The notes below the pieces were generated by a model that saw only the letters and a list, made by a program, of their open reading frames with translations, was not told the origin of the DNA and did no database searches. A DNA stretch of 57,775 bases, from IMG/VR virus record IMGVR_UViG_3300031654_000003, positions 1 through 57,775 of that record; one strand, given 5' to 3'. This document shows positions 1 to 57,775 of this stretch, piece after piece (positions within the stretch are counted from its first letter, which is position 1; every line of letters starts with the position of its first letter). The position numbers and the translations under genes were made by a program. Source of the DNA: a virus. Its lineage: Duplodnaviria > Caudoviricetes.

Positions 1-126
1 TGATGTTTCTGTCAAAGTGCCGTGAGTGCCGGGGATGTTGCCATACTTCGGGAAAACTACCTCATAGCCTTTATTCTTACCCCATTCTTCTTTATTTGAA
101 ACAAACTGCCGAAAGCGATACATACT
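1..126. repeat. Terminal direct repeat, left copy (circular assembly overlap)
   Basis: 1-126 is identical to 57631-57756; the capsid reading frame continues across the junction. Confidence 0.97.
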
Positions 127-173
127 CTCCGTTGCTTCCAGAATATCTGCCGTAAGCCTGGGAAGGGTCAAAT
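1..173 (-). CDS. Major capsid protein exon 2, 5' part (continues at 57630)
   Basis: Open frame LTLPRLTADILEATES upstream of MYRFRQF; spliced product 320 aa. Confidence 0.88.
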
Positions 174-820
174 CAGTTTACTCTGACGCTTTCACGCCAG
201 ACTGGACCATATCTTCACCGGGTCTTTTCCAGTGCTCCACGTATGGCCTCTGAGGAGCGCCTTCCATTTAGGCTTCTTACTTTTTCGGCAAGCTCGATTT
301 CATAGGGGTCATAAGGAATCCGAGTGCATATAGGAGTTTCTTTGACTCTCTTTATTCTATGTTCAATGAAATCAAGCATAAGTTGTGCTCTTTCTCGCTT
401 TCCAATAAGATATGGCAAAACTAACTTGATAAGCTTTCGTGTATTCGCTAACTTATTAGTTTCCACTATCCATACTTGTTTTTTTGTTAATTTTGCTGAA
501 TGATTTCGATAGCGAAGATTAATTCCTGCTCGTTTGCAAATATCATAAGCCTTATCAGTCAATAACTTTTCTGTGTTATTTAAGCTAAAATTAGCTATAA
601 GGCGTCTGTATTTATCGCTTTTCTTATGGAAAGTAACACAAAACCAGAAAGAGCCTTCGCCATCAATAAGTCCACCCAAATAAGCCAATTCAACTTCAGA
701 TGGAAGGCTTTCCTGCTGATTGCCGATTGTTACATCCTGAAGATTGTTACAGTTAGGCAGTACTTCAGGCTTTACGGGTTCCCAGCATACAGTGGAGTTT
801 AAGGAGACCATTTTAACCAT
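174..820 (-). mobile_element. Group I intron (647 nt) in major capsid gene
   Basis: P1 GGAGGCU/GGUCUCC with U-G at the 5' splice site; P UAUGCUGGGAA; Q GGCAAUCAGCAG; P3 CUCCAC/GUGGAG; R UCAGAGGCCAUAC; S AAGAUAUGGUCC; P9 GAAA hairpin; terminal G at 174; splicing restores frame (GG-Y-LTLPRL). Confidence 0.92.
215..820 (-). CDS. Intron-encoded single-motif LAGLIDADG homing endonuclease
   Basis: LAYLGGLIDGEGSF motif; PYLIGKRERA segment; lies within group I core elements. Confidence 0.93.
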   Translation of the reverse strand: MVKMVSLNSTVCWEPVKPEVLPNCNNLQDVTIGNQQESLPSEVELAYLGGLIDGEGSFWFCVTFHKKSDKYRRLIANFSLNNTEKLLTDKAYDICKRAGINLRYRNHSAKLTKKQVWIVETNKLANTRKLIKLVLPYLIGKRERAQLMLDFIEHRIKRVKETPICTRIPYDPYEIELAEKVRSLNGRRSSEAIRGALEKTR

Positions 821-863
821 AGCCTCCAGCCGTGTTTACGGCAAGTAATTGTTCAGTAGCCAT
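821..863 (-). CDS. Major capsid protein exon 1 (MATEQLLAVNTAGG + first nt of Tyr codon)
   Basis: AAGGAG SD upstream of ATG at 863, directly after scaffold; resembles N-termini of N4-gp56-family capsids; joins exon 2 in frame after intron removal. Confidence 0.88.
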
Positions 864-880
864 ATTACTTTCTCCTTATA

Positions 881-1693
881 TCAAATTGGTGATACACTTT
901 TGGTTCTTTCTCTCGCCGCCCTTGTTTTTTTGAGGTAATCCTGTTGTGTGAGCGGCGGCTCTACTGTTTTAGGAGCGGATATTCCTGAAGAACCAAGCCC
1001 CGCAGCCGCAGCAGCAGCCCCGGCAGCAGCCTTTTTCTTTCTCTCTTGCTCTGCTTTCTCCTGCTCGGTTTTAGCGACTGTTGCCCCTTCTTCCTGTAAG
1101 CCTTTGACGAAAGTACGTGCATCACTTATCGCGCCTTGGAGTGCAGTCTCTCTCTTCTCGCCTTTTTTGATTCGGTCATTGAAGAAATGAGTTACAAGCT
1201 GTTCTTTCGGGCCTTTATCTCCCAAGTCTGGAAATTGCTGCCTAAAACCTGTAACAAAGCTATTGGTTCGAATAATATTACTGACTTGACCAAGAACCTT
1301 CTGCATTTCCTTTTTATGCTCGGCGCGAGAGATGTAAGTTCCATCATCCTCACCGCCTGAAACGCTCAAATCACCTTCGCCTTGTAGTGTTTGAGCTTGG
1401 TTTTCAGCAGTACCGGATGGAGCTTCGCTTTCCCAATAAGGCTTGACGATTTCCAGGAGCTTTTTCGCCTCTTCTGCTTCCTGAGACGTCTTTGTAAACT
1501 GAGACTGGAGTTTTTTATGCTTCTCTTCCAGTTTCTTGTACTTATCTTCGGGGGTTTCTGTTTGCGTTTGACCTTCAGAAGTCTGTGTCCCAGCTTGAGA
1601 CTGGTCGGTAGTTTGCCCTTCCGGCGCAGTCTGCTGGGATTGACTATCCTGTCCTTCGGTCGTTACTGTTTGGTCTTGTTCTTGAATATCCAT
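881..1693 (-). CDS. Capsid scaffolding protein
   Basis: Q/T/E-rich disordered N-terminus, YKKLEEKHKKLQSQFTK coiled coil, basic C-terminal helix; immediately upstream of capsid gene. Confidence 0.8.
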   Translation of the reverse strand: MDIQEQDQTVTTEGQDSQSQQTAPEGQTTDQSQAGTQTSEGQTQTETPEDKYKKLEEKHKKLQSQFTKTSQEAEEAKKLLEIVKPYWESEAPSGTAENQAQTLQGEGDLSVSGGEDDGTYISRAEHKKEMQKVLGQVSNIIRTNSFVTGFRQQFPDLGDKGPKEQLVTHFFNDRIKKGEKRETALQGAISDARTFVKGLQEEGATVAKTEQEKAEQERKKKAAAGAAAAAAGLGSSGISAPKTVEPPLTQQDYLKKTRAARERTKSVSPI

Positions 1694-1766
1694 TTTGTTA
1701 CTCCTTTTGAAACATGCGCCTGAGTCCCCAAAGGGTTGTTCAGACTGGTTTTTGAAACGGTTAAAT

Positions 1767-1840
1767 AAAAAAAGCCCCTAAAGCTGCGCTATTTGCACAA
1801 CCATAGGGGCTATCATTTCAAGTTATCCCTAAACTCTATT
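1767..1840 (-). terminator. Intrinsic terminator preceded by AATAG-hairpin-TGAAA element
   Basis: AGCCCCTA...TAGGGGCT + T-tract upstream of scaffold gene. Confidence 0.75.
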
Positions 1841-1875
1841 TAATTGTCAGTCGAGTTTTGTTAGGTCACTTTCTC

Positions 1876-2070
1876 TCAACAAAAAATGTCTGGTTTTTGT
1901 CGCTCTATATCTTCTATTTCTTTAGGAGAGTATCCCTTCATTATCATTTCTATATTCCAAAAATATTTAGCAACTGATTTATCATCACAAATAATATCAT
2001 CAAAACCATCAAAATTAATACGTGTATTATGCCAGCTTTTACTTTTTTCATCTAATGGAAACTTATCCAT
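1876..2070 (-). CDS. Hypothetical protein
   Basis: AAGGGA SD, coupled to upstream ORF. Confidence 0.5.
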   Translation of the reverse strand: MDKFPLDEKSKSWHNTRINFDGFDDIICDDKSVAKYFWNIEMIMKGYSPKEIEDIERQKPDIFC

Positions 2071-2338
2071 TCAGTTTTGTCCCTTTTTTAATCATTCCAC
2101 ATTTAGGCAAAACTTCATATTCTCCAGAAAAAGGATTATATTTATAAACATTAGTTTCACTAAAAACTAATAAATCGACTTCAAGATTAGAACCAGAAGA
2201 GTCGCTATCTAATACCTTATAGCCCCAAATCTCCCCTGATTCTGAATCTTCTTGAGGCAATGCTTTCATCAATGACTTTACAAACGGCAAAGCCGCCAAA
2301 CCTGCAAATAAACTCTTTAGAAAACTTCTACGGTTCAT
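2063..2338 (-). CDS. Small protein with twin-arginine (Tat-like) signal
   Basis: MNRRSFLKSLFAGLAALPFV from internal ATG at 2338. Confidence 0.6.
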   Translation of the reverse strand: MNRRSFLKSLFAGLAALPFVKSLMKALPQEDSESGEIWGYKVLDSDSSGSNLEVDLLVFSETNVYKYNPFSGEYEVLPKCGMIKKGTKLNG

Positions 2339-2454
2339 AGAAATTCCGCATACAAAAAAGCAAAAATAAAACATCCAATGGCTATAATGCCAAATAGAAA
2401 AGCTGCAAATTCTAATTTTGACCATTTTTTAATTGGTTTCATTTCTGCGCCTTT

Positions 2455-2640
2455 TTAACCGCCTGCAAACTCTTTCCTTGCTATCTTTATCCTCTCCCGC
2501 TCCGATTCTTTTACTATATCCTGTACCTCACCTTCATAAAAATTTATCTCAAGCTTTAACTGGCCTGTAAATTTCGGCTTATGCAGCTTCAAAGAACATA
2601 TTATAGCTTCTATCTCTTTTAGCACAACCTCAATGTTCAT
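2455..2640 (-). CDS. Small protein, DUF2292/YezD-like
   Basis: Helix followed by FTGQLKLEINFYEGEVQDI beta pattern and basic tail. Confidence 0.45.
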   Translation of the reverse strand: MNIEVVLKEIEAIICSLKLHKPKFTGQLKLEINFYEGEVQDIVKESERERIKIARKEFAGG

Positions 2641-3008
2641 AATTGCAGTTCTACAATAGCACCTTTCTTAGATTCACATAAATGCTTAACCAACATTTTT
2701 TCAGTCTTTTCTGACATAGAATTAACAAAATGACGAATCATAACTAGATTATTACCAGCAACCCAAAAATCCCAATCGATAATTTGCCTGTTACAAAAGT
2801 GTTGAAGTTCTACTCCGACTTCATTACCACCATAAGGACCAAACAGTCTAACTTCGGGTTGATTCGTAACCAGTATTTTTGATACTGCTTGTTCATCTAA
2901 AGGGCGATACTTATCCCGCCAAAAATCATCGTTTCGTTTTAATTCAAGATAAAAAAACTTTTTAGTCACAAAAGGCCAAAGTTTCCCAATTATTCGTCTT
3001 AGTTTCAT
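2637..3008 (-). CDS. Hypothetical protein
   Basis: 123-aa ORF, stop overlaps next start. Confidence 0.55.
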   Translation of the reverse strand: MKLRRIIGKLWPFVTKKFFYLELKRNDDFWRDKYRPLDEQAVSKILVTNQPEVRLFGPYGGNEVGVELQHFCNRQIIDWDFWVAGNNLVMIRHFVNSMSEKTEKMLVKHLCESKKGAIVELQL

Positions 3009-3172
3009 CTTAGCTAAAAATAAACCTTATAGAACCAAATGAGCCAAATTCTCCATTAACCAGAGATACATAATCTCCACGCTTTGTAAGTCTTTCTATG
3101 TGCCTATTAAAATAATACTTAGCTTTGGGAGTTAACATACGCAAATTGCCCTGAAACATTTTTTTGCTATTC

Positions 3173-3382
3173 TTACTCATTTTGAGGATTTGCTAAAATC
3201 ATTGTATAGATAACATTTCCATGTCGGCAATTTTTGTTTACTTCATAATAAGATATAATCGGCTCCAAAACCGTTCTATAACAAAATGGACAATAGTAAA
3301 GAAGCATTTTCATGGTTGCATTGCCCATTTCATCAAAATTGTAATACTTACTATTGAGTATAGGGTCAGTTTCTTTATTCAT
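3173..3382 (-). CDS. Small CxxC protein
   Basis: YCPFC...CRH. Confidence 0.45.
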   Translation of the reverse strand: MNKETDPILNSKYYNFDEMGNATMKMLLYYCPFCYRTVLEPIISYYEVNKNCRHGNVIYTMILANPQNE

Positions 3383-3674
3383 TTTGACCCTTTAATGCAG
3401 CCTCCTTCAAAATCTTATCAGCCTCCTCGCCCTCAGCTAACGTAGATTCCACTAACACAAAAATGGCATCTATGGCGTTTATGCTTTGCTGAACGTAGTT
3501 CAGGTCTATAATGTTCTCGAACTTCTTGCTGAGCATGGTCTTGATAAGCCCCTCCCGCCTTCCGGCAAGTGCCGGTCTAATTACTTCTGTCCAGCCGCGA
3601 GTCCTTATGGTCTCGTTTACCATACCAGCCCGCTCGGACATCTCTTGTAATTCGATTTCAGGTATCTCAACCAT
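3375..3674 (-). CDS. Conserved head-module protein between portal and scaffold
   Basis: TRGWTEVIRP helical protein at the usual post-portal position. Confidence 0.6.
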   Translation of the reverse strand: MVEIPEIELQEMSERAGMVNETIRTRGWTEVIRPALAGRREGLIKTMLSKKFENIIDLNYVQQSINAIDAIFVLVESTLAEGEEADKILKEAALKGQNE

Positions 3675-3993
3675 TTCTACGCATTTGCTCCTTCTTCTGA
3701 CGCCTCTTGTCTATGTAGGCTTGACTGGCCTGTTTGGATAGGTCATCAGGCATACAAAGCTTTTGAACTTCTAAGGTATAATCGAACTTTTTGCCCTTGC
3801 CTTCATCACTTGACCTTATGCCGACAAGTTTGCAATCTGCCTGTACTTTCATCATTTTACCGATGTCTTGGTCATCAAAGCTGGATATACCACCCACGCC
3901 TTTATCGCTATAGTAAATTGTCGGATAGTATTTCTTCTTTGAAGATTTGCCAACTGCCTCAACTGGTTTCTCAGCTAAATCTATGGTTTTCAT
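3667..3993 (-). CDS. Head-associated protein (possible capsid staple/decoration)
   Basis: KYYPTIY...IGKMMKVQADCKLVG...YTLEVQKL beta-rich pattern. Confidence 0.5.
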   Translation of the reverse strand: MKTIDLAEKPVEAVGKSSKKKYYPTIYYSDKGVGGISSFDDQDIGKMMKVQADCKLVGIRSSDEGKGKKFDYTLEVQKLCMPDDLSKQASQAYIDKRRQKKEQMRRNG

Positions 3994-4196
3994 GTCACTT
4001 TCCTTTGCTTGTTACAGAGGGGTATTTTGTTTAGGCGTAATTCTTTACGCACACTATCAATAGTTAATCCCCATATTTCGCTTAATTTGCGTATTGAACG
4101 ACCATAAATAACGTATTCTCGATACCACCATTTCTTGCTGAATTGTCTTAAATCTTGGCATTTTATTCTTTCTATTTTTAGCCAATTTGCATTCAT
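3990..4196 (-). CDS. Small HTH-like protein
   Basis: RSIRKLSEIWGLTIDSVRKEL; AT-rich insert. Confidence 0.45.
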   Translation of the reverse strand: MNANWLKIERIKCQDLRQFSKKWWYREYVIYGRSIRKLSEIWGLTIDSVRKELRLNKIPLCNKQRKVT

Positions 4197-4408
4197 TTCT
4201 TCGTCTTTCTCTGCTTCTCTCTCCGCTTATCTACATAAGCTTTCTGCTTTACGTCCTGAGCAGGCGTGCCAGTTGGAATAAATCCATGCTCGATTGCGTT
4301 CAGTAATCTCTTTTGGCTCTTGGCCTTCTTTTTTGTGGTATTCTTGGCTTTGACACCGTGCGGCGTTGATACTTGATATCCATCGACCTTTTTTATCTTA
4401 ACTGGCAT
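4193..4408 (-). CDS. Small basic virion-module protein
   Basis: GGAGA SD; K-rich; TTKKKAKSQKRLLNAIEHG. Confidence 0.65.
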   Translation of the reverse strand: MPVKIKKVDGYQVSTPHGVKAKNTTKKKAKSQKRLLNAIEHGFIPTGTPAQDVKQKAYVDKRREKQRKTKK

Positions 4409-4710
4409 GGGTTTATCTCCTTATCTTTCCTCTTTGGGTTCTACATAACATTCAGAACATACATGAAAACCACCACGATTAGTGACTAAAAAATACTCCC
4501 ACGGTCTCTCTCGGCACTTTTCGCAATAGATTATTTCATGCTCCTGCAATTGAGCCACTATGCTCTTCAGCTTTTTTAGAGTCAGCATTTTTTAACTTGT
4601 TATAACTTTCTACGGTTTGGCAACCACAATCAATCTTTGGTACAAAGTCCGATGCGCCTATGAAAATAGGAGGTTTGTTTTTCTGCTTTTCTTTGGTTTT
4701 TGTTTCCATT

Positions 4711-6801
4711 TTAAGCTACCTTCAGCTTCGTCAATTCCTGCGGATTCATTCCAGCTACCTGCTTTCGGGCATCCTCTGCCGCCCTCTGCTGGATTGCCTG
4801 CGAAACGCCTGGGGGCAAAGCCTGTTGACCTGCTGGCTGACCAACTGGCGGCATCATTCCACCCACCTGCTGCATTGCTCCACCTGGCTGCATTCCTAAA
4901 CCTGCCTGTGGTGGCATCAAGGCTGGCTGTCCCTGCTCTAAAGCCTGACCACCCATCTGAGACTCGAACTCCTCATCCTCAATATAAACATCCCCGATGT
5001 TCCACACGTCCAAGAGTCGCTTCCAAAGGTCATTAACCTTTGTTCTTTGCTTAAGTTCTGGGCTTTTCAAAGACAACGTCAGGCTGTGCATCAGCTTTTC
5101 TACCTGCTCTCTTTGAAGGAGCAGGAGCGATAAACCACCAACATCGAACTGGTATTTCTTGTCGGTAAAGTTCCCGAACTGAACCATCATAGCGTAAGAA
5201 TCCTCAAGAATCCTCCTTATCGAGTTCTGCTCAAGGTCGCGGGCTATTACATCAAAATAACCATGCGATTCGGCAGTTTTAATTTGAACTTCACCAAGCG
5301 TTTTATCTTTTTTGCCCTCTAATCCACTAATAAATTCTGTCACGGCATGACCTTCTTGCATCTCTCTGTCAATTATCTCATAAGACTTAAATACATCTTG
5401 CTTCAAAGGAGTAACAATTACTTCTCGAATGACCTGTTTGCCGTCAGAATTAACCCTTATCTGCTTGCCTGGGTAAAGCCTCAGCATGGCCTGTGGGTTT
5501 TCTAAATCGTGTGGGTTGTACTCAAACATCTTGTTTACAGTGTAGTTCAGGTTGTCTATCGCCATATTGATGATGTTGTTCAAGGTAAGCTGCAACTTGG
5601 CCTCTGCCTGAACCAAAGAAACACCGGCTATCCCTCTGTGCGGATAGACGATTGGAATGGTAAAATTGTAAGGAATCTTCTTGTCTTTGAATGGAATATC
5701 CTGCTTGCTGATGAGGTACTGCTCGTTTGCCAGCATCATCAATTGGTCTTTCCTGGACTTCTTGCCGTCCTTCGAAACCACCTTGCCCCAGAATTGAAGG
5801 ACTTCCACCCTTTTATCCGAAAGATGAGTATGCTTACTCAGCCCCAGTCTTCTTGCTGTTTTGGCCTCTTCGTCACTATTTACGTAATCACCCTCTATCT
5901 TCCTAATTTCGGCCATGTCGAAGATTTCAGTCTCACCACCTTCTGCCATCGCTGAATTGGTATTTTCCGCCCATTCGTAAAGCTCAGACAAGTCCATTAC
6001 AATCCGCTCAACGATATATTTCGGTGGCTTCCTCTGAAAAGGCTTGTATGCAGGGTCAATATAAAGGTTCAAGACATCAACATTAGTGTACTCAACCAGC
6101 TTCTCCTCCTTGTCCCAAACCCTCTTTAGGCAACCGAAACCCAATAGAATCGCCGTCTTTATCATCTCGGCATAAGCTACCACAAAGTTAGTTTTCTTCA
6201 GAAGACTCTTAAATCTTCTTTCGGTCTCCCTCAACTCATCGTTCTTGTCATCAAGGTCAGCCTGAATATCTTTTAGCTCTTTCTGAAGCCCTATAACGGA
6301 TAGTTCAATCTCTCTTAAGTCTTCTCTGGGTCTTCCCATTGATGTTAGCTGTTGATATTGCTCAAAAGCGGCTCGAATTTGCCTTCTAATCTTCCTCATG
6401 CTGTTGTTTATCGCTGCAATCTCATCCTCATCATGCTCGACATTAAAAAGCTTTGAGACCTGAAGAATAGCCCTTTTAATCAGCATTGAGGCCCGTTCAA
6501 CAACCATAAACAGCTTGGGAATAAAGAGCTTTGACTGCCAGTTCTCTTTGAGTGAATTATCCTGCTTGTTCTGGTAGATATCCCAAAGCTCCCGCTGCTG
6601 AGTCCTTAAATCTTTGGTTGATTCATCAGCCTCTTTCTTGCCGTTTATAATATAGCTCTTGAGATAATCCTTGTCGTTAAGGCTGTCATCTACCTCTTGC
6701 TCGGCCTTCGGCTGCATCTTCTTCTTTAAGTCGGCAGCATCCTCGGCGTGCTCTTTTTCCTGCTCAGAAACACTTATGTTTTTACGACTTCGCTTTGCCA
6801 T
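4711..6801 (-). CDS. Portal protein (P22-like)
   Basis: WQSKLFIP, GFGCLK, LYIDP, GVSLV...LQLTLNNIINMAIDN, KTLGEVQI motifs; 696 aa; follows TerL. Confidence 0.88.
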   Translation of the reverse strand: MAKRSRKNISVSEQEKEHAEDAADLKKKMQPKAEQEVDDSLNDKDYLKSYIINGKKEADESTKDLRTQQRELWDIYQNKQDNSLKENWQSKLFIPKLFMVVERASMLIKRAILQVSKLFNVEHDEDEIAAINNSMRKIRRQIRAAFEQYQQLTSMGRPREDLREIELSVIGLQKELKDIQADLDDKNDELRETERRFKSLLKKTNFVVAYAEMIKTAILLGFGCLKRVWDKEEKLVEYTNVDVLNLYIDPAYKPFQRKPPKYIVERIVMDLSELYEWAENTNSAMAEGGETEIFDMAEIRKIEGDYVNSDEEAKTARRLGLSKHTHLSDKRVEVLQFWGKVVSKDGKKSRKDQLMMLANEQYLISKQDIPFKDKKIPYNFTIPIVYPHRGIAGVSLVQAEAKLQLTLNNIINMAIDNLNYTVNKMFEYNPHDLENPQAMLRLYPGKQIRVNSDGKQVIREVIVTPLKQDVFKSYEIIDREMQEGHAVTEFISGLEGKKDKTLGEVQIKTAESHGYFDVIARDLEQNSIRRILEDSYAMMVQFGNFTDKKYQFDVGGLSLLLLQREQVEKLMHSLTLSLKSPELKQRTKVNDLWKRLLDVWNIGDVYIEDEEFESQMGGQALEQGQPALMPPQAGLGMQPGGAMQQVGGMMPPVGQPAGQQALPPGVSQAIQQRAAEDARKQVAGMNPQELTKLKVA

Positions 6802-6803
6802 CT

Positions 6804-6917
6804 TTATTTGCTCTTATACGGCGTGCCTATTGGGCCTTTACGATTTCCTCTACCTAAGCCTCGGCCCATACCCTTACTACGAATCTTACTGCCTGGACAT
6901 TTCTTCTTCTTTGCCAT
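6804..6917 (-). CDS. 37-aa basic Gly-rich peptide (below ORF-track cutoff)
   Basis: MAKKKKCPGSKIRSKGMGRGLGRGNRKGPIGTPYKSK with AAGGA SD; stop 2 nt before portal ATG. Confidence 0.6.
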   Translation of the reverse strand: MAKKKKCPGSKIRSKGMGRGLGRGNRKGPIGTPYKSK

Positions 6918-6957
6918 TCAATTCCTTCACTAATTCATTAACATTAAAACGAGCTGA

Positions 6958-7209
6958 TCATTTATCGCACTCAAATTCCCTACTCCCGCGACTTAGACTT
7001 TTAAGTAAAGAAATATCAATCATTTCATCCGCATCCAGCTTAGCCTCAAACTCCCCGCACCAATCATTAAAATCAACAGGAGGCCATCTGGCACTAACAC
7101 CTGATGTTGAACTATATTTATTCTCCACTACGATTGGTGAACGTCTTCTACAACAAAGAATATCCCACCACTTACAATCTTTGCAGGTCTGTGTCTTTTC
7201 TTTACTCAC
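6958..7209 (-). CDS. Cys-rich small protein
   Basis: CKDCKWW...CRRRSP...WPPV..NDWCGEF pattern common in phages. Confidence 0.6.
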   Translation of the reverse strand: MSKEKTQTCKDCKWWDILCCRRRSPIVVENKYSSTSGVSARWPPVDFNDWCGEFEAKLDADEMIDISLLKSLSRGSREFECDK

Positions 7210-7230
7210 AAGCTCGTCCTCATTATTTTT

Positions 7231-7431
7231 TTGACAATTATTTTCTTCTTACTTATAATAAAGCGAGCCGACCATCTGCCAAGGGTTACTTCCTTGCGTT
7301 GTCCTTGTGGTAAACCAGCCAAACAATATCACCATTATAAGGGCTATAGACCCGAATATTGGCTTTGCGTCATTGCTTTGTGTATAAAATGCCATTTTCT
7401 TGCAAATCAGAGTGAGGTATGCATCGAATAG
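7231..7431 (+). pseudogene. HNH endonuclease-like fragment, antisense to late operon
   Basis: CPCGKPAKQYHHYKGY...VIALCIKCH; no convincing start. Confidence 0.5.
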
Positions 7432-8849
7432 CTGCAGGCTGCTCGGTCATCCTCCTGCTGGGGGCCATGACCCATATCATCAGGATAAATCGCCTCGCTG
7501 TCGTACTCAATATGGCTCAAGCCCCATAAACCGTAAATAAGACAATCAGCCCTATTAGGTGAATGGCCTATCCGGTCAGCTTTCTTTAGGATTTCCTTAG
7601 CCTCGACCTTGTAGCCCCTCGGAGTAAGCTCAAAACCTACCTGTGAAAGCTCCTCAATCAGAATAGGGTCATCGGGTATGCCAGCCTCCCTCTCGGCAAA
7701 AGCTCTTTTTGCCTCCCACCACATCTCTGCCCTGCGGTTGAAGAACTGTATGCCCTCAGAGTTCTTCGTTGAAGCCTCTCTGGAATCAGCCAAAAGAAGC
7801 TTCTCACCCATCTTGGAAAGCCACGTCCGGGTATCGGCGCCAATGCCTATCGGGTCCAAAACTACTGCCTGAGCCTTAATCTCCCTTCTCATTATCTGGC
7901 AATAAGCCGCTATCTGAGAGCCATCCTTCTCTTTGAAAAACTTATGCTTGATTATTTCACCGTTCTTAATCCCGTAGATTACGCCTTCATCATCACCGAA
8001 CTCACACGGATCACAGGCGATTATCGTCTTGTCCCGCATGGGTATATACTTATGATTTATCGCTTCTCTTATGTCGGAGTAGGGAATAACCTTGTCGGAT
8101 ATGTCGAGGTCTTCCCAGGAGTTTAGGACAAAGCGGTTAAATAAATGCGGAGCCTCTGTTTTCATTCTTATCTTGTCTTGGATATAATCGACAGGTAAAT
8201 TACTCTGATTATCGAATGTTGTTGCTTCAAAAAGCTCATATTGGTTCGGGCCGAAAGATTCCAAAACTTCTTCTCTATTCCATCCACTTTCCCTCATTAA
8301 CTCTCGAATATCTTCTTCTGTTGGTAGAGGTAAATCTTTTATCTTCCAAAACCGATAAATCCAATTATGACCTTTAGTATTAGCAATAATGCAACCAAAG
8401 TGCGGAACGTCCTCTCTCCGATTCCTTCCCCTTAGCATTTGAAACTCTTTATCCGTATCGAATTCCTCGGCTTGTTCCATTACAAACCCACCAAGGTTCA
8501 TATTCTGCAAAACTTCGCTACTTGCAATTTGCTCTCCATGCCTGAACATCAAAATTGAGCCATTATCAAAGTGAACATTCTTATCACTGCCAACTTTTAA
8601 TTTTGTATATTTCTCAAAATCAGGAATGGTCGAATCTTCAAGACGCATATATTCTTTACGAACAACAAGCCATTGATTATTGGGATAATCTTCACAATTC
8701 TTAACTGCCTTAAAAATACCAAACATTGTTTTGCCAGTCCCCCATCCAGCAACAAAAGCGGGAAAACTGGCTTGACTTCTCATAAAGCCAGACTGAAAAG
8801 GCTTCATCTTGATATGTCTAATATTTTCTTCAATTAAACTATTTTTCAT
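7407..8849 (-). CDS. terL: Terminase large subunit
   Basis: Walker A AGWGTGKT, Walker B-like FVMEQAEE, RNase H-like IACDPCEFGDD and SPNRAD. Confidence 0.95.
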   Translation of the reverse strand: MKNSLIEENIRHIKMKPFQSGFMRSQASFPAFVAGWGTGKTMFGIFKAVKNCEDYPNNQWLVVRKEYMRLEDSTIPDFEKYTKLKVGSDKNVHFDNGSILMFRHGEQIASSEVLQNMNLGGFVMEQAEEFDTDKEFQMLRGRNRREDVPHFGCIIANTKGHNWIYRFWKIKDLPLPTEEDIRELMRESGWNREEVLESFGPNQYELFEATTFDNQSNLPVDYIQDKIRMKTEAPHLFNRFVLNSWEDLDISDKVIPYSDIREAINHKYIPMRDKTIIACDPCEFGDDEGVIYGIKNGEIIKHKFFKEKDGSQIAAYCQIMRREIKAQAVVLDPIGIGADTRTWLSKMGEKLLLADSREASTKNSEGIQFFNRRAEMWWEAKRAFAEREAGIPDDPILIEELSQVGFELTPRGYKVEAKEILKKADRIGHSPNRADCLIYGLWGLSHIEYDSEAIYPDDMGHGPQQEDDRAACSYSMHTSL

Positions 8850-9336
8850 CTTCAAGAACAATTTTAACAGAACCACCTAAATTCAGGTCTTTAATGTCTC
8901 TCATATCAGTAATATTTTTGGCTGTAAAAATAGTAAAATGCGAATTGTAAACACCAATACAGCCAGCTTGTATAAGAAAATCCTTTTGTATTTCTTTAGC
9001 GCGTGTATATGCCTCTAAGAACTCCTTATGATATGACCTATGGTCTTTATCTTGCCAATTATAAACAGTTGGATATGATACATTTATCCTTTTAGCGAAT
9101 TGAACAAGAGTAGGTAATTTCACGGCTACTCTTTTAAAATCACACCATACTAAATTACCTTCTGAATCATAATGCTCAAGTGGCTTATCTTCATAAGGCT
9201 CTTTGTTAAAGAATTCTATAATTTCATCGCAGTATTCAGACTTATACTTTGTTGGCGCTCCAGTATTATTTGTTATACCATCAGCCTTCTTTTTGTATTT
9301 GTACTTCTTTTTAGACCCTGTCCCTGTGGGTGTCAT
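8839..9336 (-). CDS. terS: Terminase small subunit
   Basis: GAPTKYKSEYC, HTH PTLVQFAKRINVSYPTVYNW, IFTAKN; overlaps terL start. Confidence 0.88.
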   Translation of the reverse strand: MTPTGTGSKKKYKYKKKADGITNNTGAPTKYKSEYCDEIIEFFNKEPYEDKPLEHYDSEGNLVWCDFKRVAVKLPTLVQFAKRINVSYPTVYNWQDKDHRSYHKEFLEAYTRAKEIQKDFLIQAGCIGVYNSHFTIFTAKNITDMRDIKDLNLGGSVKIVLEDEK

Positions 9337-9401
9337 TTGAAATGCTTCTGTAAAGTTTTATGGTTTAAGGCTTTATCTTAATTAAAAGCCGCGTTTAGCC
9401 A

Positions 9402-9722
9402 TTATCTTAACTTCATCATATCGCCAATAATTGAACTTACATCCGAAATAACATCTGAAAATTGTTCATGATTGCCAACAAATCGATAATCACCATTGCC
9501 CGCTCCTGTATCCCTTGTAGTTAAACATCGCACTCCTCGCTCACAACAACTAATTTCTGTGATTTCGTGCATAAAACCAGTTAATATCTCTCGTTGGCTA
9601 TTGTTTTTAGTTCCAACTTTAATAGTCATATTATTAAAGCTAAAATGACTGCCTGATGTACTTTTGGCCTCTTTTACTCTCCAAGGTCTATTATTTATCC
9701 GAACTGTTTTAGGCAATCTCAT
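9402..9722 (-). CDS. Phage metallopeptidase-like protein (HExxE variant)
   Basis: LPKTVRINNRPWRV N-terminus, GFMHEITEI in place of HExxH. Confidence 0.5.
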   Translation of the reverse strand: MRLPKTVRINNRPWRVKEAKSTSGSHFSFNNMTIKVGTKNNSQREILTGFMHEITEISCCERGVRCLTTRDTGAGNGDYRFVGNHEQFSDVISDVSSIIGDMMKLR

Positions 9723-9922
9723 TTGAAAGCCTCTTTAAGCTGCTTGTAATCTTCATTTACGACCTTAGCGAGTCCTTTAAGATAATTTTGCACTGCTGTT
9801 TTTTGCTGTTCAACCCTGCCGCCGTTCTCAAATTCAAGCAAAAGGTCTGCCCGATTCATCTCCGTAAATATCCGACTATGAGCTATATCAACTATCTGAA
9901 AGTCTATTTGTACTGCTGTCAT
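9719..9922 (-). CDS. Hypothetical protein
   Basis: ORF coupled to downstream gene. Confidence 0.5.
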   Translation of the reverse strand: MTAVQIDFQIVDIAHSRIFTEMNRADLLLEFENGGRVEQQKTAVQNYLKGLAKVVNEDYKQLKEAFK

Positions 9923-9982
9923 TGCTATTTTGTTTGTTAAACATTTGTATTTTAAGGACTTAAATTAATTAAGCCACATTCT

Positions 9983-10318
9983 TTACTCTTGTTTTTCCAG
10001 CATACCAGCTCTTGATTCATTTAATTTATAACACTTGCGGGGATTTATTGATTTTTCCCAAGCAACCGTTTCCTCTAAAAGTCCTTGTGATATTAAAAAC
10101 CATACAGTATGTTTGTTTATCACCATTCGACCACCAATTCTAAGATAACTATAAGCATGAGGTAAACTTTCCTTAACTTCCGCAAACTCATAAGCCAGCC
10201 TATTTCTGCTTTTTATTGAGATTTCAAATATCCTGTAATCTGGATATTGCTTCATTATCTCAAAGATATATGATGCTTGTGCCGAAAACTTAATGTTATG
10301 ACCAACAGTTTTAATCAT
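9983..10318 (-). CDS. Hypothetical protein
   Basis: ORF in co-oriented run. Confidence 0.5.
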   Translation of the reverse strand: MIKTVGHNIKFSAQASYIFEIMKQYPDYRIFEISIKSRNRLAYEFAEVKESLPHAYSYLRIGGRMVINKHTVWFLISQGLLEETVAWEKSINPRKCYKLNESRAGMLEKQE

Positions 10319-10524
10319 TGCCCGAAAGCCTCTCTTTTCTTAGAAGCTCTAATCCATCCACAATGCCCCAATAAATACTCATAGGCACAATCTAAACTCT
10401 TCAGCATATCCATATTTGTATTTGGTTTTAGCTCTTTAATTTTACCCTCAATTTCTCCAATTAAGTTCTCTATGATGTCGAGCGTCATTAAATTCGAATC
10501 GCCGTTGTTATCTGGTTCGGGCAT
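10315..10524 (-). CDS. Hypothetical protein
   Basis: ORF in co-oriented run. Confidence 0.5.
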   Translation of the reverse strand: MPEPDNNGDSNLMTLDIIENLIGEIEGKIKELKPNTNMDMLKSLDCAYEYLLGHCGWIRASKKREAFGQ

Positions 10525-10813
10525 TGCTATTTACGAAGTTTAATTTTCTTCGGCCTCGTCCATAATTAGAATATGGGTCTTTAATGAAATGCTTATCTTC
10601 ATTCAAAGCCAAAACTCTATATCCTCCTTTGGGTTCCCAGTCGACTCCAAACATTTCTGGGATTTCCTCAAGCAATTCTACAAATTTTTCCTGCCATTCA
10701 TTTGGCATAGATTGAAGAACTGTTCTCGGCAAAACCAAGTAATTTGCATAACTTAAACTAAAATAGTCATGTATTGGTTCTTTGATTTGTAATATATGTT
10801 GAGTTTCTTTCAT
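10508..10813 (-). CDS. Conserved phage hypothetical protein
   Basis: FSLSYANYLVLPRTVLQSMP.EWQ motif. Confidence 0.65.
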   Translation of the reverse strand: MKETQHILQIKEPIHDYFSLSYANYLVLPRTVLQSMPNEWQEKFVELLEEIPEMFGVDWEPKGGYRVLALNEDKHFIKDPYSNYGRGRRKLNFVNSNARTR

Positions 10814-11103
10814 TATTTAACCCCTGTTCGGGCATTGCTAACGCTTTCTCTGCGGTCCAACTCAAAAAAAATATCTGAAACAGTTCGTAAAGTCATGTTT
10901 CGTGAACCACGAAGAAGTTGCGTAATATGGCTTTTATTGGTGTCTAACATGTTCGCCAATTGCGACTTGCTTATGCCTTTTTGCTCCATCTCTTTCAAAA
11001 TCAACTCTGTTACATCGAGTATAAGTTCTTCCTGGCTCGTTAATTTTGCAAGTTCGCGGTCGTCTTTCAACTCTTTCTCGATTTGTTTCATTAAATCGCT
11101 CAT
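10813..11103 (-). CDS. XRE-family HTH protein (HigA-like antitoxin)
   Basis: GISKSQLANMLDTNKSHITQLLRGSRNMTLRT; GAGGTG SD. Confidence 0.8.
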   Translation of the reverse strand: MSDLMKQIEKELKDDRELAKLTSQEELILDVTELILKEMEQKGISKSQLANMLDTNKSHITQLLRGSRNMTLRTVSDIFFELDRRESVSNARTGVK

Positions 11104-11255
11104 GCTTCACCTCGCTTTACAGACCGTGTTCTATTCGCATAATATTCATTCTTTATTGTGACGCCTATATCAATTTCACTCATAAATGTCTCATTGCCCT
11201 TTTTCTTGAATCCGTTTGTCACCTTCCAAGCAGGCCCATCTCTAAAACAAAACAT
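11100..11255 (-). pseudogene. C-terminal half of RelE/Gp49-like toxin
   Basis: (R)MFCFRDG..WKVTNGFKKKGNET..SEID; in-frame TGA just upstream; stop overlaps HTH start. Confidence 0.6.
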
Positions 11256-11293
11256 TCTTCATAACTCACCAAACAAAAAAGGCTCACCGCCTG

Positions 11294-11527
11294 CTATTCA
11301 CAACACATTCGCATATCTGAATTTATGGTTTTGCCGTCGTTATTCATGTAATAAACTTGGTCGCCCTGCGATAACTGTATTGTAACACTGCCAAGTTGTT
11401 GTGATTCAATGTATAAACTATATTCAACAGGTTCATTTGCTGCTTCTCCAGTTTTTACAATACTTGCCGAAAAACAATCCCAAAACTTATCTGAATCTGC
11501 TTTGTTGTTAATAATTCGTACAATCAT
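11294..11527 (-). CDS. Hypothetical protein
   Basis: VYYMNNDGKTI motif seen in small phage proteins. Confidence 0.6.
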   Translation of the reverse strand: MIVRIINNKADSDKFWDCFSASIVKTGEAANEPVEYSLYIESQQLGSVTIQLSQGDQVYYMNNDGKTINSDMRMCCE

Positions 11528-11794
11528 TTTCTGCCTGCCTTTCTATCTGTTTGCCTATCTATCTCGGTTTTAAACAAAAGAGGCTCACGCCTGCTATTCA
11601 CAGGAAATATGGCTGCCTATCCGTTGGGATTCTGCGGCTATCCCCTTGGGCATTTAACGCAAACCCGCTCCACAGCTCATAGGTAAGACGCACCATATAT
11701 CCTTTATTTCAATAAAACAGGCTCGCCCATTTTGTTCTCTATATCCTTGAGCGGGTCTTTGGTCTTTGTATCACCGCTTGTAATAACAAAGTCG

Positions 11795-11956
11795 TTATCT
11801 GGCTCTGGCATTTGTCACCTTTTTAAGCTCTTTCTTATCACGAAAACCAACTCCCGCAATATAGTAATATCCTTTATCAACAACCCTCTCTATTGTCCCA
11901 GGAATCGGCAACTGTGCCTTTTCGTTTTTCCCTATTACTAAATCTCCGACTTTCAT
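11795..11956 (-). CDS. Small KOW/SH3-like protein
   Basis: MKVGDLV...GTIERV; GGGAG SD. Confidence 0.55.
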   Translation of the reverse strand: MKVGDLVIGKNEKAQLPIPGTIERVVDKGYYYIAGVGFRDKKELKKVTNARAR

Positions 11957-11985
11957 TCTCTGACTCCCGCGTGGTGCCGAATACA

Positions 11986-12334
11986 AATAAAACAGGCTCG
12001 CCCACGTTAATGAACGAGCCCAAGCTCACAGGGATTTTCATGGTCTAAAAATCGTCTGTTATTCACAAAAGGGATTTTATTGGGCAGATAGCCCAAGCAA
12101 TGGTCAAGGACAAAGCTTTGTATAGCATAACCTATATGTTGTTTAGTTGTACCCGTTGAAGTCTGCGTTTTGATTCTGCCCATTTGCAGCCCTCATGCTC
12201 TTGTCCATTCGTCTTTGACGAATTCACCTTAAGCACCATCCCTGCGAGGTTTTCAACAACGCTCAACACAGACTTTTTTAGACCATTAGTACAATACATA
12301 ACCAGAACTTAGCAGATGAACCTTGATTTGTCAA
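11986..12334 (-). ncRNA. Promoter plus structured leader RNA ending in a terminator
   Basis: TTGACA-N17-TAAGTT; 12-bp inverted repeat 12040-12051/12275-12286; TGGGCAGA/TCTGCCCA; GGCTCG..CGAGCC-TGTTTT. Confidence 0.55.
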
Positions 12335-12372
12335 GAAAATATTTGGGGGAAAAGGTGAAAAATATTGAGGAG

Positions 12373-12591
12373 CTAAAATTCTTGAAAAGGTAATTTTCTA
12401 TATTTTGGTAATGGTATAACATTAATATCTCCATTTGGCATTCTTTGCGTGATCATTTGCCTATCCAAATCTCCAAATCTTCTGTGCATTATATATTTAG
12501 CTATACCTATATCTTGGTCTGAATTTGAATAGCCAGCAATTCTCCATCCTTTTGATTGTAAATCTATAATAACATTTCGGCTAACTATCAT
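12373..12591 (-). CDS. Hypothetical protein
   Basis: AAGGCGG SD-like. Confidence 0.5.
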   Translation of the reverse strand: MIVSRNVIIDLQSKGWRIAGYSNSDQDIGIAKYIMHRRFGDLDRQMITQRMPNGDINVIPLPKYRKLPFQEF

Positions 12592-12840
12592 TTTTCCGCC
12601 TTTCTCCGTCCTTACTCATTATTATTCTTTCAGTTCAGGACGAACAGCTATGCCATTAATTCCAAAACCATCAAATACCGTTCGTCAATTTTACCTGTTT
12701 CGGCAAATTCACTTATTTTTTCTTTTGAAATTCCTGTTCCCATCACCAATATATCTAATTGGTTTCTTGCTATTCTTTGAACTACAGCAATTTGTAACTC
12801 ATTTTTTCTTTGGTCATTTATCATTTTTACACCTCACAAT

Positions 12841-13082
12841 AAAAAGCCCGCCCAGTTATGACAAACGCTGCGAAGCGGTATGTCTACCAGACGGGCTGTA
12901 AATATATCCTTTGCCTGCAATCCAAATAAACTTTTTATTACAAAAGCGACAACGTGGATTATCAGTGTTTGGTATCTGGTGAAATTTGCCTTTTATGCAA
13001 GGTGTTTTTGTAATAGGAATATCGGATTGTTTCGCAGCGTTCATCATGTTCGTATTATCGGCTACCCGTTTTCAGAAGTCAA
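12841..13082 (-). promoter_or_regulatory. Promoter, leaderless 63-aa ORF (12856-13047) and fold-back terminator
   Basis: TTGACT-N17-GATAAT, ATG 6 nt later; 17-nt complement of the start region inside terminator loop. Confidence 0.75.
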
Positions 13083-13115
13083 GAAAAATCTTGACATAAT
13101 ATTAAAAATACCCAG

Positions 13116-13310
13116 TTACCTTAATGCTAAAATTGAAATTTTATTCCACAATCTAATTGCTCCTTTTCTTGATTTTGAGTAACCAACTTTGAATCTGCAT
13201 GATATTTGAGTATGGCATTTAACATACCAACGCCTGAAATGAAGGCTGCCTAAAGATTGTTTAATCGTTAATTTAGTACCACCACATTTAGGACAAGGAT
13301 TTATCTTCAT
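13116..13310 (-). CDS. Lar-like (restriction alleviation) zinc-ribbon protein
   Basis: NPCPKCGG...VKC...C...SRKGAIRLWN. Confidence 0.65.
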   Translation of the reverse strand: MKINPCPKCGGTKLTIKQSLGSLHFRRWYVKCHTQISCRFKVGYSKSRKGAIRLWNKISILALR

Positions 13311-13605
13311 TCTTAATATCCGATATATCAGCCAATACTTCATGTTTAGGATTAAATCTTATATCAAAATATTTTCTTCGGTCATAAGGCATAAAACTCC
13401 AAAGCGCTTGTATCTCAAAATCTTTGTAACCATTATTTACAAGCAAATTGTAGGCTCTGTCGATATCAGAACCTTCATTCATGGCAATTTGTATATATGG
13501 ATTTGGTAAGTGGCCACAAGAACACTCTGTATCGAATCCGTTATCTCTAAGCAGTTTCACTAATTCTTTCAAAGGTTCTTCTATTTGGTCATATAAGTTA
13601 CCCAT
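13288..13605 (-). CDS. Hypothetical protein
   Basis: IEEPLKELVKLLRDNGFDTECSCGH motif. Confidence 0.6.
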   Translation of the reverse strand: MGNLYDQIEEPLKELVKLLRDNGFDTECSCGHLPNPYIQIAMNEGSDIDRAYNLLVNNGYKDFEIQALWSFMPYDRRKYFDIRFNPKHEVLADISDIKNEDKSLS

Positions 13606-13618
13606 ACTTTCGCCTTAA

Positions 13619-13876
13619 TCAAAAAGGAATATCATCCTCTGGCGGCACGTAATTCTCATCATAATCTGGATTAGGCCTATATTCGGTCGGCTTTTCTTCG
13701 GATCGTGGCTCCTGGCTTGCGTGAGCAAAGGGAATAGCCTCTGTATCGTCTATATCAAGATTCTTCAAGCTCCTTCCATGTAGCTCTCCAGACAGATATT
13801 GCTTTAGCCAAGCCTTGCCTTTGGTATTGGGACCCGTAAGTATAATCTCATGTGCTCTTAGAACTGATGGCTTCAT
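13619..13876 (-). CDS. Short paralog of the C-terminus of 15358-15987; ends DDIPF
   Basis: ILTGPNTKGK..L and NPDYD..YVPP.DDIPF shared. Confidence 0.6.
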   Translation of the reverse strand: MKPSVLRAHEIILTGPNTKGKAWLKQYLSGELHGRSLKNLDIDDTEAIPFAHASQEPRSEEKPTEYRPNPDYDENYVPPEDDIPF

Positions 13877-14195
13877 GCTTTAGCCGTTCTATCAATAAAC
13901 CTTCCAAAAGAATCATATACACAATAATATCGTTGGTTTTTTCCAACCATTGTTCTATGTCTTGATTTTTACCTTGCTCCAATTCGTTTAAGAAATCATA
14001 TAAAGCGACAATATGTTTAGTGACAAAGCCCATCAAAGCCTTTTCTGGCGTACAATGTAATAAATTGGCCGCCTGCTTAAAATTGCTTAATCTGTCACCA
14101 TCATGAGCATATTCTTTAGCTTTGCTACCTGCGGTTTTTTCTATTAAATACAACCGATTCTTCAGGATATGTTTTTCAAAATATTCTGCGTCCAT
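13848..14195 (-). CDS. DUF1599/MazG-like helical nucleotide-associated domain protein
   Basis: KAKEYA.DGDRLSNF...KH...EKTNDIIVY.ILL. Confidence 0.65.
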   Translation of the reverse strand: MDAEYFEKHILKNRLYLIEKTAGSKAKEYAHDGDRLSNFKQAANLLHCTPEKALMGFVTKHIVALYDFLNELEQGKNQDIEQWLEKTNDIIVYMILLEGLLIERLKHEAISSKST

Positions 14196-14248
14196 TTTTG
14201 TCCTTTATTTCACGCTGAGTTCATTCGTTCAATCTGCTGCTAAAATAA

Positions 14249-14620
14249 TTACCACCATAAATGCCTAAAATATTTACCAAACAATCGTAGTCCGCTTCCA
14301 ATTTTTATATCTATAGTTTTAGAGTAAATCTCATCTTTTACTATATTCTCAAAAGCAAAAATCATCTTATCTAATATTTCTTCCCATTTGCTTTCCGTAA
14401 GACATCCTGGCATTCCTATATCTATTTCCCTAAATCTTTTAAGGCGGGGCAGAATAAATTCAGCAATAACTAAATGTAAAGACCAAGTTTCACTATCCGA
14501 AAATCCCCATTTCTTTAACTGTTTTAAGTGTTTTTTGTATCTTCTGTCTGCTTTATTAAGATACAAAGGTTTTTTTAGGGACCAATTAGACTTATATTTA
14601 TTATTTTTTTTCTTATCCAT
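14249..14620 (-). CDS. Conserved phage hypothetical protein
   Basis: WSL...IAEFILPRLKRF...ILDKMIFAFE...GLRLFGKYF..LW. Confidence 0.7.
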   Translation of the reverse strand: MDKKKNNKYKSNWSLKKPLYLNKADRRYKKHLKQLKKWGFSDSETWSLHLVIAEFILPRLKRFREIDIGMPGCLTESKWEEILDKMIFAFENIVKDEIYSKTIDIKIGSGLRLFGKYFRHLWW

Positions 14621-14653
14621 ACTTCACGCTGAATTCATCCGGTTAATCTGCTT

Positions 14654-15337
14654 TCATTTTCCTACAGGAAATAATGGCTGCTGGCCTTGCCTTGCCTCTT
14701 TGACGGGAACGCCAGTATCGACAGCCTCTAATCTTTGGCGGGCAATCTCGCAGTATTCAGGGGAAATGTCTATGCCGATAAATCGGCGACCAAGCATTTT
14801 AGCGGCTACACAGGTAGTGCCAGAGCCGCAAAAAGGGTCGAGAATGATATCATTTAATTTTGACCTGTTTTTAATTATATTTAATGGGAAACCTAAATCT
14901 TGCCCCCAATAATGATATTGTTTTTCTGCTTTTTCTTGAGTAAAATCTGTACTATCCCAATACAATAATTCATTATTTGCATTTCCTTTTGTCCAAGTAA
15001 TAACTGGCTTAGAGCTGCCAAATATCTTTTTACTCCAAAAACGAGGCCAACCATTATTGTGTTTTATATTAAATAACCAAAACCAATTAAGATAATTACT
15101 CATACCTACAATGATTTTATTAAGATAATTAGACCCACAATAAGCATATAAAAATCGACCAGTTTTAAGCAATTGCAAGCTTATTTCTGCTAATTTAATA
15201 TAACTAATTATATGTTCTTTAGAATATGGCGGGTCTGTTAAAATAAGGTCAATACATTCATCCGGCCAATCCTTCATAACTTCCAGACAATCCCCGCAGA
15301 TTATTTTATTCACAAATTTTTCTTCAAACTGATTCAT
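14654..15337 (-). CDS. DNA N6-adenine/N4-cytosine methyltransferase (beta class)
   Basis: ILTDPPY then [19 protein letters not shown]. Confidence 0.93.
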
Positions 15338-15357
15338 ACAAAATTATATGCTTGCAG

Positions 15358-15987
15358 TTAAAATGGTATATCATCATTAGGCGGCACGTATTCAGGGTCG
15401 TAATCAGGATTCTCAAATGCCTTGCTTGCCATTTCTTGAACAGAACCGATTCGACCAATAGACAATAAAAATCTTCTGCCCGCAGTATTCGGCCCGTTTA
15501 ATATTCGATTTTCTGCTTCTTTCTTTGCTTCATTGCCCCACAATGGATTTTCTTCAAGACTTTCAGCAGATATGATTGGACGCCAGCGACCGCCTTCTTT
15601 CTGTTCCCATTCTTTAGCTTTTTGTTCAAGATATTCTATTTCTTTACCCGTTAAGGATGTGGGAACAAATACAATCCATTGTCTATCTTCCCAATCTGGA
15701 TGATTTGGTGGGGCTTGAACACAACGCAAATAACAATAAGGAAGTTCTGGAATATTAGAAACCGCCTTATCAAAAACAATTATCTTTTGCTTAATAAATC
15801 TGCCAATGCTTGGTTTTTTACCAATATCTTCTTGGGATTCAAGCCACTCTTTTAATCTTTGTCTTGTTTTATAGAGATTGCATTTTTTGAGTTTTTCAAT
15901 CCAAGACTCCAATTCGGTTTTTGTAGGTTCCCAGTTAGGCCACAAAGGCTTAATTTCTTCTGCAAAGAATTTTTCAACTTCATTCAT
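15358..15987 (-). CDS. Replication-associated protein (helicase-loader position), ends DDIPF
   Basis: Coupled to replication initiator; N-terminal helical domain with KKPSIG. Confidence 0.5.
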   Translation of the reverse strand: MNEVEKFFAEEIKPLWPNWEPTKTELESWIEKLKKCNLYKTRQRLKEWLESQEDIGKKPSIGRFIKQKIIVFDKAVSNIPELPYCYLRCVQAPPNHPDWEDRQWIVFVPTSLTGKEIEYLEQKAKEWEQKEGGRWRPIISAESLEENPLWGNEAKKEAENRILNGPNTAGRRFLLSIGRIGSVQEMASKAFENPDYDPEYVPPNDDIPF

Positions 15988-16730
15988 AGCCTGCCCTCTT
16001 CTTTAAGTTCCTCAATCATTTTTTCAGTTGATTTTGTACGATTATCATATTTGCCTTCTAAGACTTTGACATAGTTCGTATCGTTTGATATTAACCACTC
16101 TAAAGTTGCAGTCCATTTGCGTTCATTTTCTCCGCAACAAAATCGACTTTCGGCTATTTTATCAACGACAGTTTTCCAATTTTCTAAAAACACGGGGTCT
16201 TTGAATCTTATATTTAGTTTTGTTCTCCGCGTGTCGGATAAAACTCGTATTTCTTTGAGTTTCTTTTTGGAGTTCCAGTATTGAACAAAATCATTTCCAA
16301 GATTATTCGGCGAAATTGTGTTATCTTTACTTCTATTCTCTTCTTTTAAATTCTCTTCTTTTAAATTAGGCGGGAACGTTCCAGGATTATTCGGCGAACA
16401 TTCTTGGAATGGTAGCGGAGCGGGTAGCTTAGATGGTTGTGGTTTATCTATCCTTTGATGTTTCAAGAAGTTATATAAATATCCATAATGGCTTCCATTA
16501 ACTTGATAGAGCTGAATTTTGCTCTTTAACTCTTCCAAGAGCATTCCAAGATTAATCTTGGAATCGTATGGGAATATCTGTGCTTTTAACAAGGATTCAT
16601 TGGCTTTGAACCGGCCTTCATCATCTGCAAAATTCCATAATCCTATATACAAAAGTCTTGCATAAGGACTCCAATTTCCTATTTCCTCATCAGACCAAAA
16701 TTCAGGGTCTATCATCCTTTTGCGAGGCAT
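15984..16730 (-). CDS. Phage replication initiator
   Basis: MPRKRMIDPEFWSD, RLLYIGLWNFADDEGR, FLKHQRIDKP, WTATLEWL...KVLEGKYD; likely start 16730. Confidence 0.85.
   Translation of the reverse strand: MPRKRMIDPEFWSDEEIGNWSPYARLLYIGLWNFADDEGRFKANESLLKAQIFPYDSKINLGMLLEELKSKIQLYQVNGSHYGYLYNFLKHQRIDKPQPSKLPAPLPFQECSPNNPGTFPPNLKEENLKEENRSKDNTISPNNLGNDFVQYWNSKKKLKEIRVLSDTRRTKLNIRFKDPVFLENWKTVVDKIAESRFCCGENERKWTATLEWLISNDTNYVKVLEGKYDNRTKSTEKMIEELKEEGRL
16295..16398. repeat. Iteron-like repeats in initiator gene (candidate origin)
   Basis: TTCCA(A/G)GATTATTCGGCGAA at 16295-16314 and 16379-16398; tandem TTCTCTTCTTTTAAA at 16336-16365. Confidence 0.6.
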
Positions 16731-16743
16731 TATCCATCCATGC

Positions 16744-16880
16744 AAAATAAAAGCCGGCAACGTAGATATGAGCGCACAAGTCGCAGAATTGCCGCTGCCG
16801 GCCATTCTTTACCGATTAAGATTGTAAACTTGATTACTCATATCTGCCCCCAAAATACCGACCTCAAAAGCAAGTGTCAA
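16744..16880 (-). promoter_or_regulatory. Promoter and attenuator-like leader of replication operon
   Basis: TTGACA-N17-TATTTT; leader peptide MSNQVYNLNR (16809-16841); GCCGGCAGCG/CGTTGCCGGC + T-tract. Confidence 0.75.
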
Positions 16881-17076
16881 GATTATTTCCTAAAAATTCT
16901 GTCATTTCGAGATTTTTCTCTAAAGTTAATATGGAGAACTTTCGATAATAGAGGCATGAGTAAGATTCAGGCGAGGTTAATTCTGGCTCAACACTTGATG
17001 TGGGGAACACGAAACGAGTTTGAACGAACCAAATATTTGGAGCTTATTGTTTATTACCGAAACATTATTAAGTTAG

Positions 17077-17277
17077 TTGAGAGGATTAAAAATGGAGAAA
17101 TTGGCAAAAATCTGGAATCGAATGGAGAAAAAACTGGCACGGATGGTTGAAATTCTATTTCTGTTGATGGCTATCTGGCTCTGTATAAATACCAACGGCT
17201 GCTCCGGCACTTTCCACGGGATAGGCACGGACATCAAAAACGGCGGGGCGTATGTAGAAAAGCACGTCCAACCATAA
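17077..17277 (+). CDS. Entericidin EcnA/B-like small lipoprotein (start uncertain)
   Basis: Hydrophobic stretch then GCSGTFHGIGTDIKNGG. Confidence 0.55.
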   Translation: MRGLKMEKLAKIWNRMEKKLARMVEILFLLMAIWLCINTNGCSGTFHGIGTDIKNGGAYVEKHVQP

Positions 17278-17355
17278 TAAATTAGGAAGCTATATACTAA
17301 TTTTTAACATTTTAGTATTAAATTAGTATTTGGCATGGATGGTTTATGCCCCAGT

Positions 17356-17452
17356 CCCGCAAGGGATGCCTAACGGCAGGATGGGGCTTTTCTTATTTGG
17401 GAGGAATCCCCGCCCCCGCCATTCCAATAAGAGCAACGGCGGGGGCTTTTTA
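17356..17452 (+). terminator. Two tandem GC-rich hairpins with T-tracts
   Basis: GCCCCA...TGGGGC-TTTT and GCCCCCGCC...GGCGGGGGC-TTTTT. Confidence 0.65.
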
Positions 17453-17793
17453 GGGGGGTGAAGATTAATAGCAAAGCCTGTCAATCTTCTTTAATAGGGT
17501 CAAGTCTATCGAGCCATGCTCTTACTTTTATACATACACAGCTCAAAACAAAGGCTATGATTTCTAAAGTCCAAAACGAAATATACTTAATTAATTTAGT
17601 CATGCTGCCAATCATACGAAATGATTTTCCCGCCGCTATTAATGTAAGTGGGTATTTTTAAGATTTCGCTATTATTTAGTCAAGACTTACCATATATAAT
17701 CGCCTTTGATACAGCTATTTGAAGTATTGGGGGGCAATATGAGCAAGCCACAAAAAACAATCAATTTTGGCGATGAACAGGATATTGAAGAAA

Positions 17794-18060
17794 TCAACCG
17801 GATTTTGAGGTCTTTTTCTTCCGAGAGGCGACACCTTGTCTTAAAGGTGCTTCGAGTGCACCAATCAAACCAAGACATAGCTGCCGGTCAGGATTGTTTG
17901 TCGATTTCAAAATGTATTGATAATTTATTGGTAGATTAGCAAATGTCTCGATTGCAGCCTCCAATATCCTGTATTTCGGCTTGCCGAGCCTTCCATATAA
18001 TTGGTCAAACATATCTGCAAATTCCTCACTAATATCAAAGCTAAAAGAAATTCTTCGCAT
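17794..18060 (-). CDS. Ribbon-helix-helix-like regulator (candidate repressor)
   Basis: RISFSFDISEE beta strand then two helices (KYRILEAAIETF); AAGGAG SD; divergent from early operon. Confidence 0.6.
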   Translation of the reverse strand: MRRISFSFDISEEFADMFDQLYGRLGKPKYRILEAAIETFANLPINYQYILKSTNNPDRQLCLGLIGALEAPLRQGVASRKKKTSKSG

Positions 18061-18177
18061 TTTTTCTCCTTTTTTTATATAAATCTAAATCTTTACAAAT
18101 TAAGAATAATCAAGCATTTACAGCACTTTCAACCCTAAAATATGATTATTATTCAAGACTTTTCTACTGGATTTTCC

Positions 18178-18350
18178 TTGACTTTTACCAACACTATTTG
18201 TAAAATACCCGTAACAATATAGGAGATTGTCCTATGGCAGAAACAGTTAATAAACCACAAAAGACTTTGAGGCTCAGAGAGTACGCTGTTTCTGCCAAGA
18301 AAACATACCTCTGCTTTCTGAGCCTTCTTATTTTTTGGAGTCCTCCATGA
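18178..18350 (+). promoter_or_regulatory. Early promoter, 38-aa leader ORF (18234-18350) and attenuator-like fold
   Basis: TTGACT-N17-TAAAAT; AGGAG SD; interleaved 12-bp and 14-bp inverted repeats, T-tract. Confidence 0.75.
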
Positions 18351-18420
18351 CAGCGAATGTACTGTTTTGCTGCCATGATAGGAATTATACATAGTTTATC
18401 TAAATTAACAAGGGAAATTT

Positions 18421-19368
18421 ATGAAAATCAAAGTCGCTGATTTAGAACCTAATCCATATCGCAAAATAAAAGAATATCCTATTGATAGAATAAAGGTTGA
18501 AGCTCTAAAGACTTCAATCAAAGAAAAGGGATTTTGGGCCTCTTTACCAGCGAGAAAAAATAATGGCAAATATGAATTAGCTTGTGGACATCATAGATGG
18601 TTTGCTTTGAAAGAACTCGGAATTGAAGAAGTTGAAATAACGATAGAAGATTATACCGATGGTGAGATGATACGCATTATGGCAGAGGAAAATCTTGACT
18701 GGTCAACAAGTCCGGCAGTAACCACACAAACGATTCAAACAGCTAAAGAATATATTGATAATGAATTACAAAAAAGTGAATGGTCAACATCTGATAAAAA
18801 TATCAGATGTTTGTTCATAAATCAAACAGCTTTTACTGAAAGTAAAACGAAAGGTGTAGGTAGAGATATTATCCTTAAATTTCTCGGCGGCAATTGGAAA
18901 TCTTGGATGGTTCAAGAGGCTTTGGTCTTTATCAAAGATTATGATACATATCTTGATAAAGAAGCGGTTGAAACTATTCCTACCATGTTTCAGGCTCGTA
19001 CATTTCGCCAGAACGTAGAAACCTACGAGATACCCAAAAAGCAACAACGCCAACTTGCGAAAAAAATAAGAGAAAAAGATATTGGCAAAAGAGATATTCC
19101 GAAATTTGTCAGGGACAATGCTACAAAACCACAGGACAAAAAGAAAAAAGATATCCAATCAGAACGAATTAAAAAACTGATTGAAAACATAGACTCTCAA
19201 TCACGGTCTTTATTCAACAATATAATCAATCTACGAAGGTATATGAAACAGATGGAAATTGAAGAAATAAGAGGCGTGAAAGTTTGGTTGGCAAAAAGTT
19301 CATTAAATAGATTGTTTAAGGAATTGGAAAGATTAAGAGAAGGGAGTCAACATGAGGCCGTTAGCTGA
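18421..19368 (+). CDS. ParB/Srx N-terminal domain protein
   Basis: LEPNPYR...LKTSIKEKG...YELACGHHRWFA...EN. Confidence 0.85.
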   Translation: MKIKVADLEPNPYRKIKEYPIDRIKVEALKTSIKEKGFWASLPARKNNGKYELACGHHRWFALKELGIEEVEITIEDYTDGEMIRIMAEENLDWSTSPAVTTQTIQTAKEYIDNELQKSEWSTSDKNIRCLFINQTAFTESKTKGVGRDIILKFLGGNWKSWMVQEALVFIKDYDTYLDKEAVETIPTMFQARTFRQNVETYEIPKKQQRQLAKKIREKDIGKRDIPKFVRDNATKPQDKKKKDIQSERIKKLIENIDSQSRSLFNNIINLRRYMKQMEIEEIRGVKVWLAKSSLNRLFKELERLREGSQHEAVS

Positions 19369-19861
19369 AATAACTGATAATTGTTTAGAATATATGAAAC
19401 CACATGAATTATGGTCTTGGGAGGATTGGTGGGAGAAAGTCATTAAAAATGGCGAAATACCTTCTCGTAAAACATACGCTTATGAAAAGTTTATAGATGA
19501 GCGTAATAAGATAAAAATAAATATAAACAACGAATTAAAAAGAAGGAAAGTGCCAGAAAGATTAATGTGTCCAGGTTCAGGTCAAGGAATTTATTTAGTT
19601 TGCGAAGATGATGTCGCTGAAATTACCGCAGACAAAAGAGTTAGGAAAATTGTTAGCACTTTTGAGATAAGCCACAAGGAAATGTCGCTATTAGCTGTAT
19701 GCAATAAAATTAGCGAAGAAGATAAAAAAATGTTACTTCGGTTAAGTGACATGGTTGAATTACAACAAAACACAATGATAGGAACAATGTCCAAAATGCG
19801 GTCTTTACCACCAGCAACAAAAAAACGCCTATTAAAAAAATTAGGCATAGATAGTAAATAG
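19352..19861 (+). CDS. Hypothetical partner of ParB-like gene
   Basis: GGGAG SD, overlaps ParB-like stop. Confidence 0.65.
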   Translation: MRPLAEITDNCLEYMKPHELWSWEDWWEKVIKNGEIPSRKTYAYEKFIDERNKIKININNELKRRKVPERLMCPGSGQGIYLVCEDDVAEITADKRVRKIVSTFEISHKEMSLLAVCNKISEEDKKMLLRLSDMVELQQNTMIGTMSKMRSLPPATKKRLLKKLGIDSK

Positions 19862-19953
19862 TGCTGCCATGACCGAATTATATGGATTTATTGAGAAAAG
19901 TCAAGATATTAAAAAAGGCTATAGCCTACTTTTGCCTTTTTTGAGGTTAAATT

Positions 19954-20169
19954 ATGGATAAAAATGATATTGATATTTTTAGTCGATGTACTGCTGAATT
20001 TAGAAATTCGGTAATAGTTTTTGGTGAAATATTAAAACTTGATATCGAAAAGCAATCAATGGAAGCAGCCAATAGAGAAAGACAATCTCATGGTTATTCT
20101 GATGCTTACGGAGAAGATGCTTTTGTAACATTATCTAATCGTATGGAAGAAATAATAAAACGTGGATGA
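19954..20169 (+). CDS. Hypothetical protein
   Basis: MEAANRER...AYGEDAF motif; GAGG SD. Confidence 0.6.
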   Translation: MDKNDIDIFSRCTAEFRNSVIVFGEILKLDIEKQSMEAANRERQSHGYSDAYGEDAFVTLSNRMEEIIKRG

Positions 20170-20207
20170 AGTTGAGTTGGATTTAAGAAAGTCAAGGAGA
20201 AAAGATT

Positions 20208-20456
20208 ATGGCTAAATTTGAAATAGGACAAGAAGTTGCCGTAAAAAAAGGCAAAACATCAAACTTGACATTGCACATAATGGAACGCCAAGAATTTACC
20301 TGTTTCTCTGGTACACAGATAATCTATAAAGGACGTGTTTGGTTTGATGATTCACATTTTCCCACTAAACGCTGGACTTTGACATCAAAAGATACAATGA
20401 CATTTTACGAAGATGAACTTGAGCTATTGACAGAAAAACCCGTTGAGCCGGATTAG
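20208..20456 (+). CDS. Small SH3-like protein (DUF2158-like)
   Basis: KFEIGQEV...FYEDELE. Confidence 0.55.
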   Translation: MAKFEIGQEVAVKKGKTSNLTLHIMERQEFTCFSGTQIIYKGRVWFDDSHFPTKRWTLTSKDTMTFYEDELELLTEKPVEPD

Positions 20457-20703
20457 CATTGTAATTATTAACTTTTATGAAAGGGCAAACCTATGAATGC
20501 GAGAAAACATCATGAGAACGTATTAAATTATCGAACCGGCCACTGTAGGCCAATTTACAACAACAAATAACCGCCGCGACACCGGCCAGAAAAGTGAAAC
20601 AAAATAATAGAAGCATAAAATTTTTGGGCGTCCCGTACACTAACGGCCAAGAATAGAAAGCTCCGAGGGCGGGAGTAGGGGCGGAATTATAAAAGAGGTC
20701 TAT

Positions 20704-21207
20704 ATGCGGCAATATCGGGGAATGACGAAAGAGAAGAAATGGATTTACGGCTATTACTTCGCAGATGATGAAGAAGGTACAGCTTTTATTATTCGAGACG
20801 TTGATTGTACTGGTGGGCTGATTAGGGAGGATGACCGATATGGACGATTTATTAAAGATTTCGTTGAGGTTGACCCAGAAACGGTAGGGGAGTTCACCGG
20901 CCTTCACGATAAAAACGGCAAAGAAATCTATGGGGTAGTCGGAGAAAAAGGCGGGGATATTTGCAAGATTAAAGGAGGAACGAGTATATTTGTTGGAGGT
21001 GTACATCAAGGGAAATGGGAATGGGAACATATTTGCATGATACAATATCAACAAAATTCATGTCATTGGATTGGACAAATTATCGGAAATATAAAATCCA
21101 TATCATTACTTGATTGGTATGAATACGAGGTTATCGGTAATCAGTTTGAGCATCCCGACCTTTTCCCTGAGGGACAGGTAGCGGAGAAAGACAATGAATC
21201 TGTTTAA
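20704..21207 (+). CDS. YopX-family protein
   Basis: VDPETVGEFTGLHDKNGKEIY, EVIGNQFEHPDL. Confidence 0.9.
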   Translation: MRQYRGMTKEKKWIYGYYFADDEEGTAFIIRDVDCTGGLIREDDRYGRFIKDFVEVDPETVGEFTGLHDKNGKEIYGVVGEKGGDICKIKGGTSIFVGGVHQGKWEWEHICMIQYQQNSCHWIGQIIGNIKSISLLDWYEYEVIGNQFEHPDLFPEGQVAEKDNESV

Positions 21208-21306
21208 GCTCATTTTGTTTTGGGTATTAGAGATAATAGCCTTTGTCTGGAGCCTTCCTTGTATCCCTTTGCGAGCAGGGCTGGATAGGCTCGATAAGGA
21301 GTAAAA

Positions 21307-21564
21307 ATGCGAATAAGTGAACTTAAAACAACAAAAGAAGTGGCATACAAACTTTGTATTCCAGTTTCGATATTGAGAAATAATGTATCAACAGGAATTA
21401 TACCTAAACCCAAAATTCGTATAGGCATGTCTTTTTTATGGACACCAGAGGAAGTTGAGATGGCTCGGCAAATAAGAAATAAAATATCAACTGGAGATAA
21501 TAGACGTGCTGGTCAAAAAGCAGCTTTTTTGATGTTAGAAAATACAAACGAGGCTGAAAAATGA
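21307..21564 (+). CDS. Excisionase-like winged HTH protein
   Basis: TTKEVAYKL.I..S.LR...GIIPKP.....FLWTPEEV; near integrase. Confidence 0.65.
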   Translation: MRISELKTTKEVAYKLCIPVSILRNNVSTGIIPKPKIRIGMSFLWTPEEVEMARQIRNKISTGDNRRAGQKAAFLMLENTNEAEK

Positions 21565-21803
21565 CCGAGAAAAAAATAGAAGATTTATCAAAAGAGGAAT
21601 TGCTTATTCTTGTTAAGCAGATGGAGATAACTCAATTTCGCTTAATTGTAGAAAATGCTTTTTTGCAGCAATATTTTCCTGTTGTTGTTTTACATCAAGA
21701 AAAAATATTAGATTATTTGGATAGGCATTTGGCTATTATGAAAGATTTAATAACTTTATACACACAACTAAAACCAGATAATAAGCCCGCCAAGCAAGGC
21801 TGA
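21561..21803 (+). CDS. Hypothetical protein
   Basis: Coupled ORF. Confidence 0.5.
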   Translation: MTEKKIEDLSKEELLILVKQMEITQFRLIVENAFLQQYFPVVVLHQEKILDYLDRHLAIMKDLITLYTQLKPDNKPAKQG

Positions 21804-21814
21804 AAGAGAGAAAA

Positions 21815-22078
21815 ATGGCTGAGAAATTAAATGCGATAGAATGCAAAATTGGAATTGGAGATAAAATCATTACTACTTTTATGGACTTTGATGGAGCAGG
21901 TATTTTAATCAAGCCATCAAGTTCTAACCATAAAATAGGCGAGTATGCTATCAAGGAATTGCATCCAGGAATACATAAGCCTGAAAATGGAGAAATTTAT
22001 CTCAAATTCACTAAAAGAGATAGTCTTTTAGTTCTTATAGAAGCAGCAATTAAAGCATATTTTGAATTAAAAGATTAA
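21815..22078 (+). CDS. Hypothetical protein
   Basis: Co-oriented ORF. Confidence 0.55.
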   Translation: MAEKLNAIECKIGIGDKIITTFMDFDGAGILIKPSSSNHKIGEYAIKELHPGIHKPENGEIYLKFTKRDSLLVLIEAAIKAYFELKD

Positions 22079-22116
22079 CAATAACGCTCTTTGACAATTT
22101 AAGGAACGGTTTGCAG

Positions 22117-23088
22117 CTAACAATCAAGTACCTTAGTAGCATCAGCAAGGTCAGCAGTTAGGATATGGGCATAAATCTGCTCTGTAGTACGTATGGATTT
22201 ATGTCCTAACAATCTTGACACTACTATCACAGGGACACCCTTACGAAGAAGCTGTGTTGCAAAGTAATGACGCAGTGAATGAGGCCCGAACTTTGGAACT
22301 CCAGCTTTCTGGGCGAGTCGAGAAAATGATAGCCACAAAGCGTTGCGAGTACCGAGTTTTAGCTTCGGCAGAACTTGGCAGGCAGTTTCATTTAAGGGAA
22401 TAGTCCTTTGTTTTCGGCCTTTGCCGACAATAGTGATGGTGTTCATTTCAAGGTTAATATCCTTAGCTGATAACTTTGAAAACTCAGTTGCCCGAAGTCC
22501 GGTATTTGCTAAAAAGATTATCCGGTCCCGTGCTAAAGGCGTAGCAACATCCAATATCTTCTGATATTCCTCTGGTTCAATAAAACGTGAGGCAGGGGGG
22601 TCTTCTTTCAGCATCTTGACTTTCATAGCCGGATTAGGAATATCGTACCGATCTGAATTGTACCGACAGAATGCCTTAATGGGTGTCAAGTGTGCATTGA
22701 GAGTACGATTGATATCTCCCTTGTCTCTAAGCCGATGAAGATACTCCTGAATGTAATGAGGTTCTATCTGCTGAATACGATAGATGGTTTTGGGCAGAGA
22801 TTCGATAAACTTCGATAAGACATATTGGTAATGCTGCTGGGTTCTTGATGTATGACGCTTGCAGTAAGTCAGGTAGTCAGATAATGCTTGATTAATGGAT
22901 TCGCTGGGTGCAACCTCACTGTTGCGCCACAATCTTTCCTGTTCTTCGATGTCTGCGAAGAACTTAATGGCCTGGGCTTTCTCATAAAAAACCTTAGAGC
23001 CGGAAAAGATGATGTGCAATTTTCGGTTGGTGGCACGCCAACGAACCCGCCACTTTTTCAATTCTCTGATATATCCATAGCTTGCCAT
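22117..23088 (-). CDS. int: Tyrosine integrase
   Basis: NTGLR, VGKG, HSLRH, LLGH, TT..Y catalytic motifs; likely start MASYGY at 23088. Confidence 0.95.
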   Translation of the reverse strand: MASYGYIRELKKWRVRWRATNRKLHIIFSGSKVFYEKAQAIKFFADIEEQERLWRNSEVAPSESINQALSDYLTYCKRHTSRTQQHYQYVLSKFIESLPKTIYRIQQIEPHYIQEYLHRLRDKGDINRTLNAHLTPIKAFCRYNSDRYDIPNPAMKVKMLKEDPPASRFIEPEEYQKILDVATPLARDRIIFLANTGLRATEFSKLSAKDINLEMNTITIVGKGRKQRTIPLNETACQVLPKLKLGTRNALWLSFSRLAQKAGVPKFGPHSLRHYFATQLLRKGVPVIVVSRLLGHKSIRTTEQIYAHILTADLADATKVLDC

Positions 23089-23089
23089 C

Positions 23090-23343
23090 TTGACAGCACC
23101 ACGACAAAAATCTTGACAGAGTTTTGACAAAAGCAAAATCGGCAAATATTTTCTGCGCAGTCTGGAGTTCTAAATTCTTTATCCTCAATTGTTTACGCAT
23201 AAGCGGGCGAGGAGAATCGGACTCCTGACGACCAGCTTGGGAAATATATTAACATTCCCAAAATACCTTTTTATTAAGCAATATCGGCGATTAAAACCTT
23301 CAAAAACCACAAAATCAAGTCATTATTTGACATGACTTTGACA
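23090..23343 (+). promoter_or_regulatory. Arm-type repeats and IHF site around attP
   Basis: TTGACA at 23090, 23113, 23124, 23327, 23338 (ACGACA at 23101), 11-12 bp period; AATCAAGTCATTA (WATCAAN4TTR) at 23313-23325. Confidence 0.65.
23202..23243 (-). mobile_element. attP core: 3' half of tRNA-Gly(CCC)
   Basis: TTCCCAAGCTGGTCGTC-AGGAG-TCCGATT-CTCCT-CGCCCGCT; 5' half of tRNA absent; adjacent to int. Confidence 0.82.
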
Positions 23344-23356
23344 AGCTGCAAGAAAA

Positions 23357-23950
23357 TAGCCAGTGGCGGATGGAGTCAAAATTGGTGACTACTGGTCTGG
23401 CCAGCCCCTGATGCAGAATCACTCGCAGAGTAGGAAAGCTCTGTCCACTGGCTACAAATCTGCTGGCGGCGGCGTAAGTATGCGGCACGAGGGAACTATC
23501 GGTTGCCTAACAGAAAAACGCAATTCGCACCGATAGCCGAATTGCTAAACGTTATACAGGTAAAATCCTGTTCGCCAGCAGATGTTATTGTACCGTAAGG
23601 TATCCCATAGGGACTGCAAACCTAACAATACACATAGCCCCTGACGGAATATAAGCCCCAGCCAGCGGTGGGCTAAAACACTGGCAGAGTTTTTAACACC
23701 AGAACGGGGCGGGCGACGGAGACATTCGGATAAGTCCCGCCCTATGATTGTAAAGCCTATGTCAATTTTTGAACGCCGGAGAATTGATGGCATGTGACTA
23801 AGCTACGTAAGTGATTGAGGCGTGACGGTCGCCAGAGGCGGCAACTTTGAAAACTTAATACGCCAAGGACGGGACGGAAAGGAAGGATCCTGTCCTACGG
23901 AGAGCAACTATTAAACCTTTGACTCTGTTATGGTACAGACTATACGTCCC
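23357..23950 (+). ncRNA. Cluster of structured, partly tRNA-like non-coding elements
   Basis: About 600 nt without convincing ORF; perfect 10- and 11-bp closing stems with internal hairpins. Confidence 0.55.
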
Positions 23951-23978
23951 CCTTGGCTTTTATGAGAAAGGATTTATT

Positions 23979-24209
23979 ATGTCTAAAAAATTATCAGCAC
24001 GCGAAAAAAGGACAAAGGAACAAACACAATTGTTTAACCAAATTTGTAGTTATATGAGGCTTAATCAAGCCGTAACAAAATTCGGCAAAAACAAAGTTGC
24101 TTGGGCAATGAATAGATTCGTCACAAAACAACGTGACCTGAAAAATCTATTAGAAAAGCAAAAGAAACTTGAAGGTGACCTTGCCGAAGTGAAATCGAAA
24201 ATCGGTTAA
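23979..24209 (+). CDS. Small basic coiled-coil protein
   Basis: AAGGA SD before MSKKLS. Confidence 0.6.
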   Translation: MSKKLSAREKRTKEQTQLFNQICSYMRLNQAVTKFGKNKVAWAMNRFVTKQRDLKNLLEKQKKLEGDLAEVKSKIG

Positions 24210-24214
24210 AGAAG

Positions 24215-24523
24215 ATGTATAGCGAACATTCATTCCAAATACATAAAGAGCAATGCTCAGACCCGAACTGCGAGGTTGAGAGTTCTGATTTGAAGTATTG
24301 TGAGTGCGGCAAGGGATTCTGCCGAGCTTGTGCTGACACTGAATTTCATGCCTGTGAAGATTGCGGCTCGGAAGGCTGTGGTGACTGTGTCGTTTACAGC
24401 AGGGAATTTGAGATATGGATATGCGGCGGCTGTCTGCATGATAAGCAATTAGAGGCAGCAGCTACAAAGGCTAAAACAGGCAGCATATTTGCTTTTAGAA
24501 ATTATCTGAAAAGAAGGAGCTAA
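24215..24523 (+). CDS. Cys-rich zinc-finger protein
   Basis: Multiple CxxC pairs. Confidence 0.6.
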   Translation: MYSEHSFQIHKEQCSDPNCEVESSDLKYCECGKGFCRACADTEFHACEDCGSEGCGDCVVYSREFEIWICGGCLHDKQLEAAATKAKTGSIFAFRNYLKRRS

Positions 24524-24665
24524 AAATGCCATTCAAATCTTATAGAGAACAATCAAGAAATATAAATTGGGGAACTGACAAAACAGCATCATGGTTTAGT
24601 AATGCACGAAATTACTCGTCGGCTATATACAAAAGAGGAACTTGTTTTATAAAGTTTAGAAAAAA

Positions 24666-25001
24666 ATGAAAACTCTCTTTGACCAATCTGTTAAGTATCC
24701 GCCGGCAAGCCATAAGAACGACCCTATTACATCGTTCAAGGCTGAAGATAAGCATAAGCAATCCGGCAAATTTCAATACAGTGTTAATCAAGTAAGAGAA
24801 GCAATAATAAGATATCAAAGAACAATGATGAGACCGGATTTCACAGCCAAAGAACTGGCGGCGTTTATAAGCGAAGAAGAACAAATTGATTACTTCAGGC
24901 TTTATTATGTTATCGAAAAAAGACTGAGCGTGCTTGAACATATTTTAATAAAGAGGACATCGGAAGAACGCAATGGTTGCAAGGTTTGGCAGATTATTTG
25001 A
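24666..25001 (+). CDS. Winged-helix-like protein
   Basis: SHKNDPITSFKA...FTAKELA...KRLSVL. Confidence 0.6.
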   Translation: MKTLFDQSVKYPPASHKNDPITSFKAEDKHKQSGKFQYSVNQVREAIIRYQRTMMRPDFTAKELAAFISEEEQIDYFRLYYVIEKRLSVLEHILIKRTSEERNGCKVWQII

Positions 25002-25009
25002 GGTGAAGC

Positions 25010-25243
25010 ATGTTTGAAGAATTTGAAAAACACTGGAAACTTGTAGAGGAAAAACACGCAAATAAATGTGCAGATATAGCTTCAAAGAATACGGCGATTG
25101 AGTACATTCAATGGCAAAAAAGATTACGCAAAGAAGAATGGGAAGAATCCCTGCGATTGATTATTAAAAAATGGATGCAAAAGCCAGCAATACCAATGTC
25201 TGAATTGATTGACTGGATTAAACAAGAGCTTGGCGAAAGTTAG
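25010..25243 (+). CDS. Hypothetical protein
   Basis: GAGGTG SD. Confidence 0.55.
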   Translation: MFEEFEKHWKLVEEKHANKCADIASKNTAIEYIQWQKRLRKEEWEESLRLIIKKWMQKPAIPMSELIDWIKQELGES

Positions 25244-25251
25244 AGGGCAAA

Positions 25252-25926
25252 ATGGCTATAACAAAAGCACATCAAAGATATAGATTGAAACCAACAACGG
25301 AATTTCCAAAAGGTCGTATAGTACCAGGTGTTACTACTATTATAGATATTCTTAACAAGCCTGCACTTGTACCTTGGGCCAACAGAATCGGCTTGCAGGG
25401 AATTGATGTCAAGCGGTACGTTGACGACAAGGCCGATATAGGAACTCTCGCCCATGCCATGATAATAAACCAGCTACTCGGCAAGAAAACTGATACATCA
25501 GAATATAGCCAAAATCAAATAGATGCTGCCGAGAATGCCTGTCTTAGTTTCTATGAATGGCAGAAAAAACATAATCTTTTAATCACATCGGCAGAGGAAC
25601 CTTTGATAAGCCAGCAATACGGATTTGGTGGACAGTACGATATTTACGGAGTCATAGATAATACAAATGAGTTGTTAGACCTCAAAACAGGCTCTGGAAT
25701 CTGGCTTGACCATTATTACCAAATGGGAGGATATTTACTATTACTCAAGGAATACAATCGACCTGTTGACCAAGTACGAATCTTGAATATCCCACGCACC
25801 GAATCCGAAACATTTCAGGAAGTTACTTTATCGAAACCGGTGATGGAATTGGCGAAAATTATTTTTCTTCAATGTTTAGCAATTTACAATACTACAAAAG
25901 AAATGAACAGATTGGTAAAAAAATAA
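25252..25926 (+). CDS. PD-(D/E)XK exonuclease (phage recombination)
   Basis: PGVTTII, GTLAH, FGGQYD, LLDLKTG, YQ..Y. Confidence 0.85.
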   Translation: MAITKAHQRYRLKPTTEFPKGRIVPGVTTIIDILNKPALVPWANRIGLQGIDVKRYVDDKADIGTLAHAMIINQLLGKKTDTSEYSQNQIDAAENACLSFYEWQKKHNLLITSAEEPLISQQYGFGGQYDIYGVIDNTNELLDLKTGSGIWLDHYYQMGGYLLLLKEYNRPVDQVRILNIPRTESETFQEVTLSKPVMELAKIIFLQCLAIYNTTKEMNRLVKK

Positions 25927-26423
25927 TGATAAAGAAATTTGTACCTACAAAAGAAATACAGCGATTGTACAAAGAAGGATTATCTTTGAATGAAATTGGG
26001 GAACACATAGGTATATCTGGGCAGTCAGTCTGGATGCGATTAACAAAGTCTAAAATGAAGTTGCGAACTATATCCGAAGCCCAAAAAATAGCATACAAAA
26101 AAGGTCGGATGAAAAGTCAGAGGGGAGAAGATAATAATCAATGGAAGGGTGGACGATATCCAGATTCAAGAGGTTATATATATCTGTACACAGGAGTTAG
26201 AAATCGGAAAGTTTTTGAACATAGACTTATCTGGGAGAAACATCACGGCAAAATCCCGGATGGATGGATTATTCATCATTTGAATGGAATAAGAGATGAT
26301 AACAGAATAGAAAATTTGCAAGCTATACCCAGAAAACGCCACAATTCCATGTCAATAGTTGAACCATATCAAGAACGAATAAGAAAACTTGAGCAACAGT
26401 TGGCAAGGCTAATGAAAAGATGA
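25926..26423 (+). CDS. HTH + HNH homing endonuclease
   Basis: N-terminal HTH, NNQWKGGR, EHRLIWE...HHLNGIRDDNRIENL. Confidence 0.9.
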   Translation: MIKKFVPTKEIQRLYKEGLSLNEIGEHIGISGQSVWMRLTKSKMKLRTISEAQKIAYKKGRMKSQRGEDNNQWKGGRYPDSRGYIYLYTGVRNRKVFEHRLIWEKHHGKIPDGWIIHHLNGIRDDNRIENLQAIPRKRHNSMSIVEPYQERIRKLEQQLARLMKR

Positions 26424-26573
26424 GACGCATAACTTTACAGCAAATTGAAGAACTATCGGAGCGGGAAAGATTACAGCTTAGAGCCTATATCAATAATCAT
26501 TTAGGTAGTTTGTATAAAAGAATGAACCAAAAATCAGACGTAGAAAGACAAATAGAAAGTGAGGCAAAAGATT

Positions 26574-27215
26574 ATGTCATTGATGGCTAAAAGAGAAGAA
26601 AATCAGCAATTTCCACCGATTGAAGGTGGAACATATCAGGCAGTATGTTATTCGGTAATTGATTTCGGCACACAACACAATGATTATTACGATAAGGACA
26701 TGCGCCAAGTCTGTATAACATGGGAAATTCCAGAACTACGAATACAGATTGAAAGAAATGGGGAAAAACTGAATTTGCCACGGGCAATCTCCAAAACATA
26801 TACCTTATCTCTTGGTGAAAAATCTCATTTATATAGAGATTTAGTTGCTTGGCGAGGCAGGGAATTTACACAAAATGAACTAATTGGATTTGATATTCTT
26901 ACGGTCATAAGAGCAAACTGTATTCTGCAAATTATCAATACGACAAAGGGCGATAAAACATACGCCAATATAGCAGCAGTTGCAAAAATAATGTTCAACA
27001 TGAGAAAACTTGAACCCGAAAATCCCATCGCTATATTTTCAATGGCAGATGGACTTGAAATACCACAGGACATACCTGATTGGCAAAAAGATATAATCCG
27101 TAAATCCAGAGAATATCAAGCTGTCCAGAATGCCAAAAGTAATCCTGCTCTAAAAAAAGCTCAAGAAGATTATGCTTCCGAACCAGAATTAGATAACGAT
27201 GATATTCCCTTTTGA
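26574..27215 (+). CDS. ssDNA-binding-like protein
   Basis: GTYQAVC..VIDFGTQ...YTLSL.EKS.L; acidic DDIPF tail; follows exonuclease. Confidence 0.7.
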   Translation: MSLMAKREENQQFPPIEGGTYQAVCYSVIDFGTQHNDYYDKDMRQVCITWEIPELRIQIERNGEKLNLPRAISKTYTLSLGEKSHLYRDLVAWRGREFTQNELIGFDILTVIRANCILQIINTTKGDKTYANIAAVAKIMFNMRKLEPENPIAIFSMADGLEIPQDIPDWQKDIIRKSREYQAVQNAKSNPALKKAQEDYASEPELDNDDIPF

Positions 27216-27229
27216 CACAGAAATAAAAA

Positions 27230-27688
27230 ATGTTGGAGCTACACGGAATAGTCAAGGACGGCAGGCTCTTGTTTCCCATCAGCCAGATAGAATTAAGAAC
27301 GCGATTGCTGGCTTCTATGAAGAACGGAACAAGAGTAATAGAGACTCTACGGCGTGAAGGTAGGTTTAAATCATATAGTCAAGTTAAAGCCCATTGGGGT
27401 CTTGTAGTTGAAATGATTAGGCAAAGAATGATTGAACTTGGCTGGGATATATGTGGCGTAGCCCCTAATAAACAAATGATACATGAAATATTAACTTTAG
27501 CTTGTGCTGGGGTAGGTGATAGTGGAGAGATTGTAAGACTTAGCGAACAAACCTCTGTGCAATCAAGTCAATGCTTTGAGAATTGCAGGGCATGGGCGGC
27601 TACACAATTAAATCTTGATATACCCGATCCAGACCCCCGATGGAGAGAAGTCAAGGATGGAACCAGCAAGCAGAACCATACATTATGA
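27230..27688 (+). CDS. NinB/Orf-like recombination accessory protein
   Basis: KSYSQ...WG.V...IHE.L...AWAA..L.LDIPDP. Confidence 0.55.
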   Translation: MLELHGIVKDGRLLFPISQIELRTRLLASMKNGTRVIETLRREGRFKSYSQVKAHWGLVVEMIRQRMIELGWDICGVAPNKQMIHEILTLACAGVGDSGEIVRLSEQTSVQSSQCFENCRAWAATQLNLDIPDPDPRWREVKDGTSKQNHTL

Positions 27689-28115
27689 ATGGCGAAACAA
27701 GCCAGAAAAATGCACTATCGGCGGCAAAACCTGCGAGTTCAAAAGCCAGATAGAGCGTAAATGGGCTTTATATCTGCAATATCTCCACGATTTAGGTGCA
27801 ATAGATGGATGGGAATATGAGCCAAAAACATTTCATTTCAAAGAACGCTATGGGATGAAGCATCAATATACTCCCGATTTTATTGTAGCAGAGGACGGCG
27901 AAATTATTTATCACGAAGTCAAGACTTCTTTGCGGCAAAAAGATATTAGTAGATTCCGCCGATTAGTAATGGATTTTCCAGAAACAAAGATGGTTCTTAT
28001 CCTACCGAATGACGCCAAAAATATGAAACAGAAATTGTTAAAGCAACAAGCCTTAAAATATATAGAACGAATTGCCTATTGCAATCCATTATTCAAGAAA
28101 TTCAGCATAAAGTAA
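27657..28115 (+). CDS. PD-(D/E)XK endonuclease (DUF1064/resolvase-like)
   Basis: FKSQIE..WA, WEYEP, YTPDF, HEVK. Confidence 0.8.
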   Translation: MEPASRTIHYEWRNKPEKCTIGGKTCEFKSQIERKWALYLQYLHDLGAIDGWEYEPKTFHFKERYGMKHQYTPDFIVAEDGEIIYHEVKTSLRQKDISRFRRLVMDFPETKMVLILPNDAKNMKQKLLKQQALKYIERIAYCNPLFKKFSIK

Positions 28116-28139
28116 ACGGGTCGAGGCAAGGAAGTATTT

Positions 28140-28409
28140 ATGAGCAAGGATGCCGAAACAGTTGAGCTTGTATGCGAAGGAGAGGGCGGGTACGACCTTA
28201 AAATCAGTTATGTTACTGATAGCATACTTATAAGTTTAGTAAATAGGTCCAAAGAAGATGATAATGCCGCTTCAATATTTGATTTTGAAACAGCCGAAAA
28301 AGCAGCTAACTTTATACTGAATGTTTGCAAAACTCATGCTAAAAAAACTAAATATCATTTCAAAGCCCGCCAAAGCGATAGGGCGGTACATGGAAAGAAT
28401 ATCCGATGA
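28140..28409 (+). CDS. Hypothetical protein
   Basis: AAGGA SD. Confidence 0.5.
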   Translation: MSKDAETVELVCEGEGGYDLKISYVTDSILISLVNRSKEDDNAASIFDFETAEKAANFILNVCKTHAKKTKYHFKARQSDRAVHGKNIR

Positions 28410-28789
28410 ACGAAAACGTGATTAAATTATTAAAATTAGCAAAATACCAAATGGGTATTAGAACAATGAAATTTTTTATTGACCAAGCACTTGCCGAACT
28501 CCAAAAAGGAATTTCTAACGGGACTGAGCCGAGCGAGTTTACAAAAATACAAAGAATAGCCATACAACAATGTGTTGATGCTTATGAAACTACTGAATGG
28601 TTGCCTATTGGTGTACTTCGTCTTGAAGAAGCCTGTGATATTATCGACCGCCAAAAGCAGAGAATAGCAGAACTGGAAGGCGAACAGGATAACTTAAAGG
28701 AAATATACGATAAGTTGCATATAGACTTTGTTAATCGAGGATTAAAAATTCAAGAACTGGAGTCAGAAAATGCCAAAGACAAAGGATGA
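28406..28789 (+). CDS. Hypothetical coiled-coil protein
   Basis: Coupled ORF; RIAELE heptads. Confidence 0.55.
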   Translation: MNENVIKLLKLAKYQMGIRTMKFFIDQALAELQKGISNGTEPSEFTKIQRIAIQQCVDAYETTEWLPIGVLRLEEACDIIDRQKQRIAELEGEQDNLKEIYDKLHIDFVNRGLKIQELESENAKDKG

Positions 28790-29138
28790 TAGAATCCAAA
28801 AAGTGCTGGAAATATTAAATTTGCCAGCAGAAGAACAATTAACTTGGGTAGCATTAAATAATAATATTATACAGATTGATGTTTGGGAATGGGATGGTGT
28901 AAATAATATTGTTATACCAATTGAGATTAATTGGCGCATTCTTGCCGACCTTGCGTTCAGGATGAGGGATGAAGCATGTTCAAGAGATTCTATTTATTGG
29001 GAAAAAGCTGTTTATAAAGTTTATCAAAAGTCATTTACAAGAGAATATGATAATGTGTTTTTGTGGATGACAGAATTTGCTCAGCCGATTCACTGGATTT
29101 GTGCCTCAATAATCGCAGAGATTCTGAATGAAAAATAA
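28770..29138 (+). CDS. Hypothetical protein
   Basis: GGAG SD; LADLAFRMRDEA...AQPIHWI. Confidence 0.6.
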   Translation: MPKTKDDRIQKVLEILNLPAEEQLTWVALNNNIIQIDVWEWDGVNNIVIPIEINWRILADLAFRMRDEACSRDSIYWEKAVYKVYQKSFTREYDNVFLWMTEFAQPIHWICASIIAEILNEK

Positions 29139-29364
29139 AATACTATCCGTTATGATATTGTTGCTTCTATCAGGCTGTCAATACTGGTATAATCCTTCTG
29201 TAAAGCTGGAGAACGCAAAAAAGGACTATAAGTTATCTGCCCAGACAGACGACCTTGAATACTCGATGTTTCTCAAAGGCTATAAGAAAGTCGAGCCACC
29301 GAAAGAGGCCAGAAAAGACTGGCTGTTAATCGGCCTTAAAATTGTGCCTGTGGCGGGAGAATAA
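29128..29364 (+). CDS. Small lipoprotein
   Basis: Signal peptide with LLLSGC lipobox. Confidence 0.7.
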   Translation: MKNKILSVMILLLLSGCQYWYNPSVKLENAKKDYKLSAQTDDLEYSMFLKGYKKVEPPKEARKDWLLIGLKIVPVAGE

Positions 29365-29390
29365 AAGCGCCCGAATAAATCGAGCGCTTT
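29363..29390. terminator. Hairpin at convergence of the two transcription arms
   Basis: AAAGCGCCCGA-ATAAA-TCGAGCGCTTT. Confidence 0.6.
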
Positions 29391-29418
29391 CCAGAGGAAT
29401 AAAATGTGTAGAAAACAA

Positions 29419-29508
29419 TTATTTGCAGCCACCGCGTTTTAGGCCGCCACGTTTTTTGCTGGGCCTTGGGCTTCTTTTTCTCGGCCCGCGTTTGTCTCTA
29501 TCTGGCAT
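29419..29508 (-). CDS. 29-aa basic peptide (DUF5320-like)
   Basis: MPDRDKRGPRKRSPRPSKKRGGLKRGGCK with AAGGAG SD. Confidence 0.65.
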   Translation of the reverse strand: MPDRDKRGPRKRSPRPSKKRGGLKRGGCK

Positions 29509-29522
29509 TGCTTACTCCTTTC

Positions 29523-29720
29523 TTACCAGCAGATATGTCCTATTATAACACCTGCAATGAACGGAACAAACCAGCCATAGTCGTGACTTTCCATTATGTT
29601 TCTTAAAAACTGTGATATTGTCGGGTACTTTTTTTTGCGATCCAACCAAATATCAATAATAATAACTGCGATAACAATTGCTATGCAAATCCATTTTGTA
29701 GTTGTCATTTTCTTCCCCAA
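29523..29720 (-). CDS. Two-TM membrane protein (holin-like)
   Basis: Two hydrophobic segments; end of late operon. Confidence 0.55.
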   Translation of the reverse strand: MGKKMTTTKWICIAIVIAVIIIDIWLDRKKKYPTISQFLRNIMESHDYGWFVPFIAGVIIGHICW

Positions 29721-29781
29721 TAAAGGCGGCCAGAGCCATTAAAGTTTATTTATATATTGTGGTTATTTTCTTCGCTGGCTT

Positions 29782-29988
29782 CTAACCGCCACTTTCTTTC
29801 GGCTTGCTCAATTCAACGAGAATATCAGCCTTAGCTCTTTCAATTTCGTTAAAAGTATCTTCCGGCCCGAAAACCTCTATCCATGCCTTTATACCAAGTT
29901 CTATAATATTTTCTCGGATAGAGTCGATAGCCTCATCTCTTTTGTGAATCCAGCGTGTGATTTCTCGACTGCATGGACAATCACTCAT
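29782..29988 (-). CDS. Hypothetical protein
   Basis: Coupled ORF. Confidence 0.5.
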   Translation of the reverse strand: MSDCPCSREITRWIHKRDEAIDSIRENIIELGIKAWIEVFGPEDTFNEIERAKADILVELSKPKESGG

Positions 29989-30248
29989 GGTTCTTTTATC
30001 AATCCTTCCTGTATGCAGAGCATTTCGCAGTTTACAAAATAATCGTATCTGCCAGGGCTAATAAGAATCATCCTTGTATTTACGGTCACTGGCTGATTAG
30101 GCTCAATAATCAACACCCTCTTTTCGGAGCTTATCACGTAAACCTGCGATTGTTTTTGACAGCCGCTCACGCTCACAATAAATGCCGTCAAGAGTATCAG
30201 TTTGATTAAGAGCCAATGCCTGAATATGCTTTTCTTTAAGCTGCGCAT
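29985..30248 (-). CDS. o-spanin-like lipoprotein
   Basis: LILLTAFIVSVSGC lipobox; overlaps upstream gene out of frame. Confidence 0.55.
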   Translation of the reverse strand: MRSLKKSIFRHWLLIKLILLTAFIVSVSGCQKQSQVYVISSEKRVLIIEPNQPVTVNTRMILISPGRYDYFVNCEMLCIQEGLIKEP

Positions 30249-30387
30249 CTTTTTCCTTTGCTTCGTACAGGTCATTTTTTAACTTTAGAATCTGGGCGGT
30301 TTTCCCTGTCTTGTTTTTAAGATACCAGAGAATAATATTGCCAAGGACAGATACAGCCAAGGCTATGTAACCTATTGCCGCAAGCAT
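30103..30387 (-). CDS. i-spanin-like protein
   Basis: N-terminal TM then coiled coil; Rz/Rz1-like overlap. Confidence 0.55.
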   Translation of the reverse strand: MLAAIGYIALAVSVLGNIILWYLKNKTGKTAQILKLKNDLYEAKEKDAQLKEKHIQALALNQTDTLDGIYCERERLSKTIAGLRDKLRKEGVDY

Positions 30388-30391
30388 TTAA

Positions 30392-30577
30392 CTATTCCGG
30401 TATTTCCAGTTCAACACCGAAAACCTTTGCCATCATTTCAATACCCCAGTCATCCCACTTGTTGTCGGTTTTAAGTGCCTGATTGTAGAGTTCCTGCAAA
30501 AGCTTTTTCAGGCCGGCCTTGAAAGCATCTACCATCTGAGGACTCATCTGCTTTAGTAATGTAAGTAACCAAGTCAT
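30392..30577 (-). CDS. Small amphipathic lysis-module protein
   Basis: ALKTDNKWDD motif; AAGGA SD. Confidence 0.6.
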   Translation of the reverse strand: MTWLLTLLKQMSPQMVDAFKAGLKKLLQELYNQALKTDNKWDDWGIEMMAKVFGVELEIPE

Positions 30578-30579
30578 AA

Positions 30580-30855
30580 CTATTCCTTTCTATTTGGATT
30601 GCCATTATTTTTGATTAAATTCTTTACTTCATTCAAATCGTTTTTTAGCTCCATGTGACGGTTTTCCGCTCTTTGTTCTGAATCTTTTATATATAACCTT
30701 AATTGTTTATGGTCTCGCTCGTTAGTTTCTCTAACTATACTACAAAGATTATTTCCCACTCTGGTTTTTGAAGTCCATATAATGACTCCAACCAAAATAG
30801 AAAACATTCCGCCTAACGAACTTAACAATACCGCCAAGTCAATTTGTGCTAACAT
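30580..30855 (-). CDS. Single-TM coiled-coil protein (holin/XhlA-like)
   Basis: TM segment then heptad repeats. Confidence 0.55.
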   Translation of the reverse strand: MLAQIDLAVLLSSLGGMFSILVGVIIWTSKTRVGNNLCSIVRETNERDHKQLRLYIKDSEQRAENRHMELKNDLNEVKNLIKNNGNPNRKE

Positions 30856-30894
30856 TACTTTCCCTTCACCATAAAAGTTGTCCTTTCTGTTTAA

Positions 30895-32187
30895 TTAGAA
30901 ATAGTGCCAGTCTTTAAGCTTTGAAATTTTCTTCTTAGCTAACCGAAAGACATCCGTTCTGAACTGCATATCGGGAACCTTAATTTTCTCGATTCGCTTA
31001 TAGATATCTTTCTCAAGCTCATCCAAAGTTTTAGCTTTGCCTGTAACCTCTGCCACAACTCCGTCAACACCAGCGGTTACTAACTTGTCATCTTCGTACT
31101 TGGCATCCAAAAGCCAGATATGGTCAAGACTGTTTATCCGTATTGGTTTATTGGCAGACTTGGCTACCCCATCATCATTCGGATACGGCGGGATAGAAAC
31201 ACGAACCGCTCCGAGATAATCATAACTCGGCTTTAGCTCTGGAATCTCACCTGAAGCCAGTTCCGAAAAGAACTGACCAATCTCCATATTCAAGCCCTCA
31301 CACAAGGCGTACAGGGCTGAATAACCTGTTCTGGCTGTGTACTCAAGAAAGTAGGGCAGCTTGTCCTTTTCAGAGATAATTGTGTTTATATCTAAAGGCC
31401 CATTGTATTTGTACCGTTTCAGGAACGATTCCATCATCTTTAATGTCAACCTGTAAATTGTGGCCGTTGTAGGCTCCGTCCTCTTGGCCCATTTGTTCGG
31501 GGCTTTTTCCGGCCAGAACCATACGGTTGAAGAAGTACAGCCGGTATTAGGTCCATAGTCGCCATCGAGGAACCGTTTTGTCTCCAAAGTTGAATTTATA
31601 CTGTTCGGTACAAGCTCACCGTTTACATACCAAGCCTCAGTTGATATTTCTACGCCCTCAATTTTTTCCTGAAGGACGAAATCAATCTTTGCCGTCCAGG
31701 TCTTAGAGAAATACTCCAGCATTTCCGCAAGGTCTTCCTGGTCGTCCGGGACATAGGTAAAGGCCGGTGATTTGTTGTCCTGTGGTTTAAAGACCCATAG
31801 TTTCTCGGATTTATTTACGAAATCTATGGCCTTATCAAAAGAGCTAAACCTCTCCCATTTCGGCATCTTTATCCCGCATAGATTCGCCAATTTCATTCCG
31901 AAATCGCGTTTTAACTCCATTGTATCGTTGAGCCTGCCAGCACCATAAACCTTAAAACCGCTCTTTTTAATCTGGTCTGCTAAAGCTCCCTGGCCGACCA
32001 TGTCGAAAATACAAATAGTATCTTTAGTCAGTTTTGAGGTCGGAGAATCTATGCGGGTCAATATTCCCTTGTAACTATCCTGAGCATTCTTTTTCTTTAT
32101 AAAGAAATCGCAGGAATGACCTTCATTGGCTATTCGATACAAAAGTGCTAAAGCATCGCCTGAACTTGAGATAAGTCTGAATTTCAT
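30895..32187 (-). CDS. PurD-like ATP-grasp ligase
   Basis: ELKRDFG, WVFKP, VLQEKIEGVEIS, ETKRFLDGDYGPNTG, FLEYTARTGY, MQFRTD. Confidence 0.85.
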   Translation of the reverse strand: MKFRLISSSGDALALLYRIANEGHSCDFFIKKKNAQDSYKGILTRIDSPTSKLTKDTICIFDMVGQGALADQIKKSGFKVYGAGRLNDTMELKRDFGMKLANLCGIKMPKWERFSSFDKAIDFVNKSEKLWVFKPQDNKSPAFTYVPDDQEDLAEMLEYFSKTWTAKIDFVLQEKIEGVEISTEAWYVNGELVPNSINSTLETKRFLDGDYGPNTGCTSSTVWFWPEKAPNKWAKRTEPTTATIYRLTLKMMESFLKRYKYNGPLDINTIISEKDKLPYFLEYTARTGYSALYALCEGLNMEIGQFFSELASGEIPELKPSYDYLGAVRVSIPPYPNDDGVAKSANKPIRINSLDHIWLLDAKYEDDKLVTAGVDGVVAEVTGKAKTLDELEKDIYKRIEKIKVPDMQFRTDVFRLAKKKISKLKDWHYF

Positions 32188-32216
32188 TTGACTTTAGTTA
32201 TTAAAATAGATATGCT
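32188..32216 (+). promoter_or_regulatory. Promoter of antisense moron gene
   Basis: TTGACT-N17-TATGCT, 9 nt before ATG. Confidence 0.65.
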
Positions 32217-32225
32217 CTAATTTAT

Positions 32226-32477
32226 ATGAGAACTGCAAAAATTATATTTTGGGTACTTGTTATACTTATTGGAATTGAATCCCTTAATTTTATAATTCGT
32301 TATTTTGTTTTTAGTCCAGAATCTGCAATTCAATGGTTCTTAAGTGAATGGAAAATAGGTTATGGAATGGCACTTTGCTTAGGTATACCAACCATTATAA
32401 TCTGCTTTGTTTCATGGCTACTTGATTACCGCAAAAAATGTCATTTCCAAAAAATGATGAATAAAAATAAATCTTAG
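32226..32477 (+). CDS. Two-TM membrane protein, antisense moron
   Basis: AT-rich, own promoter, fills gap between two late genes. Confidence 0.65.
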   Translation: MRTAKIIFWVLVILIGIESLNFIIRYFVFSPESAIQWFLSEWKIGYGMALCLGIPTIIICFVSWLLDYRKKCHFQKMMNKNKS

Positions 32478-35400
32478 TCCTCCCGACCGACAATTTCAAT
32501 TCTCTCTTTCTCCAAGGCTTCCATGAGATCTTTTAATGTATATCCTTCTTTTTTGAGATGATCCATGAACTTTAACTTTTCACTTTTGGGCATTGTTTTC
32601 CAGTAATAATTCAAAGGCACAACAAACTGCATAATCCTGTCGGATGCGCCCTGAGACGTTGTATATCTTTGAGTTTTTATCATGGTTTCAACTGCCGATT
32701 TGAAATCTCCCTTTTGAAGCAGTTCATCAATCTCCTGGTCGGTTTTTTCTTTTTCATAACCGAGTTCCGCTCTGAAGTCCCACATCATCTGCGTAAACTT
32801 ACCACCTGGTGCACCACGTCTTATCCATGTTCCGGTAAAAGGCATAACCCATTCGGGCCAGGTTGGAACATATCCAGGCCGACCTGCCCATACGCTTGAA
32901 GGTGTAATACCCTTAATAAAGTATGAGGCTCTTTCCTTTATGGCTTCTAATGGCGGTGTTCCTTTGCGGCTTATCTGTTTATGCTGCCAGGCACTATAGT
33001 TAAATAAAACCTCAAAGGAATGTTTGAGCATGGGTTCAAGTTTATTGTAAAGAGTTTTGCCCGGCTCAGTAGTCCAGCCGATATAATCACGAATGTAGCG
33101 AAAGAATGGAGCTACGACATATATCCTTTGCCCCTTATTGTTATCCAGTCCCGTATCAACATCGTACCAATGCCCCTTTTCGTTCTGGAATGTAAGATGT
33201 AATGGTTCGGGTTTGCCTTTGATTGTCTTTCGCTTTTTGAGTGCGTTAGTTGCAGTCAGAAATCCTAATTGTGCGAGATTTGAAAAAAAGAGTAGTCCGA
33301 ATATGCCCTTTAGAAGATGCTTTGTAAAGTCTTTACCTATCCGCTTTTGCTCCTCTCTTGGCAGGGATTTCATACCCAAACCCTTTTTGCCATAAGTGGC
33401 AGCCTTAACGACCATATCAATATTTGAAAAAGTCCAGTTCCGGGCAAAAAAGACAATAGAGCCAGCTTCACGCTGGAATTTTGTAAACCATGTATGAGGC
33501 AAGGTTCCCAAGAGTGTATTTATATAATGAGCAGCAACTTTATCAACTTGGTCTTGAATCCATTTCGGCTGCTCTTTTGCTATTCTCTTCGTAAGAAATT
33601 CAAATAGACCCAACTGGGCATTTCTTACCGTCCCTTGCCATAAATGTTCATCCGACCATTCTTCTAACTTATTGAGTGGCTTAAATATTTCTTTCCAAGT
33701 AGCAGATTCACCCATTGCTTTACGCAATTCCTGAGCTATGCCATAACCAGATTGCAATTGAAGCCCTGCACTAACCGCCCTTTCGGCCAATTCATCTTTG
33801 CTCTTATAGAGAACCTTTCCCCTTTTTTGCACAGAGATTAATTTGTATGGATTAAAATTGACCTCATCAAAAACATCAGACCAGATATTCCAACTATGGA
33901 TAAGCGGGTTATACATAATCAATCGCTTTATCCGACCACGAATCGACATATATCCCCTTGTTAGCTGACCTCGACTTACCCAGGGGGAGAAAGCATCATT
34001 TAGAATTTTAGCAACTTCAGGGTCAGCTTTCGCTGGCATACTTATGAGCATTGGTTTCTCTGCCGCTTCACCAACATAAAGAAATCTTTGAAGGCCGGGA
34101 ACATTAACCCACTGATATTCATTTTCCCATACTTTAAGTTTCTCTGGCTTGCGGGGTCTGCCCATAATTAGAGGCATACCATCTTCTCGCTCCATATTCT
34201 TAAGAAGCTCTATCAAATTACGATTCGCTATTGTTTTATAAAGCTGATACTTATAGACGGCATTCTTTAGGATAGGGTCTGTAATCGGGTGAAGTCCTGC
34301 TGATTCTGCCTCATCCATAGTCTTGAAAACTCTTTGTTTACCAAAGCGGAACCGTTTACCCAGCTTGCCGCCTTGTGGGTAAAGTGTCCGCATAAGACGT
34401 GTCTGGCTATCCTTATATAAATGCGGAGTATAATCTTCTACCCAGGATTGTAAGATTCCTTCCTTCTTTGCGAGGTTCTTCATCTCCTCATAGTCGGCCT
34501 TGAGGGCATTTCCGGCCTCTTTTACTTGGTCTGGAAGCTGGTCGAATTGTTCCTGATACTTTGCAGGATTATCCAAATATCTATCGACAATCTCTAACTG
34601 CTTCGATGTTGCAGGGACTTTCTTTAATGTCATTTTCGCCCAGTCTGCATACATCCCTGCCTTATTTGTTTCTGCTCTCCATTTTTCAATCGCTCCAAAC
34701 ACATCGGTAATAATGTCTCGCTCTGGCTCGTTGAGTTTAGCAAAGGCCGTTTTCATACGACTTGATAGTTCTTGAAATTCAGCAAGTGAGGGAATACGTG
34801 CAAATCCAGGTCTTACAACAGCAGCCTTTTTGATTTCCTTGATTTGCTCATTAACCTCATTTTCGACAGATGCAGGGACTTCATAAGCATTTGCTTGTGA
34901 TGAAGGCAAGGTTTCTGTAGGTACTTTTACGATTTCTTTTTCCCTTGCTCCTTCTGCTGGTTTTTCCTTAGCTTGCGGCATAGCTGCCAGAGCTTCTTGT
35001 GATTTTTTGTATTCTCCTAAAACATTTATGTTGCTTTCAACCTTGCCTTGTGGTATATTGACAATATGGCTAATTGCTTTTGTGCTAATTGTGGCAGGCT
35101 TGTTCATCGCCGCCCTTCTGTTTTCAAGGGCAATGGACGCACTTTCTGCTCCAACAGGTGTCGTGGTTTGTTCATAAGGCAAAGAAAGAATATCAAGTGT
35201 ACCACTTGTGGCAAGATTATCCAAAGAATTCCTTATAGACTTAAACGTTCTAAGTTTCAATTTTGTAGTCGCACTTGCTATATCCTTCATAAGAGAGTCG
35301 GCAGTATCGATTCTAAGGGATATGCTGCCATCTGCATTAACAAGAAAAGGTTCTTTATTCATAGACTTATCATGGAGGCTTATCTTGGTAGGAAACTTAA

Positions 35401-36994
35401 TTTTAATGAGATTGTTCACCACATCAACGGTGTCAGGACTGATAATAGAATTTCTAATCTCCGGTTGATGAAGAGAGGCGAGCATACTACGCATCATAGA
35501 GGTTTGAGTTGGGATATCGAAATCGCTAAGTCTCTTATTTCCAGTGGACAAACTCTTGCCAAAGTTGCTAATAGATTTAATATCACCAGCCAAGCGATTC
35601 AGAGTGCTTTTCGTGTAAGGGGCATTAATATTAGGAGTTTGAGAAATTAATGCTTCTTTTTCCTCATCGGCAGTCGGGGCGGGCTTTTCAACAAGGGGCT
35701 TTCCTTCGACAACGCCTTTTTCTTGTTCCGTTATAATTTCAGGTTGTGGCGGAAAGCCCCGTTTCGCCTCTGCTATTTGCTCAAGGCCAGTTACAGGCTT
35801 TGATAATTCTTCTAATGCTCCCCGTCTTGGCACATAAACCCGTCTGCCTTGTTCTGTGATAACCTTGCCCCTTTCAAGAGGCGGCCTTGGTGCTTCTGGG
35901 GCTATCTTGGTAGGCTCAAGAGGAGTTCGCAAGCCTACGCCTCGCTGCACAACGGGAACAGGCATTGTGGGGGCTGTTTTAAATGTTGGAGAAACTCTGG
36001 CTAATGGGTATTTGCCGAATCCTTTAACTTTAACCTGCTCTGCGGGTATTGGTGCTGGCTTGGCCTCTGCCGCCGTGCCGAATCCGGCATATTTTCGCAT
36101 TACTCTTTCCCATTCAGCAGGATTGCCCTGCTTTTTAAGATTTAAGGCTTTGTTTATCTCTGCTCTTGCCTGAGTTCGTGCTCTTACTGCATGTTCAGAG
36201 GCCGAGACACTCTGGTCGAAGGTTTCAACGCCCCGTAAGAAACTAACAAGCTTTTGTAATCCTACCTCACCCGCTCCGAACAAAACCCCAACGCCGCCTT
36301 CAAAATGTACGCCCTTCCAGTTTACGGGCTTACCTGTAGAAATCTTCTTTGCGAACTCTTCGGTTGCACCACGCGCACCAAAAGTCAAACCACCGCCAAG
36401 AATTGCCTTTAATGCCTGCCGTGCCGGTATCTTTGAAACACCCACACCTATTAACTTGCCTACTTGTCGCAGGCTTGTAGCGAATTTAACCATCTCGGCA
36501 GCACTCATCTCTCGCGGTGTAGGTTCGAAACCAGTTATTTTGTTTACAGCCTCACTCAAAGTATCAGATTCGGAAATCTTGCTTGTTACTACATCGGGAA
36601 GGTAAAGACCTAAACCGCTTACGGCAGAGGAAAGATAATGAAGTCCCAATCTGCCAAGTCTTTTGCCGCCTTCATAGCCTGGCATTTTTTCAAGAGTGCC
36701 GGATAATTGGAATTTTATCTTTTCTTTCAGGTCAGGACTCCATGCTTTAATCTCTTGCTCACCCTCTGTCGGCCATGTTCCCGTATAGCCTGTTCCACCG
36801 AAAGATACCCTTCTTCCCTGAGTTAAATCAGAGAATCGGCCTTGTGGCTTTTCTTCAGGAGCTTGAACCTGCTTAGCCAAATCAGGGTCTTCAAGCCAGT
36901 TCTGGGCGATTTTGGCAATACCGGCAAAGTCCTGTTCAGGCTGTAGCGTAGGTGTTACAGCTTTGGTTTTGGTAAGGTCGCTGAATCGTCCCAT
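32474..36994 (-). CDS. Large internal virion/DNA ejection protein (1506 aa)
   Basis: Size, helical composition, last of three genes after the nozzle in podovirus order. Confidence 0.75.
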   Translation of the reverse strand: MGRFSDLTKTKAVTPTLQPEQDFAGIAKIAQNWLEDPDLAKQVQAPEEKPQGRFSDLTQGRRVSFGGTGYTGTWPTEGEQEIKAWSPDLKEKIKFQLSGTLEKMPGYEGGKRLGRLGLHYLSSAVSGLGLYLPDVVTSKISESDTLSEAVNKITGFEPTPREMSAAEMVKFATSLRQVGKLIGVGVSKIPARQALKAILGGGLTFGARGATEEFAKKISTGKPVNWKGVHFEGGVGVLFGAGEVGLQKLVSFLRGVETFDQSVSASEHAVRARTQARAEINKALNLKKQGNPAEWERVMRKYAGFGTAAEAKPAPIPAEQVKVKGFGKYPLARVSPTFKTAPTMPVPVVQRGVGLRTPLEPTKIAPEAPRPPLERGKVITEQGRRVYVPRRGALEELSKPVTGLEQIAEAKRGFPPQPEIITEQEKGVVEGKPLVEKPAPTADEEKEALISQTPNINAPYTKSTLNRLAGDIKSISNFGKSLSTGNKRLSDFDIPTQTSMMRSMLASLHQPEIRNSIISPDTVDVVNNLIKIKFPTKISLHDKSMNKEPFLVNADGSISLRIDTADSLMKDIASATTKLKLRTFKSIRNSLDNLATSGTLDILSLPYEQTTTPVGAESASIALENRRAAMNKPATISTKAISHIVNIPQGKVESNINVLGEYKKSQEALAAMPQAKEKPAEGAREKEIVKVPTETLPSSQANAYEVPASVENEVNEQIKEIKKAAVVRPGFARIPSLAEFQELSSRMKTAFAKLNEPERDIITDVFGAIEKWRAETNKAGMYADWAKMTLKKVPATSKQLEIVDRYLDNPAKYQEQFDQLPDQVKEAGNALKADYEEMKNLAKKEGILQSWVEDYTPHLYKDSQTRLMRTLYPQGGKLGKRFRFGKQRVFKTMDEAESAGLHPITDPILKNAVYKYQLYKTIANRNLIELLKNMEREDGMPLIMGRPRKPEKLKVWENEYQWVNVPGLQRFLYVGEAAEKPMLISMPAKADPEVAKILNDAFSPWVSRGQLTRGYMSIRGRIKRLIMYNPLIHSWNIWSDVFDEVNFNPYKLISVQKRGKVLYKSKDELAERAVSAGLQLQSGYGIAQELRKAMGESATWKEIFKPLNKLEEWSDEHLWQGTVRNAQLGLFEFLTKRIAKEQPKWIQDQVDKVAAHYINTLLGTLPHTWFTKFQREAGSIVFFARNWTFSNIDMVVKAATYGKKGLGMKSLPREEQKRIGKDFTKHLLKGIFGLLFFSNLAQLGFLTATNALKKRKTIKGKPEPLHLTFQNEKGHWYDVDTGLDNNKGQRIYVVAPFFRYIRDYIGWTTEPGKTLYNKLEPMLKHSFEVLFNYSAWQHKQISRKGTPPLEAIKERASYFIKGITPSSVWAGRPGYVPTWPEWVMPFTGTWIRRGAPGGKFTQMMWDFRAELGYEKEKTDQEIDELLQKGDFKSAVETMIKTQRYTTSQGASDRIMQFVVPLNYYWKTMPKSEKLKFMDHLKKEGYTLKDLMEALEKERIEIVGRED
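35031..35059 (+). promoter_or_regulatory. Promoter for nested HNH gene
   Basis: TTGCTT-N17-TATATT with extended -10 TGG; ATG 6 nt downstream. Confidence 0.7.
35066..35650 (+). CDS. Zn-finger + HNH + HTH endonuclease nested antisense in ejection gene
   Basis: Two CxxC..FCSxxC repeats, KGY, HRLIME..LGR, VHHINGVRTDNRISNL, C-terminal HTH. Confidence 0.9.
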   Translation: MANCFCANCGRLVHRRPSVFKGNGRTFCSNRCRGLFIRQRKNIKCTTCGKIIQRIPYRLKRSKFQFCSRTCYILHKRVGSIDSKGYAAICINKKRFFIHRLIMEAYLGRKLNFNEIVHHINGVRTDNRISNLRLMKRGEHTTHHRGLSWDIEIAKSLISSGQTLAKVANRFNITSQAIQSAFRVRGINIRSLRN

Positions 36995-36997
36995 TAT

Positions 36998-37987
36998 TTA
37001 TTCACCTTCTTGCAATCTGCGAAGGATTTCGTTTATGTTGTTCGGGTTAAGGGTTAGAGCTTGCTTTATTTCTTGTTTGTCAATATCCTCAAGGCTTTCC
37101 CAGTACAAACCCAGCTGGCTTGCTTTGGCCTTCTGCTCCGGTGTAAATTTAGGCCATATATCCTGTATCTCTTTGGGTACTTCATAAGCCTTGCTCGGTG
37201 GTTCAAACATTTTCTGGGCTACACTTTCAATGCCGGTCGGCCTTTCTTTTCCTTTTATTCTCTCTCCCAGTCCCGGCCTATCTCTTAGCGATGTTCCTGT
37301 TGGCGCAGTAGTTGTAGGTACTGGTGGTTTTTGCCCGAACATCTCAGGATGTTGCTGATAAAACATTGCAGTAAACGGGTCCATAGATACAGGAATATTC
37401 GTTTCTACTGGCTCTCCCGTATATGGATAATCCATTCGCAACATATTTGTGTCACCCTTAAAGAATTTAGGCGTAGGCATTCTCGGCGTTATATCTAAGT
37501 CGCCATAGCCCATTCGCTGCATAATTGAACGAAAAGCCGGAGATTGCAGAACTTTCGGGTCGATTTTGCTAAAGTCAATCAATTCTCCAAGTTTCTGTTT
37601 TGCCCTTTGTGGTTCTTTTTCCGTCAATTGTTGTAATAGAGCCTGCTCAAGTTCAGAGCCACCACCTCTGGCCGGTGCAAACGGATTTAGCCTGTCAACA
37701 ATACCCCCTAAGCCGGTCGGTCTTTTTGCAGTCATTTCCGAAATGGCACGTAATGCCTCTTGAAGATTAGCTTGCATATCACCTTCTCTGGCAAGTATCG
37801 GGGATACCTGTTGAAACTGCTGCTGAGTTTGCCGCTGCTGCTTGCCTTGACCATAGATTTTTCCTAACATATTTCCAATGGCTTGAGCGAGAAGGAGTTT
37901 GTTTTGTCCTGCATTCTCGCTTAAATCCTGTATTCCGCCACCACCACTAATCGGTAATCTCGGCGTGTAAAAAGGTACGTTTATCAT
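36998..37987 (-). CDS. Internal virion/ejection protein
   Basis: G/Q/P-rich; middle of three-gene ejection block. Confidence 0.65.
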   Translation of the reverse strand: MINVPFYTPRLPISGGGGIQDLSENAGQNKLLLAQAIGNMLGKIYGQGKQQRQTQQQFQQVSPILAREGDMQANLQEALRAISEMTAKRPTGLGGIVDRLNPFAPARGGGSELEQALLQQLTEKEPQRAKQKLGELIDFSKIDPKVLQSPAFRSIMQRMGYGDLDITPRMPTPKFFKGDTNMLRMDYPYTGEPVETNIPVSMDPFTAMFYQQHPEMFGQKPPVPTTTAPTGTSLRDRPGLGERIKGKERPTGIESVAQKMFEPPSKAYEVPKEIQDIWPKFTPEQKAKASQLGLYWESLEDIDKQEIKQALTLNPNNINEILRRLQEGE

Positions 37988-37999
37988 AATTTGGTTCTC

Positions 38000-38824
38000 C
38001 TAACCTGCTCCTGCTGTTCCTGCTGTCGCTGATTTTCCCCCCATTCCTCCTGCTGCCATTGCAGCGATATAAGCAGCCATACCCAAATCTGTCAGCCCGC
38101 CGCCAGTCTTGACGCCGCCTGGGCTATAAGTTGCAAGGGCAAGGGCGGTATCAAGAGGTATCCCTAAGTCTGTAAGCTGCCTAATCCATTCCTGATACTG
38201 GGCATCAAGTCCGGTTTGCTCAACCTCTCTGGGCAAGGCCCCGTACTGCTGGCTTGCTGCTATTCGACCAAGTGGAGCTTGCTCACCATATTGCATAAAC
38301 TCTAAAGCCTGTGGAACTACACCAAGTCTCCGTGCTCTTTCGGCTTCCTGCATCGCACCAAGAGTTTGTGCGATATTGCCAAGGGCGGATTCTTCAAGCT
38401 CTCTTTCCTGCTGCAATCTTCCACCACCGAAAAAAGCATCTCTGGCTGAGCTTGTAGCTGCAAGCCTGTCTTTGGCTCTTTGAAGCTCCCGCTCCAAGTT
38501 GGTTCGATAGGCTTGGTAATATTCTGAAGTGAACGGGTCATATTCCTCACCCAAAGTCTTGGTAAGCTCACTTTCGGCAAGACCATAAAGCGGTGTTTCG
38601 GTAGGCATTCTGCTGCTAAGATACTTATTAAGAGATTCAAGACCAAATTGCTCAAACTCACTCAAAGGAGCAGTAAGCTCACCTGGATATGGTGTACCTG
38701 CCAATGATAATCTCTCTAATGCCCCACCTTTGGCTGCTTCGGCAAGACTGCCCGTATATGCCCTTTGACCAGGAAATGCTTCCGGCAACGCTTCAACTTT
38801 TTCTTTCTTAACTAAAAGTCCCAT
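38000..38824 (-). CDS. Internal virion/ejection (pilot) protein
   Basis: APLSEFEQ.GL, FFGGGR, hydrophobic Gly/Ala C-terminus. Confidence 0.65.
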   Translation of the reverse strand: MGLLVKKEKVEALPEAFPGQRAYTGSLAEAAKGGALERLSLAGTPYPGELTAPLSEFEQFGLESLNKYLSSRMPTETPLYGLAESELTKTLGEEYDPFTSEYYQAYRTNLERELQRAKDRLAATSSARDAFFGGGRLQQERELEESALGNIAQTLGAMQEAERARRLGVVPQALEFMQYGEQAPLGRIAASQQYGALPREVEQTGLDAQYQEWIRQLTDLGIPLDTALALATYSPGGVKTGGGLTDLGMAAYIAAMAAGGMGGKSATAGTAGAG

Positions 38825-38840
38825 CTTTATAACTCCTTTT

Positions 38841-39194
38841 TCAGAACAGGCACAAGCTCACAGTGACATTTGGGGTCGAGCACTTGAACTTAATCACTGT
38901 CGTACTCCAATCGGCAAAATCAGTTGCATCCACGTATGCTATGTCTGCTTTATTTATTTTTATTACCATAAAACCTCTCGGCACTCTTCCGAGGTGGTGA
39001 GATAGTGTCACGGTAGTATCCGCATCTCCCGTATCATCGACAGTTAATTCTTCGGAACGATTAAAAGGAATAGAGGTAATCTTCTTGAGGGCATTGAGAA
39101 TAAATTTTGTAAACTCATCAGCCCAATTTTTTACACCTTCCTGCTCGATATCACTGGTGCTCGGCAGGATTTCCTTGCCGGTCAGTTTTTTCAT
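38841..39194 (-). CDS. Small tail protein
   Basis: VTLSHHLGRVP.GF motif. Confidence 0.6.
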   Translation of the reverse strand: MKKLTGKEILPSTSDIEQEGVKNWADEFTKFILNALKKITSIPFNRSEELTVDDTGDADTTVTLSHHLGRVPRGFMVIKINKADIAYVDATDFADWSTTVIKFKCSTPNVTVSLCLF

Positions 39195-39196
39195 GC

Positions 39197-41149
39197 CTAA
39201 AGCCTTTCACCAGCTTCCTGCCAGTAGAGAATCGCCTTTTCAAATTCTACGTGCTCACTGGATTCGGCGTTTCTAAAGCGGAGCCTGAACTTGCGGCAGT
39301 TTATTTTGAACTTAGTCACTTGCGGAATCTCAAGACTTGTACTGTCATCAAGTGTTGTTAAAAGTGTCCAGCTTTTACCCTTATCGGTAGAGTAATAAAT
39401 TTGAAGGCTTGGCCCCGTATAGTATGTATCAAGACGAACTATCCGTTGGCGTGCCTGCCATTTCGTAAAAACAAAGTCTTTGGTATCGAAATAAGCATCT
39501 ATGGCATTGTCATCATCATTATTCAATAAGGCCGAATACTCATATATATAACCATCTTCATCACCAAAAAGAGTTAAAGGTGTCTGGCTTAGAATGGTTC
39601 GGTCGCCTATCCGCCAGTTCAAATTTCTTATCTTATCGGTCAAGTCCCCTATTGTTGTCGCAGTTTCGAGGAAGTAATAGCCGAATGCGGTCATGGTATT
39701 ATGCAGGCTGTGCTTGAACCACTTGGTAATATCGTAGTTAAAAGACCAGACCAAAGGGGTCGTGAAAAGCCAGTATTCCTTTTGCTCCTCGATGATAAGA
39801 CTGAAACACTTGTTTATATCAGAAGGAATTAGCTTTGAGAAAAGCTCTTTTCTTATCGCTTTTGATATGGATACCGAGTTAATTCCACTAAAAACATAGA
39901 CATCATCCCATCCGAGATAGCCAAGCTCATTTCCTATAATTGAAATCGTTCTGCCTGCGGCACATCCCATCCCCTTCGCCTCACCGTCAAATTCAAATAT
40001 CTCGCTATCACTTGTGGGATAGCCGATAAGAACCGACCTTTCCTTGAATATTATTAAATGGTCATCATCGAGCAGTACCGCACCGGCAACCCAGTCAGAG
40101 CCGGTTAAATCTTTATAGCTTGCATTTCCAGTTGTCCAGTTTTCAGGGTCGGCAGTGTCCGACCATCTGTCTCGCTGATGGTAAGAATCTGAACCTTCTG
40201 TTGTTCTTAATAAGTGCAAATAGGTCTTGAACTGAATTAAATGTTTTGCTAAAGGGGGAGAGCCGCCCAAGTCCTCGAAAGTTGCACCATCATACTTCTT
40301 TATACTATCTATGCCGTTTGAGCATACCCACCACAAATCCGATTCGGTTTTCTTTCGGATATAATCATAGTAAAAATAATCGGCAGCCGTTCCCGTAAAA
40401 CATTTGAAAACCCTTATGTCGTCAATTATTATGTCACATTCCCCGAAGTCCTCGGCGGCCTGCAGTCCTATAGAAGCGATAGAATCCAAGTCGGTCGTGA
40501 GTCCCGACCCATCACGCATATCGAGCAAAACCTCAGTCCATGTATCGGCGGTCAGTGCGGGAAGGTCTATTTCACGCAGCGGTGAATCACAGGCGGCGGT
40601 ATTGTCTATGAGGAATTGCAGTTGGCCGGCTGTAAGGGCAATAGATGATTTTATCCAGAACCGTATGTGGTTATAGCTGCTTATATCCCCTATGGCACTA
40701 TCATGGTATGCCAAAATACCAGTTGTGAAATCAGCATTCGGCGAAATTTTTACCGAATATGTCCCCTCTTTTATATCCGTATCTTCAAGCTCTGAGGTAA
40801 CATTAGCAGAAGCAGTCCAGTTGATTTCGCAGTCATCAATGGATGTATGTTCCGTTAAATAGTCCCAATTCTTCGTTGATGTATTCCATTTATAAATATC
40901 TCTTATTGTCATAGTTAAGAGATACTGGCCGCCAGAGTATTTATAGAACTGGTCAATGCCCATCACTGCACCGGAAAGAGGCAGATTGCCCCCCATCTTT
41001 TTGTAGCCATAGCGTTTTTTGAGCAGACCATCTTCGTAAAAGAAGTTCTGGCAGTCCGTCATCTCAATAGAGGAAATCAGGTCGGATTGCTCATCGTAAC
41101 GGATGCCCCCACGAGGGGCGAGAATCGGTTCTGTCTGTATTGGTTGCAT
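39197..41149 (-). CDS. Tail nozzle/stabilisation protein (P22 gp10/T7 gp12-like)
   Basis: GG...N...DGLLKKRYG, RWSD..DPENW, LIIFKERS, GC, beta-propeller character. Confidence 0.8.
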   Translation of the reverse strand: MQPIQTEPILAPRGGIRYDEQSDLISSIEMTDCQNFFYEDGLLKKRYGYKKMGGNLPLSGAVMGIDQFYKYSGGQYLLTMTIRDIYKWNTSTKNWDYLTEHTSIDDCEINWTASANVTSELEDTDIKEGTYSVKISPNADFTTGILAYHDSAIGDISSYNHIRFWIKSSIALTAGQLQFLIDNTAACDSPLREIDLPALTADTWTEVLLDMRDGSGLTTDLDSIASIGLQAAEDFGECDIIIDDIRVFKCFTGTAADYFYYDYIRKKTESDLWWVCSNGIDSIKKYDGATFEDLGGSPPLAKHLIQFKTYLHLLRTTEGSDSYHQRDRWSDTADPENWTTGNASYKDLTGSDWVAGAVLLDDDHLIIFKERSVLIGYPTSDSEIFEFDGEAKGMGCAAGRTISIIGNELGYLGWDDVYVFSGINSVSISKAIRKELFSKLIPSDINKCFSLIIEEQKEYWLFTTPLVWSFNYDITKWFKHSLHNTMTAFGYYFLETATTIGDLTDKIRNLNWRIGDRTILSQTPLTLFGDEDGYIYEYSALLNNDDDNAIDAYFDTKDFVFTKWQARQRIVRLDTYYTGPSLQIYYSTDKGKSWTLLTTLDDSTSLEIPQVTKFKINCRKFRLRFRNAESSEHVEFEKAILYWQEAGERL

Positions 41150-42210
41150 TAAGGTATTTCCATAACCAATAATTGTGCAGGACAAATAGTTCCATAGGAC
41201 GTTAAGGCGCTTCCGGCATTTTCTCGCGCCTGTAATGTGACTGTATAAGTACCCGCATTCAGACCTGCCTGTTTTGTCTTTATTGGAATTGTGTTGTTAG
41301 ATGTACTAATACTAAGGTCGGCAAACTCTTTTATGTCATGTTCAGTGCCATCATCATAGCAGACTTTTATATCACCTGATTGTGCTCCTCCACCCGCAGC
41401 TAAACCAATTACGGCTTCTACAATCAATGTTCCACCAACCGTTGTAATATCCAAAGTGCAAATAACTTGATAAGATGTAGTGAGAACGACATTTGTTGTA
41501 GATGGCGTAGCTTCTACTACCTGTGATTTTGCCTTTATCTGGTCATCGGTATATTTCTTTATTGATTGTTGTGTGGCAAGTTGTGTGGCCGAATCCGAGA
41601 CCATATCATCTTCATCAAGAACAGCAACGGAATTGGCAACATCAATATCTCCGGCAGAGGCAAACTCAATGGCAACCTTGCTCGGCGCATCGCTATCATC
41701 ACCATCATTAAGGACAATGCGAAAGCGGCCTTTCTGGTCGTCAGAAGTCCCATCGTGTGCAAACTCGATATAACCAAGTGTTGTGACCTCTCCACCGGAC
41801 TGCTCACCTTTGGCTACTATTCTTGACTCTCTGCCGCCATCACCATCTTCCTCCGTTGTGTTGTGTAGGATAGGATATGGGGTTGTACTCTTTCCTAATA
41901 GTAATTGACCGCCTTCCGTTAGCTGTCTTTCGTCACCATCTTCATCTTTCCAGAACAACTCACACTTGCTGTCATCAGAGGCTTTCGCGGCCAAAGCTAT
42001 CTTGTTTTCGGCAGGTGTATCTATAGAAGCTTGTTCCCTGAAAAGGCCAATGTTAATACCAACATCCGTCTCGCCGGTGTTAAAGCCCTCGAACATACCC
42101 TCAAGACGCTCGGCAACATCGACTCGCACACCGACGATAAAGTTGTCTATCTCATAACCGTAATTGTCATTTGTCGGTGTTGCTTCGCTCCAGTCCCGTG
42201 TATATGCCAT
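41149..42210 (-). CDS. Tail fibre/spike-like protein
   Basis: W.EATP N-terminus, DEDDMVSDSATQLATQQSIKKY repeat-type motif, beta-rich C-terminal domain. Confidence 0.7.
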   Translation of the reverse strand: MAYTRDWSEATPTNDNYGYEIDNFIVGVRVDVAERLEGMFEGFNTGETDVGINIGLFREQASIDTPAENKIALAAKASDDSKCELFWKDEDGDERQLTEGGQLLLGKSTTPYPILHNTTEEDGDGGRESRIVAKGEQSGGEVTTLGYIEFAHDGTSDDQKGRFRIVLNDGDDSDAPSKVAIEFASAGDIDVANSVAVLDEDDMVSDSATQLATQQSIKKYTDDQIKAKSQVVEATPSTTNVVLTTSYQVICTLDITTVGGTLIVEAVIGLAAGGGAQSGDIKVCYDDGTEHDIKEFADLSISTSNNTIPIKTKQAGLNAGTYTVTLQARENAGSALTSYGTICPAQLLVMEIP

Positions 42211-42228
42211 TTCTTATTCTCCCAAAAT

Positions 42229-42295
42229 AAAAAACTCCAGAATCCCGATTACTCAGGAAACTGGAGTCTTTTTCAACCTTCCCAGTAGGTCTATT
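42229..42295 (-). terminator. Intrinsic terminator preceded by AATAG-hairpin-TGAAA element
   Basis: GACTCCAG...CTGGAGTT + T-tract. Confidence 0.75.
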
Positions 42296-42312
42296 AAAAA
42301 CTATTTATATTT

Positions 42313-42783
42313 TTATACTATATTCAAATGAGCAAAATCTCCAAAACGTTCTTTGGCTTTTTCATTATAAGTAAGCGCAGCATCTATTTCATTTTCGTAA
42401 TATCCGAGATGTGTTTTTTGTATATAAGCCTCCCATTTTTTACTATTTTTACTCCAACTAACACCTTTATATTGTGAGCTTTTATTTGGCATTTTTATTC
42501 GATTATAATGATTTTGTGCAGTTACACAAATACGCAAGTTTGAACGGCGATTATCAAGACCATTATGATTTATGTGGTCTATTTGAAAGCCTACTGGGAT
42601 TTCAAATAATATTTCACGGTGCATAGTTATAGTTGTATATTTTCCATTTTTATGAATACATCTCATGGCATAGAAAGTATTACGAAATTTTGCTGCACAC
42701 CATTTATATTGATTAATTCTTTCATAATCTTCGTTATCGACTATTGCGAATTTTCCTTGAGTTAGAGGAATTAACTTTGACAT
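42313..42783 (-). CDS. HNH-AP2 homing endonuclease
   Basis: IPLTQGKFAIVD, MHREI, DHINHNGLDNRRSNLR, SQYKGV, HLGYY...AA..YN. Confidence 0.93.
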   Translation of the reverse strand: MSKLIPLTQGKFAIVDNEDYERINQYKWCAAKFRNTFYAMRCIHKNGKYTTITMHREILFEIPVGFQIDHINHNGLDNRRSNLRICVTAQNHYNRIKMPNKSSQYKGVSWSKNSKKWEAYIQKTHLGYYENEIDAALTYNEKAKERFGDFAHLNIV

Positions 42784-42819
42784 CTTACTATCTCCTGTAA
42801 TAGTTCCTGATAATATTTG

Positions 42820-42906
42820 TTGGGGCAGGCCAGTTCAGGATGCACTGGCTTTTCGGGAGCTACCCTATCCCAACCAATATTATAAATTAAACAATTCATT
42901 TGTCAA
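42820..42906 (-). promoter_or_regulatory. Consensus promoter plus structured leader of HNH-AP2 gene
   Basis: TTGACA-N16-TATAAT; nested stems GTTGGGATAGG/CCTGCCCCAAC and GCCAGT/ACTGGC. Confidence 0.75.
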
Positions 42907-42915
42907 TCTTTTTCT

Positions 42916-43650
42916 TTATGGTGCTAAACTCTGTCCGGGTGCGGGCTGTAATCCTTCCTCAATTCCACCCTTCTTTTTTTCATCTTCCACGATCATCTCG
43001 AAAAGTCTCTCTTTGGCTTTATCGTTAAAATATCCTGCAAGTGCATCCTTCGACCACTCAAAACCAAGTGCAGTCGCCTTCCATTCAACTATCTCTGGAT
43101 AATTTTCCGTCAGGTAATTCGTGTCGTCATCGTCAGATAACGTAATAAGATACCCGTAATACTCGAAGTTTATCGTAAAAGCCTCATCGTTATTCGCACT
43201 ATGGTCTGGAAGCGGATAGAACCAAATATCACCCTGGTCTATGCAGTAATGTGATGGAATACCCTTGTCGGCAATATCAACAAATTTTGTTCTCTGCTCT
43301 ATCTCCGACTTGTAAAGTTTCGTTAGCTTCTTTCGACAGTCGTTGTAGTCTATAAGCTCGCAAATCCCATCGCTTTTTTCCGCTTTGAATTTCATAATGC
43401 TACTGGCTGCATCCTCTGTCGGCAGGTCGTATCTTCTCTGCTCATTAACAGTAGAAGCCTCCACCTCCGTCTCAAGAAAGCTAAAATTATGGTTTAAGGT
43501 CTTACCTGTGGGCAGAAGCAGAATACCGTTGCAAACCCAGCGTTGCGCACTATTTATCCATTCGTTCAGTTTTGCCGGAGTAAGATTTACAAAGTCATCG
43601 CCTTCAAGAGCATCATTTACATTTGTTCGTATTTCAGAGAAAGTTGACAT
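42916..43650 (-). CDS. Head-tail adaptor protein
   Basis: TFSEIRTNV...WINSAQR...YDLP...G.P..Y...IWFYPLPD. Confidence 0.8.
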   Translation of the reverse strand: MSTFSEIRTNVNDALEGDDFVNLTPAKLNEWINSAQRWVCNGILLLPTGKTLNHNFSFLETEVEASTVNEQRRYDLPTEDAASSIMKFKAEKSDGICELIDYNDCRKKLTKLYKSEIEQRTKFVDIADKGIPSHYCIDQGDIWFYPLPDHSANNDEAFTINFEYYGYLITLSDDDDTNYLTENYPEIVEWKATALGFEWSKDALAGYFNDKAKERLFEMIVEDEKKKGGIEEGLQPAPGQSLAP

Positions 43651-43661
43651 ATCAGTTCACC

Positions 43662-45098
43662 TTATTTTCTTGAGATAGTTACAAATTTGGGCTCAAACTC
43701 ACTCTCTGGGTCTTCCCATTCGGCGGAACTTGCCGCAACGGGCTTTCGCCACAGATACCATCGTTCCACCTCATTGAGAACATCACTTAACCCAACAGAA
43801 TCATGTACGTTAATGAGAAGAAAAACCCCCAAAGGATACATCTCAACTTCATCTTCTAACTGGACATTATCGTGCAGACTTACCAACAAAGGACTCATAC
43901 GACTCAGAGAATAATCAGTAGCAGTCACATCATCCGAAACATTCAGAACCAAAAGCGTAAGTTTTGAATTAGCATTATCAGATAAACTAAGGCTTTCTAC
44001 GACACTGACTTTTAAGAGACTTAAGCACTGTTCTATAAAATCAGTCAGCGATATGTTATCTTCGACACTGATTTTCAGGGGATTACTTTTAACCGTCTTG
44101 TCTTCCGTTAAGGAGACATTATCAGAGACACTAATAATCAAAAAAGACCATAAAACCTTAACATCTTCACTGAGAGATACCGAATCTGACACATCAACTT
44201 TCAGCCATGCCAGATTACCAATCGTGCTTTCAGTCAGGGATATTGATTCGTATGCCTCTGCTTTTAAGGGGCTTAGAAACTGATTTATGCAATCAGCCAG
44301 TGATACGTTATCGTCAACGCTTAATTTAAGGAGAGTCAGGGCTTGATTATTGAAGTCGGATACCGAAACGCTATCGCCCACATTTATAAACAAATAGCCA
44401 ATAATAACATTGAAACCTTCGGACAAAAACACTTCGTCCGATACGTCAATTTTTAGAAGAGATAACTTGCCAGTTATGTAATCGGCCAAAGATACTGAAT
44501 CAAACACGCTTGTTTTCAGCAGGCCAAAAAACCCATTAACATAATCGGTAAGACTGGCACTATCAAAAACCAGCAGTTTCAGCGGATTGACAAATATACT
44601 TAGGTAATCGTTAAGATTAAAGGTATCAAAGACCGACAGCTTCAAAGGGTTGCTCTTGACTGTTTTTTCTTCGGTTAGTGAAACATTGTCGTGAACACTA
44701 ATAAAAATAGGCTTTACATCGTAGAAGTTAAATTCGGACAAATAGAGATTTTTACCTGAAATCGTTTGCTGGACTCTTGCCTTGCTGACTGTCTGCTCAG
44801 AACCTATTTCTATCTCTATCCAAACTCCTTCTGCGGGGTTTGTGACATTGTAAATATTGTGCCAGTCCTCACTATAATAAACATCGACCCTAACGTTGCA
44901 GCCCGAAGTAGTAAATGTTGCGATATAAATTCGTACCTTATTACATACTATGGCTGATGAAAGAAGAAGCTCCAAATATTTGTTGTAATTTGTAAACAGA
45001 TTTGTTGCGAATGTTATGGTACTATCATCGTAGGCGTAATTTTCATACGACCATCCACTATCAGGGTCACTATAACTGGTTGGAGAAATCCATCCCAT
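43662..45098 (-). CDS. Fibre protein: discoidin-like head + about fifteen 21-aa repeats
   Basis: AYDD...T...LSEFNF head; LK.SV.D.VSL.D/E period 21. Confidence 0.7.
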   Translation of the reverse strand: MGWISPTSYSDPDSGWSYENYAYDDSTITFATNLFTNYNKYLELLLSSAIVCNKVRIYIATFTTSGCNVRVDVYYSEDWHNIYNVTNPAEGVWIEIEIGSEQTVSKARVQQTISGKNLYLSEFNFYDVKPIFISVHDNVSLTEEKTVKSNPLKLSVFDTFNLNDYLSIFVNPLKLLVFDSASLTDYVNGFFGLLKTSVFDSVSLADYITGKLSLLKIDVSDEVFLSEGFNVIIGYLFINVGDSVSVSDFNNQALTLLKLSVDDNVSLADCINQFLSPLKAEAYESISLTESTIGNLAWLKVDVSDSVSLSEDVKVLWSFLIISVSDNVSLTEDKTVKSNPLKISVEDNISLTDFIEQCLSLLKVSVVESLSLSDNANSKLTLLVLNVSDDVTATDYSLSRMSPLLVSLHDNVQLEDEVEMYPLGVFLLINVHDSVGLSDVLNEVERWYLWRKPVAASSAEWEDPESEFEPKFVTISRK

Positions 45099-45099
45099 T

Positions 45100-46827
45100 T
45101 TATGTAGTTACCTTAGACCAAGTTACTGAAGAATCGCCTGCCGGCAGCGACCATATCGCAGTTGATTCATCTTCACTTTCCGGCCTTTGCCAACTGGCCG
45201 AATCGGCTCGTCTCCGTATAATATCACTTACCGAAACGGAATCGAAAACGCATATCAAAAGGCCATAAAAAGGCTTTTCAGCAGATACATTGTCACCCAG
45301 CCCAACAACATCGTAAGCGATAACACGAATCGGACCGATAAATACTCTGGACAAAGCATCGACAGCCTGAATGCTATCGTAAACATTGACGTTAATGTTT
45401 AACCTGAAAGTCACTACTGAAACAGCATCCGCCGTTTCAATGCTCTCGTATAGACTTATCAGAAGTGGTGTGACATGACACAGAATACTATCGGAAACCG
45501 TCAAATCTTCGGAAACGCTCAACAATAACAAATTCAATTTCACATCTTCGGAATCAGAGAGAGATATGCTTTCGTCAATACTGATTTTCAGCAGACTTAG
45601 AAATTGGCTTATAGATTCAGTTACAGATACACTGTCATTCACATTCAGTTTAAGCAGATTAAGAAATTGATTGTTGTATTCGGAGACCGAAATATCTTCA
45701 TACAAACTGACCTTTAGCTGTGCTAATCTGGCGGTTAAGTCTTCAGACAAGGATAATTCATCATAGACATCTGCGAAAAGGTAATTGAGAATGATATTAA
45801 CATAATCTGCCAGAGATATATCGTCCGATACGCCGGCTTTCAACTGTGCCAGTCTGTTAGTTATGTCCTCAGTTAAAGATACCGAGTCATACAATTCTAA
45901 TTTTAGCGGATTAAGAAAACTATTGATGTAATCAGCAAGGCTGGATGTATCGTAAACCGATAGTTTTAAGGGATTGCTTTTGATTGTCTCATCTTCAGTC
46001 AGTGAAATGCCGTCGTAAACATTTACCGAAAGCGGGCCGGTCACAACAGAAGTCGCCGCTGTCCATAATTCAATCGGCTCTTGATCAAACATGCAGAATG
46101 GATCTCGGTAAAGTAGAGCAATTTCAGAGGAAGACAAGGCGCGATTGTAAATTGATACATGACTAATCAGTCCTTTCCATATATTATCTACAACCACGCC
46201 TCTTGAGTTACCATTACCAAAGTGAAGTTCTTCGCCGACATCCAAATTCCCAGCGGCAGTATGACCGCTCGCACTTGCTACCAAGACTCCATCCAAGTAA
46301 AAATACATACCTGCTGGATTAAGTACGACTATAATTTGATGCCATAAATTATCGGCTTCGATAGTAGTGTAAGATACAAGGTCAAAACCAGCACCCCCAT
46401 CTCCGCGTATTCTAAAATATAACTTATTTGCTGTACCAGTTATAGCCCCTGTATTGTCATCAAGACCAATTTGTAACACAGGGTCATAAGTTCCTGCCTC
46501 ATAAGTCATGCTGACAAGTTCCTGATAATCTGTCGATGTTGCAATATTTTTAGCATAAGCAACAATAGTCAATCCTCGACCAGCTGTAATGCTGCCAAAG
46601 TTATAAATGAATTTAGAATCCACGTAATCTGTCAGGTTTGCGATTTGAATTGCTGAACCATATTTTCCAGATGACCAAGAGCCAACTAAATCACCAGATG
46701 GATAACGGCCGCTCGCATCAAAGACCTTACCACCGCTTCCTTCATTAAAAAGCCAGCATCCGACAAGACCACGCGAGAGCGGATGTCCTCTATTTACTCG
46801 AATAAATTTTTGAGGTTTCAGTATCAT
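45100..46827 (-). CDS. Fibre protein: LamG/ConA-like head + 21-aa repeats
   Basis: LVGCWLFNEGSG, WHQI, FYLDG, IYNRALS..EI..LY; same repeat. Confidence 0.8.
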   Translation of the reverse strand: MILKPQKFIRVNRGHPLSRGLVGCWLFNEGSGGKVFDASGRYPSGDLVGSWSSGKYGSAIQIANLTDYVDSKFIYNFGSITAGRGLTIVAYAKNIATSTDYQELVSMTYEAGTYDPVLQIGLDDNTGAITGTANKLYFRIRGDGGAGFDLVSYTTIEADNLWHQIIVVLNPAGMYFYLDGVLVASASGHTAAGNLDVGEELHFGNGNSRGVVVDNIWKGLISHVSIYNRALSSSEIALLYRDPFCMFDQEPIELWTAATSVVTGPLSVNVYDGISLTEDETIKSNPLKLSVYDTSSLADYINSFLNPLKLELYDSVSLTEDITNRLAQLKAGVSDDISLADYVNIILNYLFADVYDELSLSEDLTARLAQLKVSLYEDISVSEYNNQFLNLLKLNVNDSVSVTESISQFLSLLKISIDESISLSDSEDVKLNLLLLSVSEDLTVSDSILCHVTPLLISLYESIETADAVSVVTFRLNINVNVYDSIQAVDALSRVFIGPIRVIAYDVVGLGDNVSAEKPFYGLLICVFDSVSVSDIIRRRADSASWQRPESEDESTAIWSLPAGDSSVTWSKVTT

Positions 46828-46831
46828 AATT

Positions 46832-47242
46832 TTATGAAGCTACCGGAATCGTAGCAGTGCGATACCTTGTTGTGATGGTTACGGCACTGCTTTCTGTAGT
46901 ATTATTCCAGTCGTGCATAACCTTGAACTTGCCATATTGTCGCGGGTCAACGAAAATACGTTCTCTCCTTGTTGCATTTTGAGTAAATACCATCTCAGGG
47001 CCATTTACGATATCCGCTTGAACTTGATACGTTTCGTTACACTCACCGAGAATAGCTATCTCAAGCCCTCCCGTTGCTTTAGCATGGTCGGAATAGGTAG
47101 CCTCTATCGAGACTTCGCATCCTGCTTTGCCATCAAGGTCTATTTCATCACTAATTTCAAGAATCGTGCCAGCAGTTGTTAATGTAACTGCCTCAACTCC
47201 ACATTGTGCCCATGCTCCCCAGTTATATCCTGTATCAGCCAT
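46832..47242 (-). CDS. Small beta-rich structural protein
   Basis: Jelly-roll-like composition; precedes LamG fibre. Confidence 0.55.
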   Translation of the reverse strand: MADTGYNWGAWAQCGVEAVTLTTAGTILEISDEIDLDGKAGCEVSIEATYSDHAKATGGLEIAILGECNETYQVQADIVNGPEMVFTQNATRRERIFVDPRQYGKFKVMHDWNNTTESSAVTITTRYRTATIPVAS

Positions 47243-47260
47243 CTTTCTTCCTTTCTTGAG

Positions 47261-48085
47261 CTATAATAGCGGGTACTGTCGGCCCGTTTGAAGGTCTATG
47301 TGGCGACAGAAAATGTTCGTATCGCAGAGGAACGGATATTTCTTTCTGCCTATTTTCGGCCAGCCGGAACGCCTAAGAACATTCTGCTCTATTACACGCT
47401 TGCACCATGCGAGGTCTGATGTCCCCGCTTCCTGTTTCCAGCCGTGATTACTGGCGTCAAACCATGACCTGCCAGGCGTTTCAAATATCTTTCGAACCTT
47501 TCGCGGCGGGTTTATGCCTACAACATATTCCTCACTCTCCTGCCACATTAACTTCAGGATTGAGCAATGAATCAAAAGACAGCCGGTAGGCACACCATCC
47601 GCCCATACTTTCTCGCCTAACTTGAAGCCATCAAAAGCACCGTTGCCATGTCCACGATAGAGTACAGGCTCCTTATGCGGAGTCTTTAGATAGTAAAGAC
47701 CACTGACAACCGGAATCGTAGCGTCTTTCATGTAGTGATTGAGCCTGATAAACAGGTCGGGCGGAACAATTACATCGTCCTCATGCAATAAAACCCATTC
47801 ATAGTTCTGGCGGATAGCCTCGTCCGCGATAACATTCTGGGCATCGGCAACGAGATAGTGCATGGGGATAACAGCACCTATCCCGCAGGACAAATGACCA
47901 GCAGACCAGTTACAGGGCACTATCTGACTGTAGCGGGCGACAGACCATTCCAAACGCACAATTCCCAAAGAGGCTGTGCCTATCAGAATCCTATTTCTCG
48001 GATTGCCGTTCGCTCCGCTGTAAATCAGCTTTGTTTTTTCTCTTGATTTCGACTTTGCACGCATCGCTAATACTCGCTCTATCAC
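47261..48085 (-). CDS. GT-A fold (GT2-like) glycosyltransferase
   Basis: LLHEDDV, VVSGLY, GCLLI, SDLAWC. Confidence 0.8.
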   Translation of the reverse strand: MIERVLAMRAKSKSREKTKLIYSGANGNPRNRILIGTASLGIVRLEWSVARYSQIVPCNWSAGHLSCGIGAVIPMHYLVADAQNVIADEAIRQNYEWVLLHEDDVIVPPDLFIRLNHYMKDATIPVVSGLYYLKTPHKEPVLYRGHGNGAFDGFKLGEKVWADGVPTGCLLIHCSILKLMWQESEEYVVGINPPRKVRKIFETPGRSWFDASNHGWKQEAGTSDLAWCKRVIEQNVLRRSGWPKIGRKKYPFLCDTNIFCRHIDLQTGRQYPLL

Positions 48086-48285
48086 TTGGAGTTTTGGTTT
48101 TCGGTATCAATTTGATAATCAATGTTTTCATTTAAGTATCTGTAATTCTTAGTTTTTCTTCTTGCCAATTATCAGGGTATTTTGACTTAAGATATTCGTC
48201 CCCAAATATTGTAAAGGTTAGTTTTTCTACATCTTTATCTGATTCTTCTTCATTGTCTTTTATGACAATATGACAATGCCGTATT

Positions 48286-48780
48286 TCATTTTGCATTTTT
48301 ACGTGGCTCCAAAATAACTTCTATACAGCCTACCGGATTAGGCATATTTCTAACTATCTTCCAGGGCTTTGTGCCGATAGGAGCATGGACAAAATAAGCA
48401 TAATCAGGGTCAAAGAAAGTAAACGTCAATTCGTTAGGACAGCCGTAATGGGCAGGGTGAGCAGCATCAAGATAGGTTCCGGCATAAGGGCAAGAAATCA
48501 AAAGCTGACCGTCCGGCTGAATTATCCGCCACAGTTCGTCCATCACAGCGAACCGATACTTCGGCTCTATATGCTCCCAGCAGTGCGATAGCAAGACCTG
48601 AAAGCATGAATTGCTCGGCACAGGCCAGGGAATCTTCTGAATGTCGTGGACAATATCAACACCAGGCAGTTTTTGAATATCAAGCCCTATCCAGCCCTTC
48701 TGAACATTAAATCCGGCTCCCACGTCCAGTCTTGCCCCAGACTTTTTCTTGAAAAGTTTGTTGTATTTTTTAGCTGGCAT
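48286..48780 (-). CDS. SAM-dependent methyltransferase
   Basis: LDVGAG, GLDI, SH.WEHI, ELWRI.QPDG. Confidence 0.88.
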   Translation of the reverse strand: MPAKKYNKLFKKKSGARLDVGAGFNVQKGWIGLDIQKLPGVDIVHDIQKIPWPVPSNSCFQVLLSHCWEHIEPKYRFAVMDELWRIIQPDGQLLISCPYAGTYLDAAHPAHYGCPNELTFTFFDPDYAYFVHAPIGTKPWKIVRNMPNPVGCIEVILEPRKNAK

Positions 48781-48803
48781 TGCAAACCTATTATTTAAGA
48801 TAT

Positions 48804-49271
48804 TTAAGAGGTAGTATATCTCAATTCGTAACTGCAGTTGATATCCTGGTCAGTTCCGAGCGAGGATGAGGCAAACGTATTACCAGCAATTATGCTGCCA
48901 TCCGAAGCTGCAAACACACCGATATTCTTCAAGGCCGCCACTGAGCCGAGTGTACCATCAAAAGAAACGGACATACGAGCGGTAAGACTGCTCAGTATAG
49001 ATGAGTATGCAAACTCTGACCAATACTTGCTCAGGCTGCCATCCAGTTCTACTGCGCTCGAAGCAGGAACATCGCCCGTACCCAAAAGAAGCCCTGCCGC
49101 CTGTACTGAAGCCGCATTCCCTATAGGTGCTGCACAAATGCAGTTATTAAGACCGTAATTGGTAATCTGGTTTTTCGCCCATCCGCTATCGCCGCGTATT
49201 TTGCCAGTTTTCTTATCGACAATCTGGACACGGAAGAAACCATTTAAACTAATCCTGTCATTCTTTCTCAT
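48804..49271 (-). CDS. Structural protein (fibre-associated)
   Basis: G.F..Q...NQITNYGL...GTG...L...IGVF...G. Confidence 0.6.
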   Translation of the reverse strand: MRKNDRISLNGFFRVQIVDKKTGKIRGDSGWAKNQITNYGLNNCICAAPIGNAASVQAAGLLLGTGDVPASSAVELDGSLSKYWSEFAYSSILSSLTARMSVSFDGTLGSVAALKNIGVFAASDGSIIAGNTFASSSLGTDQDINCSYELRYTTS

Positions 49272-49420
49272 TGTTATTTTCTCCTTAAGTTACTGTGTTT
49301 TTTCTTTTGGTATATTTTCTTTTTTGCCTGACTGGTTCAAGCTGACTATATTCAATAAAATCTAAAGGTTTTACTGTGACTACCTTTTTTGGAGGGTCTG
49401 TTTCAAAATAAATACCACCA

Positions 49421-51028
49421 TCAATTATTTTTGGGTCTGTCATCTTTCCACCTTTTGTAATGTTTCAAAAATGCTTTATAAACTGTTTCCGCCCGTATAT
49501 TGTGGGCACATCTTACGACTTCTACATCCAGCATCCCCTTGCCTTCAGGATTGGGTATTTTCAGTATCTCTTTGGGACAGCTATTAGTGTAGATTAATTT
49601 ATGGCAGGGGTGACACTTGCAGTTTTCCGGCTTGAGACTCGTGCAATTCTGCCAGTATTTTGTTAAGTTTTCCTCGGAAGAATGACTCAAAAATACTATC
49701 TTGGGCGTGTTGTAGCACGAAGCAGCGTTGAGTATTCCAGTCTCCGGCCCTATTACAAGGTCTGCATACTTTGTCAGCAGCATTGCATCCCGAACGGTAA
49801 TGACACCGGCTTTGGGTATGACATTTTTGCCTCTCGGCTCTATCTTCTGGCAATCGGTATCACCGACCATGACGATTCTTACATCATCGTGGTTCTTGGC
49901 GATTTCACCAACGATAAAAGGCGTCCAGGGATAATGCTTGTGAAAAGATGAGCCACACAAAGACCATTCAATCAGAAAGTAATCTTTAAGTGCATGACGG
50001 AAACTTCTGACCATGTATTCTTCAAGTTCTGTGAAATGAAGTTCCGGCAACTGGCCTTTCATCTTCGGAAAACCGGCGACCTCCATAGTCTTGTCTATGT
50101 AGTTCACATTGCATTCCATGTGCCTTTTATTGTGTGGCCAGTCAAAAGCATCCGTACCCTCCAGCTTCAAGAGGCTTCCCTCGACCGAGCCACTGAAGTT
50201 CACGACCTTTTCAAACCCTTGCCCTATCTCTTTCCAGTATTCACCCAATTCATCAATCGGGATTACATCTTTAGGCTGAATCAGAAATTCATCTATATAC
50301 GGACATTCCCTAAGTACCTGTGCGGAATACTCGGTACAGTTATAAACGATGTGATAGCCCTGTTTCTTTAGCTCTCTAAGTGCGGGAGTCACCCATACGG
50401 CATCACCCAGAGCACCTAACCTAACTATAAGACATTCCTTATTCGTTACTTTCTTACGAGGGAAAACAAGCGACTTGTATCCATTTGGCTTAAATAATAG
50501 CTCAAAAGGTCTGCGAAGCAGTGATACCTTCTTTTGGCATACAAGTAACCAACTATATTCATTTGATTCGTTATGTCGTGTAGCTGAAATGAGTTTTGCA
50601 TTACCGAACTTCTCGATAATCTTCCAGACATCCTGCCAGTGAAGGTCTCTTTTATGGTTCGGATTAGCTCCTGCCGTTCCGATTCGAGGATAATAATCCG
50701 GGTCGGGCCCGTAAAGAATCAGATAGCCCCCATACCTTATAACCCTCCACCACTCAGACAATGCCCCTTTTATATCGTAAAGGTCTTCGAGACAATGCGA
50801 ACTAAAGACATAGTCGAAATAATCGTTACTGAATATCTTAAGAGCCTCCGGCAAGCTAAGGTCAATAGCCATCTGTGCAGCTTCACCTGCAATGTCAATT
50901 CCTATGGCTTGCGGGCAGACCTTTTCATTGGCACATCCTAAATCAAGGCCAACTCCCTTGAGGTAGCTTACAATTCTATGCCTGCATTTGCGGACTTCGA
51001 GACCCTGAGATAATTCAAGAGACCACAT
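49421..51028 (-). CDS. Methyltransferase-GT9 (heptosyltransferase-like) fusion
   Basis: LDLGC, FDYVFSSHCLED; RLGALGD, ADLVIGPETG, CHPC. Confidence 0.88.
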   Translation of the reverse strand: MWSLELSQGLEVRKCRHRIVSYLKGVGLDLGCANEKVCPQAIGIDIAGEAAQMAIDLSLPEALKIFSNDYFDYVFSSHCLEDLYDIKGALSEWWRVIRYGGYLILYGPDPDYYPRIGTAGANPNHKRDLHWQDVWKIIEKFGNAKLISATRHNESNEYSWLLVCQKKVSLLRRPFELLFKPNGYKSLVFPRKKVTNKECLIVRLGALGDAVWVTPALRELKKQGYHIVYNCTEYSAQVLRECPYIDEFLIQPKDVIPIDELGEYWKEIGQGFEKVVNFSGSVEGSLLKLEGTDAFDWPHNKRHMECNVNYIDKTMEVAGFPKMKGQLPELHFTELEEYMVRSFRHALKDYFLIEWSLCGSSFHKHYPWTPFIVGEIAKNHDDVRIVMVGDTDCQKIEPRGKNVIPKAGVITVRDAMLLTKYADLVIGPETGILNAASCYNTPKIVFLSHSSEENLTKYWQNCTSLKPENCKCHPCHKLIYTNSCPKEILKIPNPEGKGMLDVEVVRCAHNIRAETVYKAFLKHYKRWKDDRPKNN

Positions 51029-51190
51029 AATATTTTCTTGCTACTTGTTTGTTTAAGATTTTCTGCATCGCTTACATTTGACGTGATTTCTTTTATCTGT
51101 CAAATCATCTGGTATCCAGCAAAGTGCGCCACAAGCAGCTACCCAACGATTCTTAAATCTTTTCGCATAATGTTTCATTATTTACCTTTC

Positions 51191-52132
51191 TTAGAATAAC
51201 TCCTCTATCTGCGGGTAAATTAAACTTGTATCGTATTTGCTTACGAAATTAAGATAATCAAAAGAATCGTAATCGCCCTCTAATATTTCGAGGGCTTCAT
51301 CTATCGTGTTAAAGATAAGGTTTTCAGGGAAAAGGTCTTTAGCTCCAGGCCAATTATGTATTAAAGGCTTTATGCCGACCGCCATGCTTTCAATAATTGC
51401 ATTTGGGTGACCTTCGACAATGCTCGTATTCAAACTGAAGCTCTTATCTGCCAGAAAGCCCTGAACATCATCATAATTCTTCATCGGGGCGATTCGGTTC
51501 TCTGCTCTCATAGCTTTTGTAATGCTGTCGAAATAAAATCCGGTTCGCGGATCGCCCTTCGTGCCAGCCGGATAAATCGAGTAGTCATAAGGCATATAGA
51601 AAGCGAACTGAGCCAAAAGCTGAACGCCTTTTTTGTAGCAAAGACTGTTTACCCATGCTATTTTCTTGTTCGGACTTCTCTTTACAAACTTCCATTCATC
51701 GAGGTCGATAGCATTGGGTATAAAATGAGTGGGCGTCTTAAAGCCGTCCTTGATACCTGCGGCGGAGTTAAGCGAATCTGCATTTGCAAGAAAACACTTT
51801 CTTATAGAATCATTGACGAAAATCAGATGGTCAATATTAGGCCAGTTTATCTGCCAGGGATACGGAGTGTCCCAGAGTTCATAGCTTCGCAGGTATGCAA
51901 TGTACTTTTTGCCTTTTTTCTTTTTCTGCTCGCTGCAATGCTTGAGAAAGCCATCCGACCACATGAAAAAGACAATATCCGCCCAATCAATTACATCTTC
52001 AGTATTTTTACCATTTACTTGTCTTGGGTATTTATAGACCTTGACATCGTATTTCTGGCCGAAGTATGTCTTGAAATACCTCAGCCAACAGTTCTCCCAA
52101 GGGCTGCAAAGTAAGATTTTTGTTTTAGGCAT
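51191..52132 (-). CDS. GT-B (GT4-like) glycosyltransferase
   Basis: IPNAID, KKG, TSIVEGHPNAIIESMAVG. Confidence 0.88.
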   Translation of the reverse strand: MPKTKILLCSPWENCWLRYFKTYFGQKYDVKVYKYPRQVNGKNTEDVIDWADIVFFMWSDGFLKHCSEQKKKKGKKYIAYLRSYELWDTPYPWQINWPNIDHLIFVNDSIRKCFLANADSLNSAAGIKDGFKTPTHFIPNAIDLDEWKFVKRSPNKKIAWVNSLCYKKGVQLLAQFAFYMPYDYSIYPAGTKGDPRTGFYFDSITKAMRAENRIAPMKNYDDVQGFLADKSFSLNTSIVEGHPNAIIESMAVGIKPLIHNWPGAKDLFPENLIFNTIDEALEILEGDYDSFDYLNFVSKYDTSLIYPQIEELF

Positions 52133-52137
52133 GGTCT

Positions 52138-53502
52138 TTAAGCTACTTCCAAAATGGGATGCTGGGCAATTTTAGATATCTGGCTCATAGATTCTTCAAT
52201 GGTGACTAAATCTGTATAGTCTATGTCTGTGCCAGTTTCTAATTTCTTGAATAGTGCATAGTAATAAAACATCTCCTCAAAAGGCTTGTCCTTCATCAAA
52301 GAGGACAGGTATGTAAGCATCATAACTGTATTATCAACACGAGGTTCAAACCGAATGGATTCCCATAGCTTGAAGAGTGTACCCTTTCTGGTAAAATCAT
52401 GTGTCAATTCATTACCACGCAGCATCATGGTATTGTCCTGACCACTATGGACAAACCAGTCGTGCTTGAAAATATTGGCTATGATTTGCCTGCTCAAACG
52501 CTGGTTATAAAGACTATTGGCTACGCCTTTAGGCAATCTTTCAGCTATGATTTCAAGATTTCTGGTCACTGACGTTTCCAAATATGGACATCGTGAGAAA
52601 GGCGGTTCAAGCTCCCACTGAATGATTCGCCAGTCACTATCAAACGAGACGGAGCATACATTCTCATCCAGCCTGAAAGAATGACTTGGAATATTAATTG
52701 TATTCAGGAACCGATTCAGGCCGAAGAAATAACGTATATCAAGCTTGTTCTGCACAAAGTCCATCCAGTACCGGATAACTTCATTCTTCATCTCGCCGAG
52801 CGAGGCCGTATTGCAGAATAGCTCAAAGTGACTATCAAGAACTACATCCACAAACTTAGTGGGAATAAAGATAAAATCGTAATAATCAAGAGCATTTTCA
52901 GCAGCATCCATTGAGGTTACATAGTAAGCCCTCGCATTAGGAAAATTCAGTCTCAAAAAAAGCGAAGAAAAGTAAAGTGCTTCAGGTATATCTACAATAA
53001 AATAGCTGACATGAGGAAAGAACAGTTTCATCGTGCGGGCAAGTCCACCGTAACCTGCTCCAAGCTCGATAACATTAAAATTATCACAGGAGAACTGGCA
53101 ATATTTCTGTATCTCTAAACTCAGAGCAACTGTACGCAGAAAGTCCGGCGACAACATACGACCGCATCCACGCATTACACAATTCTGCGGGTTGGAGACG
53201 AAGGATTCCTGTATTGAAAAATCCAAATCATTCAGACCATGCAGATAATCAACATACCAGTCCACCATCCTGTTTTTCAGGTCTGTATTTGGCGTGTTAA
53301 CCAAGAACATATCCGTGTTTTGGACGGCATTAATCTTTTCTTCAGCACTATCATCCCTGTAAATAATCTCCTGAAGTTTACCTATATTGGAACCACCCCA
53401 GAAATAGTTCAGGGGATATGACTTCTCATATCCAGTTTCTTTGTAGATAGACTTTATGTTCTCGAAAAACTTTTTAGTCTCTTGGAGAATGTCATTTGCC
53501 AT
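52138..53502 (-). CDS. Putative sugar O-methyltransferase
   Basis: VIELGAGYGGLA, IVDIPE.L, FCNTASLGEM. Confidence 0.8.
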   Translation of the reverse strand: MANDILQETKKFFENIKSIYKETGYEKSYPLNYFWGGSNIGKLQEIIYRDDSAEEKINAVQNTDMFLVNTPNTDLKNRMVDWYVDYLHGLNDLDFSIQESFVSNPQNCVMRGCGRMLSPDFLRTVALSLEIQKYCQFSCDNFNVIELGAGYGGLARTMKLFFPHVSYFIVDIPEALYFSSLFLRLNFPNARAYYVTSMDAAENALDYYDFIFIPTKFVDVVLDSHFELFCNTASLGEMKNEVIRYWMDFVQNKLDIRYFFGLNRFLNTINIPSHSFRLDENVCSVSFDSDWRIIQWELEPPFSRCPYLETSVTRNLEIIAERLPKGVANSLYNQRLSRQIIANIFKHDWFVHSGQDNTMMLRGNELTHDFTRKGTLFKLWESIRFEPRVDNTVMMLTYLSSLMKDKPFEEMFYYYALFKKLETGTDIDYTDLVTIEESMSQISKIAQHPILEVA

Positions 53503-54127
53503 AGTGTATCGAGTAATACTGCTTGCCGAACTCTGCTCTCAATCTATCTATCTCCTGATGGGCTTCTTTACGCCGCTTGGTGGAGATAGCACCATCCCAT
53601 CTGCGGTACATTACGAGGGGAACACTGATTCGTTTGAACTTCAGACCTTTGCGATAAAGCTCGAACCAGAACAGATACTCAGCCATTATCGGGTAATCTT
53701 CACGGAATCGAGAATCGCCTATTTTCTCCCGCCTGACGGCCGTACTGAAGGTGTCGATGTAATTGCCGTAATTGGTAAGGAAATCAATATTAAACGGCGG
53801 GGGAGATGAAATCTTGTTGAATCTGTTTTTCTCATTGATTCCGATATAGCCTGCATAGAAAACATCAAAATCCTTATACTTATCCGCGTACATGGCAAGG
53901 ATTTCACACTTTTCGAGCAGCAGCACATCATCGTCATACGCCCATGTAATTAGCTCGCCCTGTGCCGTATCCAGAGCTTTATTGGTTATTTCGCTGGTCG
54001 TAAGACCAGGTTCCGTGACCTTTATGACCTCAATGTCCTTGAGTGTTTGGTATCTTACTGATTCGTCCGCCAGCTTGCTCATCCAGTTGTCCCGTATAGA
54101 GGGGTATACAATTGTCATTTTTGGCAT
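53492..54127 (-). CDS. GT2 glycosyltransferase
   Basis: NKALDTAQGELITWAYDDD, AEYLFW. Confidence 0.88.
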   Translation of the reverse strand: MPKMTIVYPSIRDNWMSKLADESVRYQTLKDIEVIKVTEPGLTTSEITNKALDTAQGELITWAYDDDVLLLEKCEILAMYADKYKDFDVFYAGYIGINEKNRFNKISSPPPFNIDFLTNYGNYIDTFSTAVRREKIGDSRFREDYPIMAEYLFWFELYRKGLKFKRISVPLVMYRRWDGAISTKRRKEAHQEIDRLRAEFGKQYYSIHYGK

Positions 54128-54783
54128 ACTCTCTCTACGTAATCCTTTCTGTAAGTACGGCCTTGATAGAATTGTTCACCAAGTTCCATCCTTATTCTTT
54201 CATGCTCCTGTATTTTTTCTTCGTGGTATTTTGCCGTGCGGGAACCTGACCATTCCCTGACAAGAGCCAAGGGGACTCCAATCTGCTTGAATTTCAGTCC
54301 TTTTTGGTACAGGTCGTAGAAGAAAAGATACTCATCGGTCAACGGATAATCCGTGCGGAACCTGATATCACCTATCTTTTCCCTTCTTACCGCTGTGGTA
54401 ATCGTGCTGATGAAATTACCCATAGAAACAAACAGGCCGATATTGAAGATTGGCGGACTCCAAATCGCCATGAGCTTATTGTTTTCATCAATAATAATAT
54501 GACTGGAATAAAAGACGTCGTAATCAGGGTATTTGTCCGCATACATCGCCAGAATCTCGCATTTTGAAAGAAGGAGAACATCATCATCGTATGCCCAAGT
54601 CACCAATTCGCCTTTGGCGATATCCAAAGCTCTGTTCGCAGCCTCGCCAGGCGTTATATCAGGGTCTCTAATCTCTAATATCTCCATGTCCTTTAGCGTC
54701 TGGTGCCGAATAGAGAGCATGGCAAGCTCGCTCATCTTGTCGTTTCTTATCGAAGGGTAGATAACCGTCATCTTGGGAGACAT
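54115..54783 (-). CDS. GT2 glycosyltransferase (tandem paralog)
   Basis: NRALDIAKGELVTWAYDDD, DEYLFF. Confidence 0.88.
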   Translation of the reverse strand: MSPKMTVIYPSIRNDKMSELAMLSIRHQTLKDMEILEIRDPDITPGEAANRALDIAKGELVTWAYDDDVLLLSKCEILAMYADKYPDYDVFYSSHIIIDENNKLMAIWSPPIFNIGLFVSMGNFISTITTAVRREKIGDIRFRTDYPLTDEYLFFYDLYQKGLKFKQIGVPLALVREWSGSRTAKYHEEKIQEHERIRMELGEQFYQGRTYRKDYVERVCQK

Positions 54784-55328
54784 TTACAAAACACCATGAA
54801 ATTGTATGACTCTTTTCGTGAGATAGCGTAATTCTCGAACCTTATCAGCTTAAAACCAAGAGATGTAAGTATGTTTATCAGTTCCACTACGGTAACGACT
54901 TCATCTATGGGCTGGCTTGGGTCGGTCTGCTCCGGCTGATTGAAGATTAAAAGACCGGAACCTTTGACTGTTTCCGAAATATTAACCAAACTCATATAAT
55001 GCTGGTCAAAAGGTATATGTTCCAGAACATCAAAGCAGGTGACAATGTCATACTTATCATCCGGCAGTCCCGTTAAAATATCCCTTGCTATAAATTCCGT
55101 CTGTGGAAACCTCTTTTGCTGAGCTTCAACGTCAGTATCAACACCAGTAACATGGGTGAACATACTCATAAGAAATGTCAGGTAACCATCCCCGCAGCCG
55201 ACATCAAGAACGCTAAGGCTCAACTTGAGATAAGGCAGAACAAGACTCATTATCACCTGTTTTCGTGGGGTAATTTTGAGCTGACTGACTTTTTGCTTAT
55301 AAAATTCTTTAACTTCCGCCGTTGTCAT
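54768..55328 (-). CDS. Class I SAM-dependent methyltransferase
   Basis: VLDVGCGDG, YDIVTCFDVLEHI. Confidence 0.9.
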   Translation of the reverse strand: MTTAEVKEFYKQKVSQLKITPRKQVIMSLVLPYLKLSLSVLDVGCGDGYLTFLMSMFTHVTGVDTDVEAQQKRFPQTEFIARDILTGLPDDKYDIVTCFDVLEHIPFDQHYMSLVNISETVKGSGLLIFNQPEQTDPSQPIDEVVTVVELINILTSLGFKLIRFENYAISRKESYNFMVFCKCLPR

Positions 55329-55368
55329 ACACTATATTTTTTGATAATTTGCATCCAATTAGCCAATA

Positions 55369-56430
55369 TTAAGCACCCTTTATAATCTTGTAGAACTCCT
55401 CTAAGACGTGGATATGCTTCTCCATCGTATAATCGAGCCTGTGATTAAAGACGTTTTTCTGTAGTTCCTGTCTTTCGTCCCATCTTGACTTGATTTCATC
55501 CACACTCTTGACCGATATACCAAATCCATTCTCCTCTACGAACTTGCCGACCTCCTCGGCGTTCAGTGCGATAACAGGGATTCCGCCGGCGAGATACTCG
55601 AAAAGCTTGTTGGGAAAAGCAAGATTCCATTCACGATATTCAGAAAGATTGCCGCATAGCCCCCAATCGTGAAAGCCCAGATACATCAGCATTCTTTCGT
55701 AAGGCAGGCCATCGTGCAGGATACAGATATCCTTGTAGCAGCTCTTTACTTTCTCATTGCTGGCTTTGGGTGAATAAATATGGAAATCCAAGCCAGATTC
55801 CTTGAAAGCATTGCACAATTCGACATAGGTGCAGTAGTGCATAAAATCCGCTTGCTCCGGTGTATCTATTCTTCCCTCGTAAACTATGCCGCCTACGGAT
55901 CGCCAGCTATTAAATTGATAGAACTGCTCGTTTACGTAAGAAGGCAGAACACATGAGGGTTTTGGGCTTGCGATTATCTCTTGACATTTCCGACCTACGA
56001 ATACCAAGCCATCAGCCACATCGAATGTTAATCTTTCTTCCGCCGATTTGTGCCTGTCCTCGGTACTCCTGAGAAACATCGAGTCGTGTATATCGAGAAC
56101 TGCCGGAATGTTCGGCAAAACTTCTTTTGCGACAAGAATCGGCCATGAAGGTTCGTTATGGACATGGATTATATCTGCGTCCCGATGTAACCTAAGTGTC
56201 TCTCTTAACTGGCTTGCAGTGGCAAACTGGCTTGCTGTCGTACACTGTGGAGCTATGCTCGGTAGTTTATTGCCTACAATATGGACTTCATGCCCCTTAT
56301 CCAAAAGGGCTATCGCCTGCTTCTGAAGCCGGACGCAGCAGTGAAATCCAATTTTGACAATTTTTATAATCTTGTCCTTAACCGGCAAGTTATGGGAGCG
56401 ACCCAAAAAGAGCCGCTCCCTAAAATCCAA
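55369..56430 (-). CDS. GT-B (GT4-like) glycosyltransferase (start uncertain)
   Basis: DIIHVHNEP, DIHD, PNKLFEYLAGGIPV. Confidence 0.88.
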   Translation of the reverse strand: MDFRERLFLGRSHNLPVKDKIIKIVKIGFHCCVRLQKQAIALLDKGHEVHIVGNKLPSIAPQCTTASQFATASQLRETLRLHRDADIIHVHNEPSWPILVAKEVLPNIPAVLDIHDSMFLRSTEDRHKSAEERLTFDVADGLVFVGRKCQEIIASPKPSCVLPSYVNEQFYQFNSWRSVGGIVYEGRIDTPEQADFMHYCTYVELCNAFKESGLDFHIYSPKASNEKVKSCYKDICILHDGLPYERMLMYLGFHDWGLCGNLSEYREWNLAFPNKLFEYLAGGIPVIALNAEEVGKFVEENGFGISVKSVDEIKSRWDERQELQKNVFNHRLDYTMEKHIHVLEEFYKIIKGA

Positions 56431-56439
56431 TTTTCCCCA

Positions 56440-56838
56440 CTATGCTGAATCGTAGGTCTGTTGATAGTCAAAGAAGTAGAAGAACGAACCACTATCGCCA
56501 ACTACCTTGACTCCCGGCTGGACAACCTGATTCTTCGCAATTGTCGTTGCCGTCTCCGGCGCACAACCAGTAGCCTCACCACTACCCAACGATGTCTTGC
56601 CAGGAACAAAAGTGGCTAATTCAGTGCCGCCTTCTGTTCTTAGCATGAATGAGGTCGATGAGGAACACACTATATCACTGGCCGCCGAAATAATACCAAA
56701 CCTCACCAGCTTGGCCTTAAAAGGCAACCGGAAGAACTCTTCTGCAACAACAGCAGAGGCACCTATATCATCTTTGGTAGGGAATTTATGTGTCTGAACC
56801 ACGCTATAGCGCGGGTCTGTATATGCTTCGCCTCCCAT
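56440..56838 (-). CDS. Capsid decoration-like protein
   Basis: 132-aa beta-rich protein directly after capsid gene; AAGGAG SD. Confidence 0.6.
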   Translation of the reverse strand: MGGEAYTDPRYSVVQTHKFPTKDDIGASAVVAEEFFRLPFKAKLVRFGIISAASDIVCSSSTSFMLRTEGGTELATFVPGKTSLGSGEATGCAPETATTIAKNQVVQPGVKVVGDSGSFFYFFDYQQTYDSA

Positions 56839-56883
56839 ATTATTTCTCCTTAAAATGGATTAGTTATTTAGTTACAAAGACCG

Positions 56884-57756
56884 TTACAGGCTTGTTCCGT
56901 GAATGATGTGTGGAGCCCAGCCTTTGTTTGCATCAATGCTGTCGCCAGTACCAGAAGCACCGCACCAGATAATCTTAAAGGCCAGATATGCCAGCCACAG
57001 TATCCACTTCTGACGACCACCTTCCTCTTCGTAGGACCTCATCTCAGGTAACATGGAATCCAATTCCATCACGGAGTCATCACCGAACACAACAGACTCG
57101 CCATACACGGAACCAAGAGAGTTCGACAGAACATTTGTGTCCTGGACGAACCGGCAGTTGTAAACCTTGCCGGCCTCAGCCGTTAATCTCTGCTCCGGCT
57201 TGGTGTAGCGATAAACATCCTGCCAGTTTGTATCATCCTTAAGCCCGCGAAGTGCATTGACAGAGGCTATACAAACATAGTTGCCTTCCTTGTCATACGG
57301 TGGAACCTTCCAGCTTGCTAACTGGTCACACATATTCTTGACGTGAAAGACATTAAGGTTGCTTGTAGCCGTTCCACCAGCAGTGCCGTTCGTGGTCAAA
57401 GTTCCGGCTGTACTCGTCGAGCATACGTACTTGGCCAAGGTAGCCCTGAACTGTGTGGCAACCGCCCGGTCGAGAGTGTCGGCCTGATGGTTCCTCAAAA
57501 CCTTATGAAGCATATTGTCAACGTTGTATTCAGCCAAGGTTTCGAGCTTTTCTGTAAAGGGAATTTTTAAGCCATATTCACCGATTGTGGCCGTTCCCCG
57601 TGCGACAACAACCTGACCTATCGGCATGGTTGATGTTTCTGTCAAAGTGCCGTGAGTGCCGGGGATGTTGCCATACTTCGGGAAAACTACCTCATAGCCT
57701 TTATTCTTACCCCATTCTTCTTTATTTGAAACAAACTGCCGAAAGCGATACATACT
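56884..57756 (-). CDS. Major capsid protein (N4-gp56-like), exon 2 remainder
   Basis: FRQF...GKNKG...FPKYGN, EYG..IPFTEKL, AEAGKVYNCRFVQ, FGDD motifs; follows scaffold on the circular map. Confidence 0.9.
   Translation of the reverse strand, partial: SMYRFRQFVSNKEEWGKNKGYEVVFPKYGNIPGTHGTLTETSTMPIGQVVVARGTATIGEYGLKIPFTEKLETLAEYNVDNMLHKVLRNHQADTLDRAVATQFRATLAKYVCSTSTAGTLTTNGTAGGTATSNLNVFHVKNMCDQLASWKVPPYDKEGNYVCIASVNALRGLKDDTNWQDVYRYTKPEQRLTAEAGKVYNCRFVQDTNVLSNSLGSVYGESVVFGDDSVMELDSMLPEMRSYEEEGGRQKWILWLAYLAFKIIWCGASGTGDSIDANKGWAPHIIHGTSL
57631..57756. repeat. Terminal direct repeat, right copy
   Basis: Exact copy of 1-126. Confidence 0.97.
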
Positions 57757-57775
57757 AATGATACGGCGACCACCG
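57757..57775 (+). other. Illumina P5 adapter remnant (artefact)
   Basis: AATGATACGGCGACCACCG is the start of the P5 adapter and begins exactly where identity to 1-126 stops. Confidence 0.97.

Follow-up and report, generated by a model that had tools for sequence, protein, structure and literature searches.

Three leaders in the stretch of phage DNA that we analysed (57,775 nucleotides; the window) share one layout: a first segment (A) is complementary to a second segment (A') in the loop of a terminator-like hairpin, and the arms of this hairpin (B and B') are followed by a T-tract. The order A-B-A'-B' recurs in front of replication initiator (Rep) and ParB-like genes of divergent relatives, and the A:A' helix covaries. 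These observations support the view that the layout is a reused RNA design and not a coincidence. The first-pass annotation had proposed a reused RNA switch; recurrence and covariation bear out the reuse, and the switching is what we infer from these sequences. Taken together, the leader RNA has the appearance of a ribosome-sensing brake on replication genes that has not been described before, present in three early operons of an uncultured temperate phage and in dozens of distant relatives.

Three leaders of one phage

In all three leaders the DNA could be read directly and has the A/A' complements, the B/B' stems with their T-tracts and, upstream, the promoter-like hexamers where the first-pass annotation placed them. 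Leader (i), on the plus strand, follows promoter-like hexamers at 18178..18206 (TTGACT, 17 nt, TAAAAT; 10 of 12 sigma-70-like matches). Its leader ORF of 38 codons (18234..18350) starts at ATG 18234 with AGGAG 9 nt upstream, and traverses B, A', B' and the T-tract. A (18235..18246) overlaps codons 1-5 of this ORF, and B (18269..18283) forms the 5' arm of the terminator-like stem. A' (18286..18297) is a perfect 12-nt complement of A located 2 nt past B, and B' (18312..18326) leads into the T-tract at 18327-18336. This helix order is that of a classical H-type pseudoknot. The minimum free energy (MFE) fold chooses the terminator; with B' blocked, 15 of 15 A:A' pairs also form. The first gene behind this leader (18421..19368, plus strand) codes for a ParB_N-domain protein (PF02195, E 1.5e-10).

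Leader (ii) lies on the minus strand behind hexamers at 16852..16880 (TTGACA, 17 nt, TATTTT; 10/12 sigma-70-like matches). A (16826..16846, core 16845-16837) is located about at the predicted transcript start and contains an ATG (16841-16839) that opens a 10-codon frame (16841-16809) with its stop 79 nt upstream of the rep ATG. The stem arm B (16793..16803) is followed by a 30-nt loop containing A' (16763..16783, core 16772-16764), which ends 1 nt before B'. B' and the T-tract (16743..16762; B' 16762-16752, T-tract 16751-16743) end 21 nt before the Rep ATG. A second ATG at 16805, by B, opens a frame that crosses the terminator in frame with Rep. The MFE fold of this leader uses A:A'. PHROG rep profiles and tblastn identify the gene behind it (15984..16730, minus strand) as the replication initiator. 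Its true start is 16730: the profile alignments begin at residue 26 of the long ORF, and tblastn matches begin at residue 1 of this start in 37 of 42 relatives. This initiator is of the phage type (PHROG 1408 and others) and not an IncI or IncF Rep.

Leader (iii), also on the minus strand, has hexamers at 13054..13082 (TTGACT, 17 nt, GATAAT; 10/12 sigma-70-like matches) and an ATG 7 nt downstream of the second hexamer. The resulting frame of 63 codons (12856..13047) begins at the predicted 5' end of the transcript and stops at the A'/B' junction; homology and profile searches with it returned no homologue and no family. A (13031..13047) comprises the first 17 nt of this frame, and 13047-13031 pairs with 12874-12858 over all 17 nt, including two G-U pairs. 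The terminator-like hairpin (12838..12897) consists of B (12897-12886), A' in the loop (12874-12858), B' (12856-12846) and the T-tract; the next gene has its ATG at 12824 (minus strand). Here too the MFE fold uses A:A'. Alone among the three, element (iii) resembles a complete promoter-frame-terminator (monocistronic) unit. It moves between phages as a single block.

Complementarity by itself is unremarkable in this DNA. Perfect inverted repeats occur window-wide at the level of shuffled sequence (12-mers with gaps of ≤120: 1 observed, 0.7 expected; 9-mers: 36 observed, 29.9 expected), and therefore the A/A' pairings count solely by their placement. Pairs of sigma-70-like hexamers in the region are likewise not above shuffles (40 found, 41.6 expected). 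When each terminator loop was compared with its own upstream sequence, none of 300 shuffles reached the score of leader (i) (100 nt) or of leader (iii) (220 nt). Four other large-loop hairpins in the window gave no such loop-upstream signal (32 to 264 of 300 shuffles reach the score). Across the 57.8-kb window, the loop of (iii) matches its own A best and the loop of (i) almost does so, and the remaining matches are background. The three A sequences are mutually unrelated. Element (ii) is marginal by itself, with a score reached by 14/300 shuffles and 4/22 foreign upstreams; its support comes from its relatives.

Recurrence, covariation and leader frames

Divergent relatives with unrelated sequences share the succession of promoter, A, B, A' in the loop, B', T-tract and, about 20 nt on, an SD-ATG before their Rep and ParB-like homologues. 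Among 177 regions upstream of Rep homologues, 31 contain a stem whose T-tract ends ≤60 nt upstream of the ATG; in 30 of these the loop measures 23-53 nt, which is unusually large. The stems of the Rep leaders comprise 7-18 bp and their T-tracts lie 6-45 nt before the ATG; hairpin and T-tract are found at a median of about 21 nt upstream of the SD-ATG of the first real operon gene. After removal of exact or near copies of the window, L117, L154 or L155, and of one hairpin with a 4-nt loop, 23 distinct Rep leaders were kept. In 11 of them the loop pairs with its own upstream better than with all 22 foreign upstreams (binomial 9e-10). A wider scan of 181 regions gave 13 of 41 candidates that outscore all 40 foreign upstreams (1e-11). 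ParB-like genes contributed 5 further distinct leaders among 29 loci, two of which (L207 and L193) outscore all foreign upstreams. Of 18 Rep leaders, 14 have a promoter that a regular expression detects.

A' lies in the loop of every leader examined and never inside B or B'. Its partner, in the leaders read, is the 5' leader start site and not a segment beside the rep RBS. The A:A' duplexes reach 18-28 bp in L118, L019 and L134. Leader (i) of the window, L129, L100, L132 and L115 have the order B-A' with a linker of 12-35 nt to B', that is, an ordinary H-type pseudoknot. By eye, about half of the leaders show T-runs in the interval from A to B.

Covariation was read from MAFFT alignments that ignore structure, for two alignable pairs of relatives. 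All 16 A:A' pairs of L007/L010 are paired, 6 of them changed on both sides; L118/L119 have 23 pairs, 5 changed on both sides. These 11 compensatory changes, compared with 0-2 in slid controls, show that A:A' covaries, as the first-pass annotation had suggested checking. G-U and A-C mismatches inside the helices are about equally frequent (15 vs 11, p 0.56), and this test does not prove strand-specific RNA pairing. The folding and frame analyses drew on 18 "core" Rep leaders that were picked after the pairings had been seen (L127, L117, L043, L161 and L048 were excluded). Folding with B' blocked yields half or more of the A:A' pairs in 20 of 22 leaders, and the terminator fold and the A:A' fold are within 2 kcal/mol of each other in 11/22.

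The link of A to a leader start codon, noted earlier for the window, proved general. An ATG occurs within A ±12 nt in 22 of 23 leaders, and ATG density by A is 2.2-fold that outside (0.041 vs 0.019 per nt, p 4e-4), a count that may be inflated by ATGs within -10-like hexamers. Frames from ATGs at A reach B' in 19/43 cases, compared with 10/86 control frames (p 5.5e-5), and 16 of 23 leaders have a frame across the terminator. In the window such overlap is found in (i) and (iii), and in (ii) only via the second ATG at 16805. Several leader frames stop 1-4 nt from the ATG of the main gene; in L118, L129, L184 and L155 the stop is 1-4 nt away from the rep ATG or overlapping with it, and several others are out of frame. 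The frame from A ends before B in (ii), L007, L010, L193 and L135. SD-like runs can be seen by eye in A of many leaders. Comparison of the leader peptides revealed no common motif beyond Phe/Leu from T-runs and no regulatory codons; the small frames lack homologues and a conserved peptide, and a short peptide stretch is common to L118, L119 and L133 alone.

A proposed ribosome-gated attenuator and its alternatives

The reading that we tentatively prefer, as quite possible though short of probable, is that the leaders are cis-acting ribosome-gated attenuators in which translation leads to read-through. Transcription would begin at the sigma-70-type promoter, and the first 5-25 nt of the transcript would constitute A, bearing the translation start of the small frame as a 5'-terminal AUG or as SD plus AUG. 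Since A' would be transcribed some 50-110 nt after A, a ribosome loaded on A earlier could follow the polymerase. In most members it would translate over B, A' and B' and keep the terminator stem open, allowing the polymerase to continue into rep, parB or the genes downstream. Without the timely arrival of a ribosome, A' in the nascent loop would pair with A and lock the start site; B' would then close the stem, and the transcript would end at the T-tract as a compact short RNA. This scheme supposes that the hairpins terminate transcription, that A:A' forms a pseudoknot together with B:B', and that translation causes read-through and not the reverse, all of which we infer from the layout; no RNA run was found to contain the phage. 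A ribosome translating near an intrinsic terminator is reported to repress termination, and terminators within the first 100 bp of a coding region to be efficient (PMC4824070). In (ii), L007, L010, L193 and L135, where the frame from A ends before B, the ribosome would leave the terminator uncovered; for (ii) and L010 the attenuator reading would need the second ATG at B.

The opposite direction is a less probable but serious alternative. A:A' would then be the antiterminator: a stiff loop duplex would separate B from B' in the manner of a molecular beacon, and the untranslated leader would read through. A ribosome or another factor on A would free the loop, the stem would close and transcription would stop. 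This is consistent with A' being made before B' and with A:A' forming in 21 of 22 leaders folded with B' blocked; half of the leaders also have two nested folds of nearly equal energy, as known switches do. Frames too short to reach B (window (ii), L007, L010, L193) also fit it better, and where A' occupies almost the entire loop (L133, L154, L155, L184) a closed stem is hard to reconcile with a long A:A' duplex, which should hold it open. However, A' has no nucleotides in common with the stem, unlike every classical antiterminator, so that exclusion would have to work by geometry alone, and the H-type order of window (i), L129, L100, L132 and L115 lets both helices coexist. Moreover, with frames crossing the terminator in 16/23 leaders translation would also antiterminate, leaving no off state.

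Pairing that acts solely after transcription, of the icaR or hok type, is unlikely. It would silence the small frame, make an RNase III site or bury the 5' end, and the hairpin would be a mere terminator or stability element without a read-through decision. The 18-28 bp duplexes of L118, L019 and L134 would suit such a role, as would element (iii), which as an apparent complete promoter-frame-terminator unit moves between phages as one block. There is an established precedent in icaR, where a 3' segment pairs with the SD region of its own mRNA, prevents initiation and gives rise to a substrate for RNase III (PMC3868564). Yet hairpin and T-tract stand shortly before the first real SD-ATG of the operon (median about 21 nt) and not at the end of a transcription unit, and for small frames with neither conserved peptide nor homologues, tuning their translation alone would be purposeless.

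The terminated leader is very unlikely to be a trans-acting immunity or copy-control RNA like P4 CI RNA, P1 c4 or plasmid countertranscripts, with its loop or 5' end pairing to nascent leaders of incoming or replicating genomes and forcing termination there. A promoter, about 100-150 nt and a terminator do amount to the anatomy of a small RNA gene. The first-pass annotation had reported an integrase and no CI/S24 repressor; among 40 chosen ORFs Pfam detected the integrase and no S24 or CI domain, and the absence of a repressor thus holds for these 40. It is reported that sRNA terminator loops can have regulatory function (PMC11979758) and that plasmid rep genes are controlled via leader peptides, antisense RNA and a pseudoknot (PMC8053102). 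But each loop has its partner in the same molecule, which would compete with a trans target; within the window the loop of (iii) finds its best match in its own A, and that of (i) almost does; the three leaders carry three unrelated A sequences; and Rfam covariance models, any c4-type model included, gave no match (none at gathering score in the window, none at E≤1 in 12700-18500 and none in 13 related loci). Finally, chance complements, or DNA-level inverted repeats (operator half-sites or origin elements) without an RNA role, would agree with the shuffled-level repeat counts, the mismatch test and the marginal score of (ii), but are highly improbable given the family-wide excess over foreign upstreams, the 11 compensatory changes, bulged 18-28 bp helices that start at the predicted transcript start and not in the promoter (cases by eye), and the three DNA-binding specificities that three A sequences in one phage would require.

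An extension of the attenuator reading, which we regard as doubtful, is that the leaders are portable promoter-keyed insulator cassettes through which the phage reads host translation capacity instead of using a CI-type repressor. Only a transcript from the cassette's own promoter would begin with, or within a few bases of, the start codon, load a ribosome in time and pass the terminator; read-through from upstream would be stopped. If so, with cassettes on the rep, par and downstream operons, host translation capacity would set whether the phage replicates or stays quiet, a decision taken without a recognisable protein repressor.

Comparison with known systems

Pairing of a terminator loop with the start site of the same leader matches no Rfam family. 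The pyrBI and trp operons are governed by ribosome-coupled transcription attenuation, and the pyrBI leader frame overlaps the terminator. Like them, the phage leaders have, directly upstream of the first structural gene, a promoter followed by a small frame and an intrinsic-terminator-like hairpin; the frame across the hairpin (16/23 leaders) is a likeness to pyrBI. They differ in that no antiterminator shares bases with the terminator stem. Instead, a helix that would compete or cooperate with the stem connects the terminator loop with the start site of its own leader (1:3 pairing interleaved with 2:4), regulatory codons and a conserved peptide are absent, and the setting is phage replication and partition and not biosynthesis.

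Phage immunity can be based on RNA, as with P4 CI RNA and its seqA/seqC or c4 of P1/P7. Likenesses are complementary segments within one phage leader, premature termination before replication genes (predicted here) and a phage without an obvious protein repressor (40 ORFs scanned). In contrast, the complement described here targets a start codon and not dedicated target boxes, has no Rfam c4 match and is not known to give a processed stable RNA. Fold-back pairing occurs in hok mRNA. In icaR the region where translation initiates pairs with a segment further downstream in that RNA (PMC3868564), an arrangement seen also in the phage leaders; the phage partner lies in the attenuator loop of a 5' leader before an operon and not in a 3'-UTR.

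Plasmid rep genes of R1 (tap/repA), ColIb-P9 (repY/repZ) and pMU720 (repBA) are controlled by leader peptide, antisense RNA and pseudoknot (PMC8053102). With these the phage leaders share a leader-frame stop that abuts or overlaps the rep start (L118, L129, L184, L155), a leader start site as the regulated target (proposed in the phage) and long-range pairing with a hairpin loop. The phage leaders carry their antisense partner in the same transcript and not on the opposite strand, their loop is part of a terminator-like hairpin followed by a T-tract, and the Rep is phage-type; the distal segment of the plasmid pseudoknot is next to the rep RBS, whereas that of the phage is the 5' leader start site. 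In mycobacterial attenuators the stalled ribosome exposes the following gene's ribosome-binding site and senses cysteine (bioRxiv 10.1101/834739), whereas the phage target is a terminator-like hairpin with a T-tract, the start site itself makes up an arm of the structure and there is no visible amino-acid signal. What these leaderless short ORFs share with the phage leaders is that a frame from the 5'-terminal AUG of a polycistronic transcript governs, or in the phage would govern, later genes via the position of the ribosome on an RNA structure (bioRxiv 10.1101/834739).

The early region and its three leaders

The tailed, temperate phage of the window encodes terminase, structural proteins and a tyrosine integrase (22117–23145). 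The rightward side of its divergent early region (12.8–18.4 kb) carries a gene with a ParB_N domain (18421–19368), after which come small genes and one for a YopX protein. On the leftward side stands the replication initiator Rep (true start 16730), behind which lie genes for a 209-aa protein, a DNA methylase, small proteins and a Lar-like protein. In this minus-strand operon the N6/N4 DNA methylase (14654–15337) and the Lar-like restriction-alleviation protein (13116–13343) are anti-restriction functions expressed alongside replication. Among named homologues, the one nearest to the ParB-like protein (75% identity, protein P0002) lies on a contig binned as a Candidatus Peribacteraceae MAG, and MAGs of many phyla contain Rep homologues. 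Positions 12000–19500 gave no DNA match in the phage collection. The phage is present in salt-marsh sediments, and no RNA run was among the sequencing runs listed for it.

The first-pass annotation had described three leaders in this region: (i) on the plus strand, (ii) on the minus strand before Rep, and (iii) on the minus strand from 13047 toward 12841. In each, a 5′ segment with a start codon (A) precedes a terminator-like stem (arms B and B′, followed by a T-tract), the loop of which holds the complement of A (A′), so that the order is A-B-A′-B′. We found every one of these features in its place, and (i) stands before the ParB-like gene. A sigma-70-like hexamer pair lies directly 5′ of each leader, and such pairs show no enrichment over the whole region. 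Relative to the ATG, transcription is predicted to start 4 nt upstream in (ii) and at the codon itself in (iii); in (i), where an SD leads the ATG, the predicted start is about 21 nt upstream.

For 12-mers and 9-mers at short gaps, inverted repeats are as frequent as in shuffled sequence; it is placement, not the number of inverted repeats, that sets the A/A′ pairs apart from chance. Because RNA duplex folding scores were too permissive as a statistic, each terminator loop was compared with its own upstream sequence by a local helix score, using 300 dinucleotide shuffles as control. The observed score was reached by 0 of 300 shuffles for (i), by 0 of 300 for (iii) with 220 nt of upstream sequence, and by 14 of 300 for (ii). 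Four other large-loop hairpins of the window (1811−, 37669+, 29349+ and 23452−) were unremarkable by the same score. An Rfam search, to which the first-pass annotation had pointed as a check, returned no family match in the window or in 13 related loci.

Several neighboring elements were also recorded. Two tandem GC-rich hairpins on the plus strand (17340–17450), with loops of about 17–21 nt and a T-run after each, close the small rightward genes at 16956–17277; the phage seems to favor large-loop terminators generally. Divergent from leader (i), an 88-aa frame (17794–18060, minus strand) overlaps a 66-codon frame on the opposite strand and starts with a short strand-like run and then a helix-like stretch. 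By eye it presumably resembles ribbon-helix-helix repressors, and it is without a Pfam or PHROGs match. Upstream of the integrase gene, 280 nt of the minus strand (23340–23620) fold into two long-range helices (MFE −92 kcal/mol, z −2.8) that include two 10-nt perfect inverted repeats. This segment has no tRNA, tmRNA or Rfam match; it may correspond to attP, or to a structured leader of int.

Recurrence and exchange among relatives

To place the leaders among relatives, we gathered loci around Rep homologues (42 from viral contigs, 62 from species genomes and 80 from metagenomes; L-numbers below denote such loci around Rep or ParB-like homologues). A stem of at least 7 pairs with a T-tract ending at most 60 nt from the Rep ATG is present in 31 of 177 usable upstream regions, and 30 of these 31 hairpins have loops of 23–53 nt. 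Removal of identical and truncated copies and of one hairpin with a 4-nt loop left 23 distinct Rep leaders. For 11 of the 23, the loop pairs with its own 130-nt upstream better than with all 22 foreign upstreams, where about one such case is expected. A wider scan took in the 800 nt preceding each Rep or ParB homologue, in 181 distinct regions. An SD and a start codon come after 41 large-loop hairpins there, and 13 of these 41 beat all 40 foreign upstreams. Some of these hairpins (L110 group, L151, L146, L014) stand before a small gene preceding Rep. At least two rank-0 cases (L048, L083) have the appearance of GC-rich coding sequence and are probably false; such sequence also swamped an unrestricted scan in which large-loop hairpins with upstream complements were sought across all loci. 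Where Rep occurs without such a leader, another gene directly precedes it. The layout is absent from four phage-collection records with the Rep N-domain (cultured Mx8 and Marinomonas P12026, and two uncultured), in which Rep lies directly behind other genes or has an upstream region without the layout.

Single-protein queries of viral contigs gave no close relatives of the ParB-like gene or of the 63-codon frame of leader (iii), and ParB-like homologues were reached through an alignment query only. The 29 ParB-like loci add five distinct leaders of this layout; L207 and L193 reach significance when set against foreign upstreams. Since the 63-codon frame has no homologue of near length in the protein collection, leader (iii) is without comparative support. 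Across lineages, A, B, A′ and B′ bear no relation in sequence, leave nothing to align, and keep the layout alone. The original observation is confirmed, and as a conserved RNA architecture the leader element is real.

Contigs from four other metagenome runs contain three blocks of the window set in DNA that differs from it. One (12840–13083) is exactly leader (iii), from the first promoter hexamer to the T-tract, and another (15332–16852) comprises Rep and leader (ii) up to the second hexamer; neither has a listed difference. The third, from about 17610 to 18182 or 18331, reaches leader (i) and has about 40 differences up to about 18050. The blocks end at promoter hexamers and at the T-tract end, so that recombination joints coincide with the borders of regulatory cassettes. 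L105–L107 have Rep and the leader in common with the window and differ from it upstream of the promoter. Together with the blocks kept amid differing flanks, this indicates that the leaders behave as exchangeable cassettes. Among the differences listed for these contigs, none affects A or A′ in any of the three leaders; in one contig, leader (i) has 11 altered letters, at positions outside the listed differences. These close relatives gave no covariation for the window leaders.

Two leader pairs were similar enough for MAFFT alignment without reference to structure. In L007/L010, both sequences keep all 16 pairs of the two A:A′ helices, although 6 of these pairs have changed on both sides. In L118/L119, both-side changes affect 5 of 23 A:A′ pairs and one B:B′ pair. 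Sliding the 3′ partner by 1–3 columns gave 0–2 both-side changes. These events count weakly because both cases are two-sequence comparisons.

A putative translation-gated attenuator

Across the leaders, A coincides with the predicted transcript start or lies no more than about 15 nt from it, and a regex detected a promoter in 14 of 18 Rep leaders. For start codons and frames we used 23 leaders, of which 18 were Rep leaders of our own selection and 5 came from ParB loci. In 22 of the 23, A contains an ATG or has one at most 12 nt away, with a density of 0.041 per nt in or near A versus 0.019 elsewhere in the same upstreams. By eye, this ATG is effectively 5′-terminal in window leaders (ii) and (iii), L010, L007, L134, L154 and L207; in L118, L119, L133, L129, L132, L122 and others it is preceded by an SD-like run that is part of A. 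Of 43 frames opened by A-associated ATGs, 19 extend to B′, versus 10 of 86 for the two shifted control frames (p 5.5e-5). Such frames are present in 16 of 23 leaders, and several end a few bases from the ATG of the main gene, which starts a median of about 21 nt from the hairpin end. The leader peptides show no conservation across the family.

One 10-nt word ending in ATG stands immediately 5′ of stem B both in the window Rep leader (16803–16815, minus strand) and in L010 (about 3950–3962). This ATG opens a second frame that crosses the terminator, and in the window this second frame shares the reading frame of Rep. About half of the Rep leaders (L118, L119, L133, L122, L109, L135, L010) have a run of 5–8 T directly after A; this run between A and B, set in an AT-rich background, may act as a site of polymerase pausing like that of pyrBI-type leaders.

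ViennaRNA folds are free of pseudoknots, so that A:A′ and B:B′ together fall outside the model. When B′ was barred from pairing, to mimic a nascent RNA that is about to reach B′, 20 of 22 leaders formed at least half of their A:A′ pairs. In 11 of 22, the best fold with the terminator forced and the best fold lacking it differ by at most 2 kcal/mol.

From this anatomy we infer that the leader may act as a translation-gated attenuator, of one sign or the other. The partners in all members would be the start site of the leader frame and the terminator loop. In the favored reading, a ribosome that occupies A before A′ is made would follow the polymerase across the hairpin and prevent termination; with A unoccupied, A′ would lock the start site and the stem would close. 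Published measurements (PMC4824070) show that a terminator is repressed by ribosomes in its vicinity; a terminator placed early in a coding region nevertheless functions, since the first ribosome lags behind.

The main rival assigns the opposite sign to the same RNA: A:A′ pairing would keep the stem open and ribosome binding would lead to termination. Members whose A′ fills the loop argue for this reversal, as do those with a leader frame that stops before B, including window leader (ii). In window leaders (ii) and (iii) and most Rep leaders, A′ abuts B′. In window leader (i), L129, L100, L132 and L115, A′ instead abuts B and a linker of 12–35 nt leads to B′, which is the classical H-type pseudoknot order. 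Such pseudoknot-compatible geometry and the frames that cross the terminator speak against the reversed sign. Another rival is post-transcriptional pairing only, similar to that of icaR (PMC3868564).

Under a further rival, the leader would give rise to a trans-acting immunity RNA; searched against the whole window for trans targets, each loop gave background-level matches only, besides its own A. The loop of terminator (iii) can also pair, over 10–12 nt including G-U, with the opening codons of two genes: the next one (ATG 12824, minus strand) and a 329-aa gene starting at 37987 (minus strand). Both matches lie within the background. Chance or DNA-level repeats are the least likely rival. In a test for strand-specific RNA pairing, mismatches flanked by Watson–Crick pairs numbered 15 for G-U and 11 for A-C, which is not a significant difference.

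Implications and relation to known systems

If the attenuator reading holds, the leaders would represent an RNA control device widely distributed among uncultured temperate phages, one that keeps its shape, not its sequence, and that current RNA family libraries have missed. Its position, before genes that commit the phage to replication and partition, would make it a concrete candidate for early-gene restraint in phages without a recognizable repressor. The wiring would be new to attenuation: the leader's start site and the terminator loop, interleaved in a pseudoknot-like 1:3 / 2:4 arrangement. As a self-contained element of 100–150 nt that is exchanged between phages as a block, the leader lends itself to easy reporter testing and could be a compact part tying transcription to translation.

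In a full-text literature search that covered few subscription papers, we found no account of a phage terminator whose loop pairs with the start site of the leader it belongs to. In its proposed working, the element comes closest to ribosome-coupled attenuation. In the classical attenuator, however, the alternative helix shares bases with the terminator stem, and the leader element lacks this defining trait. Plasmid rep control (PMC8053102) similarly combines leader peptides with a loop-based pseudoknot, whereas the phage leader has its antisense partner in cis and the Rep protein is unrelated. A likeness also exists to mycobacterial leaderless short-ORF attenuators, which act on translation (10.1101/834739), whereas the phage leaders would act on the terminator.

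What the first reader, a model, noticed from the sequence alone, without database searches (positions are those of the whole stretch)
35031..35650. Homing endonuclease gene nested antisense and codon-aligned inside an intact virion gene
Seen: a complete Zn-finger/HNH/HTH gene (35066-35650, +) with its own TTGCTT-N17-TATATT promoter and leaderless ATG lies wholly within the 1506-aa minus-strand ORF, which has no stop across it. The frames are exactly codon-to-codon antisense (MANC reads AISH in the host), so none of the HNH's 13 Leu and 14 Ser codons (counted by eye) is TTA, CTA or TCA, although these are common in this phage's AT-rich genes. The promoter is itself translated (SHIVNIPQGKVESN). 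The insert sits in a P/E/K-rich linker; I see no intron core or intein motifs. Known: endonuclease genes normally avoid damaging hosts via introns, inteins or intergenic sites. Inference: a splicing-free way to invade an essential gene as about 200 aa of tolerated filler.
Basis: partly seen in the sequence, partly recalled or inferred. Interest (0 to 1): 0.88.

Follow-up and report, generated by a model that had tools for sequence, protein, structure and literature searches.

The report
Endonuclease gene hidden antisense in giant gene
A selfish DNA-cutting enzyme gene sits backwards, codon for codon, inside a giant phage virion gene without breaking its reading frame, and related copies sit the same way in many other giant phage genes.

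Summary
Window 35066-35650 (+) encodes a real Zn-finger/HNH_3/HTH endonuclease. It lies codon-for-codon antisense inside the open 1506-aa minus-strand ORF 32474-36994. It has none of the three codons (TTA, CTA, TCA) that would read as stops on the other strand; chance is about 6-9 in 10,000.

The same about 700-bp cassette, 97.7% identical, sits in frame in an unrelated 2267-aa ORF on another contig. The antisense peptide matches 79 proteins, 62 of them 1000 aa or longer. Columns opposite the HNH His, Asn and Cys residues hold almost only V/M, V/I and A/T, so the HNH strand drives the conservation.

On DNA, 22 distinct contigs show the arrangement. Of the 80 best HNH relatives in viral contigs, 15 are nested, including the top 12. 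Hosts are phage polyvalent proteins.

No intron or intein signature was found. In other samples the cassette is missing or replaced at the same site, with the frame kept.

Precedents are the same-strand ShiLan hidden HNH and antisense endonucleases inside inteins. I rate this a new variant of a known kind. Expression and homing are inferred, not shown.

The parts
35066..35650 (+). HNH_3 endonuclease gene, 194 aa plus stop. Two CxxC...CxxxC zinc fingers (aa about 4-32 and 45-71), the HNH core (aa 97-144) and a C-terminal HTH-like region (aa about 150-190).
   Evidence: Pfam and PHROGs matches. AlphaFold2 mean pLDDT is 79.2, with the core at 86-93. The top Foldseek PDB hit is I-HmuI, 1u3e. It has 0 TTA/CTA/TCA codons.
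35031..35059 (+). Putative promoter of the HNH gene (TTGCTT-N17-TATATT, with TGG before the second hexamer). The ATG lies 6 nt downstream, so the mRNA could be leaderless. Unverified.
   Evidence: The sequence is present. The consensus scan does not call it. Both hexamers are identical in L001. No SD-like motif lies upstream, but only 14 of 46 window genes have one.
34986..35685 (.). Mobile cassette as delimited by the second copy in L001. The core 34986-35652 is nearly identical. The stretch 35653-35685 is more diverged.
   Evidence: blastn gives 97.7% identity over 700 bp to L001 9053-9752, with unrelated flanks. There are 16 differences, 8 of them in 35653-35681.
35002..35671 (.). Segment that is replaced in other samples by a different 889-nt segment at the same site. 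889 - 670 = 219 = 3 x 73, so the frame is kept.
   Evidence: read laying shows an X5 contig joining 35001 to 35672 with 889 other letters between. The same loose end appears at 34999/35001 in X3, X4 and X5. Depth over the cassette is 0 in X4 and near 0 in X5.
32474..36994 (-). Host gene: a 1506-aa ORF open across the cassette. It lies in the virion structural module.
   Evidence: ORF listing. 9 homologues of 1000-1660 aa. Neighbouring genes match virion structural and tail PHROGs.
32474..34927 (-). Conserved C-terminal module of the host protein (aa about 690-1506). It begins about 20 aa after the cassette.
   Evidence: Alignment A1. P0005 is 46% identical from about aa 690 onwards.
35686..36994 (-). 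Hypervariable N-terminal part of the host protein (aa 1-436). It cannot be aligned among the homologues.
   Evidence: Alignment A1.

Best explanation
The block is a mobile homing-endonuclease cassette of about 670-700 bp. It carries a Zn-finger/HNH_3/HTH gene with its own start signals. It is inserted in reverse orientation and in exact codon register into the coding sequence of a giant phage polyvalent (virion, probably injected) protein.

In this register each HNH codon is read on the other strand as one host codon. Only TTA, CTA and TCA would become host stops, and all three have synonyms. An HNH gene that avoids them therefore leaves the host frame open without changing its own protein.

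The host protein is translated straight through and gains about 230 aa of poorly structured filler in its variable, linker-rich part. The endonuclease is made from the opposite strand. It presumably cuts or nicks alleles that lack this cassette in co-infecting relatives, so that recombinational repair copies the cassette in.

Shown: both reading frames and their register; the codon avoidance; purifying selection on the HNH frame; mobility (a near-identical copy in an unrelated gene, and a site polymorphism); recurrence across a deep HNH lineage; absence of intron and intein signatures.

Inferred: transcription and translation of the HNH, its cleavage activity and target, homing as the mode of spread, and function of the read-through host protein.
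For: The HNH gene is real. Pfam HNH_3 scores 1.8e-13. The AlphaFold2 model is confident in the HNH frame (mean pLDDT 79.2) and poor in the host frame (55.9, pTM 0.21). The top PDB hit is I-HmuI.

Stop avoidance in the window has a chance probability of 6-9e-4.

A second copy exists. L001 carries the cassette at 97.7% identity inside an otherwise unrelated 2267-aa ORF, again antisense, in register and open.

Selection acts on the HNH strand.
- Of the 6 differences within the ORF between the two copies, 4 are at HNH third positions. All 4 are silent in the HNH and all 4 change the host residue. The other two are I73T and I120V.
- In up to 77 aligned giant-protein stretches, columns opposite the HNH residues hold only the residues expected from reverse complements:
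  - opposite His: V59/M18, V60/M17 and V46/M31;
  - opposite Asn: V63/I14, V44/I33 and I48/V29;
  - opposite Asp: I39/V38;
  - opposite Cys: A65/T5 of 74 and A34/T32 of 69.

The arrangement recurs.
- 79 proteins match the antisense peptide at E<=1e-3; 62 are 1000 aa or longer.
- All 7 viral loci found with the antisense peptide have a full Zn-finger/HNH/HTH ORF antisense inside open frames of 1404-3757 aa.
- In a scan with the sense HNH alignment, 15 of the 80 best loci are nested in open frames of 640-4241 aa, including the 12 best.
- On a tree of 82 HNHs the nested label needs 3 changes, against 18.7 in shuffles (0 of 500 as low), with long branches inside the nested group.

One decayed copy was found. 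In L025 the HNH frame has a premature stop, yet the 2299-aa host frame is open.

The hosts are polyvalent proteins. 6 of 7 host ORFs scanned, plus P0019, carry ART-PolyVal, LPD, InPase, RadC or PBECR1 domains.

No splicing element was found. Rfam gives 0 hits at E<=1 over 33500-37500. P0001 and 5 other hosts have no intein or Hint Pfam hit. The shared cassette has only about 12 and about 26 host residues beyond the HNH.

The site is polymorphic. Flanks are covered at 99% or better in four other samples, while the cassette has depth 0 or low depth. One contig replaces it with 889 other letters and keeps the frame.
Against: There is no evidence of expression. No RNA holder was listed, and the proposed promoter fails the tool's consensus criteria.

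No cleavage site or activity is known.

The two near-identical copies lie in unrelated genes. This is not classical site-specific homing unless the target is a short motif. Only about 14-15 bp at each edge are shared by the window, L001 and the alternative allele.

No truly empty allele was seen, only a replacement whose content I could not read.

No contig from a non-source sample was shown to bridge the window-type cassette to its flank.

Many nested loci are GC-rich (0.56-0.68). There, zero TTA/CTA/TCA is not improbable on its own (P 0.1-0.5).

The 4-of-6 third-position excess is not significant by itself; my own binomial estimate is P about 0.1.

The tree does not resolve the nested genes as one clade (3 changes, weak support, quick method).
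Confidence: 0.74

Rival explanations
1. Domesticated or inert relic. The antisense-HNH block is now just a linker module of polyvalent proteins. It spreads by ordinary module shuffling and recombination, and the HNH is no longer made or active.
For: Polyvalent proteins are modular, with hypervariable parts. Short permuted flank motifs are shared by P0001 and P0011. One copy, L025, has a broken HNH. There are no expression data.
Against: The catalytic His, Asn and Cys codons are preserved across 27-43% identical copies. In the host frame this appears as V/M-only, V/I-only and A/T-only columns, which no host-protein constraint explains. Between the two near-identical copies, 4 of the 6 differences inside the ORF are silent in the HNH. 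21 of 22 DNA-verified copies have an intact HNH ORF.
Confidence: 0.12
2. Coincidence or split gene. The HNH sits between two separate minus-strand genes, and the antisense frame happens to be open and in phase, so the 1506-aa ORF is an artefact.
For: The conserved C-terminal module starts about 20 aa after the cassette. Homologues as short as 1000 aa exist. 1 of 44 window genes has an equally long antisense-open run by chance.
Against: The chance of stop avoidance is below 1e-3. The same arrangement occurs in 22 distinct contigs, with the block deep inside ORFs of up to 4241 aa, between recognised domains. Homologues of 1204-1660 aa carry long N-terminal parts fused to the same C-terminal module.
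Confidence: 0.03
3. The block is removed after all: an unrecognised intron, an intein with an antisense endonuclease, or translational bypass.
For: Antisense endonuclease genes inside inteins are reported (bioRxiv 10.1101/2025.01.02.630785, section 8). Novel ribozymes would escape Rfam.
Against: Rfam finds nothing, and no Hint or intein Pfam hit is present. The cassette leaves only about 12 and about 26 residues outside the HNH, too few for splicing domains. An intron would not need the host frame kept open, yet it is open in every DNA-verified case, including the decayed copy.
Confidence: 0.04
4. The window contig is chimeric at the cassette. The assembler joined it through short shared end sequences, so this particular nesting is not real.
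For: The site is polymorphic. The end segments 34940-35001 and 35652-35712 occur in several contexts in other samples. No non-source contig was shown bridging the window-type junctions.
Against: Cassette fragments with 0-1 differences from the window copy occur in samples X2 and X3, together with the window's flanks. Both junctions are in frame. The arrangement is independently seen in 21 other contigs.
Confidence: 0.05

Closest known systems
ShiLan domain, or 'hidden HNH' insertion, in mycobacteriophage DNA methylases (Arsenault, Gosselin and Gogarten 2025, PMC11855218; abstract and sections 6, 18, 19 read)
   Same: An HNH endonuclease of about 195 aa with flanking zinc fingers, carried in an insertion that gives no stop codons in the host frame. 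It has no intron or intein features and a disjunct distribution, and the host-frame reading is predicted to be poorly structured. Two loci of this same-strand type in methylases turned up among my HNH relatives (L057, L068).
   Different: There the HNH lies on the same strand in another frame. Here it is on the opposite strand in exact codon register, so it needs its own transcript. The hosts here are giant polyvalent virion proteins, not methylases. The paper has 0 occurrences of antisense, reverse, complement or opposite.
Antisense LAGLIDADG or VSR-like endonuclease genes inside inteins (bioRxiv 10.1101/2025.01.02.630785, section 8 read; it cites Gorbalenya 1998 and Gogarten 2002, which I did not read)
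   Same: An endonuclease gene encoded antisense within a continuous host reading frame.
   Different: In those cases the surrounding intein splices the segment out of the protein. Here no splicing domains are present, and the endonuclease is an HNH_3.
I-HmuI-type HNH homing endonucleases of phages (PDB 1u3e)
   Same: An HNH core followed by an HTH-type DNA-binding part. 1u3e is the best structural match, and Pfam assigns HNH_3.
   Different: [quoted passage not shown] Here there is no intron. The structural match is weak (E 9.3e-3, TM 0.28/0.31).
Polyvalent proteins of phages and conjugative elements (Iyer et al. 2017, PMC5512222; passages read by term search)
   Same: The host genes carry that paper's signature domains (ART-PolyVal, LPD1/3/5/22/38/39, InPase, RadC, PBECR1) and lie among virion genes.
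   Different: The paper has 0 occurrences of homing, antisense or intein, and one unrelated mention of HNH. The antisense-HNH block is not one of the Pfam domains; P0012 has no Pfam hit below E 0.06.

Membership tests
HNH_3 (PF13392) homing endonuclease | HNH motif with catalytic His and Asn residues | tested here: met
   Pfam 1.8e-13, above the cut-off. H118, H119, N127, N131, H140 and H144 are invariant in 8 nested copies.
HNH_3 (PF13392) homing endonuclease | Fold like a solved HNH homing endonuclease | tested here: inconclusive
   The top Foldseek hit is I-HmuI 1u3e (prob 0.99), but E is 9.3e-3 and TM is 0.28/0.31.
HNH_3 (PF13392) homing endonuclease | Sporadic presence among close relatives (mobility) | tested here: met
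   Absent from 9 of 9 host homologues. A 97.7% identical copy sits in an unrelated gene. The site is polymorphic in 4 other samples.
HNH_3 (PF13392) homing endonuclease | Site-specific cleavage and homing | not testable with these tools
   Needs enzyme assays and phage crosses.
Intein | Hint/splicing blocks flanking the endonuclease region | tested here: not met
   No intein or Hint Pfam hit in P0001 (E<=0.01) or in 5 other hosts. Only about 12 and about 26 host residues flank the HNH within the cassette.
Group I or group II intron | Ribozyme core | tested here: not met
   Rfam 'evalue' scan of 33500-37500 on both strands gives 0 matches at E<=1.
ShiLan-type hidden HNH insertion | Insertion without in-frame stops and without a splicing element, holding a Zn-finger HNH of about 195 aa | tested here: met
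   The HNH is 194 aa.
ShiLan-type hidden HNH insertion | HNH in an alternative frame of the same strand, within a DNA methylase | tested here: not met
   The HNH is on the opposite strand in codon register. The host is not a methylase.
Polyvalent protein (host gene) | Giant multidomain protein with LPD or ART-PolyVal-type domains | tested here: inconclusive
   The window's own P0001 has no Pfam domain. Its homologue P0002 carries PF18760 (precomputed). 6 of 7 other host ORFs and P0019 carry such domains.
Polyvalent protein (host gene) | Encoded among virion or late genes | tested here: met
   Genes at 39197-41185, 41149-42210, 42916-43650 and 45100-46827 match virion structural or tail PHROGs.

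The most novel reading that the evidence does not exclude
An old lineage of HNH homing endonuclease genes has specialised, through its codon choice, in living antisense and in register inside the injected polyvalent proteins of phages. By cutting and recombining at short linker motifs, it acts as the engine that swaps modules between these giant proteins. This would explain their hypervariable architecture. The read-through filler may itself serve as a spacer module.
Probability: 0.25. Interest if true: 0.9.

Novelty: new variant of a known kind. Interest (0 to 1): 0.78.

Why it matters
Introns and inteins are the textbook ways for a homing endonuclease gene to sit in a coding sequence harmlessly. 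The recently described ShiLan insertion is one splice-free alternative. The present arrangement is another, and here it is common: antisense, codon-aligned read-through.

It rests on a simple property of the genetic code. In this register, host stops can be avoided purely by synonymous choices in the guest gene.

Gene callers keep the giant ORF and drop the nested gene, so these endonucleases are absent from protein catalogues. The window's HNH has only 6 called relatives, at 50% identity or less, among 5.8 billion clusters.

Their antisense 'shadows' appear as conserved blocks of unknown function in at least 79 proteins. Such blocks could be mistaken for protein domains.

The arrangement also marks sites in giant virion proteins that tolerate about 230 extra residues. 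It offers a natural dual-coding system for studying selection on overlapping genes.

Tried and rejected
Searches of GenBank phages with the 1506-aa protein (tblastn) and with 10 kb of DNA (megablast) found no match.

A viral-contig scan with the single HNH protein found no confirmed relative.

The Rfam scan found nothing.

The search for related loci with the 21-sequence antisense alignment A3 gave an error, because no stretch was conserved enough. I repeated it with a 6-sequence alignment, A4.

The P0005 alignment across the block region is only a low-identity extension, so no empty-site boundary could be derived from the homologues.

No RNA holder was listed by the look-up of sequencing runs, so expression could not be addressed.

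I tried to read the alternative 889-nt allele. Exact scans of viral contigs with a 40-nt window flank and with the 30-nt loose end both gave 0 hits.

The antisense ORF 51407-52114 inside gene 51191-52132 was checked as a possible second nested gene. It has no family, and I treat it as a chance shadow ORF.

I considered folding the complex or running ESM Atlas searches and judged both unnecessary.

Supplementary files of the papers were not consulted; the supplements of PMC11855218 and of the intein preprint may list further insertion cases that I could not see.

Two scripts stopped on my own coding errors and were corrected (then 50).

Rows dropped from the tree: L025 and L057 (broken HNH frame); L040, L054 and L067 (near-duplicates of L039, L052 and L065); L007 and L009 (same contigs as L017 and L016).
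Full report
**What is at the locus**

Window 35066-35650 (+) is an ORF of 194 codons plus a stop. Its product has two CxxC...CxxxC zinc fingers, an HNH core (…EIVHHINGVRTDNRISNLRLMKRGEHTTHH…) and a helical C-terminal part.
- Pfam assigns HNH_3 (1.8e-13, aa 97-140) and zf-FCS (2.2e-6). 15 of the 17 PHROG matches are described as HNH endonuclease families; the other two carry no description.
- An AlphaFold2 model built on 8 homologues has mean pLDDT 79.2, with 86-93 in the core.
- Its best PDB match is the homing endonuclease I-HmuI (1u3e, probability 0.99, E 9.3e-3, TM 0.28/0.31). LuxR/NarL-type HTH domains and a TRASH/MYM zinc finger follow.

The ORF lies entirely within the minus-strand ORF 32474-36994 (1506 aa), which has no stop across it. 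The registers coincide: 36994 - 35068 = 1926 = 3 x 642. Each HNH codon is therefore read on the other strand as one host codon, and the host peptide runs …KAISHIVNIPQGKVESN…. GC falls to 0.37-0.39 in the block, against 0.42-0.51 around it.

**Is it more than chance?**

In this register only TTA, CTA and TCA in the HNH would be stops for the host. The HNH has 13 Leu and 14 Ser codons and none of the three.
- In 44 window genes these codons are 448 of 11,960 (3.75%). That gives P = 6e-4 for 194 codons, 8e-4 from synonymous usage and 9e-4 from the host ORF's own usage.
- One of the 44 genes (51191-52132) does have a 249-codon run free of them. Its shadow ORF has no family. So a single case would not be conclusive.
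- The window's two other HNH_3 genes (25872-26423 +, 42313-42783 -) are free-standing and have 7 of 183 and 6 of 156 such codons.

**The host gene**

The search for homologous proteins returned 9 true homologues of 1000-1660 aa. All share a conserved C-terminal module of about 815 aa, which starts near aa 690 of the window protein. Their N-terminal parts cannot be aligned with one another, and none has the block.

The cassette therefore sits about 20 aa upstream of the conserved module, in P/E/K-rich sequence. Neighbouring genes match virion structural and tail PHROGs. The window protein has no Pfam domain. Its closest homologue, P0002, carries ART-PolyVal (precomputed annotation).

**A second copy in another gene**

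The tenth hit, P0011 (2267 aa), is unrelated except for the block. Its DNA, L001, shares 700 bp with the window: window 34986-35685 aligns with L001 9053-9752 at 97.7% identity. The flanks are unrelated apart from two short, permuted motifs. There too the HNH is antisense, in register, and the giant frame is open.

There are 16 differences in all.
- Six lie in the HNH ORF. Four are third-position changes that are silent in the HNH, and all four change the host residue. The other two are I73T and I120V.
- Eight crowd into 35653-35681, just past the HNH stop.

**A widespread arrangement**

An exhaustive HMMER search with the host-frame peptide (aa 437-675) found 79 proteins at E<=1e-3 and 15 at E<=1e-10. 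Of the 79, 62 are 1000 aa or longer and 40 are 2000 aa or longer (maximum 4927). In nearly all the match is internal.

In the alignment of up to 77 such stretches, the columns opposite HNH residues hold only the residues that reverse complements allow.
- Opposite the catalytic His: only V or M (V59/M18, V60/M17, V46/M31).
- Opposite Asn: only V or I (V63/I14, V44/I33, I48/V29).
- Opposite Asp: I39/V38.
- Opposite Cys: A or T (A65/T5 of 74; A34/T32 of 69).

These are exactly the reverse complements of two-codon amino acids. The conservation therefore comes from the HNH strand, not from a host-protein domain.

DNA confirms this. All 7 viral-contig loci found with the antisense peptide show a full Zn-finger/HNH/HTH ORF antisense inside open frames of 1404-3757 aa; three of these frames run off the contig.

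To avoid ascertainment bias through the host frame, I scanned viral contigs with an alignment of the sense HNH proteins. That scan found 575 relatives, and the tool keeps the best 80. Of these 80, 15 are nested in register inside open frames of 640-4241 aa, including all of the 12 best-scoring. The others mostly carry 1-17 of the three codons.

Counting the window and L001, and removing two contigs found twice, 22 distinct contigs show the arrangement.

On a maximum-likelihood tree of 82 HNHs (21 nested, 61 free; quick method), the nested state needs 3 changes, against a shuffled mean of 18.7 (0 of 500 shuffles as low). All nested genes fall in one half of the tree, separated by long branches. 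The habit is therefore inherited and old, though a single origin is not resolved.

The chance of zero forbidden codons varies with GC, from 2e-4 to 0.53 per locus. The GC-poor cases (window, L001, L014, L016, L019) carry most of that argument.

**Hosts, decay and a link to the known case**

Six of 7 host ORFs scanned, and protein P0019, carry domains that define polyvalent proteins: ART-PolyVal, LPD1/3/5/22/38/39, InPase, RadC, PBECR1 and SLT. The block lies between domains.

In L025 the HNH frame has a premature stop and has lost its zinc finger, yet the 2299-aa host frame is still open. This fits a decaying endonuclease in a host gene that remains under selection.

Two loci, L057 and L068, have the HNH on the same strand in another frame of a DNA methylase gene, with open frames of 753 and 636 aa. 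That is the published ShiLan arrangement.

**No splicing element**

Rfam finds nothing on either strand of 33500-37500, even at E<=1. There are no intein or Hint hits in the window protein or in five other hosts. The shared cassette leaves only about 12 and about 26 host residues outside the HNH.

The host-frame peptide folds poorly: mean pLDDT 55.9 and pTM 0.21, with 21 sequences in the alignment.

**Population evidence**

The stretch is held by coded runs labelled salt marsh metagenome. No RNA holder was listed.

I laid the contigs of four non-source runs on 34000-36700.
- The flanks are covered at 99% identity or better.
- The cassette (35001-35672) has depth 0 in X4, near 0 in X5, and 1-3 in X2 and X3, against 5-11 on their flanks.
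- In X5 a 977-nt contig joins 35001 to 35672 with 889 other letters between. 889 - 670 = 219 = 3 x 73, so the frame is kept.
- The same divergent sequence starts at 34999/35001 in X3, X4 and X5.
- The end segments of the cassette also occur in further contexts.

The site is thus polymorphic among near-identical phages. I could not read the alternative segment. No non-source contig was shown to bridge the window-type junctions.

**Expression signals**

TTGCTT-N17-TATATT, with TGG before the second hexamer, and an ATG 6 nt downstream are present and identical in L001. The consensus scan does not call the site.

No SD-like motif precedes the ATG, but only 14 of 46 window genes have one. In some searches I saw by eye GGAGG-like motifs upstream of the HNH starts of L005 and L009; this is not a test.

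**Literature**

I ran seven full-text searches.
- The closest precedent is the ShiLan 'hidden HNH' (PMC11855218; abstract and sections 6, 18, 19 read). It is a stop-free, splice-free insertion in mycobacteriophage methylases, with the HNH on the same strand. The paper has 0 occurrences of antisense, reverse, complement or opposite.
- Antisense LAGLIDADG and VSR-like endonucleases inside inteins are described in bioRxiv 10.1101/2025.01.02.630785 (section 8 read).
- An out-of-frame endonuclease in the cyanobacterial dnaX intein is described in bioRxiv 10.64898/2026.09.14.751524 (passages only).
- The polyvalent-protein paper (PMC5512222; term search only) has 0 occurrences of homing, antisense or intein.
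- None of the listed titles or the passages I read described antisense HNH genes read through in polyvalent proteins. That is a statement about these searches of this library only.

**Verdict**

It is a new, antisense, codon-aligned variant of splice-free endonuclease nesting, carried by a lineage of HNH_3 genes in phage polyvalent proteins. Expression, cleavage, homing and the function of the read-through protein remain inferred.

Noticed in passing
window 25872-26423 (+) and 42313-42783 (-): Two further HNH_3 genes in the same phage, both free-standing. One has HTH motifs N-terminal to the HNH. The other has an AP2-like domain and sits inside the virion gene block. They carry normal numbers of TTA/CTA/TCA codons (7 of 183 and 6 of 156).
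   Followed up: partly
window 51407-52114 (+) inside 51191-52132 (-): A 235-aa codon-aligned antisense ORF lies within a weakly glycosyltransferase-like gene. It has no family match and is probably a chance shadow ORF. It served as the natural control (1 of 44 genes).
   Followed up: yes
L057 about 10001-10940 and L068 about 10001-10930: Viral contigs with a Zn-finger HNH in an alternative frame of the same strand of a DNA methylase gene (DPPY... motif; open frames of 753 and 636 aa). This is the ShiLan-type arrangement. In L057 the HNH frame has an early stop.
   Followed up: partly
L025 about 9900-10440: A nested HNH with a premature stop and a lost N-terminal zinc finger. The 2299-aa host frame (LPD38-bearing) stays open. 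This is a decaying copy.
   Followed up: yes
window 35795-35869 and 35685-35728 versus L001 8953-9027 and 10187-10227: Short motifs (GKVI.EQGRR.YVP.RGALE.L.KP and EGKPLVEK) are shared by the two otherwise unrelated host proteins, but in permuted positions relative to the cassette. EKPAP-like sequence occurs at both cassette edges. These may be recombination or target motifs.
   Followed up: partly
proteins P0095 and P0060: Two distant members of the window protein's own family (weak matches to its C-terminal module) also carry an antisense-HNH block upstream of that module. This suggests repeated use of an equivalent position.
   Followed up: no
alignment of antisense stretches, column opposite HNH residue 122: The host frame has Pro in 69 of 77 rows opposite a residue that is Gly in the window's HNH. 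Pro there requires an NGG codon in the HNH, such as GGG for Gly. This may hint at selection on the host frame as well, or at a codon bias.
   Followed up: no
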